Made by a program: the position numbers and the translations under genes | In this document: in pieces, positions 1-64,000 of the stretch | Position numbering within the stretch: the stretch's first letter is position 1 | Layout: each line of letters opens with the position of its first letter | Notes under the pieces: model-generated | Seen by the model: the letters and a program-made list of their open reading frames with translations, nothing else | Databases searched by the model: none | Told to the model about the DNA's origin: nothing | From: Narcine bancroftii | Lineage: Eukaryota | Length of the DNA: 64,000 nucleotides | Assembly (NCBI RefSeq): GCF_036971445.1 | Contig: NC_091478.1 | Span: forward strand, 62,992,001 to 63,056,000 | Direction of reading: 5' to 3'

Positions 1-694
1 TGGCATATCATTTTGCCAAATATAGCTGATGACTTCGTGGCTTCACGATAAAAATCATCTAAGGACCCTTTCAATCTCCAGATAATCAGGGAGCAGCTGC
101 ATTGCTGGACCACAATACCGACGTCTGAATTCAAAGGATTTCATGCCAGAAACTGAGCCAGACATTGAGGAGGCCTTTCAAGTGTCCAAAAATTGTTGGC
201 TTTCTCTTTGTCCATGATGACCTGACTCTTTTATGCCTGGTTCACGTCTAGTGGCTCTCATCGCATTGCCAAAATTAATGAGTTCTCTCCATCCACCGTC
301 CGTCCTTCAGCTTACAGCTTTTTTGCTAGACTTCTGCCAATATGCGCCCGTGGAGCATTTTATATTCTTTGGCACAACTTCCAATACGGGACACTTTATG
401 TCAATTTTCAATTCAATTCCGATCCCCAGGAGATTATCGCTGAATTACTGCTCATTCCACTAGGATCATCTTATCTACATTTGGGGTGTGAATTAGGTCT
501 TTAGCAAGTTCTGTGTTCCATGTATTGGACGTTACCTGAAGTTGCTACACTTGATTCATATGTTTTAAGTGTAACTCCAGTGAGCTGTGGCTCCCTAACA
601 TTCACTAATTAAGCGGGGGAAGCTGATGAGAAGGCAGAGTCATCCTTTGTTAATGGAGAGTTCACTCCATGAAAATATCCTTCCTCTTCGATGT

Positions 695-775
695 AGTGAT
701 CAGCCATGATCTGTAAAATGGCGGTGCTGGCTCGACGGGCCGAAGGGCCTACTCCAGCTCCTATTGTCTATTGTC
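695..775 (+). mobile_element. CR1-type LINE 3' tail fragment (copy at ~36458-36538)
   Basis: GATCAGCCATGATC...AATGGCGG..CTGGCTCGA.GGGCCGAA.GGCCTACTCC resembles the CR1 tails at 7930-8010 and 18120-18200. Confidence 0.7.
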
Positions 776-1039
776 TTCTGGTTTCAAACTCCAGAATACT
801 GTGTACTTACAACTTTCTACTTAAAACTGGCCAGATCGCTCAGTGGATTCATTGGACTTGATTCATTGGATTTGACATTCGGTATGTCAAAACGCCTGCA
901 TTTTCTATCCGTGTTTATCGGGTGTCCTTCTGGTTATTTACCTCTGTTATTGACCTTGAAGCTCGTGGAATTTCATGTCAGAATCTTCATATTGAGGAGT
1001 TATATCTGCCTAAGTTTTTTGCCTTTAACCTGAGATCAC

Positions 1040-1990
1040 ACGGTACACCTGTAGAAAAGTGCAAGTTTTGGTGACATATTCAATCCCCCTAAACTCCTCG
1101 CAAAGTATAACCACTGTAGAGCATTTTACGTTAACGCGCTGAGATGTAGACAGATCTTCTGGGATGTTGACATACGTGAATTTGAAGTTCTTAAATTTTC
1201 CTCTGATGACCCCTCATTGGGTTTCCCCCTCCTGAAGTCCACAATCACTTAATTAGTTTTACTAACGCTGAGTGCAGGGTGGTTGTTGTGAATGAGTATT
1301 CACCTGACCTATCTCATTCCTGTACACTTGGCAAATTTGTAAATGGCATTAGCATTGACCCTAGCCACATAAACATGGATGTAGACCCAGTCCAGCAATC
1401 GGAAGAGCGCTCATCCCTGAAGTACGCCTGTGTTGATTGTCAGTAAGGAGGAGTCGTTGTTCCAGAGCCACACTTACTGTGGTCCTCAACGAGGGTCAAA
1501 GATCCATTTTCAGAGGGGTTGCAGGGGCCCAGGTTTTGGAACTTGTTGACCAGCACTGAGGGTATGATGGTATTGAAAACTGAGCTGTAGTGGATGAAGA
1601 GCAGCCTGATGTACGTGTTGTGGTCTAGGTGATCCGGAACTAAGCGGAGAACTAATGATACTGCATCTTCTGTGGAGCGATTGTGATGGAAGGCGACTTG
1701 CAGTAGGTCCAAAACTTTACTTAGGTCGGAGGTACATGTGACCATAACCAATCTCTCGAAATATTTCATCACAGTAAATGTGAGTGCGACTAGGAGATAA
1801 TCTTTGAGGCAGCTCATTCTGCTCTTATCGGGCACCTGCATGATTGAACCCTGGCTGCAGCAATGACCAATTAAAAATATCGATGGACTCTCCAACTAGT
1901 TGATGGGCGCAGATATTCAGTACCCTTCCAGGTAAGCCATCAGGACAGGGCGATAGCCAAAATACTTGTTGAAAGGTATGCCATTCTGTG
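1040..1990 (-). mobile_element. Rex1/Babar-clade LINE RT fragment, degraded
   Basis: ORF 1440-1895: VALTFTVMKYFERLV...LQVAFHHNRSTEDAVS...YIRLLFIHYSSVFNTIIPS. Boundaries are approximate. Confidence 0.85.
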
Positions 1991-2829
1991 GAATACTTCG
2001 CCCACTGTGGTCATGCCACAGGAATCAAAGATGAACTGTATGTTACATATGTTATATACATTAATAACACGAATTAGCTATGGTTTATTGACAGTTCTGA
2101 TCGTTGAGAAAATAAACCACGTGGTGATACAAATATCTTCAAAGAGATTAACAACACATGGTGTCGTTGATTAGATACTGACTGTTTTTTACCGCGAGCA
2201 CCAAATGTGCGCGCCCATATAAAAATGCGTATACACACACACACACACTTAACTATTATACTATTATTGCAGGGAGTGGGATTCTCAGTTTCAGTTGTTT
2301 GCACAAGGTACGATTAATGCCTCTCAGTCTTGGTGCTGTAAGTTGTCAGTTGTTTTCCGTGACGACAGGTACAGTTGCAGAACATGATTGGGGAGGGCTC
2401 GGCGCATATGTGTTTATTAAAGGAATCTGTTCTGTGAGGCGGGTTTGTGTGACAAATGTCCAATGTAGAAAGGCAAAAAGTGTAAAAGATCAGGATGGAA
2501 GCAGCAATTTTTGGAAGTGTGGTCACATTTATAATGTGGGGAACCGGTTGACTACATATTCAGAGCAAAATCCGTCCAAGGGCACTTCAATGAAAACTGG
2601 ATAATCGGTACTTTCATGAGCAGATTGACAGAATCCTATTCGGATTACTCCCCTTTTACTTTTAAATAGTACCAGAAGATCTTTTCCCTGAGTTTGATAC
2701 CTTCTCCCTTTTTCAGAAAATAAAGTAATTATTTGAACACTAATGGAAAACAGGGTTACAAATGGTGACACGTAATGAACTGATTCCCGTTCTAAATAGA
2801 GACATTTCAAGTCGTCATATTTATGATCA

Positions 2830-3430
2830 TCTGATTGTACAAGTACAACCCGATGAAACTGCATTTTCCACTTCTCGGTGCACAACACGCAATCAGACAT
2901 AACATACATACAGACAAACAATACATATGCAGGACATATAATCAGCTATACAAATAAATAAATAAATAGATTTTGCTTCATGAATCGGATGGTTAGTGCG
3001 AGAATGTATTTTTGGTCTTTCAGCACGTGGGAAGAAACCTGGTACTGCTGGTTCTGATAATCCTGTATCTCTTCCCTGATGGAAGCAGTTGAAAGATGTG
3101 TGCAGCATACAAGCAGTCCACAATGATTTTGCGTGCCTTCCTCAGACAACCATCGGGTTGACCACATGAATGGTAGGGGGTGGGGGGAAGGGTGTGGGTG
3201 GGTGGTGGTGAGGGAGACTCTGCCACTCTCCTGATCCTGTGGATGGACCTCCAATCCATTTCTCTGCAGCAAGGATACCACACGATGATGCAGCCAGCCA
3301 CGACATTCTCCATAGAGTTCCTGCTGAAGGTTGACATACTGGTTAGTCTTGCCCACTTCATTCTTCCAAGGAAGTGTAGACGCTGTTGCACCTTTCATTT
3401 GTCGTATCCTCAGGCTCTGGAAATTCAGCA
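2830..3430 (-). mobile_element. Rex1/Babar LINE 3' fragment
   Basis: QQRLHFLGR...AGCIIVWY...RKARKII..FQLLPSGKRYR. Followed by a TTTA-rich 3' UTR. Confidence 0.85.
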
Positions 3431-4794
3431 AATAGTTTTACCTTTTCATGCCATTTCATTTCTTACCAGACGAAGAGGAATGTTTTAGGAAATAGAATCG
3501 TGTGAAGTCTTGGTATGTTTGTGATTTTATTTCATGCCAAATGCTTACATAATGTTGTAGACAAAGCAATCTGTGCATAATTCATATTTATTCCCTTATT
3601 ATTGTCTTGAAAATGTATTGACCATTCACAATATACTTTTCAAATCATCTGATATTTATATGCAGATAGTAATTAAATGTACTGAAATAATGTAAACAAT
3701 ATATGAGGTTGAAAATATACCCTGGCATAAACTGAAATCACTTTCCTCTAAGCTTTTATATGGAGCTATTCTATATTCTGGAACTTCCCCATTTTAGTTT
3801 TGAAGCTTTCATTTAAAATGTTTATTGGAAGCTCCAATCGACAGATTCAAACATTAATTTGGTGGCCAGTGTACATTTGTTTGCAAAATGTACAAAAGGC
3901 AAACAATAGTGTACCTCAACTCTATTTCAGGTGAATTTGTTTAACATTTGACAGCAAACATACACAGGTGAAGATAATGGGCGAAACAGGATTTGTTCTT
4001 TCTAAAGCATGCAGGGAACGGAAGCTGCACCAGTTCACTACACCCTACAGACACAATATGGTTCAAGGTACCATGTTCCTTTTATTGTCATGCCATTGAA
4101 ATGTAACCTTTGTCTACATAATGTAAAGAGTAGCCATGAGCTTGGTGCTCATGGAGAAAGAGAAGAAAAAGAGAGCGTCTTCAGAGTCACAGAGTGTCTG
4201 AGGATTCACAAAGGCATCCGGCAGCCCTTCTTATCCTGAAATACCTCCTGGAATCCCGGCTCCAATACGTGGTTCCCATGATCAAGCCGCTTGCAGCCAG
4301 CAGCTTGTGTGGGTCCCCCACCACGTCTCCAGTAGCCTGTGTCGGTCACTCGCTCGCTGGTCCCTTCAGTCCTGTCAGGTCATCTCCTCTGCTTCCCCTT
4401 TATAACTGGAGGCGTTCTCACTGTCACTGTTGCCCTGCGCCTGTCCATTGATCCTTCAGAGTCTGCAAGCCCTCGTGGCCACTGCCCAGCGCAAGAGTTG
4501 ATATCTTGGGCATATATGGCTGCAGCACTTTACTTACAAACTCTGTTGGCAATTTAACAGTTTGTTTAAAGCCTGCATGGAGCTTCGATGTAGAGGAAAT
4601 CACAATGGGAGCACCTGAAGAATTACAAGTTAAATGTAACTTAACCTATGCAGTCCATTGTGGGCACTGAAGGTTGGCGAGGGAAGAAACGTGAGTGCAG
4701 AAGAAGCACCTCCTCCTAGGATTGTTGTGTAAAGAGGGCACACAAAATTGTTCAGGCCCTTTGACCCTGCAAACAGCATCATTCAGCTACTTCC

Positions 4795-4916
4795 ATTTCT
4801 TTGGCTTGGCTTCGCGGACGAAGATTTATGGAGGGGGTAAAAAGTCCACGTCAGCTGCAGGCTCGTTTGTGGCTGACAAGTCCGATGCGGGACAGGCAGA
4901 CACGATTGCAGCGGTT
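4795..4916 (-). mobile_element. RTE LINE extreme 3'-end fragment (copy at ~40558-40679)
   Basis: Near-identical to the 3' end of the RTE element at 30985-31105 (TTCTTTGGCTTGGCTTCGCGGA...GCAGCGG). Confidence 0.85.
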
Positions 4917-5790
4917 AATGGTTACTTCCATTTACCCGTAATTGAAACCACACATTTGAATAGCAAAAATAAATGAGTTTGGGCTGTCTTTGGTAACTTT
5001 AATAATTATGCAGCCCAGATCATAAAATCTATTGATATTCAATTACTGGTGCACCTACCCTGCCATTGAGCTAATTAAATGAAAGATGTTCCTGGGTATC
5101 AACCTTCATAATTGCACATCTACAACATTCAATCTACTTTGAGGCTGCCTCTGTAGTGGCCCTGAAAATTGGTAGACTGCCAGAATGATCATGTCCATTC
5201 ACAAGTTGTGGGATCTGTTTGCATGCAAGTGTTTTGCTGACGAAACAGAATCACTCATCACCATCCACACCATCAGACTAATGAGCTCCTTTACCGATAT
5301 CCTGGTCCCAGTTCATGGTTTTCCAGCTGCTGTGATCACGCTTTTCAATTCTGTTAACCAAGTCATTAGCCTGCTGCCTTCCTCATTTAGATTGAAATAA
5401 AATTCCCACATCTCATTCATTCCACACCATTCAAATGCAGATTTGATGTTATTCGGTACCTGACGATTAGCCCAAAACAAATGCGACTCTGTACAGATAA
5501 TTCTTCATAAAGTTATGTGAGCAGAGTTGGTCACGGCACTCTCACACCATTGATATGGAACATTGTATATCCCCTTGTGGGACTATTCAGGTAATTAACC
5601 AGATTCATTTTAGTTCTGAGGTCTTTGTTGGCTACATGGAGCAATTCACGCCAACGGAGGCAAGGCTTTCCAATTCTTCCTCTGCTAAAGCAATGACTAT
5701 TTTGCTACTGCCTCAGGTATCCACGATGAGCTCGAAGACTTTATCCACTTTGCTGCCAACTTCCACTCCAACCTTAAATTTACTTGGTCC

Positions 5791-7763
5791 GGGCACCAGG
5801 CAAGGGTGCCCCCTTAGCCCTTTATTATTTAACTTAGCTTTAGAACCTTTGGCAATTGCTATCAGAGAAGCACCCAATATTACTGGTATTATTCGTTGCA
5901 GGGATATTCATAAAGTATCACTATATGCAGATGATTTATTGTTATATATTTCCAATCCTGAAAATTCTATTCCTGCAGTTTTATCTTTATTAGCCCAATT
6001 TAGTAATTTTTCGGGATATAAACTGAACTTAAATAAAAGTGAATTATTCCCTTTTAATGGATGGGTTCCTATTTATGATAGTTTACCTTTTAAAATAGCT
6101 AGAGACCATTTTATATATTTAGGGATTAAGATTACTAAAAAACATAAAGATTTGTTTAGGACTAATTTTTTCCCTCTATTGGACCTGATCGGCAGTTTAC
6201 TTACCAATTGGTCACCATTATCCCTATCCATGATAGGCCGAATTAATGCTATTAAGATGATGATCTTACCTAAATTTTTATATATATTTCAAGCTATACC
6301 TATTTTTGTTCCTAAATCTTTTTTTGATAAGGTCGATTCTAAATTGTCCTCGTATATCTGGCAAAACAAGAATCCTAGATTTGGGAAAAAATATTTACAG
6401 AAATCTAAACTAGAGGGAGGGTTGGCATTACCCAACTTAAGAATTTATTACTGGGCAATTAATATTAGTTACTTAAGATATTGGTTGAATTATTCAGAAT
6501 TATCTCTAAATCCCCATTGGGTAAATTTAGAAATTAAACCGATACAAAATTTTTCAATTAGCTCTATTTTGGGAGCGGCTCTCCCTTTTACTCTTACTAA
6601 ATTATATAAACAAATTGATAATCCAATGGCTAAACATACACTACATATATGGTTTCAATTCCGGAGATTTTTTTGGCCTAAGTCATTTTATCTTGGAAAC
6701 TCCTATTGTACTAAATTTCCTTTTTCATCCCTCTCTAATTGATCAAGCTTATTTACTCTGGAAAGTTAAAGGTATAACATGCTTTTCGGATTTATTCTTG
6801 GATAACTTTTTCATGTCATTTGAACAATTATCCATGAAATATGATTTACCTCGATCTCATTTCTTTCGATATTTGCAGATTAGGAGTTTCTTAGTTTCGA
6901 CTTTACCCTCTTTTCCCAATCGGGAGACTACGACTGTTTTAGAGGATATACTATATTCAAAATTCCCTCCAAAAGGTGTGATATCTAAATTATATAATAT
7001 AATTACAAAAATAAATTCTGGGACTTTTGAAAAGTTTAAAAATGATTGGGAAAGAGAACTCAACCTTCATACTTCTAATGAAAATTGGAGTAAAATTCTG
7101 CGACTAGTAAACTCTTCTTCTCTATGTGCAAAACATTCACTAATACAGTTTAAAGTTGTTCATAGAGCTCATATGTCTAAAGATAAACTCCACCGCTTTT
7201 ATTCTCATATCGATCCTATATGTGATAAATGTCAATTGGAAATAGCTTCCCTTACACATATGTTTTGGTCCTGTCCCTCTTTACAGAATTATTGGAAGGA
7301 ATTTTTTTCCATTATGTCTACTGTTTTGAATATTGATTTACAACCACATCCCATTACTGCAATTTTTGGATTACCTATGATAGATTTGACTTATTTATCT
7401 CTTCCTGCGGATCGTATGATTGCTTTTCTTACACTAATGGCTAGAAGATCTATACTATTGAATTGGAAATAGGTTAATCCTCCCACTGTTTTCCAATGTT
7501 TTTGTTAATTCAGATTTGTTTTTTCTTCTTTTTTGGGTTTTTTTTCTCTTTTTTCATATATTGTTATTAATTATATCTTTTTTTTTAGAGATAGTTCACA
7601 CCCTAAACTGGTCTAAATTTTTTTTTATGATATATTTTTATTCTGTAATATTATTGTTTAATATCTCTGTATTAATTCATTACTTACTATGTATTTTTTA
7701 TATCTCTTTGAACTGTATGTGTTTATAAATTATAATAATAATAAAAAGATTGAAAAAGAAAAG
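5791..7763 (+). mobile_element. 5'-truncated L1-clade LINE with 16-bp TSD
   Basis: GTRQGCPLSPLLF, LYADD, YLGI and C-terminal CCHC (CDKC..HMFWSC). A-rich tail. TSD TAAATTTACTTGGTCC at 5775-5790 and 7764-7779. Confidence 0.95.
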
Positions 7764-7796
7764 TAAATTTACTTGGTCCTACTCTCGCAACATACT

Positions 7797-8016
7797 CCAG
7801 GTTCATTAAATATATTTAAGAGGGAATCAGGTTCATTAAATATATTTAAGTGGGAATTAGATATATTTCTTCAGTATAAGGGTATTAAAGGTTACGGAGA
7901 GAAGGCGGGGACGGGGTACTGAACTTTAAGATCAGCCATGATCTCGTTGAATGGCGGAGCAGGCTCGAAGGGACGAATGACCTACTCCTGCTCCTATCTT
8001 CTATGTTTCTATGTTT
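7797..8016 (+). mobile_element. Short CR1 3' end with internal ~30-bp tandem duplication and (CTATGTTT)n tail
   Basis: Near-identical to the reverse complement of 18114-18305. CAGGTTCATTAAATATATTTAAG occurs twice. Confidence 0.9.
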
Positions 8017-8999
8017 TTATTTTTCTCAATTTTTATCTCCTTCTAGAGAGTCTAACTCTCAGTAGACATCGTCAACAAACCCATTAACTCAGATACCTAA
8101 TTTGACTGCTCCTCTTCACACCCTGTTCCCTTTAAGGGGTCTATTAATTTATCTTAATTTTTCAGTCTCCCTCACATCTGCTGCCAGGACAAAGTCTTCC
8201 ATGCCAGATCATCAGAGAAGTCTTCCTTCTTCAAACAACATGGCTTTCCCCCTACCACTATCAAATTGGCCCTCACCCGCATATCCTCCATTAACTGCAC
8301 ATCTGCCCCAGACCTTCCTCTACAAGTGCAAAAAGGATCTCACCTACCACCCCACCAAACTCCATAATCTCTGCCTCTAACCATATTATCCCACTAGCAG
8401 ACACATCTTCCCTTTGTGTCCCTTTCCATTTTCCATAGGACCTCCTCATTTTGTGACTCCTTCATCACAATTCCCCATGGAACCATTGTCTCTGACTTGC
8501 ACCCCAACCTTCACCCACACCTATTCCAGGCTCTAAGTAGTCCTTCCAAATGAAGCAACACTTCACTTGAAAATCTTCGTTGGTTAACAACTGTACTTGG
8601 TGCTCCTGTGGTGCTCTGCTGTACATCATAGAGTCTGGTCACAGACTTGAATAACGCTCTGTTGAGCACCTTGACTCTATACACTAAAATAACTGGATTT
8701 CCCATTGGCCACGCATTTCAATTCTCCATTCAATTCCCTTGCCAATACGTGTTCCCACGATCTCATTCATTGCCAGGCTGAGATCACCTGAAAATTTGAG
8801 GAAAAACAACCCAAATTCCGTCTGGGCAAATTCCAACAGGATGGCGTTAACATCGACATTTCCAGTTTCAGTTAGCACTACCCCCATCGTTCTGTTTGTC
8901 TCTATTCCTTGAGCTGCGTGTCTTTCTCTTCTACTTTCACTCTTTCTCCTTTCAAAATTTAAAAACAACCCCCTTCCCCAATCAATACTCCCCATGGCC

Positions 9000-10550
9000 A
9001 ATACCAGCAGGCAGACTGATAGCACCATGTTGGCTCTGAGCTTCAAAAGGGGAACAAATACGACATTCTATTGCCACAATAGAGACTCCAAGTAGTTTCA
9101 TTCCAGGTGCTTGGGTCCAGAATGTCTCGGAGCGGGTGCAGAACATTCTTAAGTGGGAGAGTGATCAGCCAGAGTCCGTGGTACATATTGATACAGTACA
9201 AACATCATAGGCATGAGTTGGCTAGAGGTCATGGAAAGCAGGGAAGAGGCTGAAGAGCAGTATCTCCAAGGTGGTAATCTTTGGATTATTCCCGGCGCCA
9301 TAAGGTAGGGAAGGTCACAACTGGAAGATAGTGCAAAGAAACTGAAGAGGGGCAGAGTTTTAATTTCTGGGATAATTGTAAGCTTTTCTGCGGAAGTGGT
9401 GACCTTTATAAATGGGAAGGGGTTCGTCTGAAATTGAAGGGAACCAATGTCATGGCACGGGGATTTTCTAATGCTGATTGGTGGGGAGGGATGTTGGTTA
9501 AAACAGATTCACAGGGGGTTGGAACCAAACTGAAGAAATAGAGGAAAAGGTGGTCAGCACACAAGTAGCTGATAGGGGGTTTGTGTGGAAAGAAAGGCAG
9601 ATAGGGAAAAATCGGAGGCATGGGGAATGTGTTACAATGCACAGTGACACAGTGTTAAGTGAAGCAAATAAAGAACAAAAGGCTTGTATTTAAATGCATA
9701 CAACATAAGAAATAAAGTGGACAACCTTGTCGTAAAGTAACAGATTGGCAGGTATGATGTAGTGGCAACCACAGAGTCATGGCTAAAGGATGGATGTCCT
9801 TGAGAACTGAATGTCTGAGGATGAGCAGGTAATCCGGGGTGCTGTCGCTGTGCTGGCAAGGAACAACACTGAATCCTTAAAAGAGCTGACAGGGCTCAGA
9901 AGATATAGAATCAATGTGGGTTCAGTTAAGAAATGGCAAGGGTGAAGACACTGTAAACAGTTATATACACAATTCCAAACGTCAGCCGCGATATGGAAAA
10001 AGCAGATGGAAAAGACGTGTCAGAAAGACCATGTTATGGTAGTCATAGGGGATTAAATATGCAAGTAGATTGAGAAAACCAGGTTGGCACTGGATCTCAA
10101 GAGAGAGATTTCGTAGAAAGCCGATGAGATTACTTTTTCGAGCAGCTTGTTGATGAGCCCACGAGGGGATTGGCTGTATTGTAGTGGGTCTGGAGCATGA
10201 ACCCGAGGTGATTCGATTGCTTTGAGTGAAGGAATCAATAAGGGCAGTTATCATAATATATACGATTGAGTTCAATTTGAGATTTACAAGGAGAAAACAA
10301 AGGCAGATGTGCAGTAAAGGGAATTACACTGACATGAAAGAGGAACTGGCCAAAGTAGATTGGAAGGGGGCACTAGTAGAGAAGACAGCAGAGCAGAAAT
10401 GGATGGAGTTTCTGCAAGAAATGGGGAAGTATAAATACAAACCCCCAAAAAAGGGGAATATTCGAAAAGAAAAATGTCACAATTATGGCTGACTCGGAAA
10501 GTCAAAGCCAACGTGAAAGCAAAAAAGAGCAACAGAAAATAGTGGGAAGA
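9000..10550 (+). mobile_element. Degraded CR1 LINE 5' half (SGNH-esterase ORF1 and AP-endonuclease remnants)
   Basis: Frameshifted QPESVVHI, LYLNAYNIRNKVDNL, YDVVATTESWL and KGNYTDMKEELAKVDW motifs. Confidence 0.75.
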
Positions 10551-10842
10551 CTATCTCCGGCTCCCAAGCAAAGACCGGTACACACAGCAAACCACGCCAA
10601 GGCGGTCCAAAGAAGAAAGAAGACCATCTGAACGCTTAAAGCACTATGTGCTCCGATTATTGTTAAATACTTTCCCTTTTATAGTTATAATTACTCATGG
10701 GGTGTATTCTAATTCTCACTTGTAGTCCTGGGCCTATGAAATTTTTATAGTTGGAAGGGACCCAGTCAGCATTTATCGTTGGGTGGAAACCGCCCTCTGC
10801 TGGACATTATGACACCCATTGCCCTTCCACGTGTATAAACAT

Positions 10843-10844
<2 letters not shown>

Positions 10845-10874
<30 letters not shown>
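10845..10874. repeat. (TA)n microsatellite, one unit shorter in copy 2 (~46610-46637)
   Basis: Direct reading. The offset drops from 35765 to 35763 across it. Confidence 0.95.
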
Positions 10875-10876
<2 letters not shown>

Positions 10877-11439
10877 CCCCTTGTGTCAGTAGCCATGTTA
10901 GTCTGATGAAAATAAAGGATGAGAAAGCATCAGGTCTCCTTTCATACAGACGTCTGTCTCGTTTTAAATCATACATTTAAGAAGGGCCCAGACCCGAAAC
11001 TTCGTCATATATAGTTACCCCCTGTTGGACGCGGCAGGTCGTGTTAAGCTACAGCATTTCTCCATCTCATAGTATCCAGCTTAATCTCAACCTTCAAACA
11101 ATGTGCTGGACGGGAGTTCAGAGACAGTGATGGACCCGGCGATGTGTGCTACCTTCTGTTTTCCGGGCTTCTCAAATTATCATTCCAGGGCGATACGCAA
11201 CCAGTCGATATTATTTGAGCAGAACATGTTCGACAAAAGATTCCGAACCTCCTCGCACTGCTTAGAAAGTAGGCACCTTGGAAAGCAACGCAGGTGGGTG
11301 GAGTCGGTATGGGTGGACGCGTACGAGTTGGGTGAAGGGCAGGCACTCAATTTGGGGCTGAAAGGCAGCGGTGAGGATGGCTCGCGCGCGGACATCGAAA
11401 CCCGCGAAAGGGAAGCAGGGAGAAGTCGATCCCATCACG

Positions 11440-11945
11440 GCCACCAACCCCTCCCCCCCCCCCCCTCACCCTGGGAGGAAGGATGCTGGACAAGTGACGT
11501 TGAAAGGAGGGCGCAGAGAGCGCTGTAGTCGGTCTGTGAACCCTGGACCCACCTCCCTCGCATTCCCTGCGCGCAGGCCAATGAATTTTTATCATTGCTT
11601 TGTTCGGTAACTCGAGTGTCCGGGCACCCAGGAGGTGGGAAACGTCCCCTCCACCTTCATCACCATCGGGGTTTCAAACAGGTGAGGCAGACGTTCGGCT
11701 GCTCCTCCTCCAACCTCGTCCACTGCAATCGCTGCTTCCGATGTGGTTTCCTTCACGTCGGTGAGACGAAACGCAAACCTGGAGACCTTTTCGTATAGAG
11801 TCGACGATCTGGGTGCGATGGCGATGCCGCGCATTTGATATCCCTGCCATTTCAACGCCTCTTCCCATACTCACACCAACCTGGCCTCTCCACTGCCGGA
11901 GTGAGACCTGTTGCAAGTGGAGCAACAACCTCATGTCATCTTGAA
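11440..11945 (+). mobile_element. Penelope-like GIY-YIG endonuclease fragment (copy at ~47203-47708)
   Basis: FKQVRQTFGCSSSNLVHCNRCFRCGFLHVGETKR matches the Penelope F.C.S.N..YC..C..C...YIGET.R motif. Confidence 0.8.
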
Positions 11946-12169
11946 CGCGGTGACCGGATCCGATTCATCATCTCCTCGGGCAGTGAGTTCTACATATTAA
12001 TGAATCTCCGTGTAAAAAAAAGGATCTTTCAGATCCCCTTGAAACCTTCCTCGCATCTTGAACCGATGCCCTCCCGTTCTTGATGATCCAACCGACGGAG
12101 TAAACCCAATCTGATTATCTACCCTCTCTGTTCTTCTCATCTCGGCCATATTTCTAACGATAAATATAT

Positions 12170-12350
12170 ATACATTTTAAATTTAGCACGGTAACAAGCC
12201 CTTTCTGCCCACCAGCGCGCGCCGCCCAATTTATTCACAATGAACCTATAAAACCCGGTACTTTTCGAACAGTGGGAGGAAGGAAACCATAGACCCGGGG
12301 AAAACCCACTCATTCAATGGACGGAAATTCTTTCTTGTTGCAGCCGAGTT
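12170..12350 (-). mobile_element. SINE fragment (same family as 14205-14335 and 35450-35700)
   Basis: Shares TAAATTTAG...GGTAACA.GCC.TT..GCCCAC.AG and CGAACAGT.G.AG.AA...CC...G.CCCGG.GAAAAC with 35450-35610. Confidence 0.65.
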
Positions 12351-12419
12351 GGTCCTCCGTAAAAAAAGTCACCCGTCCACATTCAATTAAAAAAGAGATA
12401 ATAATTTCAAGCTGTAGTA

Positions 12420-12690
12420 TGGGATTCGAGGACAAGAGGGCACAACTTCAGGATAAAAGGGCGTCAATTTAAGAGAAGCGGAATAGTTTCCTTTGCCAGA
12501 GGATGGTGAGTCTGTGGAATCCAGATCGTTGGGTATATTTAAGGAAGACATTGGCAGGTATTTGATTAGTCAGGGCATCAAGGGTTACGGGGAGAAGACC
12601 TGAGAGTGGGGCTGAGTAGGTGGATGGATCAACTCATGATAGAATAACGGAGAAGCCTCGATGGGCCTAATTCTGCTCCAAAATCTTGTT
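12420..12690 (+). mobile_element. CR1 3' fragment, older subfamily
   Basis: SRTRGHNFRIKG...RMVSLWN, ATCAAGGGTTACGGGGAGAAG, and tail GCCTCGATGGGCCTAATTCTGCTCC. Confidence 0.75.
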
Positions 12691-12929
12691 ATCAATGTAA
12701 GAAGCATGATGTTTGAGCATTGCAGGATTAGTGGGAGAAGGGGGCGTTGTTTCGAGGGGAAATTCATCACAAATCATACTTTCTATATATTAAGTCGTCA
12801 AGGTGATTTCAGGAGGGCAAGAAATTAATGCATTTCAAACTCCTACTTTTCCCCTTCCTCAATTATCGATAGCAAACCCTGAAACGATGTCAACTATTTA
12901 TTTTGAACATATAAATTCAACATTCCAAC

Positions 12930-13033
12930 GTTCACTTCCAGGATGTGATAAGCCCCGGCAACTCGTCATACAACCCAAACGTCACATTTAACAGCGTTCC
13001 TGACTGCAAGGTCATTTGAATCCCTTGTGCAGA
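12930..13033 (+). promoter_or_regulatory. Putative proximal promoter of the receptor (ETS and GATA-like motifs); copy at ~48693-48796
   Basis: Non-repetitive stretch just 5' of the ATG with CACTTCCAGGATGTGATAAG (overlapping ETS cores, then TGATAA) and AACGTCA. These are motif matches only. Confidence 0.3.
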
Positions 13034-13073
13034 ATGTCAGGGACTGCGATTGTTCTCCTTCTGCTTCTCCGAG
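13034..13073 (+). CDS. Receptor copy 1 exon 1: signal peptide MSGTAIVLLLLLR
   Basis: AGAATGT start context, hydrophobic core, phase-1 donor GAG|GTAATA 116 bp before the V exon. This is the typical IgSF split leader. Confidence 0.85.
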
Positions 13074-14028
13074 GTAATATTTAACCAGTACCATTTTGTT
13101 CCTTGTTCTACTTATTTAGTTCTCTCTCTTTATCTCCCATCTCGATGCCGGCCTCACCGATTTAATTGCGCCATGTTACATTTTCTCAGCAGTTGCAGAT
13201 CAGCGAGGTTTTCATGTAAATCAATTACCCAAAGAAACCAGTATACCAGTCGGGGGAAATGTAACCTTTTATTGTGTGTTCCCCATCATCCGCGACAAGT
13301 CCAGTGTGAAGGTCTACTGGTGGAAGGAGGGTGAGAATACATACCAACACAGCGATGTCGCCAATAGAAAACGATATTGTCTCCGAGGTAGAGCAAGTTG
13401 GTACTTTGAGTTGTGCAAAGCAACTGTCCAAGATTCTGGAGTATATCGCTGTTCCGTCATCGGTCCGGAAATGGTTGCAATCAATGGAAGTGGATCGCGT
13501 CTAATTGTTCACGGTAAATCATATTAACGGGAAAGGCAAACAGCGAATAATTGTCTGAACAATAAGAAACGGAAAGGCTGGTAGACAGACCATGATTTGT
13601 CGATACCCCTCTACCCGCTCAATGAAGATGAGGAAGGCGGAGATTCTGCCGCCCGTCTCCCAACTCGTACAGTTCGCGGTTATGTTCATGCCCGCCCGAA
13701 GAGGCTCGCTGCAACGTGACACAAAGCTTTATGGATTCTCATTTGTATTGTCTAGTATATTCACCATCCTCACCCAGTCCCCCATCCTATAACTATTTTG
13801 TCTGATGTGGATCAAACAACCTGCAAATAAAAGCATTCCTCAGCCATTCTATATTCAGAAGATCATCGCTCCACCATTGTCCGAGTACATTGCGGGAACA
13901 ATATCACAAGTTATAAGTAGCAAAAGGGAACCATTGAAAATGGTGGAAGTAGAAGATAACCACCCATTCACTCACGCCGCCCCACACACTCAATCATTCT
14001 CTCTCTGTCTCTTTCTCTCTCTCTCTCA

Positions 14029-14061
<33 letters not shown>

Positions 14062-17000
14062 TACCCATTTTAATTCGACGGAGAAGCTCGTTCGTTCTCA
14101 TTATTTTTCATGGAATATTGGTTACTTCCCAACTACTTCCAGGAAAGAATTAGTCCGCATTCTGTCTTTCTCACGCAACATTGACAGATTTGTTTCAACT
14201 GAGGCAACACGGTAGGCAAAGCGGTTAGCGCAACGCTGTTTACAGCGCCAGCGACCGGGAACGGGGGTTCGACGCCCACGCTTTCTACAAGGAGTTTGTA
14301 CGTTCTCCCAGTGTCTGCGTGGATTTTTCTCCGGAGTCCGGAGATGCGAAATATTCTTCGCTATCAGAGAGAGCAATAATCACGGAGGAGCTCCCGAGCC
14401 CTCCCCCCTCCCCCCCCCCCCCCCCCCCCCACAAAGTGTTCTTGGTGAATTATTTGGATTACGAATGGAGAAAACGACTTTCTCAAGGAGGGTTTGGTTC
14501 GGCCTCTCTCCGAAATATTCAGATATGTTAACTAACTGAACAGAAAACGGCTTCTTCTGTTTCACAGGGGATTGGGATTTTCAAAGAGCATAATTCGAAT
14601 TCATAGATGAGGTTGGGAAAGAACTGTTTTAAAAATTCCCAGTCATTGGATTAAATTAATCCAAATCTTTATTTACTCGTATTTCAGTGGCGCCAACTCC
14701 ACTGAAAATCTACTCCAAGACTGTTGATGGGAATCCACTCACTAGACATGTTCTCGTATGCGAAACGGCTGCATTTTACCCGGAGAATCTCACCCTAATT
14801 TGGTACCGAAATGGAACGAAAATCACAGCGGGAACTCATACAAGGAAAGCGAAGAACGCGGAGGGATTGTATGTAGTTTCCAGCGATTTAACCTACAGCA
14901 ACGGCGAGGATCAATATGCCTGCAAGGTATATCACCTCTCTCTCCAGACTCCAGCCGTTGCCAGGTATTCTGTTGCGAAACAAGGTATGTCGTCAACAGT
15001 CTAGTGAGTCGTGATTTGTTGTAAATGTCTTGATGCATTGTATAAATTCTTGCAGTTAATAATTCCGAAATTAAATCTTTCAAATTCCATGAGGAAATAT
15101 AGGATGGAGCATTGATTTAATTTCCAATTTGTATAAGAAAACCTGTGCGTCTGAGGCATGGCCACTCAAATGCCGTTGGCAATCAAAAATAAAATTATTT
15201 GCTGCGCTACAGAAGTATAGAGATATTAATCGTTCACGTTTTATACCCACCTCATTTTCATTAGGTTTATTTTGTTTTCAATTTTAAGTGTGTCAGAGTT
15301 TTGCTCTACCACCATCTCTAAACTTCTTGTCCTTCTTGGAACTCTTAAATCTGCAGTTTGCTTTGCAAATTAATTTGGACTACATTCAAGCAATTTAGAA
15401 ACTTCGAGTATTAATTATGTGCACATAATTTGTTCTGTATTTATTGATATTTTTCTGTTCACTCGTGTACAGCGTAATTCCACCCAGTTGTGTTTCAGCC
15501 CTATTCTGACCGCTCCACTCACAAATGGACATAGAATGCATTTAATATGAAAACCTAATGTTACTGAGTCCAGAGGACCCCAAAAACTAGCAGCAATAAA
15601 TATGCTCCACAACACAGGGTTACTTCAACAAAAAAAGTTTTTAATTATATTTGAACAGTAAATCAGAATTGAACTTTAACATTACTTATCTTACCTAATA
15701 CTTAATACTCCCCCACTCCCCCATCCCTCTAGTACTAAGCGCAGGTGTGTGTAATGTATATTTTAGATTGGAAAAGTTCTTTGGATCACAGTCCAATATC
15801 ACTGGTTCCAGGCAATTCTTGTACTGTGCACAGAAGTTTGCATTAGCAAAGTTCACCAGTCTTTGATGCTTAACAGGCAAATGGTTACCACTCAGTAGGG
15901 TTCTTGCTGGTTTTCAGTGATAGATTCCTTTTCAAGACATCTGATTCCTTCTCAATCAGTCTTGCTGACCAACCTCGCCCCTTTCAGGGTTCTCCAGATG
16001 ATCCTCTTTCTTTCAGGTCACCTTTCAGACCGCCAATCTCCTCCTCTGAACAGACAGCCTTCCAACGTTTGCCAGCGTGTCCCCCGTAACGTATTTCTGT
16101 CTCCTCTCTCTCTCTCTCTCTGTTTCACATCCTTGCTCTCTGAGAGCAAAACCCTTCTCCTCTGCCTGCAAATATATCATTCTCTCCCAGGCAAGCTGCT
16201 GTCGATAATTTGTTGCCTCCTGCAAAAAGCATTCTGAAATAGTCCTGCAAATAATTTGTATTTTAAAATGTGTGTGTGTGTGTGCAAGCTGCTCTAAGAA
16301 TTCCTCCCAAACCACCTGTGAATACTCTGTCACACTAACAAGTATAATAAATATTCCTAATAACTTTGCAGATTCTCGCAATACACTCGCAAACTACCTG
16401 GTTCCTAGTGGCGTGGTGGTTGGATTACTGATTTTAGTGCTAATGATTGTTGTCGGGGTACGGTTGGGACGACAGGAACTTGAAGGTAAGATCTGGATTG
16501 AACGCTCGATGTTACTGAACACGGAAGAATTGTAAAATTCCTTTAATCTGTTGACAGCTTTGACAAACCGCCGGTCATCCTGAACGAGGAGTTGCCTCTT
16601 CTCGGTGACTGAACGTCCGTTCTCCTTTTCCCAATTCAGATTTTGCCTACTAAGAAGCAATAATGATTGCCATGTTCACCCTAGAACAACTGGAAGAAAC
16701 TGCAGGGAACAGGATGAACCACCAATCAAAGCCACATAATTTGGGAACTGAGAAGAATATGATGAATTCATTTCCAGTTCGACCTAACGCAAAAAGCCAC
16801 CTCCATTCCATGTATGTTACACGTGATGATATGGGAGAGCGACTGGTCTATGCGCTCAGAACAGGCTCAATGGCAATCGAGTGGCATCTAAGGATCGTAG
16901 CTCATGCATCCTTCGTTTACGACCCTGTTTCTCCTGCAGTTTTGCACTTCACATCATACAGGTTTACACTTCATGAGCAGTTAATCCGTCAGGCAATGTG

Positions 17001-20000
17001 AAAAATATTCGACATTTGTGGCATTCACACCGGGATCAAGTTTTACAGAAAATATGGTTATAAAGCCGAACTCTGCAGATTATACTTGTGCACTTATGTT
17101 GTGAAAGCCAGACTCCCTGACTACTTTCATGAAGCGTCTGCAAATTTTAAGTAAAGACTCTCAACCAATCTCCTGCTGCTGAACATAACCCAACTCCATG
17201 CTCCAACACGGGGCAGAGGAATATTCTCTATCTCATTCTCCATCAAAGGAAACTCATCTAAGTGTATCCTAATCAGCTCTGCTTCAAATGAAGCTCCCGA
17301 CCTGAAGAAGAGAATGTTCAAATTTCAATTCTGGCTCTGGTATAATATACTTTTAGATATCAGTGAGTTCTGCTCTAACCCGCACTTCAGATGTATGGTC
17401 GATTTTTTAAAATTAACTTGCAAACACTTAACAGATAATATGAATGCCCCAATAGGCTAACCAAACCAAAAGCCTTTTAAAACAATATTGTCACCAAAAT
17501 CTAATTCAAACTCAAGCAACATCAATATGCAGAGCTCGTGGTTCGTTTACCTATCACCAGTATCTCCAATGGAGCAGTCTATTCCGAAAGGCGCCCTTGA
17601 AAATAATTATCTGGAGCGTAAGGAAAATAACGCATGGATATTTTCAAAGCGTCCATGAAAACAGCTAACGTTGTGGCAGCTTCATTGCGATTCTGGCATT
17701 GAACGATCGAAACATTGTAAAGAATCATCCAAGAGTCTATGGTGTAAGGAAAAAAAGCTGGTTATCAGTCGGATACAGAAACAAAGGAAATAGTGCAAGC
17801 AGCAGGCAATCGTCCATGACCCACAAGCTCACACACACAAACTACCTGTGCAAAGCCTAAATCCACATTCGCTGCACCATTACCTCAGAAACGTACCTGC
17901 GGAGCAATGATTCAATTACATTTTCGACTTCAGTCCAATTAAAAAAATGTCATTTGATGGCATTGGTCGCCTTGTTAATGTTTTCCTTCATTTCGGAATT
18001 AAACAAAATACCACTGGTAAAATGAATTTGGGTTCGATTTGAGGATAGAAAAGATGTCACAATGCGAAATACGAAATATTTCCAGCATTTGTCCATTTCC
18101 CGAAATATATTTTAGAAACATAGAAACATAGAAGATAGGAGCAGAAGTAGGTCATTCGACCCTTCGAGCCTGCTCCGCCATTCAACGAGTATATTGGCTG
18201 ATCTTAAAGTTCAGTACCCCGTCCCGCCTTCTCTCCGTAACCTTTAATACCCTTATACTGAAGAAATATATCTAATTCCCTCTTAAATATATTTAATGAA
18301 CCTGCCTCCACTGCCCTCTGTGGCAATGAATTCCACAGATTCACCACCCTCTGGATAAAGAAATTCCTCCTCCTCTCGGTCCTAAATGGTTTGCCTATTA
18401 TCCTCAAACCATGGCCCCGGGTTCTGGATTTTCCCATCATTGGAAACATCCCATCTGCATCCACTCTGTCCAGTCCTGCCAGAATTTTATATGTCTCTAT
18501 GAGATACCCTCTCAATCTTCTAAACTCCAGCGAGTACAATCCCAATCTGCGCAATCTTTCCTCATAAGTCATTCCTGCCATTCCAGGTATCAGCCTGGTG
18601 AATCTCCTCTGCACTCCCTCCATTACAAGAACATCCTTCCTTAGATAAGGTGACCAAAACTGCACACAATACTCCAGGTGTGGTCTCACCAAGGCCCTGT
18701 ACAACTGCAGTAAGGTATTCTTGTTCCTATACTCAAACCCTCTTGATATGAAGGCCAACATACCATTTGCCTTTTTAACCGCCTGCTGTACCTGCATGCT
18801 CGCCTTCAGAGACTTGTGTACAAGTACCCCTAGGTCTCTCTGCACTTCCCCATCTCTTAATCTATTGCCATTCAAATAGTAATCTGCCCTCCGGTTTGTA
18901 TTACCAAAGTGGATAACCTCACATTTATCCACATTGTAGTGCATTTGCCATGTATCTGCCCAGTCCCTCAATTTATCCAAATCACACTGGAGCTTCCTGA
19001 CCCCCTCTTCCGTGCACAAAACCCCTCCGAGCTTAGTGTCGTCTGCAAATTTGGAGATATCCGCACTGCGAATGATGTTAAACGTTATAATGACATTAAA
19101 ATTTCGCCTCTTTCAAGGTGAAGAGGAATGTGGGATGGAACCAAATGGCCACCAGGATCAGGTATGTCCCTTCATTTATTCATACTGGTCAATGCTGGAA
19201 ATGCCAAGAAATAGACTGAATTAGAGCGACTATATTCTGCTCACATTAGAAACTTTACGTATGTTTACCAGAAGTATTAATCGGATTCAGAATTTATTGT
19301 CATGATCAAGTCATGAAATTCGGTGTTTTGCAGCAGCATCTTAATGAGAACATGGATATAACCATCTTACGACATTACTATAAAGGTAAAAGAAAGTAAT
19401 TAAAAACAAATGTGCAAGGTAGGATTTTTGGATCATTAAACATTCAGGAATCTGATGGCAGCGGGGATCAAGCTGTCTTGTGCCGTTGAGAGCTCGACTT
19501 TAGGCTCCCGTACTTTTCGCAGATGGTAGTAGAGTGAATCTGGAATAGGCTGTGTGCTGGGTGGTGGGGGGTTCTTAAGGATTGAGGCAGTGTTTTTTTT
19601 TTAAAGACACCACCTCATGTAGATGTCCGCGATGGTCCCAGACAGAGTTAACAACCCTCTGCAGTTTATTCTTGTCCTGAGAGTTAGTGTCTCCATACCA
19701 GGTAGTGATGCAACCAGCCAGAATGCTCTCCACGGTCCACTTGTGACATGCTCCTCAGACACCTCACAAAGTATAGCCGCTGGCGAACCTTCTTGGTGAT
19801 TAGATCAACGTGGAGGCTCCAGGACAGATCCTTGGAGATGTTAACACCCAGGAATTTGAAGTTCTTGATCCGCTCCACAAATCCGGTCACAGAGGACTTT
19901 TCAAATGGTTATCACAATGTCCTTGGTTTCAGCGTTTTCAAGTGTTAAATGTCTGATTAACAGATCAAGGTTCAGTAGCAGTGGTTAAATGTTGGAGATC

Positions 20001-20555
20001 GTCGCTCTTTGAAACTCTTCCAAAGTCAAAACTGATAGGTTTAAATAAAATATGATGTTCATCGTGCCATAATATTTGCAACTGTATCCATATATTTATA
20101 CATGAACTCGTGTCCTTGATCTCAAGCCCAGAGCAAACTATTTAAGGATTGACACGGACACTTAGTTGAATAATATTTTTGTCGAACTTTTCAGAGAGAA
20201 GAGAGCAACATGATACATTATGTTGCAATACATTTCGACACGTCCAGGAAGGCTACAAAACAAAAACGTCTTGACGCAAGGCATGCTTTTGATCAGGTGA
20301 GTGTAAATAACGGTGTAGAGAGTTCATTAATTGGATACTATTTCTCAAGCATACGATTTGAGCAGCACATCCCAAAACAAATGAAAAAGCCAAATAGCAG
20401 TATTTTCTCAATTGCCTTTACAGAAAATGCAAGGGGAACCAAGGGGAACCAGCACAGAGTATAGGATAAACTGCAAAGAGAGCACAGAATATGCGGAGGT
20501 GAAAACAAAAAAAGACCGCGGAGCAACAGAGGCGCTTTATTCAACAATAAGATAA
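13034..20555 (+). CDS. VJ-C1-TM-ITIM/ITSM immunoglobulin-superfamily receptor, copy 1 (7 exons, ~350 aa; SIRP/NKp30/PRARP-like architecture)
   Basis: Exons join(13034-13073,13190-13513,14688-14984,16372-16485,19118-19161,20195-20296,20424-20555). All introns are GT-AG with phases 1,1,1,1,0,0, and the frame stays open to TAA. Protein: MSGTAIVLLLLLRAVADQRGFHVNQLPKETSIPVGGNVTFYC...VYWWK...DSGVYRCSVIGPEMVAINGSGSRLIVH / VAPTP...LVCETAAFYPENLTLIWYRNG...YACKVYHLSL... / DSRNTLANYLVPSGVVVGLLILVLMIVVGVRLGRQELE / GEEECGMEPNGHQDQ / REESNMIHYVAIHFD...AFDQ / KMQGEPRGTSTEYRINCKESTEYAEVKTKKDRGATEALYSTIR*. Confidence 0.88.
13190..13513 (+). CDS. Receptor copy 1 exon 2: Ig V domain with germline-joined J-like segment
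   Basis: VNQLP (A strand), GGNVTFYC (B Cys), VYWW (C Trp), DSGVYRC (F Cys), NGSGSRLIV (GxG-S-x-L-x-V). Acceptor TTTTCTCAG, donor CACG|GTAAAT. Confidence 0.95.
13998..14059. repeat. (CT)n(CA)n compound microsatellite in receptor intron 2 (copy at ~49761-49822)
   Basis: Direct reading. Confidence 0.9.
14203..14335 (+). mobile_element. tRNA-derived SINE 5' part in intron 2 (copy at ~49966-50098)
   Basis: A-box-like GGTAGGCAAAGCGG, B-box-like GGTTCGACGCCC, then the core AAGGAGTTTGTACGTTCTCCC.GTGTCTGCGTGG.TTT.CTCCGG. Confidence 0.75.
14398..14430. repeat. Poly-C tract, 5 bp longer in copy 2 (~50161-50198)
   Basis: Direct reading. The offset changes from 35763 to 35768 here. Confidence 0.9.
14688..14984 (+). 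CDS. Receptor copy 1 exon 3: Ig C1-set domain
   Basis: LVCETAAFYP (C-x4-FYP), IWYRNG, GLYVVSSDL and YACKVYHLSL (YxCxVxH Ig/MHC signature). Acceptor ATTTCAG, donor AAG|GTATGT. Confidence 0.95.
15559..16334. mobile_element. Solo LTR (776 bp, Gypsy-like) in receptor intron 3
   Basis: Termini TGTTACTGAGT...ACTCTGTCACA (TG..CA, 9/11 inverted match). 4-bp TSD CTAA at 15555-15558 and 16335-16338. Confidence 0.8.
16372..16485 (+). CDS. Receptor copy 1 exon 4: stalk and transmembrane helix
   Basis: YLVPSGVVVGLLILVLMIVVGV followed by the basic RLGR. Acceptor TTTGCAG, donor GAAG|GTAAGA, phase 1-1. Confidence 0.92.
18113..19060 (-). mobile_element. Young 5'-truncated CR1 LINE in receptor intron 4
   Basis: Uninterrupted 271-aa ORF2 C-terminus (KFADDTKL upstream, WQMHYNVDKCEVIHFG, LVRPHLEYCVQFWSP, RTRGH, FFIQRVVNLWNSLP). 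(CTATGTTT)n tail. Confidence 0.95.
19118..19161 (+). CDS. Receptor copy 1 exon 5: short cytoplasmic exon GEEECGMEPNGHQDQ
   Basis: Acceptor CCTCTTTCAAG, donor CAG|GTATGT. It supplies the phase 1-to-0 bridge needed between the TM exon and exon 6. Confidence 0.7.
19285..19890 (-). mobile_element. Rex1/Babar LINE 3' fragment in intron 5
   Basis: VERIKNFKFLGVNISKDLSWSLHVDLITKKVRQRLYFVRCLR. Confidence 0.85.
20195..20296 (+). CDS. Receptor copy 1 exon 6: cytoplasmic exon with ITIM IHYVAI
   Basis: Acceptor CTTTTCAG, donor CAG|GTGAGT (consensus). I-x-Y-x-x-I motif at 20213-20230. Confidence 0.82.
20424..20555 (+). CDS. Receptor copy 1 exon 7: terminal coding exon with TEYAEV (ITSM) and ALYSTI
   Basis: Acceptor CCTTTACAG. 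The phase-0 reading gives three tyrosine motifs, then TAA at 20553-20555. It is too short to appear in the ORF track. Confidence 0.82.
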   Translation, partial: KMQGEPRGTSTEYRINCKESTEYAEVKTKKDRGATEALYSTIR

Positions 20556-20689
20556 ATATACCAGTCAGGCTGCAGTGGCGAAGACTCGTTTCTGACGTAT
20601 TTCAATCGCAATCTGCTTCAAAATCAACTTTTTGATGCTATTTTTTGTAATTTTATTCAGTATCTGATTTAGTTTTTCCCAAAACGTAT

Positions 20690-23600
20690 TAACTTTTGTA
20701 CATACCAAAGTTGCATGTAATGTTGTTCCCATTTCCCTCTTACAGCAAAAACATCTATCCGATAAGGTTGAATCTCATTTAAAAATTTTTTGAGGAGTGA
20801 TATATACCCTGTGTAACCAATTAAACTGTATCATGCGTAACCTTGTGTTTATTGTATTCTTCATAGTTCCAGAACAACTTTTCAAATACTTCATTTTTAT
20901 CTTTATGTTTAGATCCTTTTCCCAATTCTGCTTAGGTTTATAATTTATTTCATTTTCCTTATCTTGCAGCTTAATGTACATGATGGTTATAAATCTTTTA
21001 ATTTCCATTGTGTCTGTAATTACATTTTCAAAGCTGCTTCCTTCAGGTAATCTCAAGCTGTTTACCAATTTATCCTTTAAATAAGCTTTCAATTGATGAT
21101 ATGCAAACATTGTCCATGAGTTATCCCATATTTGTACTTCAACTGTTCAAATGTTAATAAATTATTTCCCAAAAAATAATTTTCTATTCTTTTGATTCTT
21201 TTTCTCTCCCATTCTCTAAAGGAAAGGTTGTCTGTTGTAAAAGGATCTGGCAGATTGAGGGTCAATAATAATTTTTGTATTTGATAATTCGCTTTTTTTC
21301 CCTTTCTAAGTGGATCTTCTTCCATATATTGTAAATGATGCAGTACTGGTGTGTTATCATATTGCACCAACTTTTCATCCCACTTATAAAGTATATGTTC
21401 CAGTACCTTCTCCCCTATTTTATCTAGTTCTATCTTAGTCCAGTCTAGTTTTTCCCTTGTCTGGTAAAAATCTGATAAATACCTTAATTGTGTTGCTCTA
21501 TAATAATTTATAAAATTTGGTAACTGCAAACCACCTTGATTATACCTCTCTGCTAATTTATCTAATGCTACCTTTGATTTCCTCCCTTTCCACAAGAATT
21601 TCCTTATTATTCTCTTTAGTTCATTAAAGAACTTTTCTGTTAAAAGAATTGGTAATGTTTGAAATAAGTATTGTATTCTTGGGAACACGTTCATTTTAAT
21701 GCAGTTCACCCTCCCTATCAACGTTAGGGGTAATTCTTTTCAATGTTCTAAGTCTTCCTGCAATTTCTTTATTAGTGGCTGATAATTTAGTTTGTATAAG
21801 TGGCTTAAGTTATTATCTAACCTGATCCTAGGTATCGGATTGCTTGTGCTTGCCATCTAAATGGTGATTCTTTGTTAACTTCTGTATAGTCTGCAATACT
21901 CATTGGAATCACTTCACTTTTATTTCATTGATCTTGTAACCTGATATTTCTCCAAATTCCATCAATTTCTTATGACATTCTTTTACTGATAACTCTGGTT
22001 CTGTTAGGTATACTATGATGTCATCTGCAAATAAGCTGATTTTATACTCCTCCTTTTCTTTAATCATTTTTATTTTATTTTCTATTCTTATCAGTTCTGC
22101 CAAAGTTTCTATTGCTAAGGCGAACAATGAGGGGCATAGTGGACATCCCTGTCTAGTTGACCTACTTAATTTAAAGTGACTCGATACATATCAATTTACT
22201 GCTACCTTCGCCAATGGTCCATTATACAATGCTATAATCCAATTTATATTTTTTTTTCCTGTAGATTGAACTTCTGTAATACTTTAAGTAAGTAGTTCCA
22301 CTCTACTCTGTCAAAGGCTTTTTCTGCATTCTAGAGCAACAGCCACTGTTGGTTTCTTATTTCCTTAAACTGCATGGATTAGATTAATAAGTTTACAGAC
22401 ATTGTCCACTGTTTGTCTTTTCTTAATAAATCTAGTTTGATCTAGTTTTACTATTTTAGGAACACAGTCAGCCAATCTGTTAGCTAATAATTTCACTATT
22501 ATCTTATAGTCTAAATTAAGTAGAGATATTGGTCTATATGATGTTGGTGTTAATGAGTCCTTTCTAATCTTTGGTATTAATTTATTTTCATAATTTAATT
22601 TATATAAAAATTGATAATTAACATTCAAAATTATACCCAGATATTTGATTCGATCAGTCCACTTCAAATTAATAATATTCTTATAAACTGAATAATCTCC
22701 TTCACTTACCGGTAACATTTCACTTTTTTCCCAATTAACTTTATATCCAGAAAGACATCCATTTTGTATTAAACATTCCTTCAAATGCAAAGGTGACTGA
22801 GGTTGGTTTATTAAATACACCAATACATCATCAGCAAATAAATTAATTTTATACTCCTCATCTAAAACTTTCATACCTTGTATCTGTGTATTTTGTCTTA
22901 TCAACTGTGTTAAAGGTTCAATCACTAACACAAACAAAGCTGATGATAAAGGAAAATCTTGATGAGTTGATTGAGTTAACTTAAAAGATTCTGAAATCAA
23001 ACCATTCCTCAATATTCTAGCTACCAGTTTACTATATAGAGACCTAATCCAACTAATAAAAGAAGGACCAAATTTAAGTTTCTCCAAAACTTTAAATAAA
23101 AAATTCCATTCAACTCTATCAAATGCTTTTTATACATCTAAGGATATCACCATCGGATGATCATCAAACTAATCATGCGAAAAATGTTATCTGAAGCATA
23201 ATTATTCTTTATAAAACCTGTTTGATCAATATGAATCAACTTTGGTAAAAGTTTAGCCAATCTATTCGCTAATTCTTTAGCTATTATTTTATAATCTACA
23301 TTTAACAACGAAAGTGATCTATATGAAGATACTTTCAAAGGATCTCTACCTTTTTTTTTAGGAATTACTGTAATTAAAGCACCAGAACAAGACTCAGGTA
23401 AATCATGAAGTTCTCCAACTTGATGTGATACATCCCCAAACACAGAAGATAAATCATCATAAAAGATTTATAAAACTCAACCGAAAATCTATCATCACCA
23501 TGAGACTTACCATTCGCCAATTCCAGCATAGCCATTTTAATTTCTGAATCAGTAAATGGTTCTTCTAACTCCTGTATATCTCCATCCTCTAATATTGGTA

Positions 23601-26600
23601 AATTCAACTGTGATTTAAAAAAATCAATCGATCCAGTTTCCTGTTTTCCTTCAAATGTATATAATTTTTTATAAAATGAATAAAATTCATCATTGATCTC
23701 ATGAGGTTTATAAGTATAAGAGAATTCCATCTAACAGCATTAATAGTCCTCGATATCTGTTCTTTCTTTAATTGCCATGCCAATACCTTATCTGCTTGCT
23801 CTCCCCATTCATAATACTGTTGTTTAGTCCTATTAATCACACATTCAAATTGATAAGATTGCAAAGTATTATATTTCATTTTCAGCCTAGGTAATTCTAT
23901 TTTCTGATCTTCTGTAGTAGCATCTTTCTGAAATTCCTTTTCTAACATCGATCTGTTTCTCTAATTCAAAACTCTGATTTAATCGATTTTTTTTTATTTT
24001 AGAAGTATAACTAATTATTTGTCCTCTCAAATAGGCTTTCATATCATCTCATAATACAAACTTACTTTGAAGAGAATTATAATTTTCTTTAAAAAAAAAT
24101 TAATTTGTTTTTTCAAAAAATCACTAAATTCCATATTTTTTAACATTGTATTAAATCTCCAATGATAAGCTATTTGAATTTTCTCAGAAGTTTAATATGT
24201 AAAATATAACAGAGAATGATTTGACATCACCCTACTTTTATATTCCGCTTGTTGTATTTTCCCTTTTAAATGTGCTGATACTAAAATGAACTCAATTCTT
24301 GAAAATGATTCATGACTAGATGAATAAAAGGAAAAATCTTTCTCTGTTGGATTAAGATGTCTCCAAATATCTACTAAATTAAGATCTTTCATCAATGCTT
24401 GGACCTGGATTGCCATCTTAGATTTTTTTTACTTTCTTCGGAGATTTATCTAATAAAGGTTCCAAAAACACAATTAAAATCACCACCAACTAAAATATAA
24501 TCATTAGCTTGACCCAAACATATAAATGCCTCCGAAATAAAAACTTCATCATCTGGATTTGGAGCATAAATAGTAAGTAAAGTCCAAAATTCACTAAAAA
24601 TCTTACAATTCAATTTGTGATTGAATCATGCCCTTTCCTCCATTGATTGTAATTCAAAAGATAAATTTTTATGTATCAAAATTGCTACACTTTTAGCTCT
24701 AGAATTAAATGAAGAATGATATACATGTCCAACCCAGTCCCTTTTTAATTTCATGCTTTCCTTCACATTCAAATGTGTTTCTTGTAAAAAGGCAATATCA
24801 ATTCTCATTTTCTTAATATTAACTTCTGTTTAATCATACTATTTAATTATCGAACATTAAAAGTATCAAACAACTTTGACATATCTACTATTATTACTAA
24901 ATATCAATAATATCTTTATATAAAAACTCAAATCAACGTATATAGACCCTCCAATAAAAAAAATCACAAATTAAAAACTAAAAAATAAAACAAAAATAAA
25001 AAACAATAAAGAAAAAGAAAAAAAGAAAACTCCTTAAAAAAAGCTAAGAAAGGTAGTAATCCCCTAAACAAAAATTGAGTCTGTGTCACCCACCAGTGGC
25101 TGATGACTAGTAAAGAACTTAGTGCAAATCTCTCCCTCCCCAGCCAAACAATCAGTAACATCAAAATATCGTAATTACAAAAAAAAAATAGAATAAGAAA
25201 ATTCTTCTTTTGATCCAAAAGATTCCAATCTCGAAGATCCCATTTCAGAAGGAGGTAGACTCTTTCCATTCCCGTTTTTCCCATTTCTGCCATTTCTTCC
25301 ATTTCCAGAGCTACCAAAGTTTTCTTTAGGGGATAATGGAGGACTACGTCTTTGTCCTCTTATATCTGGCAAAGAGTCAGCAAAAATAATTGCTTCAGAA
25401 TCAGTTTCAAAAAACAGAAATTCATAGTCTCCGTAAAACACCTTCAAAACTGCAGGGTAACGAAAAGTAGACTGAAACTTTTACGCCACAAAGCTTATTT
25501 AACTGGATTGAATCGATGTTGATGTTGAATGACATCTTGACTCAGATCAGGATAAGAAAAGACTCTGCTATACTGAATCAATAATGGGGTTTTTCATTGT
25601 CTCACATTTTGTACTGCAAGTTGAAGTATGGCTTGTATATCCAAATAAATCAAACATCGAATTATTACCGGTCTTGGGGGTTGACCAGCTGAGGGTATTC
25701 TTCTTAAAGCTCTATAGGCTCTTTCCAGTACCAATCCCCCAGAGAAAAATTCTGGCCCTAATATTTGCGGAATCCAGTCTTTAAAAAAACGAAGAAAATC
25801 TTCTGGCAAACCTACAATTTTCACATTATTCCTTCTGCTTTGATTTTCCAAATAATTTATTTTTCTTTCTAGCTCCTTCTCATGATCTCATAATTCTATG
25901 ACTGATTTTTACACCTTCAACACTTTTTCTGTATTAGAAGTCACTTGTTGTTTACAGTCCAAAAAAGCAGTCTGAATTAAAAAAAATTCTTCATAAGTTG
26001 CATCCACACGTGTCTTAACCATATTTAATTCTGAACTCATAGCAGCATTCATTTCAACCATTTCAATATTCTGAGATGTCAACAAATCCATTCCAGGTTT
26101 TATAACAGCTTGAATAATTGCATTCAATTGCATACACTGTGAATCAGCAAATCTCAGCTCTGCTCTCTCTGACATAGTGGCTGTACAAGGTAACTGCAGC
26201 TCCTGATGCAACTCAACAGAAGGCATTTTAAAAGTTTAACTGCGGGTCTGGACTCCCAGCGATGGCACCCCGACTTCCTCAGGGTGTTGCTGCTGGTCTC
26301 CCCCCCTCCAGTATCTCATTGTTTTCTCACCAATTCGCAAAGAAAAACAATTTCTTCAGATTAAAATGCTACCTGGTGCATTTCCATCAATGGCGTCATC
26401 TTCCTGCATACTCCCTCCATTGAAATTGAAAGTCTTTCCAAATCGGGGTCCATTTCTTGGAAACACACACCTTCTTCTGGAGAACGAGTAATTCCAGCGC
26501 ACTCCTTCATTTGGTGAACAATAGATTATTTTCAGCCCCCACAGGCGATCTTTGGGGTTAAGGCAATGAAGAAATTGAGCCTGGGGCTGTTTCAGGTCTC

Positions 26601-29600
26601 TAGGCCCCAGATCTTTGGCACTTCAAAAATGTAACTTCTTATGAACTTGTGGATTAGTCCTTTTCCCATTAGTGGCCATAATAATTCCTTAATACTTTAA
26701 ACTAAAATTTTAAAAGTTTTCAAGTTTTAAAAACTTGAAAACAAAGTGTTAAAAAACAGGTATTTAAAAGTCTGGCCAGAGAGGTTGAGATTGCACATCC
26801 AGACTCTACACCATCTTGTCACGCCACCCCCATCTTTGGTATTAATGTAATTATTGCTCTCTTACATGAATCTGGCAAGTTTTCTGTTTCTTATGTCTGG
26901 TTCATTACTTACAGTAGAGGAGGAATTAATAACTCTTCAAATATTTTATAAAATTCTATTGGAAATCCATCCTCTCCTGGTGATTTATTGTTCAGCAGCT
27001 TTTTTAATATATCCTGTACTTCCTCTATTTCAAATGGTTTTATTCGTTTGTTTTGTTCCTCTTCTTGCAAATTCGGCAATTCAATTTTAGCTTAAAAATT
27101 CCTCTATTTTATCATCTTTGCCCTCGTTCTCAGTTTGTTACAATTGTTCATAAAATTCTTTATAATTTCTGTTGGATTATATGTAATTTGTTTGTCTTTT
27201 TTCCTTTAACTTGTTCTGTTTTAAGTTGCCAGGCTAATATTTTATGTGTTTTTTTTCTCCCAGTTCATAATATTTTTGCTTTGTTTCCATTATGTTCTTC
27301 TCCACCTGATACATTTGTAATGTTTCGTATTTAAATTTTTTTGTCCGCCAATTCTCTCCTTTTCATTGTATCATCCCTTTTCACTAATTCCTTTTCTGTA
27401 CTTACTATCTCCATTTCCAACTGCTCTATTTCCCGATTGTAATCCTATTTCATCTTAGTCACATAACTTATTATCTGCCCTCTAATGAAGGCTTTTGTTG
27501 TGTCCCATAATATAAATTTGTCTTTCAGTGATCCTGTGTTTATTTCAAAATATGTTTTAATTTGGAATTCAATAAACTCCCTACATTCCTGTCTTTTACA
27601 AAGCATGGAGTTTAACCTCTATCTATATATTCTTGGTGGGATGTCCACCCCAGTTCTATTGCTAATAATAGGGGTGAATGATCTGATAGTAGTCTAGCTT
27701 TATACTCAGTTTTTCTAACTCTCCCTTGAATATGGGCTGACAACAAAAACATAACAATCCTTGAGTAAGTTTTGTGCCTACTCGAATAATATGAAAATTC
27801 CTTCTCTCTTGGGTGTTACCTCATCCATAAGTTTCATTTCCTGCATTGATTTAACCATAATATTGGTTACTTTATTCTTTTTACTTGTCTTTTGTCCAGT
27901 TTTATCCAACATTGGGTCCAAATTAAGGTTAAAATCCCCTCCTATCAATATATTTCTTTGTGTGTCTGCAATCTTCAAAAAAATATCCTGCATAAACTTA
28001 TGATCCTCCTCATTAGGTGCGTATATATTGAGCAAATTCCAAAATTCTGAGTGTATCTGACACTTTATCATTGCATACCTCCCTGCCGGATCTATTATTT
28101 CCTCCTCTATTTTGATTGGTAATATGGCTATACCTCTAGCTTTTGAATGACAGGATGATGCCATTACATGTCCTACCCAATCTCTATTTAGTTTGTTATG
28201 TTCCGCTTCAGTTATGTGTTTCCCGCACAATTGCTATATCTATTTTTTCCTTCTTCAATAAATTTAGTAGCCTCTTCCTTTTAATTTGGTTATGGATTAC
28301 ATTAATGTTTATAGTCATATAGTTCAACATGGCCATCTTATATCTTGTATACACCACTTTTCCAACTCTTCGCCACCTCCATCCCCCTTTTCCCCATTTT
28401 CATCTCTTAGTTTTCTCTTATTACACTTAATGTACAACAACACATTTAAAACATAAAGTACCCTCACAGTTCTCACATTAACCCCAAAAGTTTCCCCCTC
28501 TCTGAGTTGCCCCATATCCATTGCTGGACATCCACAACTCCCCTTTTCACTTGGATTGCAATCTTGTTCACAGCGCCAACTGATTTTGCAGTGATGGTTA
28601 TTCCATCTCTACCCATCCCTCTCCAGAAAACACTTTTTTAAAACACATATAACAAAGCTCTCTCTTTTTCCCCTTACCCCCTTCCTTCCTTCTCTTTTCC
28701 CTCTATAGTTCTTTACATATAAATTGTTTTTACATCTTTATATATACTTTATCACCATTTGTCATTCTTGTTACATCTCTTCATCTCTTCTTCTGTCTTG
28801 CAAACATTCTGCAAATTCTTGCACTTTCTCTGGATCCGAGAACAGTCTGTTTTGCTCCCTGGGTATAAATATTTTAAACCAGATGGATTTCATGACATGT
28901 ATTTTTAACTTTTTTTTCCATAAAATCAATTTCGCTGTTTTAAACTCCTTCCTCCTCCTTGAGTTCAAAACTTATGCCTGGGTACAAAAAATATTTTTGA
29001 CCCTTTTATTCCAATGCTTTTTTAAATCTTCTCTAACTTTATTCCTAGCTCTTTCCAGTATATTTTCTCTTGTCGTGTATCTCAAAAATTTTATTAAGAT
29101 GGATCTTGGTTTTTGATGTGCCTGTGGTTTCGGAGCTAATGGTCTGTGTGCCCTTATTTTCTATTCTTCCTGCATTTCTGTCATTCCCAGGACCTTCTGG
29201 ATCTATCCTTTTATAAATTGCTTCATGTCTGTGCCTTCTTCACCCTCCTTCAAGCCCACTATTTTTTATGTTGTTCCACCAACTATAATTTTCCAACATA
29301 TCAATTTTCTGAGATAACAACTCTTGTGTCTCTTTAATTTTTTTTGTCACTTTCTTCCAATTTTTCTCTTAAGTCATTTACTTCCATTTCTACACCATTT
29401 CCCATTCTTCCACGTACTCTACTCTTTTCCCTATTTCTGTTATTACCACTTCTAAACTTTGCATCTTCTGTTCTTTTCATTTTCCTTTTAATTGCATTAA
29501 ATTCTAATTATAACCATTCTTTTAGTGATCTCATTTGTTCTTAAAAAAAAACTTTATCTATACTCTGTTCATCAGTTTTACCTTTTATTTCTGTTTGTCC

Positions 29601-30365
29601 ATCAGTTTTATCTTCTATTTCTCTATGAAGATCTTGGTTTTCTTCTTTCTCTTCTTTTGTGACTGTACCTGTGTTTGTGTCTTCATCTTCTCCTCTTTGT
29701 GCCTGTGTCTCTTCTGTTTTCCCTTATGAGCTACTTGTATCTCTTTGTCAGGCCTCTTCTTGCTGGGCCTTTTGTTGCTGGTCCTCCCCTCCTGGGCTGC
29801 TTATGTGTTGTGCTTCCTGACGTTGGCCTTCTTATCATTCAACCCTCCGTCTATATCCCACATCTGTTTCATCGCTCCCTCTTCTGCTGTCTTCCTCATC
29901 CTCCAGCTGAGAGCCCTGGTGTTGGGTGTCATTTAGCTGTTCACGTTGTGACAGCCTGCTCCTCTGCTGAGCCCCCTTCCACCAGTGTCCTCTTTCTCCT
30001 TTGATTGCACACTGCACACATTTGTTTGGCTCAGAGAACCATTTTTGAAGTCCACCAGCTGGTGAGTCGCAACTCTGTAGGTCAGGTACTGACCTCGAGG
30101 ATTGGGCGCTCCTCGCCACCACAGCGCCTTGTTCCTTCTTGTAGGTAAAGTCTTCTTCTTTCTTCTCCGGCGACTTTTCTCCTTTTTTTTCCAGTTGTTC
30201 TTACTTTCTCCTTCTTGGAAGCCATCTTCTTTCTCTTTTCTCTATCTTTATCTTCTATTTCTTATATTTTATTTTTGTTATGCTTTGCTTTTTTCTAACG
30301 TTTCTCCTATTTTCCTGGAGAGGGCTGGTTTCCCCAACCGGCCACTACTCCATCACGTGACTCCC
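20690..30365 (-). mobile_element. Near-full-length degraded L1-clade LINE (outer), split at 22581/26832 by a second L1
   Basis: 5' end near 30365 (GGAGTCACGTGATGGAG). ORF1 remnants at 28770-30230. EN (RDWVG..SKARGIAIL, NIYAPN, GGDFN), RT (SYRPISLLNLDYKI, LFADD), and C-terminal part to ~20690. Many frameshifts. Confidence 0.9.
22582..26831 (-). mobile_element. Nested L1 (inner): intact 5' end, 3'-truncated inside RT, 15-bp TSD
   Basis: TSD ATCTTTGGTATTAAT at 22567-22581 and 26832-26846. 5' end GGGGGTGGCGTGACAAGATGG. ORF1 (ENQSRRNNVKIVGLPE), EN (FLQETHL, DIWRHLNP) and RT through LFADD/YLGI. Confidence 0.9.
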
Positions 30366-30369
30366 GACT

Positions 30370-30984
30370 CACCGGAACTTGATGTCCTCTATTCTCTCCT
30401 CTACTGAGTTATTAATGTGTAGTGGGAGGTAGCAGTCGCTGGCCTATCACAATCATCTGCTTTATCTTCTCCAGGATGATTCTCAGGTTGTTTCTCTTGC
30501 ACTATTTCACAAGATTCCCCCCCCCACCCCCGCCCTCTTCTCTGTAGTGCGACTCATCATTGTTGCTGATCAGGCTAAGCACTGTCGTGTCATCCAAAAA
30601 CTCTGTTGGAGCTGGATCTGACACTGCTGTTGTATGTCCATAGGGTAAAGAAGTGCGGACTGAGCACACAGCTCTCAGCTGAGAGCCAGTTCTCAGCATG
30701 ATGGTGTTCCACGTTCTGCTTCAGTCCCGAACAGTCTTCTTTCCTTAAGGAGTCCAGAATCCAGTTAGATGGAGGGGTGATGAGTTGCAGCGAGGTCAAC
30801 TTGCCACTAATCTTTGGAGTAGATTGTACGAAACGCCGAGCTGAAGTAAATGTACAGCACTTAGCATATATTGTTCTCCAGATGGGTCAAGGTGGAGTGA
30901 TTTTCAATCAATTGCTTTCTCAAAATAGGCTGTGATGCAACCAGTCAGTATGCTTTCCACGGTGCACCTGCGGAACTTTGATAT
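30370..30984 (-). mobile_element. Rex1/Babar fragments (continue at 32371-32840)
   Basis: LRTGSQLRAVCS, FLDDTTVLSLISNNDESHYREE and CTVESILTGCIT motifs. Confidence 0.7.
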
Positions 30985-32361
30985 CTTCTTCTTTGGCTTG
31001 GCTTCGCGGATGAAGATTTATGGAGGGGGTAAATGTCCACGTCAGCTGCAGGCTCGTTTGTGGCTGACAAGTCCGATGCGGGACAGGCAGACATGGTTGC
31101 AGCGGTTGCAGAGGAAAATTGGTTGGTTGGGGTTGGGTGTTGGGTTTTTCTTCCTTTGTCTTTTGTCAGTGAGGTGGGCTCTGCGGTCTTCTTGAAAGGA
31201 GGTTGCTACCCTCCGAACTGTGAGGCGCCAAGATGCACGGTTTGAGGCAATATCAGCGCACTGGCGGTGGTCAATGTGGCAGGCACCAAGAGATTTCTTT
31301 AGGCAGTCCTTGTACCTCTTCTTTGGTGCATTCTGTCACGGTGGCCAGTGGAGGGCTCACCATATAACATGATCTTGGGAAGGCGATGGTTCTCCATTCT
31401 GGAGACGTGACCCACCCAGCGCAGCTGGATCTTCAGCAGCACGGACTCGATGCTTTCGGCCTCTGCCATCTTGAGTACTTCGACGATAGGGATGAAGGCG
31501 CTCGAATGAATGTTGAGGATGGAGCGGAGACAACGCTGGTGGAAGCGTTCTAGGAGCCATAGGTGATGCCGGTAGAGGACCCATGATTTGGAGCTGAACA
31601 GGAGTGTGGGTATGACAACGGCTCCGTATACGCTTATCTTTGTGAGGTTTTTCAGTTGGTTGTTTTTCCAGACTCTTTTGTGCAGTCTTCCAAAGGTGCT
31701 ATTTGCCTTGGCGAGTCTGTTGTCTATCTCGTTGTCGATCCTTGCATCTGATGAAATGGTGCAGCCGAGATAGGTAAACTGGTTGACTGTTTTGAGTTTT
31801 GTGTGCCCGATGGAGATGTGGGGGGGCTGGTAGTCATGGTGGGGAGCTGGCTGATGGAGGACCTCAGTTTTCTTCAGGCTGACTTCCAGGCCAAACATTT
31901 TGGGAGTTTCCGCAAAACAGGACATCAAGCGCTGAAGAGCTGGCTCTGAATGGGCAACTAAAGCGGCATCGTCTGCAAAGAGTAGTTCACGGACAAGTTT
32001 CTCTTGTGTCTTGGTGTGAGCTTGCAGATGCCTCAGATTGAAGAGACTGCCATCCGTGAGGTACCAGATGTAAACAGCATCTTCATTGTTGACGTCTTTC
32101 ATGGCTTGGTTCAGCATCATGCTGAAGAAGATTGAAAAGAGGGTTGGTGCGAGACCACAGCCTTGCTTCATGCCATTGTTAATGGAGAAGGGTTCAGAGA
32201 GCTCATTGCTGTATCTGACCCGACCTTGTTGGTTTTCGTGCAGTTGAATAACCATGTTGAGGAACTTTGGGGGCATCCGATGCGCTCTAGTATTTGCCAA
32301 AGCCCTTTCCTGCTCATGGTGTCGAAGTCTTTGGTGAGGTCAACAAAGGTGATGTAGAGTC
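30985..32361 (-). mobile_element. 5'-truncated RTE-clade LINE inserted into a Rex1 fragment
   Basis: 333-aa ORF (GMKQGCGLAPTLF, LLFADD, FTYLG, QLRWVGHVSRM, RLPKIMLYGE). (GAA)n tail. 9-bp TSD CTTTGATAT at 30976-30984 and 32362-32370. Confidence 0.93.
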
Positions 32362-32844
32362 CTTTGATATATAATTTGATGGTATACCAGATATCTAGAC
32401 ATTTTAGAAAGTATAGGCATTGGTATGCCTTCTTCAAGTTTGTCTCGAAGCATTGCTCTGGGAGAGCCCTTCTAATATATGGACTTCAAGGAACTTGAAG
32501 GTATTAAGTCTCTCCACCTCTGTCCCATCTATAGAGTCTGGCATGTGATCTATCGGCTTCCCCCTTTCTATTATCAAGCTCTTTGGTCTTAATGATGTTG
32601 AGAGCAGGAATGTGGTTGTGGCACCACCCATTCGTATTCCTGACCTATATTTTGACATTATTTCCAGTTATCTGGCCAACCAAGGGGAGTCTCAGCAACT
32701 TTATAGACTGTGATGCAGATGCATTTGTCTACACAGTCCACAAGAAATAAAGCAGGGGCCCTTGGGTGACCTTGAATTGATGGTCAGCGAGGAGGATGTA
32801 CCAATCTGTCTTTTCCTATGCCATATGCAAATATGTGTGACATT

Positions 32845-33850
32845 GGATAACTCAGGCACTTGCGATGGTAAAGGATCCCTGGTTGGCTCACCAGCAGCAT
32901 CACCTCTCCTTTGTGTAGCACTTTACCACCGACATTAGGCACAAGGCGGGAAAGAACAACATGGTTGCTGATGCACTCTCCCAGCCATCTGTACGCTGAC
33001 ACACAGCCTCGACTTCCACCAGCTCACCCAGGACCCGATGTCTGATGAGGAGATGAGAGCCTTCAAGACCACCATCACCAGCCTGCGGTTCCGAGATCTC
33101 CTGACTCCGAGTGGTGAAGATACCATCCTTTGCAATATCTCCATGGGCACTCCATGACCAGTGGTTCCCCAGCAGTGGCACAGGCGGGTCTTTCATCACA
33201 TCCAAGACCTTTCACATCCGTCCATCACATCCACGGTCCGGATGATGGCAGAACGGTTCATATGGCATGGGCTGCGGAAGCAGATCGTGGGCTGGGCCAG
33301 AACATGCACCCATTGCAGACATCCAAGGTGCATACGCACACCAGGGCACTGTAACAGGAGTTCGAGTATGTCCGGGAATGGTTCAGCCACATTCACATGG
33401 ACATTGTCAGGCCCTTACCCATTTCCCGAGGCAACCATTACCTGTTTATGATGGTGGACCACACCACTCGCTGGCCCAAGGCAATCTCGATGCTAGACAC
33501 CTCCACTGACTCCTGCTCCCAGCACTGTTGCATGGTTGTGTCACCCGGTTCAGCATCCTGGGGCACCTCACCAGCGATTGGAGCATCCAGTTCACATCTG
33601 TGCTCTGGGCACAGCTCGCCAATAGGTTGGGGATACAGCTACACCGCACCATGGCCTACCACCCACTGGCCAATAGACTGGTTGAATGTCTGCACCGGTG
33701 CTGACTGGTTGGACAAACTGCCTTGGGTGCTCCTGGGCATCCACTCCACTCCCAAGGAAGATCTGCAGGTGTCATCAGCTGAGCTGGTCTATGGTGCACC
33801 GCTGGCACTACCTGGTGAGTTCGTCAAAGCACCTCACAATCCATTTCATT
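32845..33850 (+). mobile_element. Gypsy LTR-retrotransposon pol fragment (RNase H end and integrase), frameshifted
   Basis: HKAGKNNMVADALS, HHCC zinc finger (FHHIQDLSHP...RFIWHGLRK...CTHC), and rve motifs FSHIHMDIV..LP, VDHTTRWP, WLDKLPWVLLGI, SSAELVYG. Confidence 0.9.
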
Positions 33851-35449
33851 GGATAACCATCGAAGAGTTTAGCCAAAAAACATAACATTAATGATTTTTT
33901 TTTAGCTCAGCGAGAATCTCTCCAAATGTTTCCGAAACTCAATTATTTATTCGACATACATACAGGATGTGGTTCAGTCATTCAGCTCGAAGAGATACAC
34001 TTCTGTATATCTAATTTTAACATTATTCAATAGGCACGTCAACATATACGCAGTATTTTAAAAAAAAAACACAGAAAATGCTCCAAAGTGCATACTTGAA
34101 TGTAATTATTGCAATATCTGCTGTCAATATTCAATGGAAATTCAGTGCCCGTTATGGCGGTCTCACCTTTCTGTTTATACAAATGACCAAGTCTCAATGC
34201 TTGCTTTAAAATGTACGTTTCTGATAAGTTGCCAAAATGGTTTCGTGAGAGGGGTAAGTTTTAAACGAGATTTGCAGGGCAATTCTGTGGAGACAGTGTT
34301 TAGTCGCTGAAATGCGGATGCGTGGCATGTGTTAGAAACTGATAGGATAGCAAAGTTTAAACATTCGGAGGCATTTAGAGAGCTGTATGGAAGACAGGGG
34401 TATGATCCATCTTCAAACATATGGGATTAGTGTTATTTTGCAATGTTATCCACATAATCAGGATGGGACGAATGGACTGTTAATTTCTGTTGTTACCAGT
34501 TCACTGGAGCAATTACTTTCATAAATTCCGATCTTCGTTTGGATATCGTGAGCAATTACGTCCTTCGTGAAGCTACTATGGGGTTTTGCAAATATCTTGC
34601 TAAATGCAAGATACTCCCATCCGATTTCTGAATCTGAGGAGAAATCGCAGGAACAAAACAATCCGTCTCCCCAACCCCCGTTAGCCGATACCTTCACTGG
34701 ATGTAATTTCTGTCTCAATCGTAGTATTTCCATCACTTGGCTCCCCAGTAATTCGTAATTCTCTGCCTCAATTTGTGAATGTTCCTGACTTAACCTTTAC
34801 GACGGACAGAAAGACATTAGTCGACCAGCCGAAGATGGAGGGTCTGCGGGTATTAACGAGGTATACCTCTACCTCTAACTCGACCTTTCGGGAAGTTGAT
34901 TCCAAAGATATACGAGCGCGTGATGACTGGTACCTGTAAGTATTCTAAGTGTCACATACATAAAACTTGAAACTGATCCAAACTATTGCCCCTTGGATAA
35001 GTCTACAGCACACTTACGAGGGCAAAATACTGGACGGAGTGGTCCTAAATGACTGGTCGACTGTTTTATGGGAATATAGAAAAAATAAACATCACCAAGT
35101 TGTGGTTTCGCTGAGATACACTGTGTTGTAGATCCATGGTTAATATCATGGCTTGCATGCCACTGTGAAGCAAAGGAAAGATTTAAATACAATTCCTCAG
35201 ACAGCCAAACCTGAGGTTCCCATGTTCAAATGAATCAAAGGTTATACAATGAAGATCCAACAGTAGGTGGAATGGCTCTCTTCATTTCTTTCAGAGGTAT
35301 CACAGGGTAAACAGATCCATTCTGAGTCAGGATGGGCAGAATTTGCACCGTGGGTCGTGGAGCAGAAATTCTTCGAATTGGAGGAGACTGCTGGGAAGAG
35401 CCGAGGACACGACATCCACTGTGGAAAGACAGCAGGAATATAATTTTTA

Positions 35450-35700
35450 ATTTAGAGGTATAACATGCCATTCGGCCCACGAGTCCATTACCCACGACTC
35501 AAACCCCCACCACCCTAACACTCCCACCCCATTTATACCCCATTAACTACATGCCCGTTACGTTTCGAACAGTTGAAGAAAACCGGAGCCCCCGGAGAAA
35601 ACACGGGCGAAGATTCAAACTCCTTATAGACACTGCGGGATTCCAACCCTGGTCGTGGTCGCTGGCGCTGTAAAGGTGTTGCGCTCTCCGCAGCCACCAG
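35450..35700 (-). mobile_element. tRNA-derived SINE
   Basis: The reverse complement resembles 14203-14335 (GAGCGCAACAC.TTTACAGCGCCAGCGACC...AAGGAGTTTG...TTTTCTCCGG). Confidence 0.75.
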
Positions 35701-36802
35701 TGATGGCAGTGTCACCTTTCCTTAAGGTGATCTGTGTGATTTCCTGGCATATCATTTTGCCAAATATAGCTGATGACTTCGTGGCTTCACGATAAAAATC
35801 ATCTAAGGACCCTTTCAATCTCCAGATAATCAGGGAGCAGCTGCATTGCTGGACCACAATACCGACGTCTGAATTCAAAGGATTTCATGCCAGAAACTGA
35901 GCCAGACATTGAGGAGGCCTTTCAAGTGTCCAAAAATTGTTGGCTTTCTCTTTGTCCATGATGACCTGACTCTTTTATGCCTGGTTCACGTCTAGTGGCT
36001 CTCATCGCATTGCCAAAATTAATGAGTTCTCTCCATCCACCGTCCGTCCTTCAGCTTACAGCTTTTTTGCTAGACTTCTGCCAATATGCGCCCGTGGAGC
36101 ATTTTATATTCTTTGGCACAACTTCCAATACGGGACACTTTATGTCAATTTTCAATTCAATTCCGATCCCCAGGAGATTATCGCTGAATTACTGCTCATT
36201 CCACTAGGATCATCTTATCTACATTTGGGGTGTGAATTAGGTCTTTAGCAAGTTCTGTGTTCCATGTATTGGACGTTACCTGAAGTTGCTACACTTGATT
36301 CATATGTTTTAAGTGTAACTCCAGTGAGCTGTGGCTCCCTAACATTCACTAATTAAGCGGGGGAAGCTGATGAGAAGGCAGAGTCATCCTTTGTTAATGG
36401 ACCAAAAATATCTTGCTAAATGCATGAAAATATGAAAATATCCTTCCTCTTCGATGTAGTGATCAGCCATGATCTGTAAAATGGCGGTGCTGGCTCGACG
36501 GGCCGAAGGGCCTACTCCAGCTCCTATTGTCTATTGTCTTCTGGTTTCAAACTCCAGAATACTGTGTACTTACAACTTTCTACTTAAAACTGGCCAGATC
36601 GCTCAGTGGATTCATTGGACTTGATTCATTGGATTTGACATTCGGTATGTCAAAACGCCTGCATTTTCTATCCGTGCTTATCGGGTGTCCTTCTGGTTAT
36701 TTACCTCTGTTATTGACCTTGAAGCTCGTGGAATTTCATGTCAGAATCTTCATATTGAGGAGTTATATCTGCCTAAGTTTTTTGCCTTTAACCTGAGATC
36801 AC

Positions 36803-37753
36803 ACGGTACACCTGTAGAAAAGTGCAAGTTTTGGTGACATATTCAATCCCCCTAAACTCCTCGCAAAGTATAACCACTGTAGAGCATTTTACGTTAACGC
36901 GCTGAGATGTAGACAGATCTTCTGGGATGTTGACATACGTGAATTTGAAGTTCTTAAATTTTCCTCTGATGACCCCTCATTGGGTTTCCCCCTCCTGAAG
37001 TCCACAATCACTTAATTAGTTTTACTAACGCTGAGTGCAGGGTGGTTGTTGTGAATGAGTATTCACCTGACCTATCTCATTCCTGTACACTTGGCAAATT
37101 TGTAAATGGCATTAGCATTGACCCTAGCCACATAAACATGGATGTAGACCCAGTCCAGCAATCGGAAGAGCGCTCATCCCTGAAGTACGCCTGTGTTGAT
37201 TGTCAGTAAGGAGGAGTCGTTGTTCCAGAGCCACACTTACTGTGGTCCTCAACGAGGGTCAAAGATCCATTTTCAGAGGGGTTGCAGGGGCCCAGGTTTT
37301 GGAACTTGTTGACCAGCACTGAGGGTATGATGGTATTGAAAACTGAGCTGTAGTGGATGAAGAGCAGCCTGATGTACGTGTTGTGGTCTAGGTGATCCGG
37401 AACTAAGCGGAGAACTAATGATACTGCATCTTCTGTGGAGCGATTGTGATGGAAGGCGACTTGCAGTAGGTCCAAAACTTTACTTAGGTCGGAGGTACAT
37501 GTGACCATAACCAATCTCTCGAAATATTTCATCACAGTAAATGTGAGTGCGACTAGGAGATAATCTTTGAGGCAGCTCATTCTGCTCTTATCGGGCACCT
37601 GCATGATTGAACCCTGGCTGCAGCAATGACCAATTAAAAATATCGATGGACTCTCCAACTAGTTGATGGGCGCAGATATTCAGTACCCTTCCAGGTAAGC
37701 CATCAGGACAGGGCGATAGCCAAAATACTTGTTGAAAGGTATGCCATTCTGTG
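36803..37753 (-). mobile_element. Rex1/Babar RT fragment (duplicate of 1040-1990)
   Basis: Identical ORF at 37203-37658. Confidence 0.85.
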
Positions 37754-38592
37754 GAATACTTCGCCCACTGTGGTCATGCCACAGGAATCAAAGATGAACT
37801 GTATGTTACATATGTTATATACATTAATAACACGAATTAGCTATGGTTTATTGACAGTTCTGATCGTTGAGAAAATAAACCACGTGGTGATACAAATATC
37901 TTCAAAGAGATTAACAACACATGGTGTCGTTGATTAGATACTGACTGTTTTTTACCGCGAGCACCAAATGTGCGCGCCCATATAAAAATGCGTATACACA
38001 CACACACACACTTAACTATTATACTATTATTGCAGGGAGTGGGATTCTCAGTTTCAGTTGTTTGCACAAGGTACGATTAATGCCTCTCAGTCTTGGTGCT
38101 GTAAGTTGTCAGTTGTTTTCCGTGACGACAGGTACAGTTGCAGAACATGATTGGGGAGGGCTCGGCGCATATGTGTTTATTAAAGGAATCTGTTCTGTGA
38201 GGCGGGTTTGTGTGACAAATGTCCAATGTAGAAAGGCAAAAAGTGTAAAAGATCAGGATGGAAGCAGCAATTTTTGGAAGTGTGGTCACATTTATAATGT
38301 GGGGAACCGGTTGACTACATATTCAGAGCAAAATCCGTCCAAGGGCACTTCAATGAAAACTGGATAATCGGTACTTTCATGAGCAGATTGACAGAATCCT
38401 ATTCGGATTACTCCCCTTTTACTTTTAAATAGTACCAGAAGATCTTTTCCCTGAGTTTGATACCTTCTCCCTTTTTCAGAAAATAAAGTAATTATTTGAA
38501 CACTAATGGAAAACAGGGTTACAAATGGTGACACGTAATGAACTGATTCCCGTTCTAAATAGAGACATTTCAAGTCGTCATATTTATGATCA

Positions 38593-39193
38593 TCTGATTG
38601 TACAAGTACAACCCGATGAAACTGCATTTTCCACTTCTCGGTGCACAACACGCAATCAGACATAACATACATACAGACAAACAATACATATGCAGGACAT
38701 ATAATCAGCTATACAAATAAATAAATAAATAGATTTTGCTTCATGAATCGGATGGTTAGTGCGAGAATGTATTTTTGGTCTTTCAGCACGTGGGAAGAAA
38801 CCTGGTACTGCTGGTTCTGATAATCCTGTATCTCTTCCCTGATGGAAGCAGTTGAAAGATGTGTGCAGCATACAAGCAGTCCACAATGATTTTGCGTGCC
38901 TTCCTCAGACAACCATCGGGTTGACCACATGAATGGTAGGGGGTGGGGGGAAGGGTGTGGGTGGGTGGTGGTGAGGGAGACTCTGCCACTCTCCTGATCC
39001 TGTGGATGGACCTCCAATCCATTTCTCTGCAGCAAGGATACCACACGATGATGCAGCCAGCCACGACATTCTCCATAGAGTTCCTGCTGAAGGTTGACAT
39101 ACTGGTTAGTCTTGCCCACTTCATTCTTCCAAGGAAGTGTAGACGCTGTTGCACCTTTCATTTGTCGTATCCTCAGGCTCTGGAAATTCAGCA
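38593..39193 (-). mobile_element. Rex1/Babar 3' fragment (duplicate of 2830-3430)
   Basis: Identical ORF at 38783-39154. Confidence 0.85.
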
Positions 39194-41342
39194 AATAGTT
39201 TTACCTTTTCATGCCATTTCATTTCTTACCAGACGAAGAGGAATGTTTTAGGAAATAGAATCGTGTGAAGTCTTGGTATGTTTGTGATTTTATTTCATGC
39301 CAAATGCTTACATAATGTTGTAGACAAAGCAATCTGTGCATAATTCATATTTATTCCCTTATTATTGTCTTGAAAATGTATTGACCATTCACAATATACT
39401 TTTCAAATCATCTGATATTTATATGCAGATAGTAATTAAATGTACTGAAATAATGTAAACAATATATGAGGTTGAAAATATACCCTGGCATAAACTGAAA
39501 TCACTTTCCTCTAAGCTTTTATATGGAGCTATTCTATATTCTGGAACTTCCCCATTTTAGTTTTGAAGCTTTCATTTAAAATGTTTATTGGAAGCTCCAA
39601 TCGACAGATTCAAACATTAATTTGGTGGCCAGTGTACATTTGTTTGCAAAATGTACAAAAGGCAAACAATAGTGTACCTCAACTCTATTTCAGGTGAATT
39701 TGTTTAACATTTGACAGCAAACATACACAGGTGAAGATAATGGGCGAAACAGGATTTGTTCTTTCTAAAGCATGCAGGGAACGGAAGCTGCACCAGTTCA
39801 CTACACCCTACAGACACAATATGGTTCAAGGTACCATGTTCCTTTTATTGTCATGCCATTGAAATGTAACCTTTGTCTACATAATGTAAAGAGTAGCCAT
39901 GAGCTTGGTGCTCATGGAGAAAGAGAAGAAAAAGAGAGCGTCTTCAGAGTCACAGAGTGTCTGAGGATTCACAAAGGCATCCGGCAGCCCTTCTTATCCT
40001 GAAATACCTCCTGGAATCCCGGCTCCAATACGTGGTTCCCATGATCAAGCCGCTTGCAGCCAGCAGCTTGTGTGGGTCCCCCACCACGTCTCCAGTAGCC
40101 TGTGTCGGTCACTCGCTCGCTGGTCCCTTCAGTCCTGTCAGGTCATCTCCTCTGCTTCCCCTTTATAACTGGAGGCGTTCTCACTGTCACTGTTGCCCTG
40201 CGCCTGTCCATTGATCCTTCAGAGTCTGCAAGCCCTCGTGGCCACTGCCCAGCGCAAGAGTTGATATCTTGGGCATATATGGCTGCAGCACTTTACTTAC
40301 AAACTCTGTTGGCAATTTAACAGTTTGTTTAAAGCCTGCATGGAGCTTCGATGTACAGGAAATCACAATGGGAGCACCTGAAGAATTACAAGTTAAATGT
40401 AACTTAACCTATGCAGTCCATTGTGGGCACTGAAGGTTGGCGAGGGAAGAAACGTGAGTGCAGAAGAAGCACCTCCTCCTAGGATTGTTGTGTAAAGAGG
40501 GCACACAAAATTGTTCAGGCCCTTTGACCCTGCAAACAGCATCATTCAGCTACTTCCATTTCTTTGGCTTGGCTTCGCGGACGAAGATTTATGGAGGGGG
40601 TAAAAAGTCCACGTCAGCTGCAGGCTCGTTTGTGGCTGACAAGTCCGATGCGGGACAGGCAGACACGATTGCAGCGGTTAATGGTTACTTCCATTTACCC
40701 GTAATTGAAACCACACATTTGAAGAGCAAAAATAAATGAGTTTGGGCTGTCTTTGGTAACTTTAATAATTATGCAGCCCAGATCATAAAATCTATTGATA
40801 TTCAATTACTGGTGCACCTACCCTGCCATTGAGCTAATTAAATGAAAGATGTTCCTGGGTATCAACCTTCATAATTGCACATCTACAACATTCAATCTAC
40901 TTTGAGGCTGCCTCTGTAGTGGCCCTGAAAATTGGTAGACTGCCAGAATGATCATGTCCATTCACAAGTTGTGGGATCTGTTTGCATGCAAGTGTTTTGC
41001 TGACGAAACAGAATCACTCATCACCATCCACACCATCAGACTAATGAGCTCCTTTACCGATATCCTGGTCCCAGTTCATGGTTTTCCAGCTGCTGTGATC
41101 ACGCTTTTCAATTCTGTTAACCAAGTCATTAGCCTGCTGCCTTCCTCATTTAGATTGAAATAAAATTCCCACATCTCATTCATTCCACACCATTCAAATG
41201 CAGATTTGATGTTATTCGGTACCTGACGATTAGCCCAAAACAAATGCGACTCTGTACAGATAATTCTTCATAAAGTTATGTGAGCAGAGTTGGTCACGGC
41301 ACTCTCACACCATTGATATGGAACATTGTATATCCCCTTGTG

Positions 41343-44300
41343 GGACTATTCAGGTAATTAACCAGATTCATTTTAGTTCTGAGGTCTTTGTTGGCTACAT
41401 GGAGCAATTCACGCCAACGGAGGCAAGGCTTTCCAATTCTTCCTCTGCTAAAGCAATGACTATTTTGCTACTGCCTCAGGTATCCACGATGAGCTCGAAG
41501 ACTTTATCCACTTTGCTGCCAACTTCCACTCCAACCTTAAATTTACTTGGTCCGGGCACCAGGCAAGGGTGCCCCCTTAGCCCTTTATTATTTAACTTAG
41601 CTTTAGAACCTTTGGCAATTGCTATCAGAGAAGCACCCAATATTACTGGTATTATTCGTTGCAGGGATATTCATAAAGTATCACTATATGCAGATGATTT
41701 ATTGTTATATATTTCCAATCCTGAAAATTCTATTCCTGCAGTTTTATCTTTATTAGCCCAATTTAGTAATTTTTCGGGATATAAACTGAACTTAAATAAA
41801 AGTGAATTATTCCCTTTTAATGGATGGGTTCCTATTTATGATAGTTTACCTTTTAAAATAGCTGGAGACCATTTTATATATTTAGGGATTAAGATTACTA
41901 AAAAACATAAAGATTTGTTTAGGACTAATTTTTTCCCTCTATTGGACCTGATCGGCAGTTTACTTACCAATTGGTCACCATTATCCCTATCCATGATAGG
42001 CCGAATTAATGCTATTAAGATGATGATCTTACCTAAATTTTTATATATATTTCAAGCTATACCTATTTTTGTTCCTAAATCTTTTTTTGATAAGGTCGAT
42101 TCTAAATTGTCCTCGTATATCTGGCAAAACAAGAATCCCAGATTTGGGAAAAAATATTTACAGAAATCTAAACTAGAGGGAGGGTTGGCATTACCCAACT
42201 TAAGAATTTATTACTGGGCAATTAATATTAGTTACTTAAGATATTGGTTGAATTATTCAGAATTATCTCTAAATCCCCATTGGGTAAATTTAGAAATTAA
42301 ACCGATACAAAATTTTTCAATTAGCTCTATTTTGGGAGCGGCTCTCCCTTTTACTCTTACTAAATTATATAAACAAATTGATAATCCAATGGCTAAACAT
42401 ACACTACATATATGGTTTCAATTCCGGAGATTTTTTTGGCCTAAGTCATTTTATCTTGGAAACTCCTATTGTACTAAATTTCCTTTTTCATCCCTCTCTA
42501 ATTGATCAAGCTTATTTACTCTGGAAAGTTAAAGGTATAACATGCTTTTCGGATTTATTCTTGGATAACTTTTTCATGTCATTTGAACAATTATCCATGA
42601 AATATGATTTACCTCGATCTCATTTCTTTCGATATTTGCAGATTAGGAGTTTCTTAGTTTCGACTTTACCCTCTTTTCCCAATCGGGAGACTCCGACTGT
42701 TTTAGAGGATATACTATATTCAAAATTCCCTCCAAAAGGTGTGATATCTAAATTATATAATATAATTACAAAAATAAATTCTGGGACTTTTGAAAAGTTT
42801 AAAAATGATTGGGAAAGAGAACTCAACCTTCATATTTCTAATGAAAATTGGAATAAAATTCTGCGACTAGTAAACTCTTCTTCTCTATGTGCAAAACATT
42901 CACTAATACAGTTTAAAGTTGTTCATAGAGCTCATATGTCTAAAGATAAACTCCACCGCTTTTATTCTCATATCGATCCTATATGTGATAAATGTCAATT
43001 GGAAATAGCTTCCCTTACACATATGTTTTGGTCCTGTCCCTCTTTACAGAATTATTGGAAGGAATTTTTTTCCATTATGTCTACTGTTTTGAATATTGAT
43101 TTACAACCACATCCCATTACTGCAATTTTTGGATTACCTATGATAGATTTGACTTATTTATCTCTTCCTGCGGATCGTATGATTGCTTTTCTTACACTAA
43201 TGGCTAGAAGATCTATACTATTGAATTGGAAAGAGGTTAATCCTCCCACTGTTTTCCAATGTTTTTGTTAATTCAGATTTGTTTTTTCTTCTTTTTTGGT
43301 TTTTTTTTTCTCTTTTTTCATATATTGTTATTAATTATATCTTTTTTTTTAGAGATAGTTCACACCCTAAACTGGTCTAAATTTTTTTTTTATGATATAT
43401 TTTTATTCTGTAATATTATTGTTTAATATCTCTGTATTAATTCATTACTTACTATGTATTTTTTATATCTCTTTGAACTGTATGTGTTTATAAATTATAA
43501 TAATAATAAAAAGATTGAAAAAGAAAAGTAAATTTACTTGGTCCTACTCTCGCAACATACTCCAGGTTCATTAAATATATTTAAGAGGGAATCAGGTTCA
43601 TTAAATATATTTAAGAGGGAATTAGATATATTTCTTCAGTATAAGGGTATTAAAGGTTACGGAGAGAAGGCGGGGACGGGGTACTGAACTTTAAGATCAG
43701 CCATGATCTCGTTGAATGGCGGAGCAGGCTCGAAGGGACGAATGACCTACTCCTGCTCCTATCTTCTATGTTTCTATGTTTTTATTTTTCTCAATTTTTA
43801 TCTCCTTCTAGAGAGTCTAACTCTCAGTAGACATCGTCAACAAACCCATTAACTCAGATACCTAATTTGACTGCTCCTCTTCACACCCTGTTCCCTTTAA
43901 GGGGTCTATTAATTTATCTTAATTTTTCAGTCTCCCTCACATCTGCTGCCAGGACAAAGTCTTCCATGCCAGATCATCAGAGAAGTCTTCCTTCTTCAAA
44001 CAACATGGCTTTCCCCCTACCACTATCAAATTGGCCCTCACCCGCATATCCTCCATTAACTGCACATCTGCCCCAGACCTTCCTCTACAAGTGCAAAAAG
44101 GATCTCACCTACCACCCCACCAAACTCCATAATCTCTGCCACTAATCATATTATCCCACTAGCAGACACATCTTCCCTTTGTGTCCCTTTCCATTTTCCA
44201 TAGGACCTCCTCATTTTGTGACTCCTTCATCACAATTCCCCATGGAACCATTGTCTCTGACTTGCACCCCAACCTTCACCCACACCTATTCCAGGCTCTA

Positions 44301-44645
44301 AGTAGTCCTTCCAAATGAAGCAACACTTCACTTGAAAATCTTCGTTGGTTAACAACTGTACTTGGTGCTCCTGTGGTGCTCTGCTGTACATCATAGAGTC
44401 TGGTCACAGACTTGAATAACGCTCTGTTGAGCACCTTGACTCTATACACTAAAATAACTGGATTTCCCATTGGCCACGCATTTCAATTCTCCATTCAATT
44501 CCCTTGCCAATACATGTTCCCACGATCTCATTCATTGCCAGGCTGAGATCACCTGCAAATTTGAGGAAAAACAACCCAAATTCCGTCTGGGCAAATTCCA
44601 ACAGGATGGCGTTAACATCGACATTTCCAGTTTCAGTTAGCACTA
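41343..44645 (+). mobile_element. Penelope-like element with nested L1 and CR1 (duplicate of 5580-8880)
   Basis: Collinear duplicate. Confidence 0.75.
41554..43528 (+). mobile_element. 5'-truncated L1 with 16-bp TSD (duplicate of 5791-7763)
   Basis: Same TSD at 41538-41553 and 43529-43544. It lacks the TAG stop seen in copy 1 at 7470. Confidence 0.95.
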
Positions 44646-44764
44646 CCCCCATCGTTCTGTTTGTCTCTATTCCTTGAGCTGCGTGTCTTTCTCTTCTACT
44701 TTCACTCTTTCTCCTTTCAAAATTTAAAAACAACCCCCTTCCCCAATCAATACTCCCCATGGCC

Positions 44765-46315
44765 AATACCAGCAGGCAGACTGATAGCACCATGTTGGCT
44801 CTGAGCTTCAAAAGGGGAACAAATACGACATTCTATTGCCACAATAGAGACTCCAAGTAGTTTCATTCCAGGTGCTTGGGTCCAGAATGTCTCTGAGCGG
44901 GTGCAGAACATTCTTAAGTGGGAGAGTGATCAGCCAGAGTCCGTGGTACATATTGATACAGTACAAACATCATAGGCATGAGTTGGCTAGAGGTCATGGA
45001 AAGCAGGGAAGAGGCTGAAGAGCAGTATCTCCAAGGTGGTAATCTTTGGATTATTCCCGGCGCCATAAGGTAGGGAAGGTCACAACTGGAAGATAGTGCA
45101 AAGAAACTGAAGAGGGGCAGAGTTTTAATTTCTGGGATAATTGTAAGCTTTTCTGCGGAAGTGGTGACCTTTATAAATGGGAAGGGGTTCGTCTGAAATT
45201 GAAGGGAACCAATGTCATGGCACGGGGATTTTCTAATGCTGATTGGTGGGGAGGGATGTTGGTTAAAACAGATTCACAGGGGGTTGGAACCAAACTGAAG
45301 AAATAGAGGAAAAGGTGGTCAGCACACAAGTAGCTGATAGGGGGTTTGTGTGGAAAGAAAGGCAGATAGGGAAAAATCGGAGGCATGGGGAATGTGTTAC
45401 AATGCACAGTGACACAGTGTTAAGTGAAGCAAATAAAGAACAAAAGGCTTGTATTTAAATGCATACAACATAAGAAATAAAGTGGACAACCTTGTCGTAA
45501 AGTAACAGATTGGCAGGTATGATGTAGTGGCAACCACAGAGTCATGGCTAAAGGATGGATGTCCTTGAGAACTGAATGTCTGAGGATGAGCAGGTAATCC
45601 GGGGTGCTGTCGCTGTGCTGGCAAGGAACAACACTGAATCCTTAAAAGAGCTGACAGGGCTCAGAAGATATAGAATCAATGTGGGTTCAGTTAAGAAATG
45701 GCAAGGGTGAAGACACTGTAAACAGTTATATACACAATTCCAAACGTCAGCCGCGATATGGAAAAAGCAGATGGAAAAGACGTGTCAGAAAGACCATGTT
45801 ATGGTAGTCATAGGGGATTAAATATGCAAGTAGATTGAGAAAACCAGGTTGGCACTGGATCTCAAGAGAGAGATTTCGTAGAAAGCCGATGAGATTACTT
45901 TTTCGAGCAGCTTGTTGATGAGCCCACGAGGGGATTGGCTGTATTGTAGTGGGTCTGGAGCATGAACCCGAGGTGATTCGATTGCTTTGAGTGAAGGAAT
46001 CAATAAGGGCAGTTATCATAATATATACGATTGAGTTCAATTTGAGATTTACAAGGAGAAAACAAAGGCAGATGTGCAGTAAAGGGAATTACACTGACAT
46101 GAAAGAGGAACTGGCCAAAGTAGATTGGAAGGGGGCACTAGTAGAGAAGACAGCAGAGCAGAAATGGATGGAGTTTCTGCAAGAAATGGGGAAGTATAAA
46201 TACAAACCCCCAAAAAAGGGGAATATTCGAAAAGAAAAATGTCACAATTATGGCTGACTCGGAAAGTCAAAGCCAACGTGAAAGCAAAAAAGAGCAACAG
46301 AAAATAGTGGGAAGA
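44765..46315 (+). mobile_element. Degraded CR1 5' half (duplicate of 9000-10550)
   Basis: Collinear duplicate. Confidence 0.75.
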
Positions 46316-46607
46316 CTATCTCCGGCTCCCAAGCAAAGACCGGTACACACAGCAAACCACGCCAAGGCGGTCCAAAGAAGAAAGAAGACCATCTGAACGC
46401 TTAAAGCACTATGTGCTCCGATTATTGTTAAATACTTTCCCTTTTATAGTTATAATTACTCATGGGGTGTATTCTAATTCTCACTTGTAGTCCTGGGCCT
46501 ATGAAATTTTTATAGTTGGAAGGGACCCAGTCAGCATTTATCGTTGGGTGGAAACCGCCCTCTGCTGGACATTATGACGCCCATTGCCCTTCCACGTGTA
46601 TAAACAT

Positions 46608-46639
<32 letters not shown>

Positions 46640-48796
46640 CCCCTTGTGTCAGTAGCCATGTTAGTCTGATGAAAATAAAGGATGAGAAAGCATCAGGTCT
46701 CCTTTCATACAGACGTCTGTCTCGTTTTAAATCATACATTTAAGAAGGGCCCAGACCCGAAACTTCGTCATATATAGTTACCCCCTGTTGGACGCGGCAG
46801 GTCGTGTTAAGCTACAGCATTTCTCCATCTCATAGTATCCAGCTTAATCTCAACCTTCAAACAATGTGCTGGACGGGAGTTCAGAGACAGTGATGGACCC
46901 GGCGATGTGTGCTACCTTCTGTTTTCCGGGCTTCTCAAATTATCATTCCAGGGCGATACGCAACCAGTCGATATTATTTGAGCAGAACATGTTCGACAAA
47001 AGATTCCGAACCTCCTCGCACTGCTTAGAAAGTAGGCACCTTGGAAAGCAACGCAGGTGGGTGGAGTCGGTATGGGTGGACGCGTACGAGTTGGGTGAAG
47101 GGCAGGCACTCAATTTGGGGCTGAAAGGCAGCGGTGAGGATGGCTCGCGCGCGGACATCGAAACCCGCGAAAGGGAAGCAGGGAGAAGTCGATCCCATCA
47201 CGGCCACCAACCCCTCCCCCCCCCCCCCTCACCCTGGGAGGAAGGATGCTGGACAAGTGACGTTGAAAGGAGGGCGCAGAGAGCGCTGTAGTCGGTCTGT
47301 GAACCCTGGACCCACCTCCCTCGCATTCCCTGCGCGCAGGCCAATGAATTTTTATCATTGCTTTGTTCGGTAACTCGAGTGTCCGGGCACCCAGGAGGTG
47401 GGAAACGTCCCCTCCACCTTCATCACCATCGGGGTTTCAAACAGGTGAGGCAGACGTTCGGCTGCTCCTCCTCCAACCTCGTCCACTGCAATCGCTGCTT
47501 CCGATGTGGTTTCCTTCACGTCGGTGAGACGAAACGCAAACCTGGAGACCTTTTCGTATAGAGTCGACGATCTGGGTGCGATGGCGATGCCGCGCATTTG
47601 ATATCCCTGCCATTTCAACGCCTCTTCCCATACTCACACCAACCTGGCCTCTCCACTGCCGGAGTGAGACCTGTTGCAAGTGGAGCAACAACCTCATGTC
47701 ATCTTGAACGCGGTGACCGGATCCGATTCATCATCTCCTCGGGCAGTGAGTTCTACATATTAATGAATCTCCGTGTAAAAAAAAGGATCTTTCAGATCCC
47801 CTTGAAACCTTCCTCGCATCTTGAACCGATGCCCTCCCGTTCTTGATGATCCAACCGACGGAGTAAACCCAATCTGATTATCTACCCTCTCTGTTCTTCT
47901 CATCTCGGCCATATTTCTAACGATAAATATATATACATTTTAAATTTAGCACGGTAACAAGCCCTTTCTGCCCACCAGCGCGCGCCGCCCAATTTATTCA
48001 CAATGAACCTATAAAACCCGGTACTTTTCGAACAGTGGGAGGAAGGAAACCATAGACCCGGGGAAAACCCACTCATTCAATGGACGGAAATTCTTTCTTG
48101 TTGCAGCCGAGTTGGTCCTCCGTAAAAAAAGTCACCCGTCCACATTCAATTAAAAAAGAGATAATAATTTCAAGCTGTAGTATGGGATTCGAGGACAAGA
48201 GGGCACAACTTCAGGATAAAAGGGCGTCAATTTAAGAGAAGCGGAATAGTTTCCTTTGCCAGAGGATGGTGAGTCTGTGGAATCCAGATCGTTGGGTATA
48301 TTTAAGGAAGACATTGGCAGGTATTTGATTAGTCAGGGCATCAAGGGTTACGGGGAGAAGACCTGAGAGTGGGGCTGAGTAGGTGGATGGATCAACTCAT
48401 GATAGAATAACGGAGAAGCCTCGATGGGCCTAATTCTGCTCCAAAATCTTGTTATCAATGTAAGAAGCATGATGTTTGAGCATTGCAGGATTAGTGGGAG
48501 AAGGGGGCGTTGTTTCGAGGGGAAATTCATCACAAATCATACTTTCTATATATTAAGTCGTCAAGGTGATTTCAGGAGGGCAAGAAATTAATGCATTTCA
48601 AACTCCTACTTTTCCCCTTCCTCAATTATCGATAGCAAACCCTGAAACGATGTCAACTATTTATTTTGAACATATAAATTCAACATTCCAACGTTCACTT
48701 CCAGGATGTGATAAGCCCCGGCAACTCGTCATACAACCCAAACGTCACATTTAACAGCGTTCCTGACTGCAAGGTCATTTGAATCCCTTGTGCAGA

Positions 48797-48836
48797 ATGT
48801 CAGGGACTGCGATTGTTCTCCTTCTGCTTCTCCGAG
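48797..48836 (+). CDS. Receptor copy 2 exon 1: signal peptide
   Basis: Identical to 13034-13073. Confidence 0.85.
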
Positions 48837-49791
48837 GTAATATTTAACCAGTACCATTTTGTTCCTTGTTCTACTTATTTAGTTCTCTCTCTTTATCTCC
48901 CATCTCGATGCCGGCCTCACCGATTTAATTGCGCCATGTTACATTTTCTCAGCAGTTGCAGATCAGCGAGGTTTTCATGTAAATCAATTACCCAAAGAAA
49001 CCAGTATACCAGTCGGGGGAAATGTAACCTTTTATTGTGTGTTCCCCATCATCCGCGACAAGTCCAGTGTGAAGGTCTACTGGTGGAAGGAGGGTGAGAA
49101 TACATACCAACACAGCGATGTCGCCAATAGAAAACGATATTGTCTCCGAGGTAGAGCAAGTTGGTACTTTGAGTTGTGCAAAGCAACTGTCCAAGATTCT
49201 GGAGTATATCGCTGTTCCGTCATCGGTCCGGAAATGGTTGCAATCAATGGAAGTGGATCGCGTCTAATTGTTCACGGTAAATCATATTAACGGGAAAGGC
49301 AAACAGCGAATAATTGTCTGAACAATAAGAAACGGAAAGGCTGGTAGACAGACCATGATTTGTCGATACCCCTCTACCCGCTCAATGAAGATGAGGAAGG
49401 CGGAGATTCTGCCGCCCGTCTCCCAACTCGTACAGTTCGCGGTTATGTTCATGCCCGCCCGAAGAGGCTCGCTGCAACGTGGCACAAAGCTTTATGGATT
49501 CTCATTTGTATTGTCTAGTATATTCACCATCCTCACCCAGTCCCCCATCCTATAACTATTTTGTCTGATGTGGATCAAACAACCTGCAAATAAAAGCATT
49601 CCTCAGCCATTCTATATTCAGAAGATCATCGCTCCACCATTGTCCGAGTACATTGCGGGAACAATATCACAAGTTATAAGTAGCAAAAGGGAACCATTGA
49701 AAATGGTGGAAGTAGAAGATAACCACCCATTCACTCACGCCGCCCCACACACTCAATCATTCTCTCTCTGTCTCTTTCTCTCTCTCTCTCA

Positions 49792-49824
<33 letters not shown>

Positions 49825-52800
49825 TACCCATTTTAATTCGACGGAGAAGCTCGTTCGTTCTCATTATTTTTCATGGAATATTGGTTACTTCCCAACTACT
49901 TCCAGGAAAGAATTAGTCCGCATTCTGTCTTTCTCACGCAACATTGACAGATTTGTTTCAACTGAGGCAACACGGTAGGCAAAGCGGTTAGCGCAACGCT
50001 GTTTACAGCGCCAGCGACCGGGAACGGGGGTTCGACGCCCACGCTTTCTACAAGGAGTTTGTACGTTCTCCCAGTGTCTGCGTGGATTTTTCTCCGGAGT
50101 CCGGAGATGCGAAATATTCTTCGCTATCAGAGAGAGCAATAATCACGGAGGAGCTCCCGAGCCCTCCCCCCTCCCCCCCCCCCCCCCCCCCCCCCCCCAC
50201 AAAGTGTTCTTGGTGAATTATTTGGATTACGAATGGAGAAAACGACTTTCTCAAGGAGGGTTTGGTTCGGCCTCTCTCCGAAATATTCAGATATGTTAAC
50301 TAACTGAACAGAAAACGGCTTCTTCTGTTTCACAGGGGATTGGGATTTTCAAAGAGCATAATTCGAATTAATAGATGAGGTTGGGAAAGAACTGTTTTAA
50401 AAATTCCCAGTCATTGGATTAAATTAATCCAAATCTTTATTTACTCGTATTTCAGTGGCGCCAACTCCACTGAAAATCTACTCCAAGACTGTTGATGGGA
50501 ATCCACTCACTAGACATGTTCTCGTATGCGAAACGGCTGCATTTTACCCGGAGAATCTCACCCTAATTTGGTACCGAAATGGAACGAAAATCACAGCGGG
50601 AACTCATACAAGGAAAGCGAAGAACGCGGAGGGATTGTATGTAGTTTCCAGCGATTTAACCTACAGCAACGGCGAGGATCAATATGCCTGCAAGGTATAT
50701 CACCTCTCTCTCCAGACTCCAGCCGTTGCCAGGTATTCTGTTGCGAAACAAGGTATGTCGTCAACAGTCTAGTGAGTCGTGATTTGTTGTAAATGTCTTG
50801 ATGCATTGTATAAATTCTTGCAGTTAATAATTCCGAAATTAAATCTTTCAAATTCCATGAGGAAATATAGGATGGAGCATTGATTTAATTTCCAATTTGT
50901 ATAAGAAAACCTGTGCGTCTGAGGCATGGCCACTCAAATGCCGTTGGCAATCAAAAATAAAATTATTTGCTGCGCTACAGAAGTATAGAGATATTAATCG
51001 TTCACGTTTTATACCCACCTCATTTTCATTAGGTTTATTTTGTTTTCAATTTTAAGTGTGTCAGAGTTTTGCTCTACCACCATCTCTAAACTTCTTGTCC
51101 TTCTTGGAACTCTTAAATCTGCAGTTTGCTTTGCAAATTAATTTGGACTACATTCAAGCAATTTAGAAACTTCGAGTATTAATTATGTGCACATAATTGG
51201 TTCTGTATTTATTGATATTTTTCTGTTCACTCGTGTACAGCGTAATTCCACCCAGTTGTGTTTCAGCCCTATTCTGACCGCTCCACTCACAAATGGACAT
51301 AGAATGCATTTAATATGAAAACCTAATGTTACTGAGTCCAGAGGACCCCAAAAACTAGCAGCAATAAATATGCTCCACAACACAGGGTTACTTCAACAAA
51401 AAAAGTTTTTAATTATATTTGAACAGTAAATCAGAATTGAACTTTAACATTACTTATCTTACCTAATACTTAATACTCCCCCACTCCCCCATCCCTCTAG
51501 TACTAAGCGCAGGTGTGTGTAATGTATATTTTAGATTGGAAAAGTTCTTTGGATCACAGTCCAATATCACTGGTTCCAGGCAATTCTTGTACTGTGCACA
51601 GAAGTTTGCATTAGCAAAGTTCACCAGTCTTTGATGCTTAACAGGCAAATGGTTACCACTCAGTAGGGTTCTTGCTGGTTTTCAGTGATAGATTCCTTTT
51701 CAAGACATCTGATTCCTTCTCAATCAGTCTTGCTGACCAACCTCGCCCCTTTCAGGGTTCTCCAGATGATCCTCTTTCTTTCAGGTCACCTTTCAGACCG
51801 CCAATCTCCTCCTCTGAACAGACAGCCTTCCAACGTTTGCCAGCGTGTCCCCCGTAACGTATTTCTGTCTCCTCTCTCTCTCTCTCTCTGTTTCACATCC
51901 TTGCTCTCTGAGAGCAAAACCCTTCTCCTCTGCCTGCAAATATATCATTCTCTCCCAGGCAAGCTGCTGTCGATAATTTGTTGCCTCCTGCAAAAAGCAT
52001 TCTGAAATAGTCCTGCAAATAATTTGTATTTTAAAATGTGTGTGTGTGTGTGCAAGCTGCTCTAAGAATTCCTCCCAAACCACCTGTGAATACTCTGTCA
52101 CACTAACAAGTATAATAAATATTCCTAATAACTTTGCAGATTCTCGCAATACCATCGCAAACTACCTGGTTCCTAGTGGCGTGGTGGTTGGATTACTGAT
52201 TTTAGTGCTAATGATTGTTGTCGGGGTACGGTTGGGACGACAGGAACTTGAAGGTAAGATCTGGATTGAACGCTCGATGTTACTGAACACGGAAGAATTG
52301 TAAAATTCCTTTAATCTGTTGACAGCTTTGACAAACCGCCGGTCATCCTGAACGAGGAGTTGCCTCTTCTCGGTGACTGAACGTCCGTTCTCCTTTTCCC
52401 AATTCAGATTTTGCCTACTAAGAAGCAATAATGATTGCCATGTTCACCCTAGAACAACTGGAAGAAACTGCAGGGAACAGGATGAACCACCAATCAAAGC
52501 CACATAATTTGGGAACTGAGAAGAATATGATGAATTCATTTCCAGTTCGACCTAACGCAAAAAGCCACCTCCATTCCATGTATGTTACACGTGATGATAT
52601 GGGAGAGCGACTGGTCTATGCGCTCAGAACAGGCTCAATGGCAATCGAGTGGCATCTAAGGATCGTAGCTCATGCATCCTTCGTTTACGACCCTGTTTCT
52701 CCTGCAGTTTTGCACTTCACATCATACAGGTTTACACTTCATGAGCAGTTAATCCGTCAGGCAATGTGAAAAATATTCGACATTTGTGGCATTCACACCG

Positions 52801-55800
52801 GGATCAAGTTTTACAGAAAATATGGTTATAAAGCCGAACTCTGCAGATTATACTTGTGCACTTATGTTGTGAAAGCCAGACTCCCTGACTACTTTCATGA
52901 AGCGTCTGCAAATTTTAAGTAAAGACTCTCAACCAATCTCCTGCTGCTGAACATAACCCAACTCCATGCTCCAACACGGGGCAGAGGAATATTCTCTATC
53001 TCATTCTCCATCAAAGGAAATTCATCTAAGTGTATCCTAATCAGCTCTGCTTCAAATGAAGCTCCCGACCTGAAGAAGAGAATGTTCAAATTTCAATTCT
53101 GGCTCTGGTATAATATACTTTTAGATATCAGTGAGTTCTGCTCTAACCCGCACTTCAGATGTATGGTCGATTTTTTAAAATTAACTTGCAAACACTTAAC
53201 AGATAATATGAATGCCCCAATAGGCTAACCAAACCAAAAGCCTTTTAAAACAATATTGTCACCAAAATCTAATTCAAACTCAAGCAACATCAATATGCAG
53301 AGCTCGTGGTTCGTTTACCTATCACCAGTATCTCCAATGGAGCAGTCTATTCCGAAAGGCGCCCTTGAAAATAATTATCTGGAGCGTAAGGAAAATAACG
53401 CATGGATATTTTCAAAGCGTCCATGAAAACAGCTAACGTTGTGGCAGCTTCATTGCGATTCTGGCATTGAACGATCGAAACATTGTAAAGAATCATCCAA
53501 GAGTCTATGGTGTAAGGAAAAAAAGCTGGTTATCAGTCGGATACAGAAACAAAGGAAATAGTGCAAGCAGCAGGCAATCGTCCATGACCCACAAGCTCAC
53601 ACACACAAACTACCTGTGCAAAGCCTAAATCCACATTCGCTGCACCATTACCTCAGAAACGTACCTGCGGAGCAATGATTCAATTACATTTTCGACTTCA
53701 GTCCAATTAAAAAAATGTCATTTGATGGCATTGGTCGCCTTGTTAATGTTTTCCTTCATTTCGGAATTAAACAAAATACCACTGGTAAAATGAATTTGGG
53801 TTCGATTTGAGGATAGAAAAGATGTCACAATGCGAAATACGAAATATTTCCAGCATTTGTCCATTTCCCGAAATATATTTTAGAAACATAGAAACATAGA
53901 AGATAGGAGCAGAAGTAGGTCATTCGACCCTTCGAGCCTGCTCCGCCATTCAACGAGTATATTGGCTGATCTTAAAGTTCAGTACCCCGTCCCGCCTTCT
54001 CTCCGTAACCTTTAATACCCTTATACTGAAGAAATATATCTAATTCCCTCTTAAATATATTTAATGAACCTGCCTCCACTGCCCTCTGTGGCAATGAATT
54101 CCACAGATTCACCACCCTCTGGATAAAGAAATTCCTCCTCCTCTCGGTCCTAAATGGTTTGCCTATTATCCTCAAACCATGGCCCCGGGTTCTGGATTTT
54201 CCCATCATTGGAAACATCCCATCTGCATCCACTCTGTCCAGTCCTGCCAGAATTTTATATGTCTCTATGAGATACCCTCTCAATCTTCTAAACTCCAGCG
54301 AGTACAATCCCAATCTGCGCAATCTTTCCTCATAAGTCATTCCTGCCATTCCAGGTATCAGCCTGGTGAATCTCCTCTGCACTCCCTCCATTACAAGAAC
54401 ATCCTTCCTTAGATAAGGTGACCAAAACTGCACACAATACTCCAGGTGTGGTCTCACCAAGGCCCTGTACAACTGCAGTAAGGTATTCTTGTTCCTATAC
54501 TCAAACCCTCTTGATATGAAGGCCAACATACCATTTGCCTTTTTAACCGCTTGCTGTACCTGCATGCTCGCCTTCAGAGACTTGTGTACAAGTACCCCTA
54601 GGTCTCTCTGCACTTCCCCATCTCTTAATCTATTGCCATTCAAATAGTAATCTGCCCTCCGGTTTGTATTACCAAAGTGGATAACCTCACATTTATCCAC
54701 ATTGTAGTGCATTTGCCATGTATCTGCCCAGTCCCTCAATTTATCCAAATCACACTGGAGCTTCCTGACCCCCTCTTCCGTGCACAAAACCCCTCCGAGC
54801 TTAGTGTCGTCTGCAAATTTGGAGATATCCGCACTGCGAATGATGTTAAACGTTATAATGACATTAAAATTTCGCCTCTTTCAAGGTGAAGAGGAATGTG
54901 GGATGGAACCAAATGGCCACCAGGATCAGGTATGTCCCTTCATTTATTCATACTGGTCAATGCTGGAAATGCCAAGAAATAGACTGAATTAGAGCGACTA
55001 TATTCTGCTCACATTAGAAACTTTACGTATGTTTACCAGAAGTATTAATCGGATTCAGAATTTATTGTCATGATCAAGTCATGAAATTCGGTGTTTTGCA
55101 GCAGCATCTTAATGAGAACATGGATATAACCATCTTACGACATTACTATAAAGGTAAAAGAAAGTAATTAAAAACAAATGTGCAAGGTAGGATTTTTGGA
55201 TCATTAAACATTCAGGAATCTGATGGCAGCGGGGATCAAGCTGTCTTGTGCCGTTGAGAGCTCGACTTTAGGCTCCCGTACTTTTCGCAGATGGTAGTAG
55301 AGTGAATCTGGAATAGGCTGTGTGCTGGGTGGTGGGGGGTTCTTAAGGATTGAGGCAGTGTTTTTTTTTTAAAGACACCACCTCATGTAGATGTCCGCGA
55401 TGGTCCCAGACAGAGTTAACAACCCTCTGCAGTTTATTCTTGTCCTGAGAGTTAGTGTCTCCATACCAGGTAGTGATGCAACCAGCCAGAATGCTCTCCA
55501 CGGTCCACTTGTGACATGCTCCTCAGACACCTCACAAAGTATAGCCGCTGGCGAACCTTCTTGGTGATTAGATCAACGTGGAGGCTCCAGGACAGATCCT
55601 TGGAGATGTTAACACCCAGGAATTTGAAGTTCTTGATCCGCTCCACAAATCCGGTCACAGAGGACTTTTCAAATGGTTATCACAATGTCCTTGGTTTCAG
55701 CGTTTTCAAGTGTTAAATGTCTGATTAACAGATCAAGGTTCAGTAGCAGTGGTTAAATGTTGGAGATCGTCGCTCTTTGAAACTCTTCCAAAGTCAAAAC

Positions 55801-56323
55801 TGATAGGTTTAAATAAAATATGATGTTCATCGTGCCATAATATTTGCAACTGTATCCATATATTTATACATGAACTCGTGTCCTTGATCTCAAGCCCAGA
55901 GCAAACTATTTAAGGATTGACACGGACACTTAGTTGAATAATATTTTTGTCGAACTTTTCAGAGAGAAGAGAGCAACATGATACATTATGTTGCAATACA
56001 TTTCGACACGTCCAGGAAGGCTACAAAACAAAAACGTCTTGACGCAAGGCATGCTTTTGATCAGGTGAGTGTAAATAACGGTGTAGAGAGTTCATTAATT
56101 GGATACTATTTCTCAAGCATACGATTTGAGCAGCACATCCCAAAACAAATGAAAAAGCCAAATAGCAGTATTTTCTCAATTGCCTTTACAGAAAATGCAA
56201 GGGGAACCAAGGGGAACCAGCACAGAGTATAGGATAAACTGCAAAGAGAGCACAGAATATGCGGAGGTGAAAACAAAAAAAGACCGCGGAGCAACAGAGG
56301 CGCTTTATTCAACAATAAGATAA
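48797..56323 (+). CDS. VJ-C1-TM-ITIM/ITSM IgSF receptor, copy 2 (7 exons, ~350 aa)
   Basis: join(48797-48836,48953-49276,50456-50752,52140-52253,54886-54929,55963-56064,56192-56323). Same as copy 1 except ACACTC>ACCATC at 52153-52154 (stalk Leu>Ile). Confidence 0.88.
48953..49276 (+). CDS. Receptor copy 2 exon 2: VJ domain
   Basis: Same translation and splice sites as 13190-13513. Confidence 0.95.
50456..50752 (+). CDS. Receptor copy 2 exon 3: C1 domain
   Basis: Same translation and splice sites as 14688-14984. Confidence 0.95.
51327..52102. mobile_element. Solo LTR (duplicate of 15559-16334)
   Basis: Same termini and CTAA TSD. Confidence 0.8.
52140..52253 (+). CDS. Receptor copy 2 exon 4: stalk and TM
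   Basis: DSRNTIANYLVPSGVVVGLLILVLMIVVGVRLGRQELE. Confidence 0.92.
53881..54828 (-). mobile_element. Young CR1 (duplicate of 18113-19060)
   Basis: Identical 271-aa ORF at 53972-54787. Confidence 0.95.
54886..54929 (+). CDS. Receptor copy 2 exon 5: cytoplasmic
   Basis: Identical to 19118-19161. Confidence 0.7.
55053..55658 (-). mobile_element. Rex1/Babar 3' fragment (duplicate of 19285-19890)
   Basis: Identical ORF at 55452-55658. Confidence 0.85.
55963..56064 (+). CDS. Receptor copy 2 exon 6: ITIM exon
   Basis: Identical to 20195-20296. Confidence 0.82.
56192..56323 (+). CDS. Receptor copy 2 exon 7: ITSM/terminal exon
   Basis: Identical to 20424-20555. Confidence 0.82.
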   Translation, partial: KMQGEPRGTSTEYRINCKESTEYAEVKTKKDRGATEALYSTIR

Positions 56324-56457
56324 ATATACCAGTCAGGCTGCAGTGGCGAAGACTCGTTTCTGACGTATTTCAATCGCAATCTGCTTCAAAATCAACTTTT
56401 TGATGCTATTTTTTGTAATTTTATTCAGTATCTGATTTAGTTTTTCCCAAAACGTAT

Positions 56458-59400
56458 TAACTTTTGTACATACCAAAGTTGCATGTAATGTTGTTCCCAT
56501 TTCCCTCTTACAGCAAAAACATCTATCCGATAAGGTTGAATCTCATTTAAAAATTTTTTGAGGAGTGATATATACCCTGTGTAACCAATTAAACTGTATC
56601 ATGCGTAACCTTGTGTTTATTGTATTCTTCATAGTTCCAGAACAACTTTTCAAATACTTCATTTTTATCTTTATGTTTAGATCCTTTTCCCACTTCTGCT
56701 TAGGTTTATAATTTATTTCATTTTCCTTATCTTGCAGCTTAATGTACATGATGGTTATAAATCTTTTAATTTCCATTGTGTCTGTAATTACATTTTCAAA
56801 GCTGCTTCCTTCAGGTAATCTCAAGCTGTTTACCAATTTATCCTTTAAATAAGCTTTCAATTGATGATATGCAAACATTGTCCATGAGTTATCCCATATT
56901 TGTACTTCAACTGTTCAAATGTTAATAAATTATTTCCCAAAAAATAATTTTCTATTCTTTTGATTCTTTTTCTCTCCCATTCTCTAAAGGAAAGGTTGTC
57001 TGTTGTAAAAGGATCTGGCAGATTGAGGGTCAATAATAATTTTTGTATTTGATAATTCGCTTTTTTTCCCTTTCTAAGTGGATCTTCTTCCATATATTGT
57101 AAATGATGCAGTACTGGTGTGTTATCATATTGCACCAACTTTTCATCCCACTAATAAAGTATATGTTCCAGTACCTTCTCCCCTATTTTATCTAGTTCTA
57201 TCTTAGTCCAGTCTAGTTTTTCCCTTGTCTGGTAAAAATCTGATAAATACCTTAATTGTGTTGCTCTATAATAATTTATAAAATTTGGTAACTGCAAACC
57301 ACCTTGATTATACCTCTCTGCTAATTTATCTAATGCTACCTTTGATTTCCTCCCTTTCCACAAGAATTTCCTTATTATTCTCTTTAGTTCATTAAAGAAC
57401 TTTTCTGTTAAAAGAATTGGTAATGTTTGAAATAAGTATTGTATTCTTGGGAACACGTTCATTTTAATGCAGTTCACCCTCCCTATCAACGTTAGGGGTA
57501 ATTCTTTTCAATGTTCTAAGTCTTCCTGCAATTTCTTTATTAGTGGCTGATAATTTAGTTTGTATAAGTGGCTTAAGTTATTATCTAACCTGATCCTAGG
57601 TATCGGATTGCTTGTGCTTGCCATCTAAATGGTGATTCTTTGTTAACTTCTGTATAGTCTGCAATACTCATTGGAATCACTTCACTTTTATTTCATTGAT
57701 CTTGTAACCTGATATTTCTCCAAATTCCATCAATTTCTTATGACATTCTTTTACTGATAACTCTGGTTCTGTTAGGTATACTATGATGTCATCTGCAAAT
57801 AAGCTGATTTTATACTCCTCCTTTTCTTTAATCATTTTTATTTTATTTTCTATTCTTATCAGTTCTGCCAAAGTTTCTATTGCTAAGGCGAACAATGAGG
57901 GGCATAGTGGACATCCCTGTCTAGTTGACCTACTTAATTTAAAGTGACTCGATACATATCAATTTACTGCTACCTTCGCCAATGGTCCATTATACAATGC
58001 TATAATCCAATTTATATTTTTTTTTCCTGTAGATTGAACTTCTGTAATACTTTAAGTAAGTAGTTCCACTCTACTCTGTCAAAGGCTTTTTCTGCATTCT
58101 AGAGCAACAGCCACTGTTGGTTTCTTATTTCCTTAAACTGCATGGATTAGATTAATAAGTTTACAGACATTGTCCACTGTTTGTCTTTTCTTAATAAATC
58201 TAGTTTGATCTAGTTTTACTATTTTAGGAACACAGTCAGCCAATCTGTTAGCTAATAATTTCACTATTATCTTATAGTCTAAATTAAGTAGAGATATTGG
58301 TCTATATGATGTTGGTGTTAATGAGTCCTTTCTAATCTTTGGTATTAATTTATTTTCATAATTTAATTTATATAAAAATTGATAATTAACATTCAAAATT
58401 ATACCCAGATATTTGATTCGATCAGTCCACTTCAAATTAATAATATTCTTATAAACTGAATAATCTCCTTCACTTACCGGTAACATTTCACTTTTTTCCC
58501 AATTAACTTTATATCCAGAAAGACATCCATTTTGTATTAAACATTCCTTCAAATGCAAAGGTGACTGAGGTTGGTTTATTAAATACACCAATACATCATC
58601 AGCAAATAAATTAATTTTATACTCCTCATCTAAAACTTTCATACCTTGTATCTGTGTATTTTGTCTTATCAACTGTGTTAAAGGTTCAATCACTAACACA
58701 AACAAAGCTGATGATAAAGGAAAATCTTGATGAGTTGATTGAGTTAACTTAAAGGATTCTGAAATCAAACCATTCCTCAATATTCTAGCTACCAGTTTAC
58801 TATATAGAGACCTAATCCAACTAATAAAAGAAGGACCAAATTTAAGTTTCTCCAAAACTTTAAATAAAAAATTCCATTCAACTCTATCAAATGCTTTTTA
58901 TACATCTAAGGATATCACCATCGGATGATCATCAAACTAATCATGCGAAAAATGTTATCTGAAGCATAATTATTCTTTATAAAACCTGTTTGATCAATAT
59001 GAATCAACTTTGGTAAAAGTTTAGCCAATCTATTCGCTAATTCTTTAGCTATTATTTTATAATCTACATTTAACAACGAAAGTGATCTATATGAAGATAC
59101 TTTCAAAGGATCTCTACCTTTTTTTTTAGGAATTACTGTAATTAAAGCACCAGAACAAGACTCAGGTAAATCATGAAGTTCTCCAACTTGATGTGATACA
59201 TCCCCAAACACAGAAGATAAATCATCATAAAAGATTTATAAAACTCAACCGAAAATCTATCATCACCATGAGACTTACCATTCGCCAATTCCAGCATAGC
59301 CATTTTAATTTCTGAATCAGTAAATGGTTCTTCTAACTCCTGTATATCTCCATCCTCTAATATTGGTAAATTCAACTGTGATTTAAAAAAATCAATCGAT

Positions 59401-62400
59401 CCAGTTTCCTGTTTTCCTTCAAATGTATATAATTTTTTATAAAATGAATAAAATTCATCATTGATCTCATGAGGTTTATAAGTATAAGAGAATTCCATCT
59501 AACAGCATTAATAGTCCTCGATATCTGTTCTTTCTTTAATTGCCATGCCAATACCTTATCTGCTTGCTCTCCCCATTCATAATACTGTTGTTTAGTCCTA
59601 TTAATCACACATTCAAATTGATAAGATTGCAAAGTATTATATTTCATTTTCAGCCTAGGTAATTCTATTTTCTGATCTTCTGTAGTAGCATCTTTCTGAA
59701 ATTCCTTTTCTAACATCGATCTGTTTCTCTAATTCAAAACTCTGATTTAATCGATTTTTTTTTATTTTAGAAGTATAACTAATTATTTGTCCTCTCAAAT
59801 AGGCTTTCATATCATCTCATAATACAAACTTACTTTGAAGAGAATTATAATTTTCTTTAAAAAAAAATTAATTTGTTTTTTCAAAAAATCACTAAATTCC
59901 ATATTTTTTAACATTGTATTAAATCTCCAATGATAAGCTATTTGAATTTTCTCAGAAGTTTAATATGTAAAATATAACAGAGAATGATTTGACATCACCC
60001 TACTTTTATATTCCGCTTGTTGTATTTTCCCTTTTAAATGTGCTGATACTAAAATGAACTCAATTCTTGAAAATGATTCATGACTAGATGAATAAAAGGA
60101 AAAATCTTTCTCTGTTGGATTAAGATGTCTCCAAATATCTACTAAATTAAGATCTTTCATCAATGCTTGGACCTGGATTGCCATCTTAGATTTTTTTTAC
60201 TTTCTTCGGAGATTTATCTAATAAAGGTTCCAAAAACACAATTAAAATCACCACCAACTAAAATATAATCATTAGCTTGACCCAAACATATAAATGCCTC
60301 CGAAATAAAAACTTCATCATCTGGATTTGGAGCATAAATAGTAAGTAAAGTCCAAAATTCACTAAAAATCTTACAATTCAATTTGTGATTGAATCATGCC
60401 CTTTCCTCCATTGATTGTAATTCAAAAGATAAATTTTTATGTATCAAAATTGCTACACTTTTAGCTCTAGAATTAAATGAAGAATGATATACATGTCCAA
60501 CCCAGTCCCTTTTTAATTTCATGCTTTCCTTCACATTCAAATGTGTTTCTTGTAAAAAGGCAATATCAATTCTCATTTTCTTAATATTAACTTCTGTTTA
60601 ATCATACTATTTAATTATCGAACATTAAAAGTATCAAACAACTTTGACATATCTACTATTATTACTAAATATCAATAATATCTTTATATAAAAACTCAAA
60701 TCAACGTATATAGACCCTCCAATAAAAAAAATCACAAATTAAAAACTAAAAAATAAAACAAAAATAAAAAACAATAAAGAAAAAGAAAAAAAGAAAACTC
60801 CTTAAAAAAAGCTAAGAAAGGTAGTAATCCCCTAAACAAAAATTGAGTCTGTGTCACCCACCAGTGGCTGATGACTAGTAAAGAACTTAGTGCAAATCTC
60901 TCCCTCCCCAGCCAAACAATCAGTAACATCAAAATATCGTAATTACAAAAAAAAAATAGAATAAGAAAATTCTTCTTTTGATCCAAAAGATTCCAATCTC
61001 GAAGATCCCATTTCAGAAGGAGGTAGACTCTTTCCATTCCCGTTTTTCCCATTTCTGCCATTTCTTCCATTTCCAGAGCTACCAAAGTTTTCTTTAGGGG
61101 ATAATGGAGGACTACGTCTTTGTCCTCTTATATCTGGCAAAGAGTCAGCAAAAATAATTGCTTCAGAATCAGTTTCAAAAAACAGAAATTCATAGTCTCC
61201 GTAAAACACCTTCAAAACTGCAGGGTAACGAAAAGTAGACTGAAACTTTTACGCCACAAAGCTTATTTAACTGGATTGAATCGATGTTGATGTTGAATGA
61301 CATCTTGACTCAGATCAGGATAAGAAAAGACTCTGCTATACTGAATCAATAATGGGGTTTTTCATTGTCTCACATTTTGTACTGCAAGTTGAAGTATGGC
61401 TTGTATATCCAAATAAATCAAACATCGAATTATTACCGGTCTTGGGGGTTGACCAGCTGAGGGTATTCTTCTTAAAGCTCTATAGGCTCTTTCCAGTACC
61501 AATCCCCCAGAGAAAAATTCTGGCCCTAATATTTGCGGAATCCAGTCTTTAAAAAAACGAAGAAAATCTTCTGGCAAACCTACAATTTTCACATTATTCC
61601 TTCTGCTTTGATTTTCCAAATAATTTATTTTTCTTTCTAGCTCCTTCTCTTGATCTCATAATTCTATGACTGATTTTTACACCTTCAACACTTTTTCTGT
61701 ATTAGAAGTCACTTGTTGTTTACAGTCCAAAAAAGCAGTCTGAATTAAAAAAAATTCTTCATAAGTTGCATCCACACGTGTCTTAACCATATTTAATTCT
61801 GAACTCATAGCAGCATTCATTTCAACCATTTCAATATTCTGAGATGTCAACAAATCCATTCCAGGTTTTATAACAGCTTGAATAATTGCATTCAATTGCA
61901 TACACTGTGAATCAGCAAATCTCAGCTCTGCTCTCTCTGACATAGTGGCTGTACAAGGTAACTGCAGCTCCTGATGCAACTCAACAGAAGGCATTTTAAA
62001 AGTTTAACTGCGGGTCTGGACTCCCAGCGATGGCACCCCGACTTCCTCAGGGTGTTGCTGCTGGTCTCCCCCCCTCCAGTATCTCATTGTTTTCTCACCA
62101 ATTCGCAAAGAAAAACAATTTCTTCAGATTAAAATGCTACCTGGTGCATTTCCATCAATGGCGTCATCTTCCTGCATACTCCCTCCATTGAAATTGAAAG
62201 TCTTTCCAAATCGGGGTCCATTTCTTGGAAACACACACCTTCTTCTGGAGAACGAGTAATTCCAGCGCACTCCTTCATTTGGTGAACAATAGATTATTTT
62301 CAGCCCCCACAGGCGATCTTTGGGGTTAAGGCAATGAAGAAATTGAGCCTGGGGCTGTTTCAGGTCTCTAGGCCCCAGATCTTTGGCACTTCAAAAATGT

Positions 62401-64000
62401 AACTTCTTATGAACTTGTGGATTAGTCCTTTTCCCATTAGTGGCCATAATAATTCCTTAATACTTTAAACTAAAATTTTAAAAGTTTTCAAGTTTTAAAA
62501 ACTTGAAAACAAAGTGTTAAAAAACAGGTATTTAAAAGTCTGGCCAGAGAGGTTGAGATTGCACATCCAGACTCTACACCATCTTGTCACGCCACCCCCA
62601 TCTTTGGTATTAATGTAATTATTGCTCTCTTACATGAATCTGGCAAGTTTTCTGTTTCTTATGTCTGGTTCATTACTTACAGTAGAGGAGGAATTAATAA
62701 CTCTTCAAATATTTTATAAAATTCTATTGGAAATCCATCCTCTCCTGGTGATTTATTGTTCAGCAGCTTTTTTAATATATCCTGTACTTCCTCTATTTCA
62801 AATGGTTTTATTCGTTTGTTTTGTTCCTCTTCTTGCAAATTCGGCAATTCAATTTTAGCTTAAAAATTCCTCTATTTTATCATCTTTGCCCTCGTTCTCA
62901 GTTTGTTACAATTGTTCATAAAATTCTTTATAATTTCTGTTGGATTATATGTAATTTGTTTGTCTTTTTTCCTTTAACTTGTTCTGTTTTAAGTTGCCAG
63001 GCTAATATTTTATGTGTTTTTTTTCTCCCAGTTCATAATATTTTTGCTTTGTTTCCATTATGTTCTTCTCCACCTGATACATTTGTAATGTTTCGTATTT
63101 AAATTTTTTTGTCCGCCAATTCTCTCCTTTTCATTGTATCATCCCTTTTCACTAATTCCTTTTCTGTACTTACTATCTCCATTTCCAACTGCTCTATTTC
63201 CCGATTGTAATCCTATTTCATCTTAGTCACATAACTTATTATCTGCCCTCTAATGAAGGCTTTTGTTGTGTCCCATAATATAAATTTGTCTTTCAGTGAT
63301 CCTGTGTTTATTTCAAAATATGTTTTAATTTGGAATTCAATAAACTCCCTACATTCCTGTCTTTTACAAAGCATGGAGTTTAACCTCTATCTATATATTC
63401 TTGGTGGGATGTCCACCCCAGTTCTATTGCTAATAATAGGGGTGAATGATCTGATAGTAGTCTAGCTTTATACTCAGTTTTTCTAACTCTCCCTTGAATA
63501 TGGGCTGACAACAAAAACATAACAATCCTTGAGTAAGTTTTGTGCCTACTCGAATAATATGAAAATTCCTTCTCTCTTGGGTGTTACCTCATCCATAAGT
63601 TTCATTTCCTGCATTGATTTAACCATAATATTGGTTACTTTATTCTTTTTACTTGTCTTTTGTCCAGTTTTATCCAACATTGGGTCCAAATTAAGGTTAA
63701 AATCCCCTCCTATCAATATATTTCTTTGTGTGTCTGCAATCTTCAAAAAAATATCCTGCATAAACTTATGATCCTCCTCATTAGGTGCGTATATATTGAG
63801 CAAATTCCAAAATTCTGAGTGTATCTGACACTTTATCATTGCATACCTCCCTGCCGGATCTATTATTTCCTCCTCTATTTTGATTGGTAATATGGCTATA
63901 CCTCTAGCTTTTGAATGACAGGATGATGCCATTACATGTCCTACCCAATCTCTATTTAGTTTGTTATGTTCCGCTTCAGTTATGTGTTTCCCGCACAATT
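56458..64000 (-). mobile_element. Outer L1 (duplicate of 20690-28232, runs off the window)
   Basis: Collinear duplicate with an extra TAG stop near 57151. Confidence 0.9.
58350..62599 (-). mobile_element. Nested 3'-truncated L1 (duplicate of 22582-26831)
   Basis: Same 15-bp TSD at 58335-58349 and 62600-62614. Confidence 0.9.

Follow-up and report, generated by a model that had tools for sequence, protein, structure and literature searches.

The window, a 64-kb stretch of contig NC_091478.1 of the electric ray Narcine bancroftii read without N runs, contains a real, intact gene whose exon structure was confirmed. On the comparisons given below it is probably, at roughly two chances in three, a working gene in two near-identical tandem copies that encodes a non-rearranging type I receptor of a long-tailed inhibitory branch, with SIRP-alpha as its nearest characterised relative.

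Gene structure and tandem copies

The seven exons of copy 1 code in order for a leader, a V domain whose J-like strand is germline-encoded, a single C1 domain, a transmembrane (TM) segment and a tail with tyrosine motifs (Table 1). All introns are GT..AG, exon phases match throughout, and the coding sequence comes to 350 codons, the sum over the seven open exons; database searches covered each exon separately. RefSeq model P0210 reproduces exons 3–7 letter for letter, the C1 exon at 100% identity included, and RNA contigs join exons 3 to 4 and 4 to 5 at exactly the predicted borders, so that the seven-exon structure is far beyond chance. The leader of exon 1 is also present in the RefSeq paralogue P0135, and the acceptor of exon 2 is a NAGNAG (13187-13192). 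All seven exon positions of the first-pass annotation, and its length of about 350 residues, were upheld, together with its view of an intact, non-rearranging gene with V and J in a single exon and no recombination signal sequence (RSS).

All seven exons are open in the second copy as well, and the exons of the two copies are identical except for AC>CA at 52153-52154, in the TM exon, which replaces Leu by Ile in the stalk. No other gene was found in the window besides the receptor gene copies. Retroelement fragments lie on the flanks of the receptor gene; the first-pass annotation had described the gene as hidden among them, which is right for the fragments and only partly so for the hiding, since exons 3–7 are annotated under a misleading name.

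Table 1. Coordinates of the receptor gene, its motifs and its repeats (positions in the window).
Feature	Position	Strand	Remarks
Exon 1, start codon and first part of split leader MSGTAIVLLLLLR plus 1 base	13034-13073	+	ends in phase 1
Exon 2, leader end and V with J-like G strand	13190-13513	+	phase 1-1; Pfam V-set
Alternative first exon of P0210, MKMRKAEIL...FVLS	13622-13754	+	inside V-C1 intron; doubtful, no typical signal peptide
Exon 3, C1-set Ig domain	14688-14984	+	phase 1-1; Pfam C1-set; RNA; P0210
Exon 4, stalk and uncharged TM segment VVVGLLILVLMIVVGV	16372-16485	+	phase 1-1; RNA joints
Exon 5, short cytoplasmic exon	19118-19161	+	RNA joint; in P0210 and P0135
Exon 6, cytoplasmic, with ITIM-type IHYVAI	20195-20296	+	identical in P0210
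IHYVAI, ITIM-type	20213-20230	+	exon 6; aligns with VHYAAL of family members
Exon 7, TEYRIN, ITSM-type TEYAEV, ALYSTI, stop codon	20424-20555	+	frame fits family C-terminus
10-bp direct repeat, caaggggaac x2	20430-20449	+	both units give the long tail read
TEYRIN	20454-20471	+	exon 7
TEYAEV, ITSM-type	20484-20501	+	exon 7
ALYSTI	20532-20549	+	exon 7
Second copy of whole gene	48797-56323	+	35.76 kb downstream of copy 1
Second-copy exons	48797-48836, 48953-49276, 50456-50752, 52140-52253, 54886-54929, 55963-56064, 56192-56323	+	all seven open
Tandem repeat, first unit, period ~35.76 kb	1-28232	.	99.79% identical to 35745-64000

A V domain with a built-in J strand and a single C1 domain

The V exon matched the Pfam V-set (E = 4e-8) and runs unbroken from YRC through GSGSRLIV up to the splice donor, in agreement with the earlier claim of a V domain that already holds a J-like strand. 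A sequence scan of 12900-15100 found no exact RSS heptamer and, from YRC to the J motif, not even a heptamer with one mismatch. With V and J in one exon and no exact heptamer in 12900-15100, a rearranging receptor (Ig, TCR or IgNAR) was rejected; unlike IgNAR and TCR genes, this one has neither an RSS nor separate V and J segments and is joined in the germline.

By predicted structure the V fold is nearest to IgNAR and TCR V domains, and the top Foldseek matches of the AF2 model (pLDDT 86.6) were IgNAR V domains. Over the full length of the domain, J strand included, the V domains of IgNAR and of TCR beta and alpha, together with CD79b, were the best matches by profile, by fold and by language-model features alike, at an identity of ~25% to the IgNAR and TCR V domains. 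SIRP D1 was absent from the 60 best PDB matches of the V-only profile, a list swamped by multi-domain I-set proteins through summed scores in which only the single-domain rows are informative, and NKp30 was absent from the top 60 PDB matches of both the V exon and the V profile. The exon is 97% identical to that of the paralogue P0002 and 49–56% identical to the nearest family members of other species. It carries the family V signature NVTFYC..VYWWK..DSGVY.C with the strand G.G[ST].[LIV].[VI], as well as extra cysteines, one of which sits where most aligned family members have Gly.

Searched as a single sequence, the V exon had PD-L1 as its best PDB match (E = 3e-5), as might be expected of a B7/B7-H6-type ligand instead of a receptor; automatic naming has labelled some members of the family NCR3LG1-like or CD276 homologue, and the tails of one subfamily have no tyrosines. 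We nevertheless regard a ligand as highly improbable: the PD-L1 match covers residues 12-88 and leaves the J strand outside, the GxGxxLxV strand is conserved throughout the family, the tail here has both an ITIM and an ITSM, and the profiles favour antigen receptors, UrIg2 and SIRP.

Exon 3 encodes a true C1 domain, as claimed before, with a Pfam C1-set match of E = 1e-11 (45 bits, where the cut-off is 21) and the motifs VCETAAFYP and YACKVYH. Its PDB matches were beta-2-microglobulin, MHC and Ig C domains, and its fold is nearest to beta-2-microglobulin and MHC class II. Each gene copy has a single C1 exon. The C1 domain of the window agrees with the family signature PTPLKI..LVCETA.FYPE..WYKNG..EGLYEVSS..Y.C.V.H and retains every invariant column of the family C1 alignment.

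Transcripts, RefSeq models and the paralogue

RNA evidence came from contigs of four runs (X1–X4) aligned to 13170-19165, a stretch outside which exons 1, 6 and 7 lie; the joints of these three exons rest on the RefSeq models P0135 and P0210. Repeats aside, contig depth was restricted to exons. The six junctions of the predicted transcript fared unequally. C1 was joined to TM (14984>16372) and TM to exon 5 (16485>19118, in all four runs), each exactly at the predicted borders; the V-to-C1 joint was not seen in the contigs of the four RNA sets, in which, as contigs, absence proves nothing, and V was instead joined directly to TM (13513>16372), again at the predicted borders, with C1 skipped and with the letters of the paralogue. 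Altogether four of the six splice joints were established and the C1, TM and tail exons were found to be expressed. The designation VJ-C1 receptor in the first-pass annotation stands for exons and domains, whereas the V-to-C1 splice that it implied was not in the four contig sets. The second copy, the annotated paralogue, the C1-skipping V-to-TM splice and the missing direct evidence for V-to-C1 were not part of that annotation.

The reference annotation splits the gene, with V in one model and C1 plus tail in another. P0210 leaves out leader and V and begins with an odd intronic first exon; P0002/P0135, the 97% identical paralogue, is modelled as leader-V-TM-tail without C1; and V is joined to C1 in no RefSeq model found for Narcine bancroftii. 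We infer the V-C1 join in this species from comparison with other species.

Taken literally, the models and contigs would mean that there is no V-C1 chain here, and that the locus makes a V-TM-tail protein with C1 always skipped and a separate C1-TM-tail protein with its start in the V-C1 intron. V-to-TM is the sole V joint seen and has the greater depth, at 99 in run X1 where C1-to-TM has 44, although contig depths are not transcript counts; P0210 begins at 13622, P0002/P0135 skip C1, and the C1 contigs stop exactly at the C1 acceptor. The exon at 13622-13754, however, had zero contig depth (bins 13570-13769, all four runs) and has no typical signal sequence, and without a leader a C1 ectodomain would have no way of arriving at the membrane correctly oriented. 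C1 is moreover conserved as well as V and takes the same position in the trees, and V and C1 are joined in the models of other species, so that two split products appear rather improbable. In the receptor reading that we prefer, the C1 exon would act as a phase 1-1 cassette which, when kept, gives a V-C1 form and, when skipped, a V-only form, as in SIRP variants.

It would be very improbable, too, that the window holds a decaying or silent duplicate and that the paralogue alone is in use. Every V contig has the paralogue's four letters instead of the window's 13263A, 13339A, 13366A and 13378T, the window V has its extra cysteines, one at a mostly-Gly position, and a twin at 99.8% identity could be an assembly artefact. 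Yet neither copy has a closed frame in any of its seven exons, some contigs carry the C1 letters of the window exactly, and it is the window gene that keeps the conserved long-tail frame, which is truncated in the paralogue.

Tail and putative signalling

The uncharged TM segment and the ITIM/ITSM tail described in the first-pass annotation are present, the motifs being IHYVAI and TEYAEV. The order of the family tail, HYxAx, TEYAEx, xxYSxx and end, is conserved, and exon 7 is read in a frame that matches the C-terminus conserved among family members (P0148: TDYAELQ..TEAVYSEARIK). Two of the family's tail motifs take a degenerate form in this gene, with AFDQ for VYAQ and TEYRIN for LTYATL. The end of the paralogue protein (KMQGEPAQSIG in P0002/P0135) fits a single unit of the 10-bp direct repeat, which leads to an early stop.

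The V domain would bind a surface ligand, upon which Src-family kinases would phosphorylate the tail tyrosines, IHYVAI serving as ITIM and TEYAEV as ITSM; SHP-1/SHP-2-type SH2 phosphatases might then dock on the tail and damp cell activation. Two points count against this reading: the degenerate form of the two tail motifs, and the distance of 48 residues from the first tail tyrosine to the ITSM tyrosine, which is wider than is usual where a pair of motifs binds both SH2 domains of a single phosphatase. Relatives that have a short tail and Arg (and Asp) in the TM segment would be the activating partners.

A receptor family of cartilaginous fishes

By sequence comparison the gene is a member of a large family of sharks, rays and chimaeras that databases hold under inconsistent automatic names. 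The family comprises more than 100 representative sequences across the three groups; 134 representative matches were obtained, and all named ones among the best-scoring were chondrichthyan. With the family profile there were 53 cartilaginous-fish matches at E <= 1e-54 before the next dropped to 7e-13, the value of P0208, which has an NITR-like build and was the only non-chondrichthyan vertebrate match of the family profile. In RefSeq models of other cartilaginous fishes (eleven genera among those looked up) V, C1, TM and tail are joined, and other species have paired isoforms, one of them with C1 and one lacking it. Separate V and C1 trees placed the window exons in the same batoid clade (support 95 and 82 respectively). 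Some members are long-tailed and inhibitory; others have a short tail and a charged TM segment.

Annotations of the family exist for more than 10 species, under the automatic names SIRP-alpha-like, SIRP-beta-like, tapasin-related, B7-H6-like, Ig-lambda-like, NCR3LG1-like and CD276 homologue. The suggestion of an uncharacterised cartilaginous-fish family was borne out as to membership, and no description of the family was found in the searchable full-text literature.

Comparison with known receptors

SIRP has a single V-set domain plus a pair of C1-set domains; its structure, signalling and D1-only splice forms have been described (PMC12975943). The likeness extends to a type I membrane protein in which a V domain with a J-like strand stands at the N-terminus ahead of C1-set domain(s), to an inhibitory member with several tail tyrosine motifs paired with short-tailed members that have a basic TM residue, and to splice forms without C1 domains. 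In SIRP the tail ITIMs of the inhibitory member recruit SHP-1/SHP-2, and D1 binds CD47. SIRP-alpha (2wng) was among the best non-antibody PDB matches of the family profile and clustered nearest by language-model features (0.97). With the C1 profile, SIRP-alpha also took third place and SIRP-gamma fourth among the PDB matches. Overall SIRP-alpha is the closest characterised family, while the V domain taken by itself most resembles the V domains of IgNAR and TCR. Because SIRP-alpha is nearest also for C1 and for the whole protein, a SIRP-like paired-receptor family is the best reading.

Whether these are simply the cartilaginous-fish SIRP orthologue or co-orthologues, a known gene in need only of its proper name, is a question that the RefSeq automatic names, the C1 ranking, the language-model clusters, the paired inhibitory and activating members and the D1-only splice forms all raise, and such an identity is possible though unlikely. 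Against it, there is one C1 domain where SIRP has two, and the family members with two are recent exon duplications; the V domain has no particular likeness to SIRP D1, its profile giving IgNAR, TCR and CD79b; UrIg2 scored above SIRP-alpha with the whole-family and C1 profiles; and, as far as searched, the expansion here is confined to cartilaginous fishes.

UrIg and UrIg2 are non-rearranging shark VJ-C1 genes, UrIg being secreted with three C1 domains and UrIg2 having nine or more (PMC12227049). They share with the present gene a single-exon VJ, a split leader and C1-type constant domains, and UrIg2 (9dmx) was the best non-antibody PDB match of both the family and the C1 profile. Identity with either was rejected on the number of C domains, there being here one C1, a TM segment and a long tail; moreover, an ITIM/ITSM tail is reported for neither, and neither is said to form a large multigene family.

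The NITRs have VJ-type V domains, ITIM tails and clustered inhibitory and activating members. They consist of V or V plus I domains and are not known to have a C1 domain such as the one found here, and the profile E-value for P0208 was just 7e-13. NKp30 (NCR3) has a single VJ domain and no C1, and is an activating receptor with a charged TM; it was rejected for the C1 exon, uncharged TM segment and ITIM/ITSM tail of the present gene. PRARP, the subject of a 2019 study cited in PMC10751288, was described from bony vertebrates. It reportedly has a non-rearranging VJ, a C1 in non-avian species, a TM segment and possibly an ITIM, so that its overall plan would match that of the present gene.

The earlier picture of a TCR or Ig light chain shape on a SIRP-alpha/PD-1 tail was a fair one; the receptor family lies within the known kinds and is not a new kind of system.

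Significance

Non-rearranging genes with a joined VJ and a C1 domain are material for reconstructing the origins of antibodies and TCRs, and few of them have been named (SIRP, PRARP, UrIg and UrIg2). The present locus reveals a large clustered VJ-C1 family in cartilaginous fishes that looks like a paired inhibitory and activating set. It is a long shot that the family forms an old unnamed VJ-C1 branch of paired receptors beside SIRP, PRARP and UrIg, whose V domain would be the closest germline-joined relative of the IgNAR/TCR type; were this true, there would be one more living candidate for the sort of gene split by the RAG transposon, in this case a membrane-signalling one. Comparative immunologists would profit from a name for the family, corrected gene models and trees in which it stands beside SIRP, PRARP, UrIg and Ig/TCR.

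Gene structure and predicted protein

The gene in the window is real and intact: seven open exons were found at 13034-20555 on the forward strand, with GT..AG borders at every intron and compatible phases, giving a predicted protein of 350 residues (the sum of the exon codons; searches were run on single exons). When searched against Pfam, exon 2 matched V-set (E=4e-8) and exon 3 C1-set (E=1e-11), in agreement with the phase-consistent leader-V-C1-TM-tail gene proposed in the first-pass annotation, where a HMMER check of these domains was suggested. Across exons 5-7 the tail carries, in order, IHYVAI, TEYRIN, TEYAEV and ALYSTI, followed by the stop codon.

Exons and neighbouring features of the gene in the window
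Feature	Position	Strand	Content
Exon 1	13034-13073	+	codes MSGTAIVLLLLLR + 1 base
Exon 2	13190-13513	+	phase 1-1; end of the split leader and V domain
Exon 3	14688-14984	+	phase 1-1; C1 domain
Exon 4	16372-16485	+	stalk and uncharged TM
Exon 5	19118-19161	+	tail
Exon 6	20195-20296	+	tail
Exon 7	20424-20555	+	tail, stop codon
Gene copy 2	48797-56323		exons as in copy 1 apart from AC>CA in the TM exon (Leu to Ile)
Retroelement ORF fragments (RVT_1, zf-RVT)	5555-7472, 22365-23087, 31299-32300		flanking the gene
Poly-C tract, V-C1 intron	14393-14442		5-base length difference between copies 1 and 2
(CA)n microsatellite, V-C1 intron	14020-14060		

The V exon runs unbroken from FYC through YRC and the J-like strand GSGSRLIV to the donor site, and no RSS heptamer was present, either exact within 12900-15100 or with one mismatch from YRC to the J motif, so that the earlier proposal of V and J parts in a single exon without an RSS holds. 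The AF2 model of the V domain (pLDDT 86.6) had the shark IgNAR V as its nearest fold, then TCR V, PD-L1 V and CD79b, and that of the C1 domain (pLDDT 78.5) was nearest to beta-2-microglobulin and MHC class II membrane-proximal domains; PDB matches of the C1 exon were to beta-2-microglobulin, MHC class I alpha-3 and Ig constant domains. Beside the canonical pair, the V domain has two extra cysteines (RYC, 13376-13378, and ELC, 13412-13414), possibly an extra disulfide or unpaired; the paralogue that is expressed has Gly at the first of these (G for T at 13378).

RNA evidence

The RNA data comprise four small runs (X1-X4) from one study, in the form of contig records that each cover parts of the stretch, and they behave as RNA because depth lies on the exons, as well as on intronic repeats. 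The C1>TM joint (14984>16372; X1, X2 and X3), the TM>exon 5 joint (16485>19118; all four runs) and a V>TM joint that skips C1 (13513>16372; X1, X2 and X4) all fell exactly on the predicted borders. Of the junctions that the first-pass annotation had expected in RNA, C1>TM and TM>exon 5 were recovered, whilst V>C1 was not listed among the contigs of X1-X4 and V>TM was seen instead. Since contig records drop rare forms, the missing V>C1 joint does not disprove the splice. All V contigs carry the paralogue's letters (13263T, 13339G, 13366G and 13378G), and the C1 contigs are of two kinds, one with the exact letters of the window and the other a three-base variant. The C1 contigs break off precisely at the exon 3 acceptor, a hint that two or more different sequences lead into it in the assembly graph. 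Contig depths from thousands to >100,000 at 14170-14369, 15570-16369 and 17970-19165 mark these intronic stretches as transcribed interspersed repeats; 14200-14330 resembles a tRNA-derived SINE head, and inverted copies of 18113-18304 lie at 7828-8019 and 43593-43784.

RefSeq models and the tandem copies

A RefSeq protein named 'IgG receptor FcRn large subunit p51-like' (P0210), on the same 108.75-Mb record, is identical letter for letter to exons 3-7, and the window is therefore the gene's own locus; the model shares the proposed joints 3>4, 4>5, 5>6 and 6>7. Its first exon is placed at 13622-13754, within the V-C1 intron, where depth was zero in X1-X4, and the leader and V of the window copy were in none of the RefSeq models found. 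The V exon shares 97% identity with the paralogue (P0002/P0135, Narcine bancroftii 'uncharacterized protein' isoforms X2/X1), modelled as leader-V-TM-tail without C1; three of its V residues and two in exon 6 are not those of the window. The two isoforms (LLRAVADQ vs LLRVADQ) are explained by the NAGNAG acceptor of the V exon (cag|cag, 13187-13192). Both end early, in KMQGEPAQSIG, matching a single unit of the 10-bp direct repeat caaggggaac, of which the window's last exon has two (20430-20449), giving the conserved ITSM-bearing frame (TEYAEV..TEALYSTIR vs TDYAELQ..TEAVYSEARIK in the database protein P0148). The long and short tails thus appear to be interchanged by a slippage indel at this repeat.

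The window spans ~1.8 copies of a ~35.76-kb tandem repeat unit (1-28232 vs 35745-64000: 99.79% identity, 32 mismatches, 11 gaps), so the gene is present twice. The two units may have arisen by a very recent duplication, or the assembly may have placed two haplotypes in tandem. Each unit contains only one V and one C1 exon, the remaining long ORFs being reverse-transcriptase fragments, and the retroelement surroundings noted earlier were borne out on both flanks.

A receptor family in cartilaginous fishes

A HMMER scan with the V exon returned 134 representatives, and the better matches looked up were all from cartilaginous fishes (Hypanus, Hemitrygon, Mobula, Amblyraja, Scyliorhinus, Mustelus, Heterodontus, Heptranchias, Carcharodon and Callorhinchus), as the first-pass annotation had anticipated, with several members usually on one chromosome. 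Their automatic names conflict (SIRP-alpha-like (PTPNS1-like), SIRP-beta-1-like, tapasin-related-like, NCR3LG1-like, CD276 homologue, Ig lambda-like and MHC II beta-like). Among candidates selected by a word index, the family profile scored 53 cartilaginous-fish proteins at E<=1e-54, the next (7e-13) being one teleost protein of NITR-like build.

Most members are leader-V(J)-C1-TM with a conserved J motif, G.G[ST].[LIV].[VI], and isoform pairs with and without C1 are known in other species' models. The window gene is of the long-tail type (HYAAL, TVYAQ, LTYATL, TEYAEL, xxYSxx in order). Short-tail members (P0157, P0159, P0206, P0163, P0024, P0151, P0152 and P0004) have an Arg, often with an Asp (...IIVDH), in the TM and are likely activating partners that would use an ITAM adaptor; a third type has no tail tyrosines. 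Separately built V and C1 trees placed the window exons in the same batoid clade, beside shark members (support 95 and 82), and all invariant C1 residues are retained; the C1 exon is therefore part of the gene lineage and under constraint.

Two near-identical C1 domains occur in each of P0039 (Amblyraja radiata) and P0154 (Chiloscyllium plagiosum), where a recent C1-exon duplication has given a V-C1-C1 build with no more than a resemblance to SIRP. The ray V exon also matched multi-V proteins (P0001, P0005, P0025, P0081 and P0087; up to 16 matched V stretches and 3550 aa); the short ones looked up, from turtles and squamates and automatically named pIgR-like or titin-like, have J-like strands and VTYADL/VIYAEV tails. 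These proteins may be another unnamed VJ receptor family.

Comparison with known receptors

PRARP shares the gene's overall plan. The best non-antibody PDB matches of the whole-family profile were UrIg2 (9dmx, 5e-34) and SIRP-alpha (2wng, 2.5e-28), and the C1 profile ranked UrIg2 first, SIRP-alpha third and SIRP-gamma fourth. Over the full V+J, the V-only profile matched IgNAR V, TCR beta and alpha V and CD79b, with SIRP D1 and NKp30 absent from its best 60 PDB matches. In language-model features a full-length family member was nearest to SIRP-alpha clusters (0.97) and the V exon alone to 'antigen receptor' V fragments (0.95). UrIg (VJ and three C1, secreted) and UrIg2 (VJ and nine or more C1; PMC12227049) are ruled out as different genes by C1 number. 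In SIRPs (PMC12975943), a V domain is joined to two C1 domains, ITIMs signal via SHP-1/2, a partner receptor couples to DAP12, and some splice forms keep D1 alone. The gene is predicted from its sequence to work like SIRP-alpha, with an inhibitory mechanism that we infer from its motifs, but it has one C1 domain in place of two.

The gene is thus a mis-annotated member of the paired inhibitory/activating germline-VJ IgSF receptors, closest to SIRP. Our literature searches, including by protein accession, found no published description of the family, though an earlier one is possible; the gene is a new member of a kind of system, paired germline-VJ IgSF receptors, that is already known.
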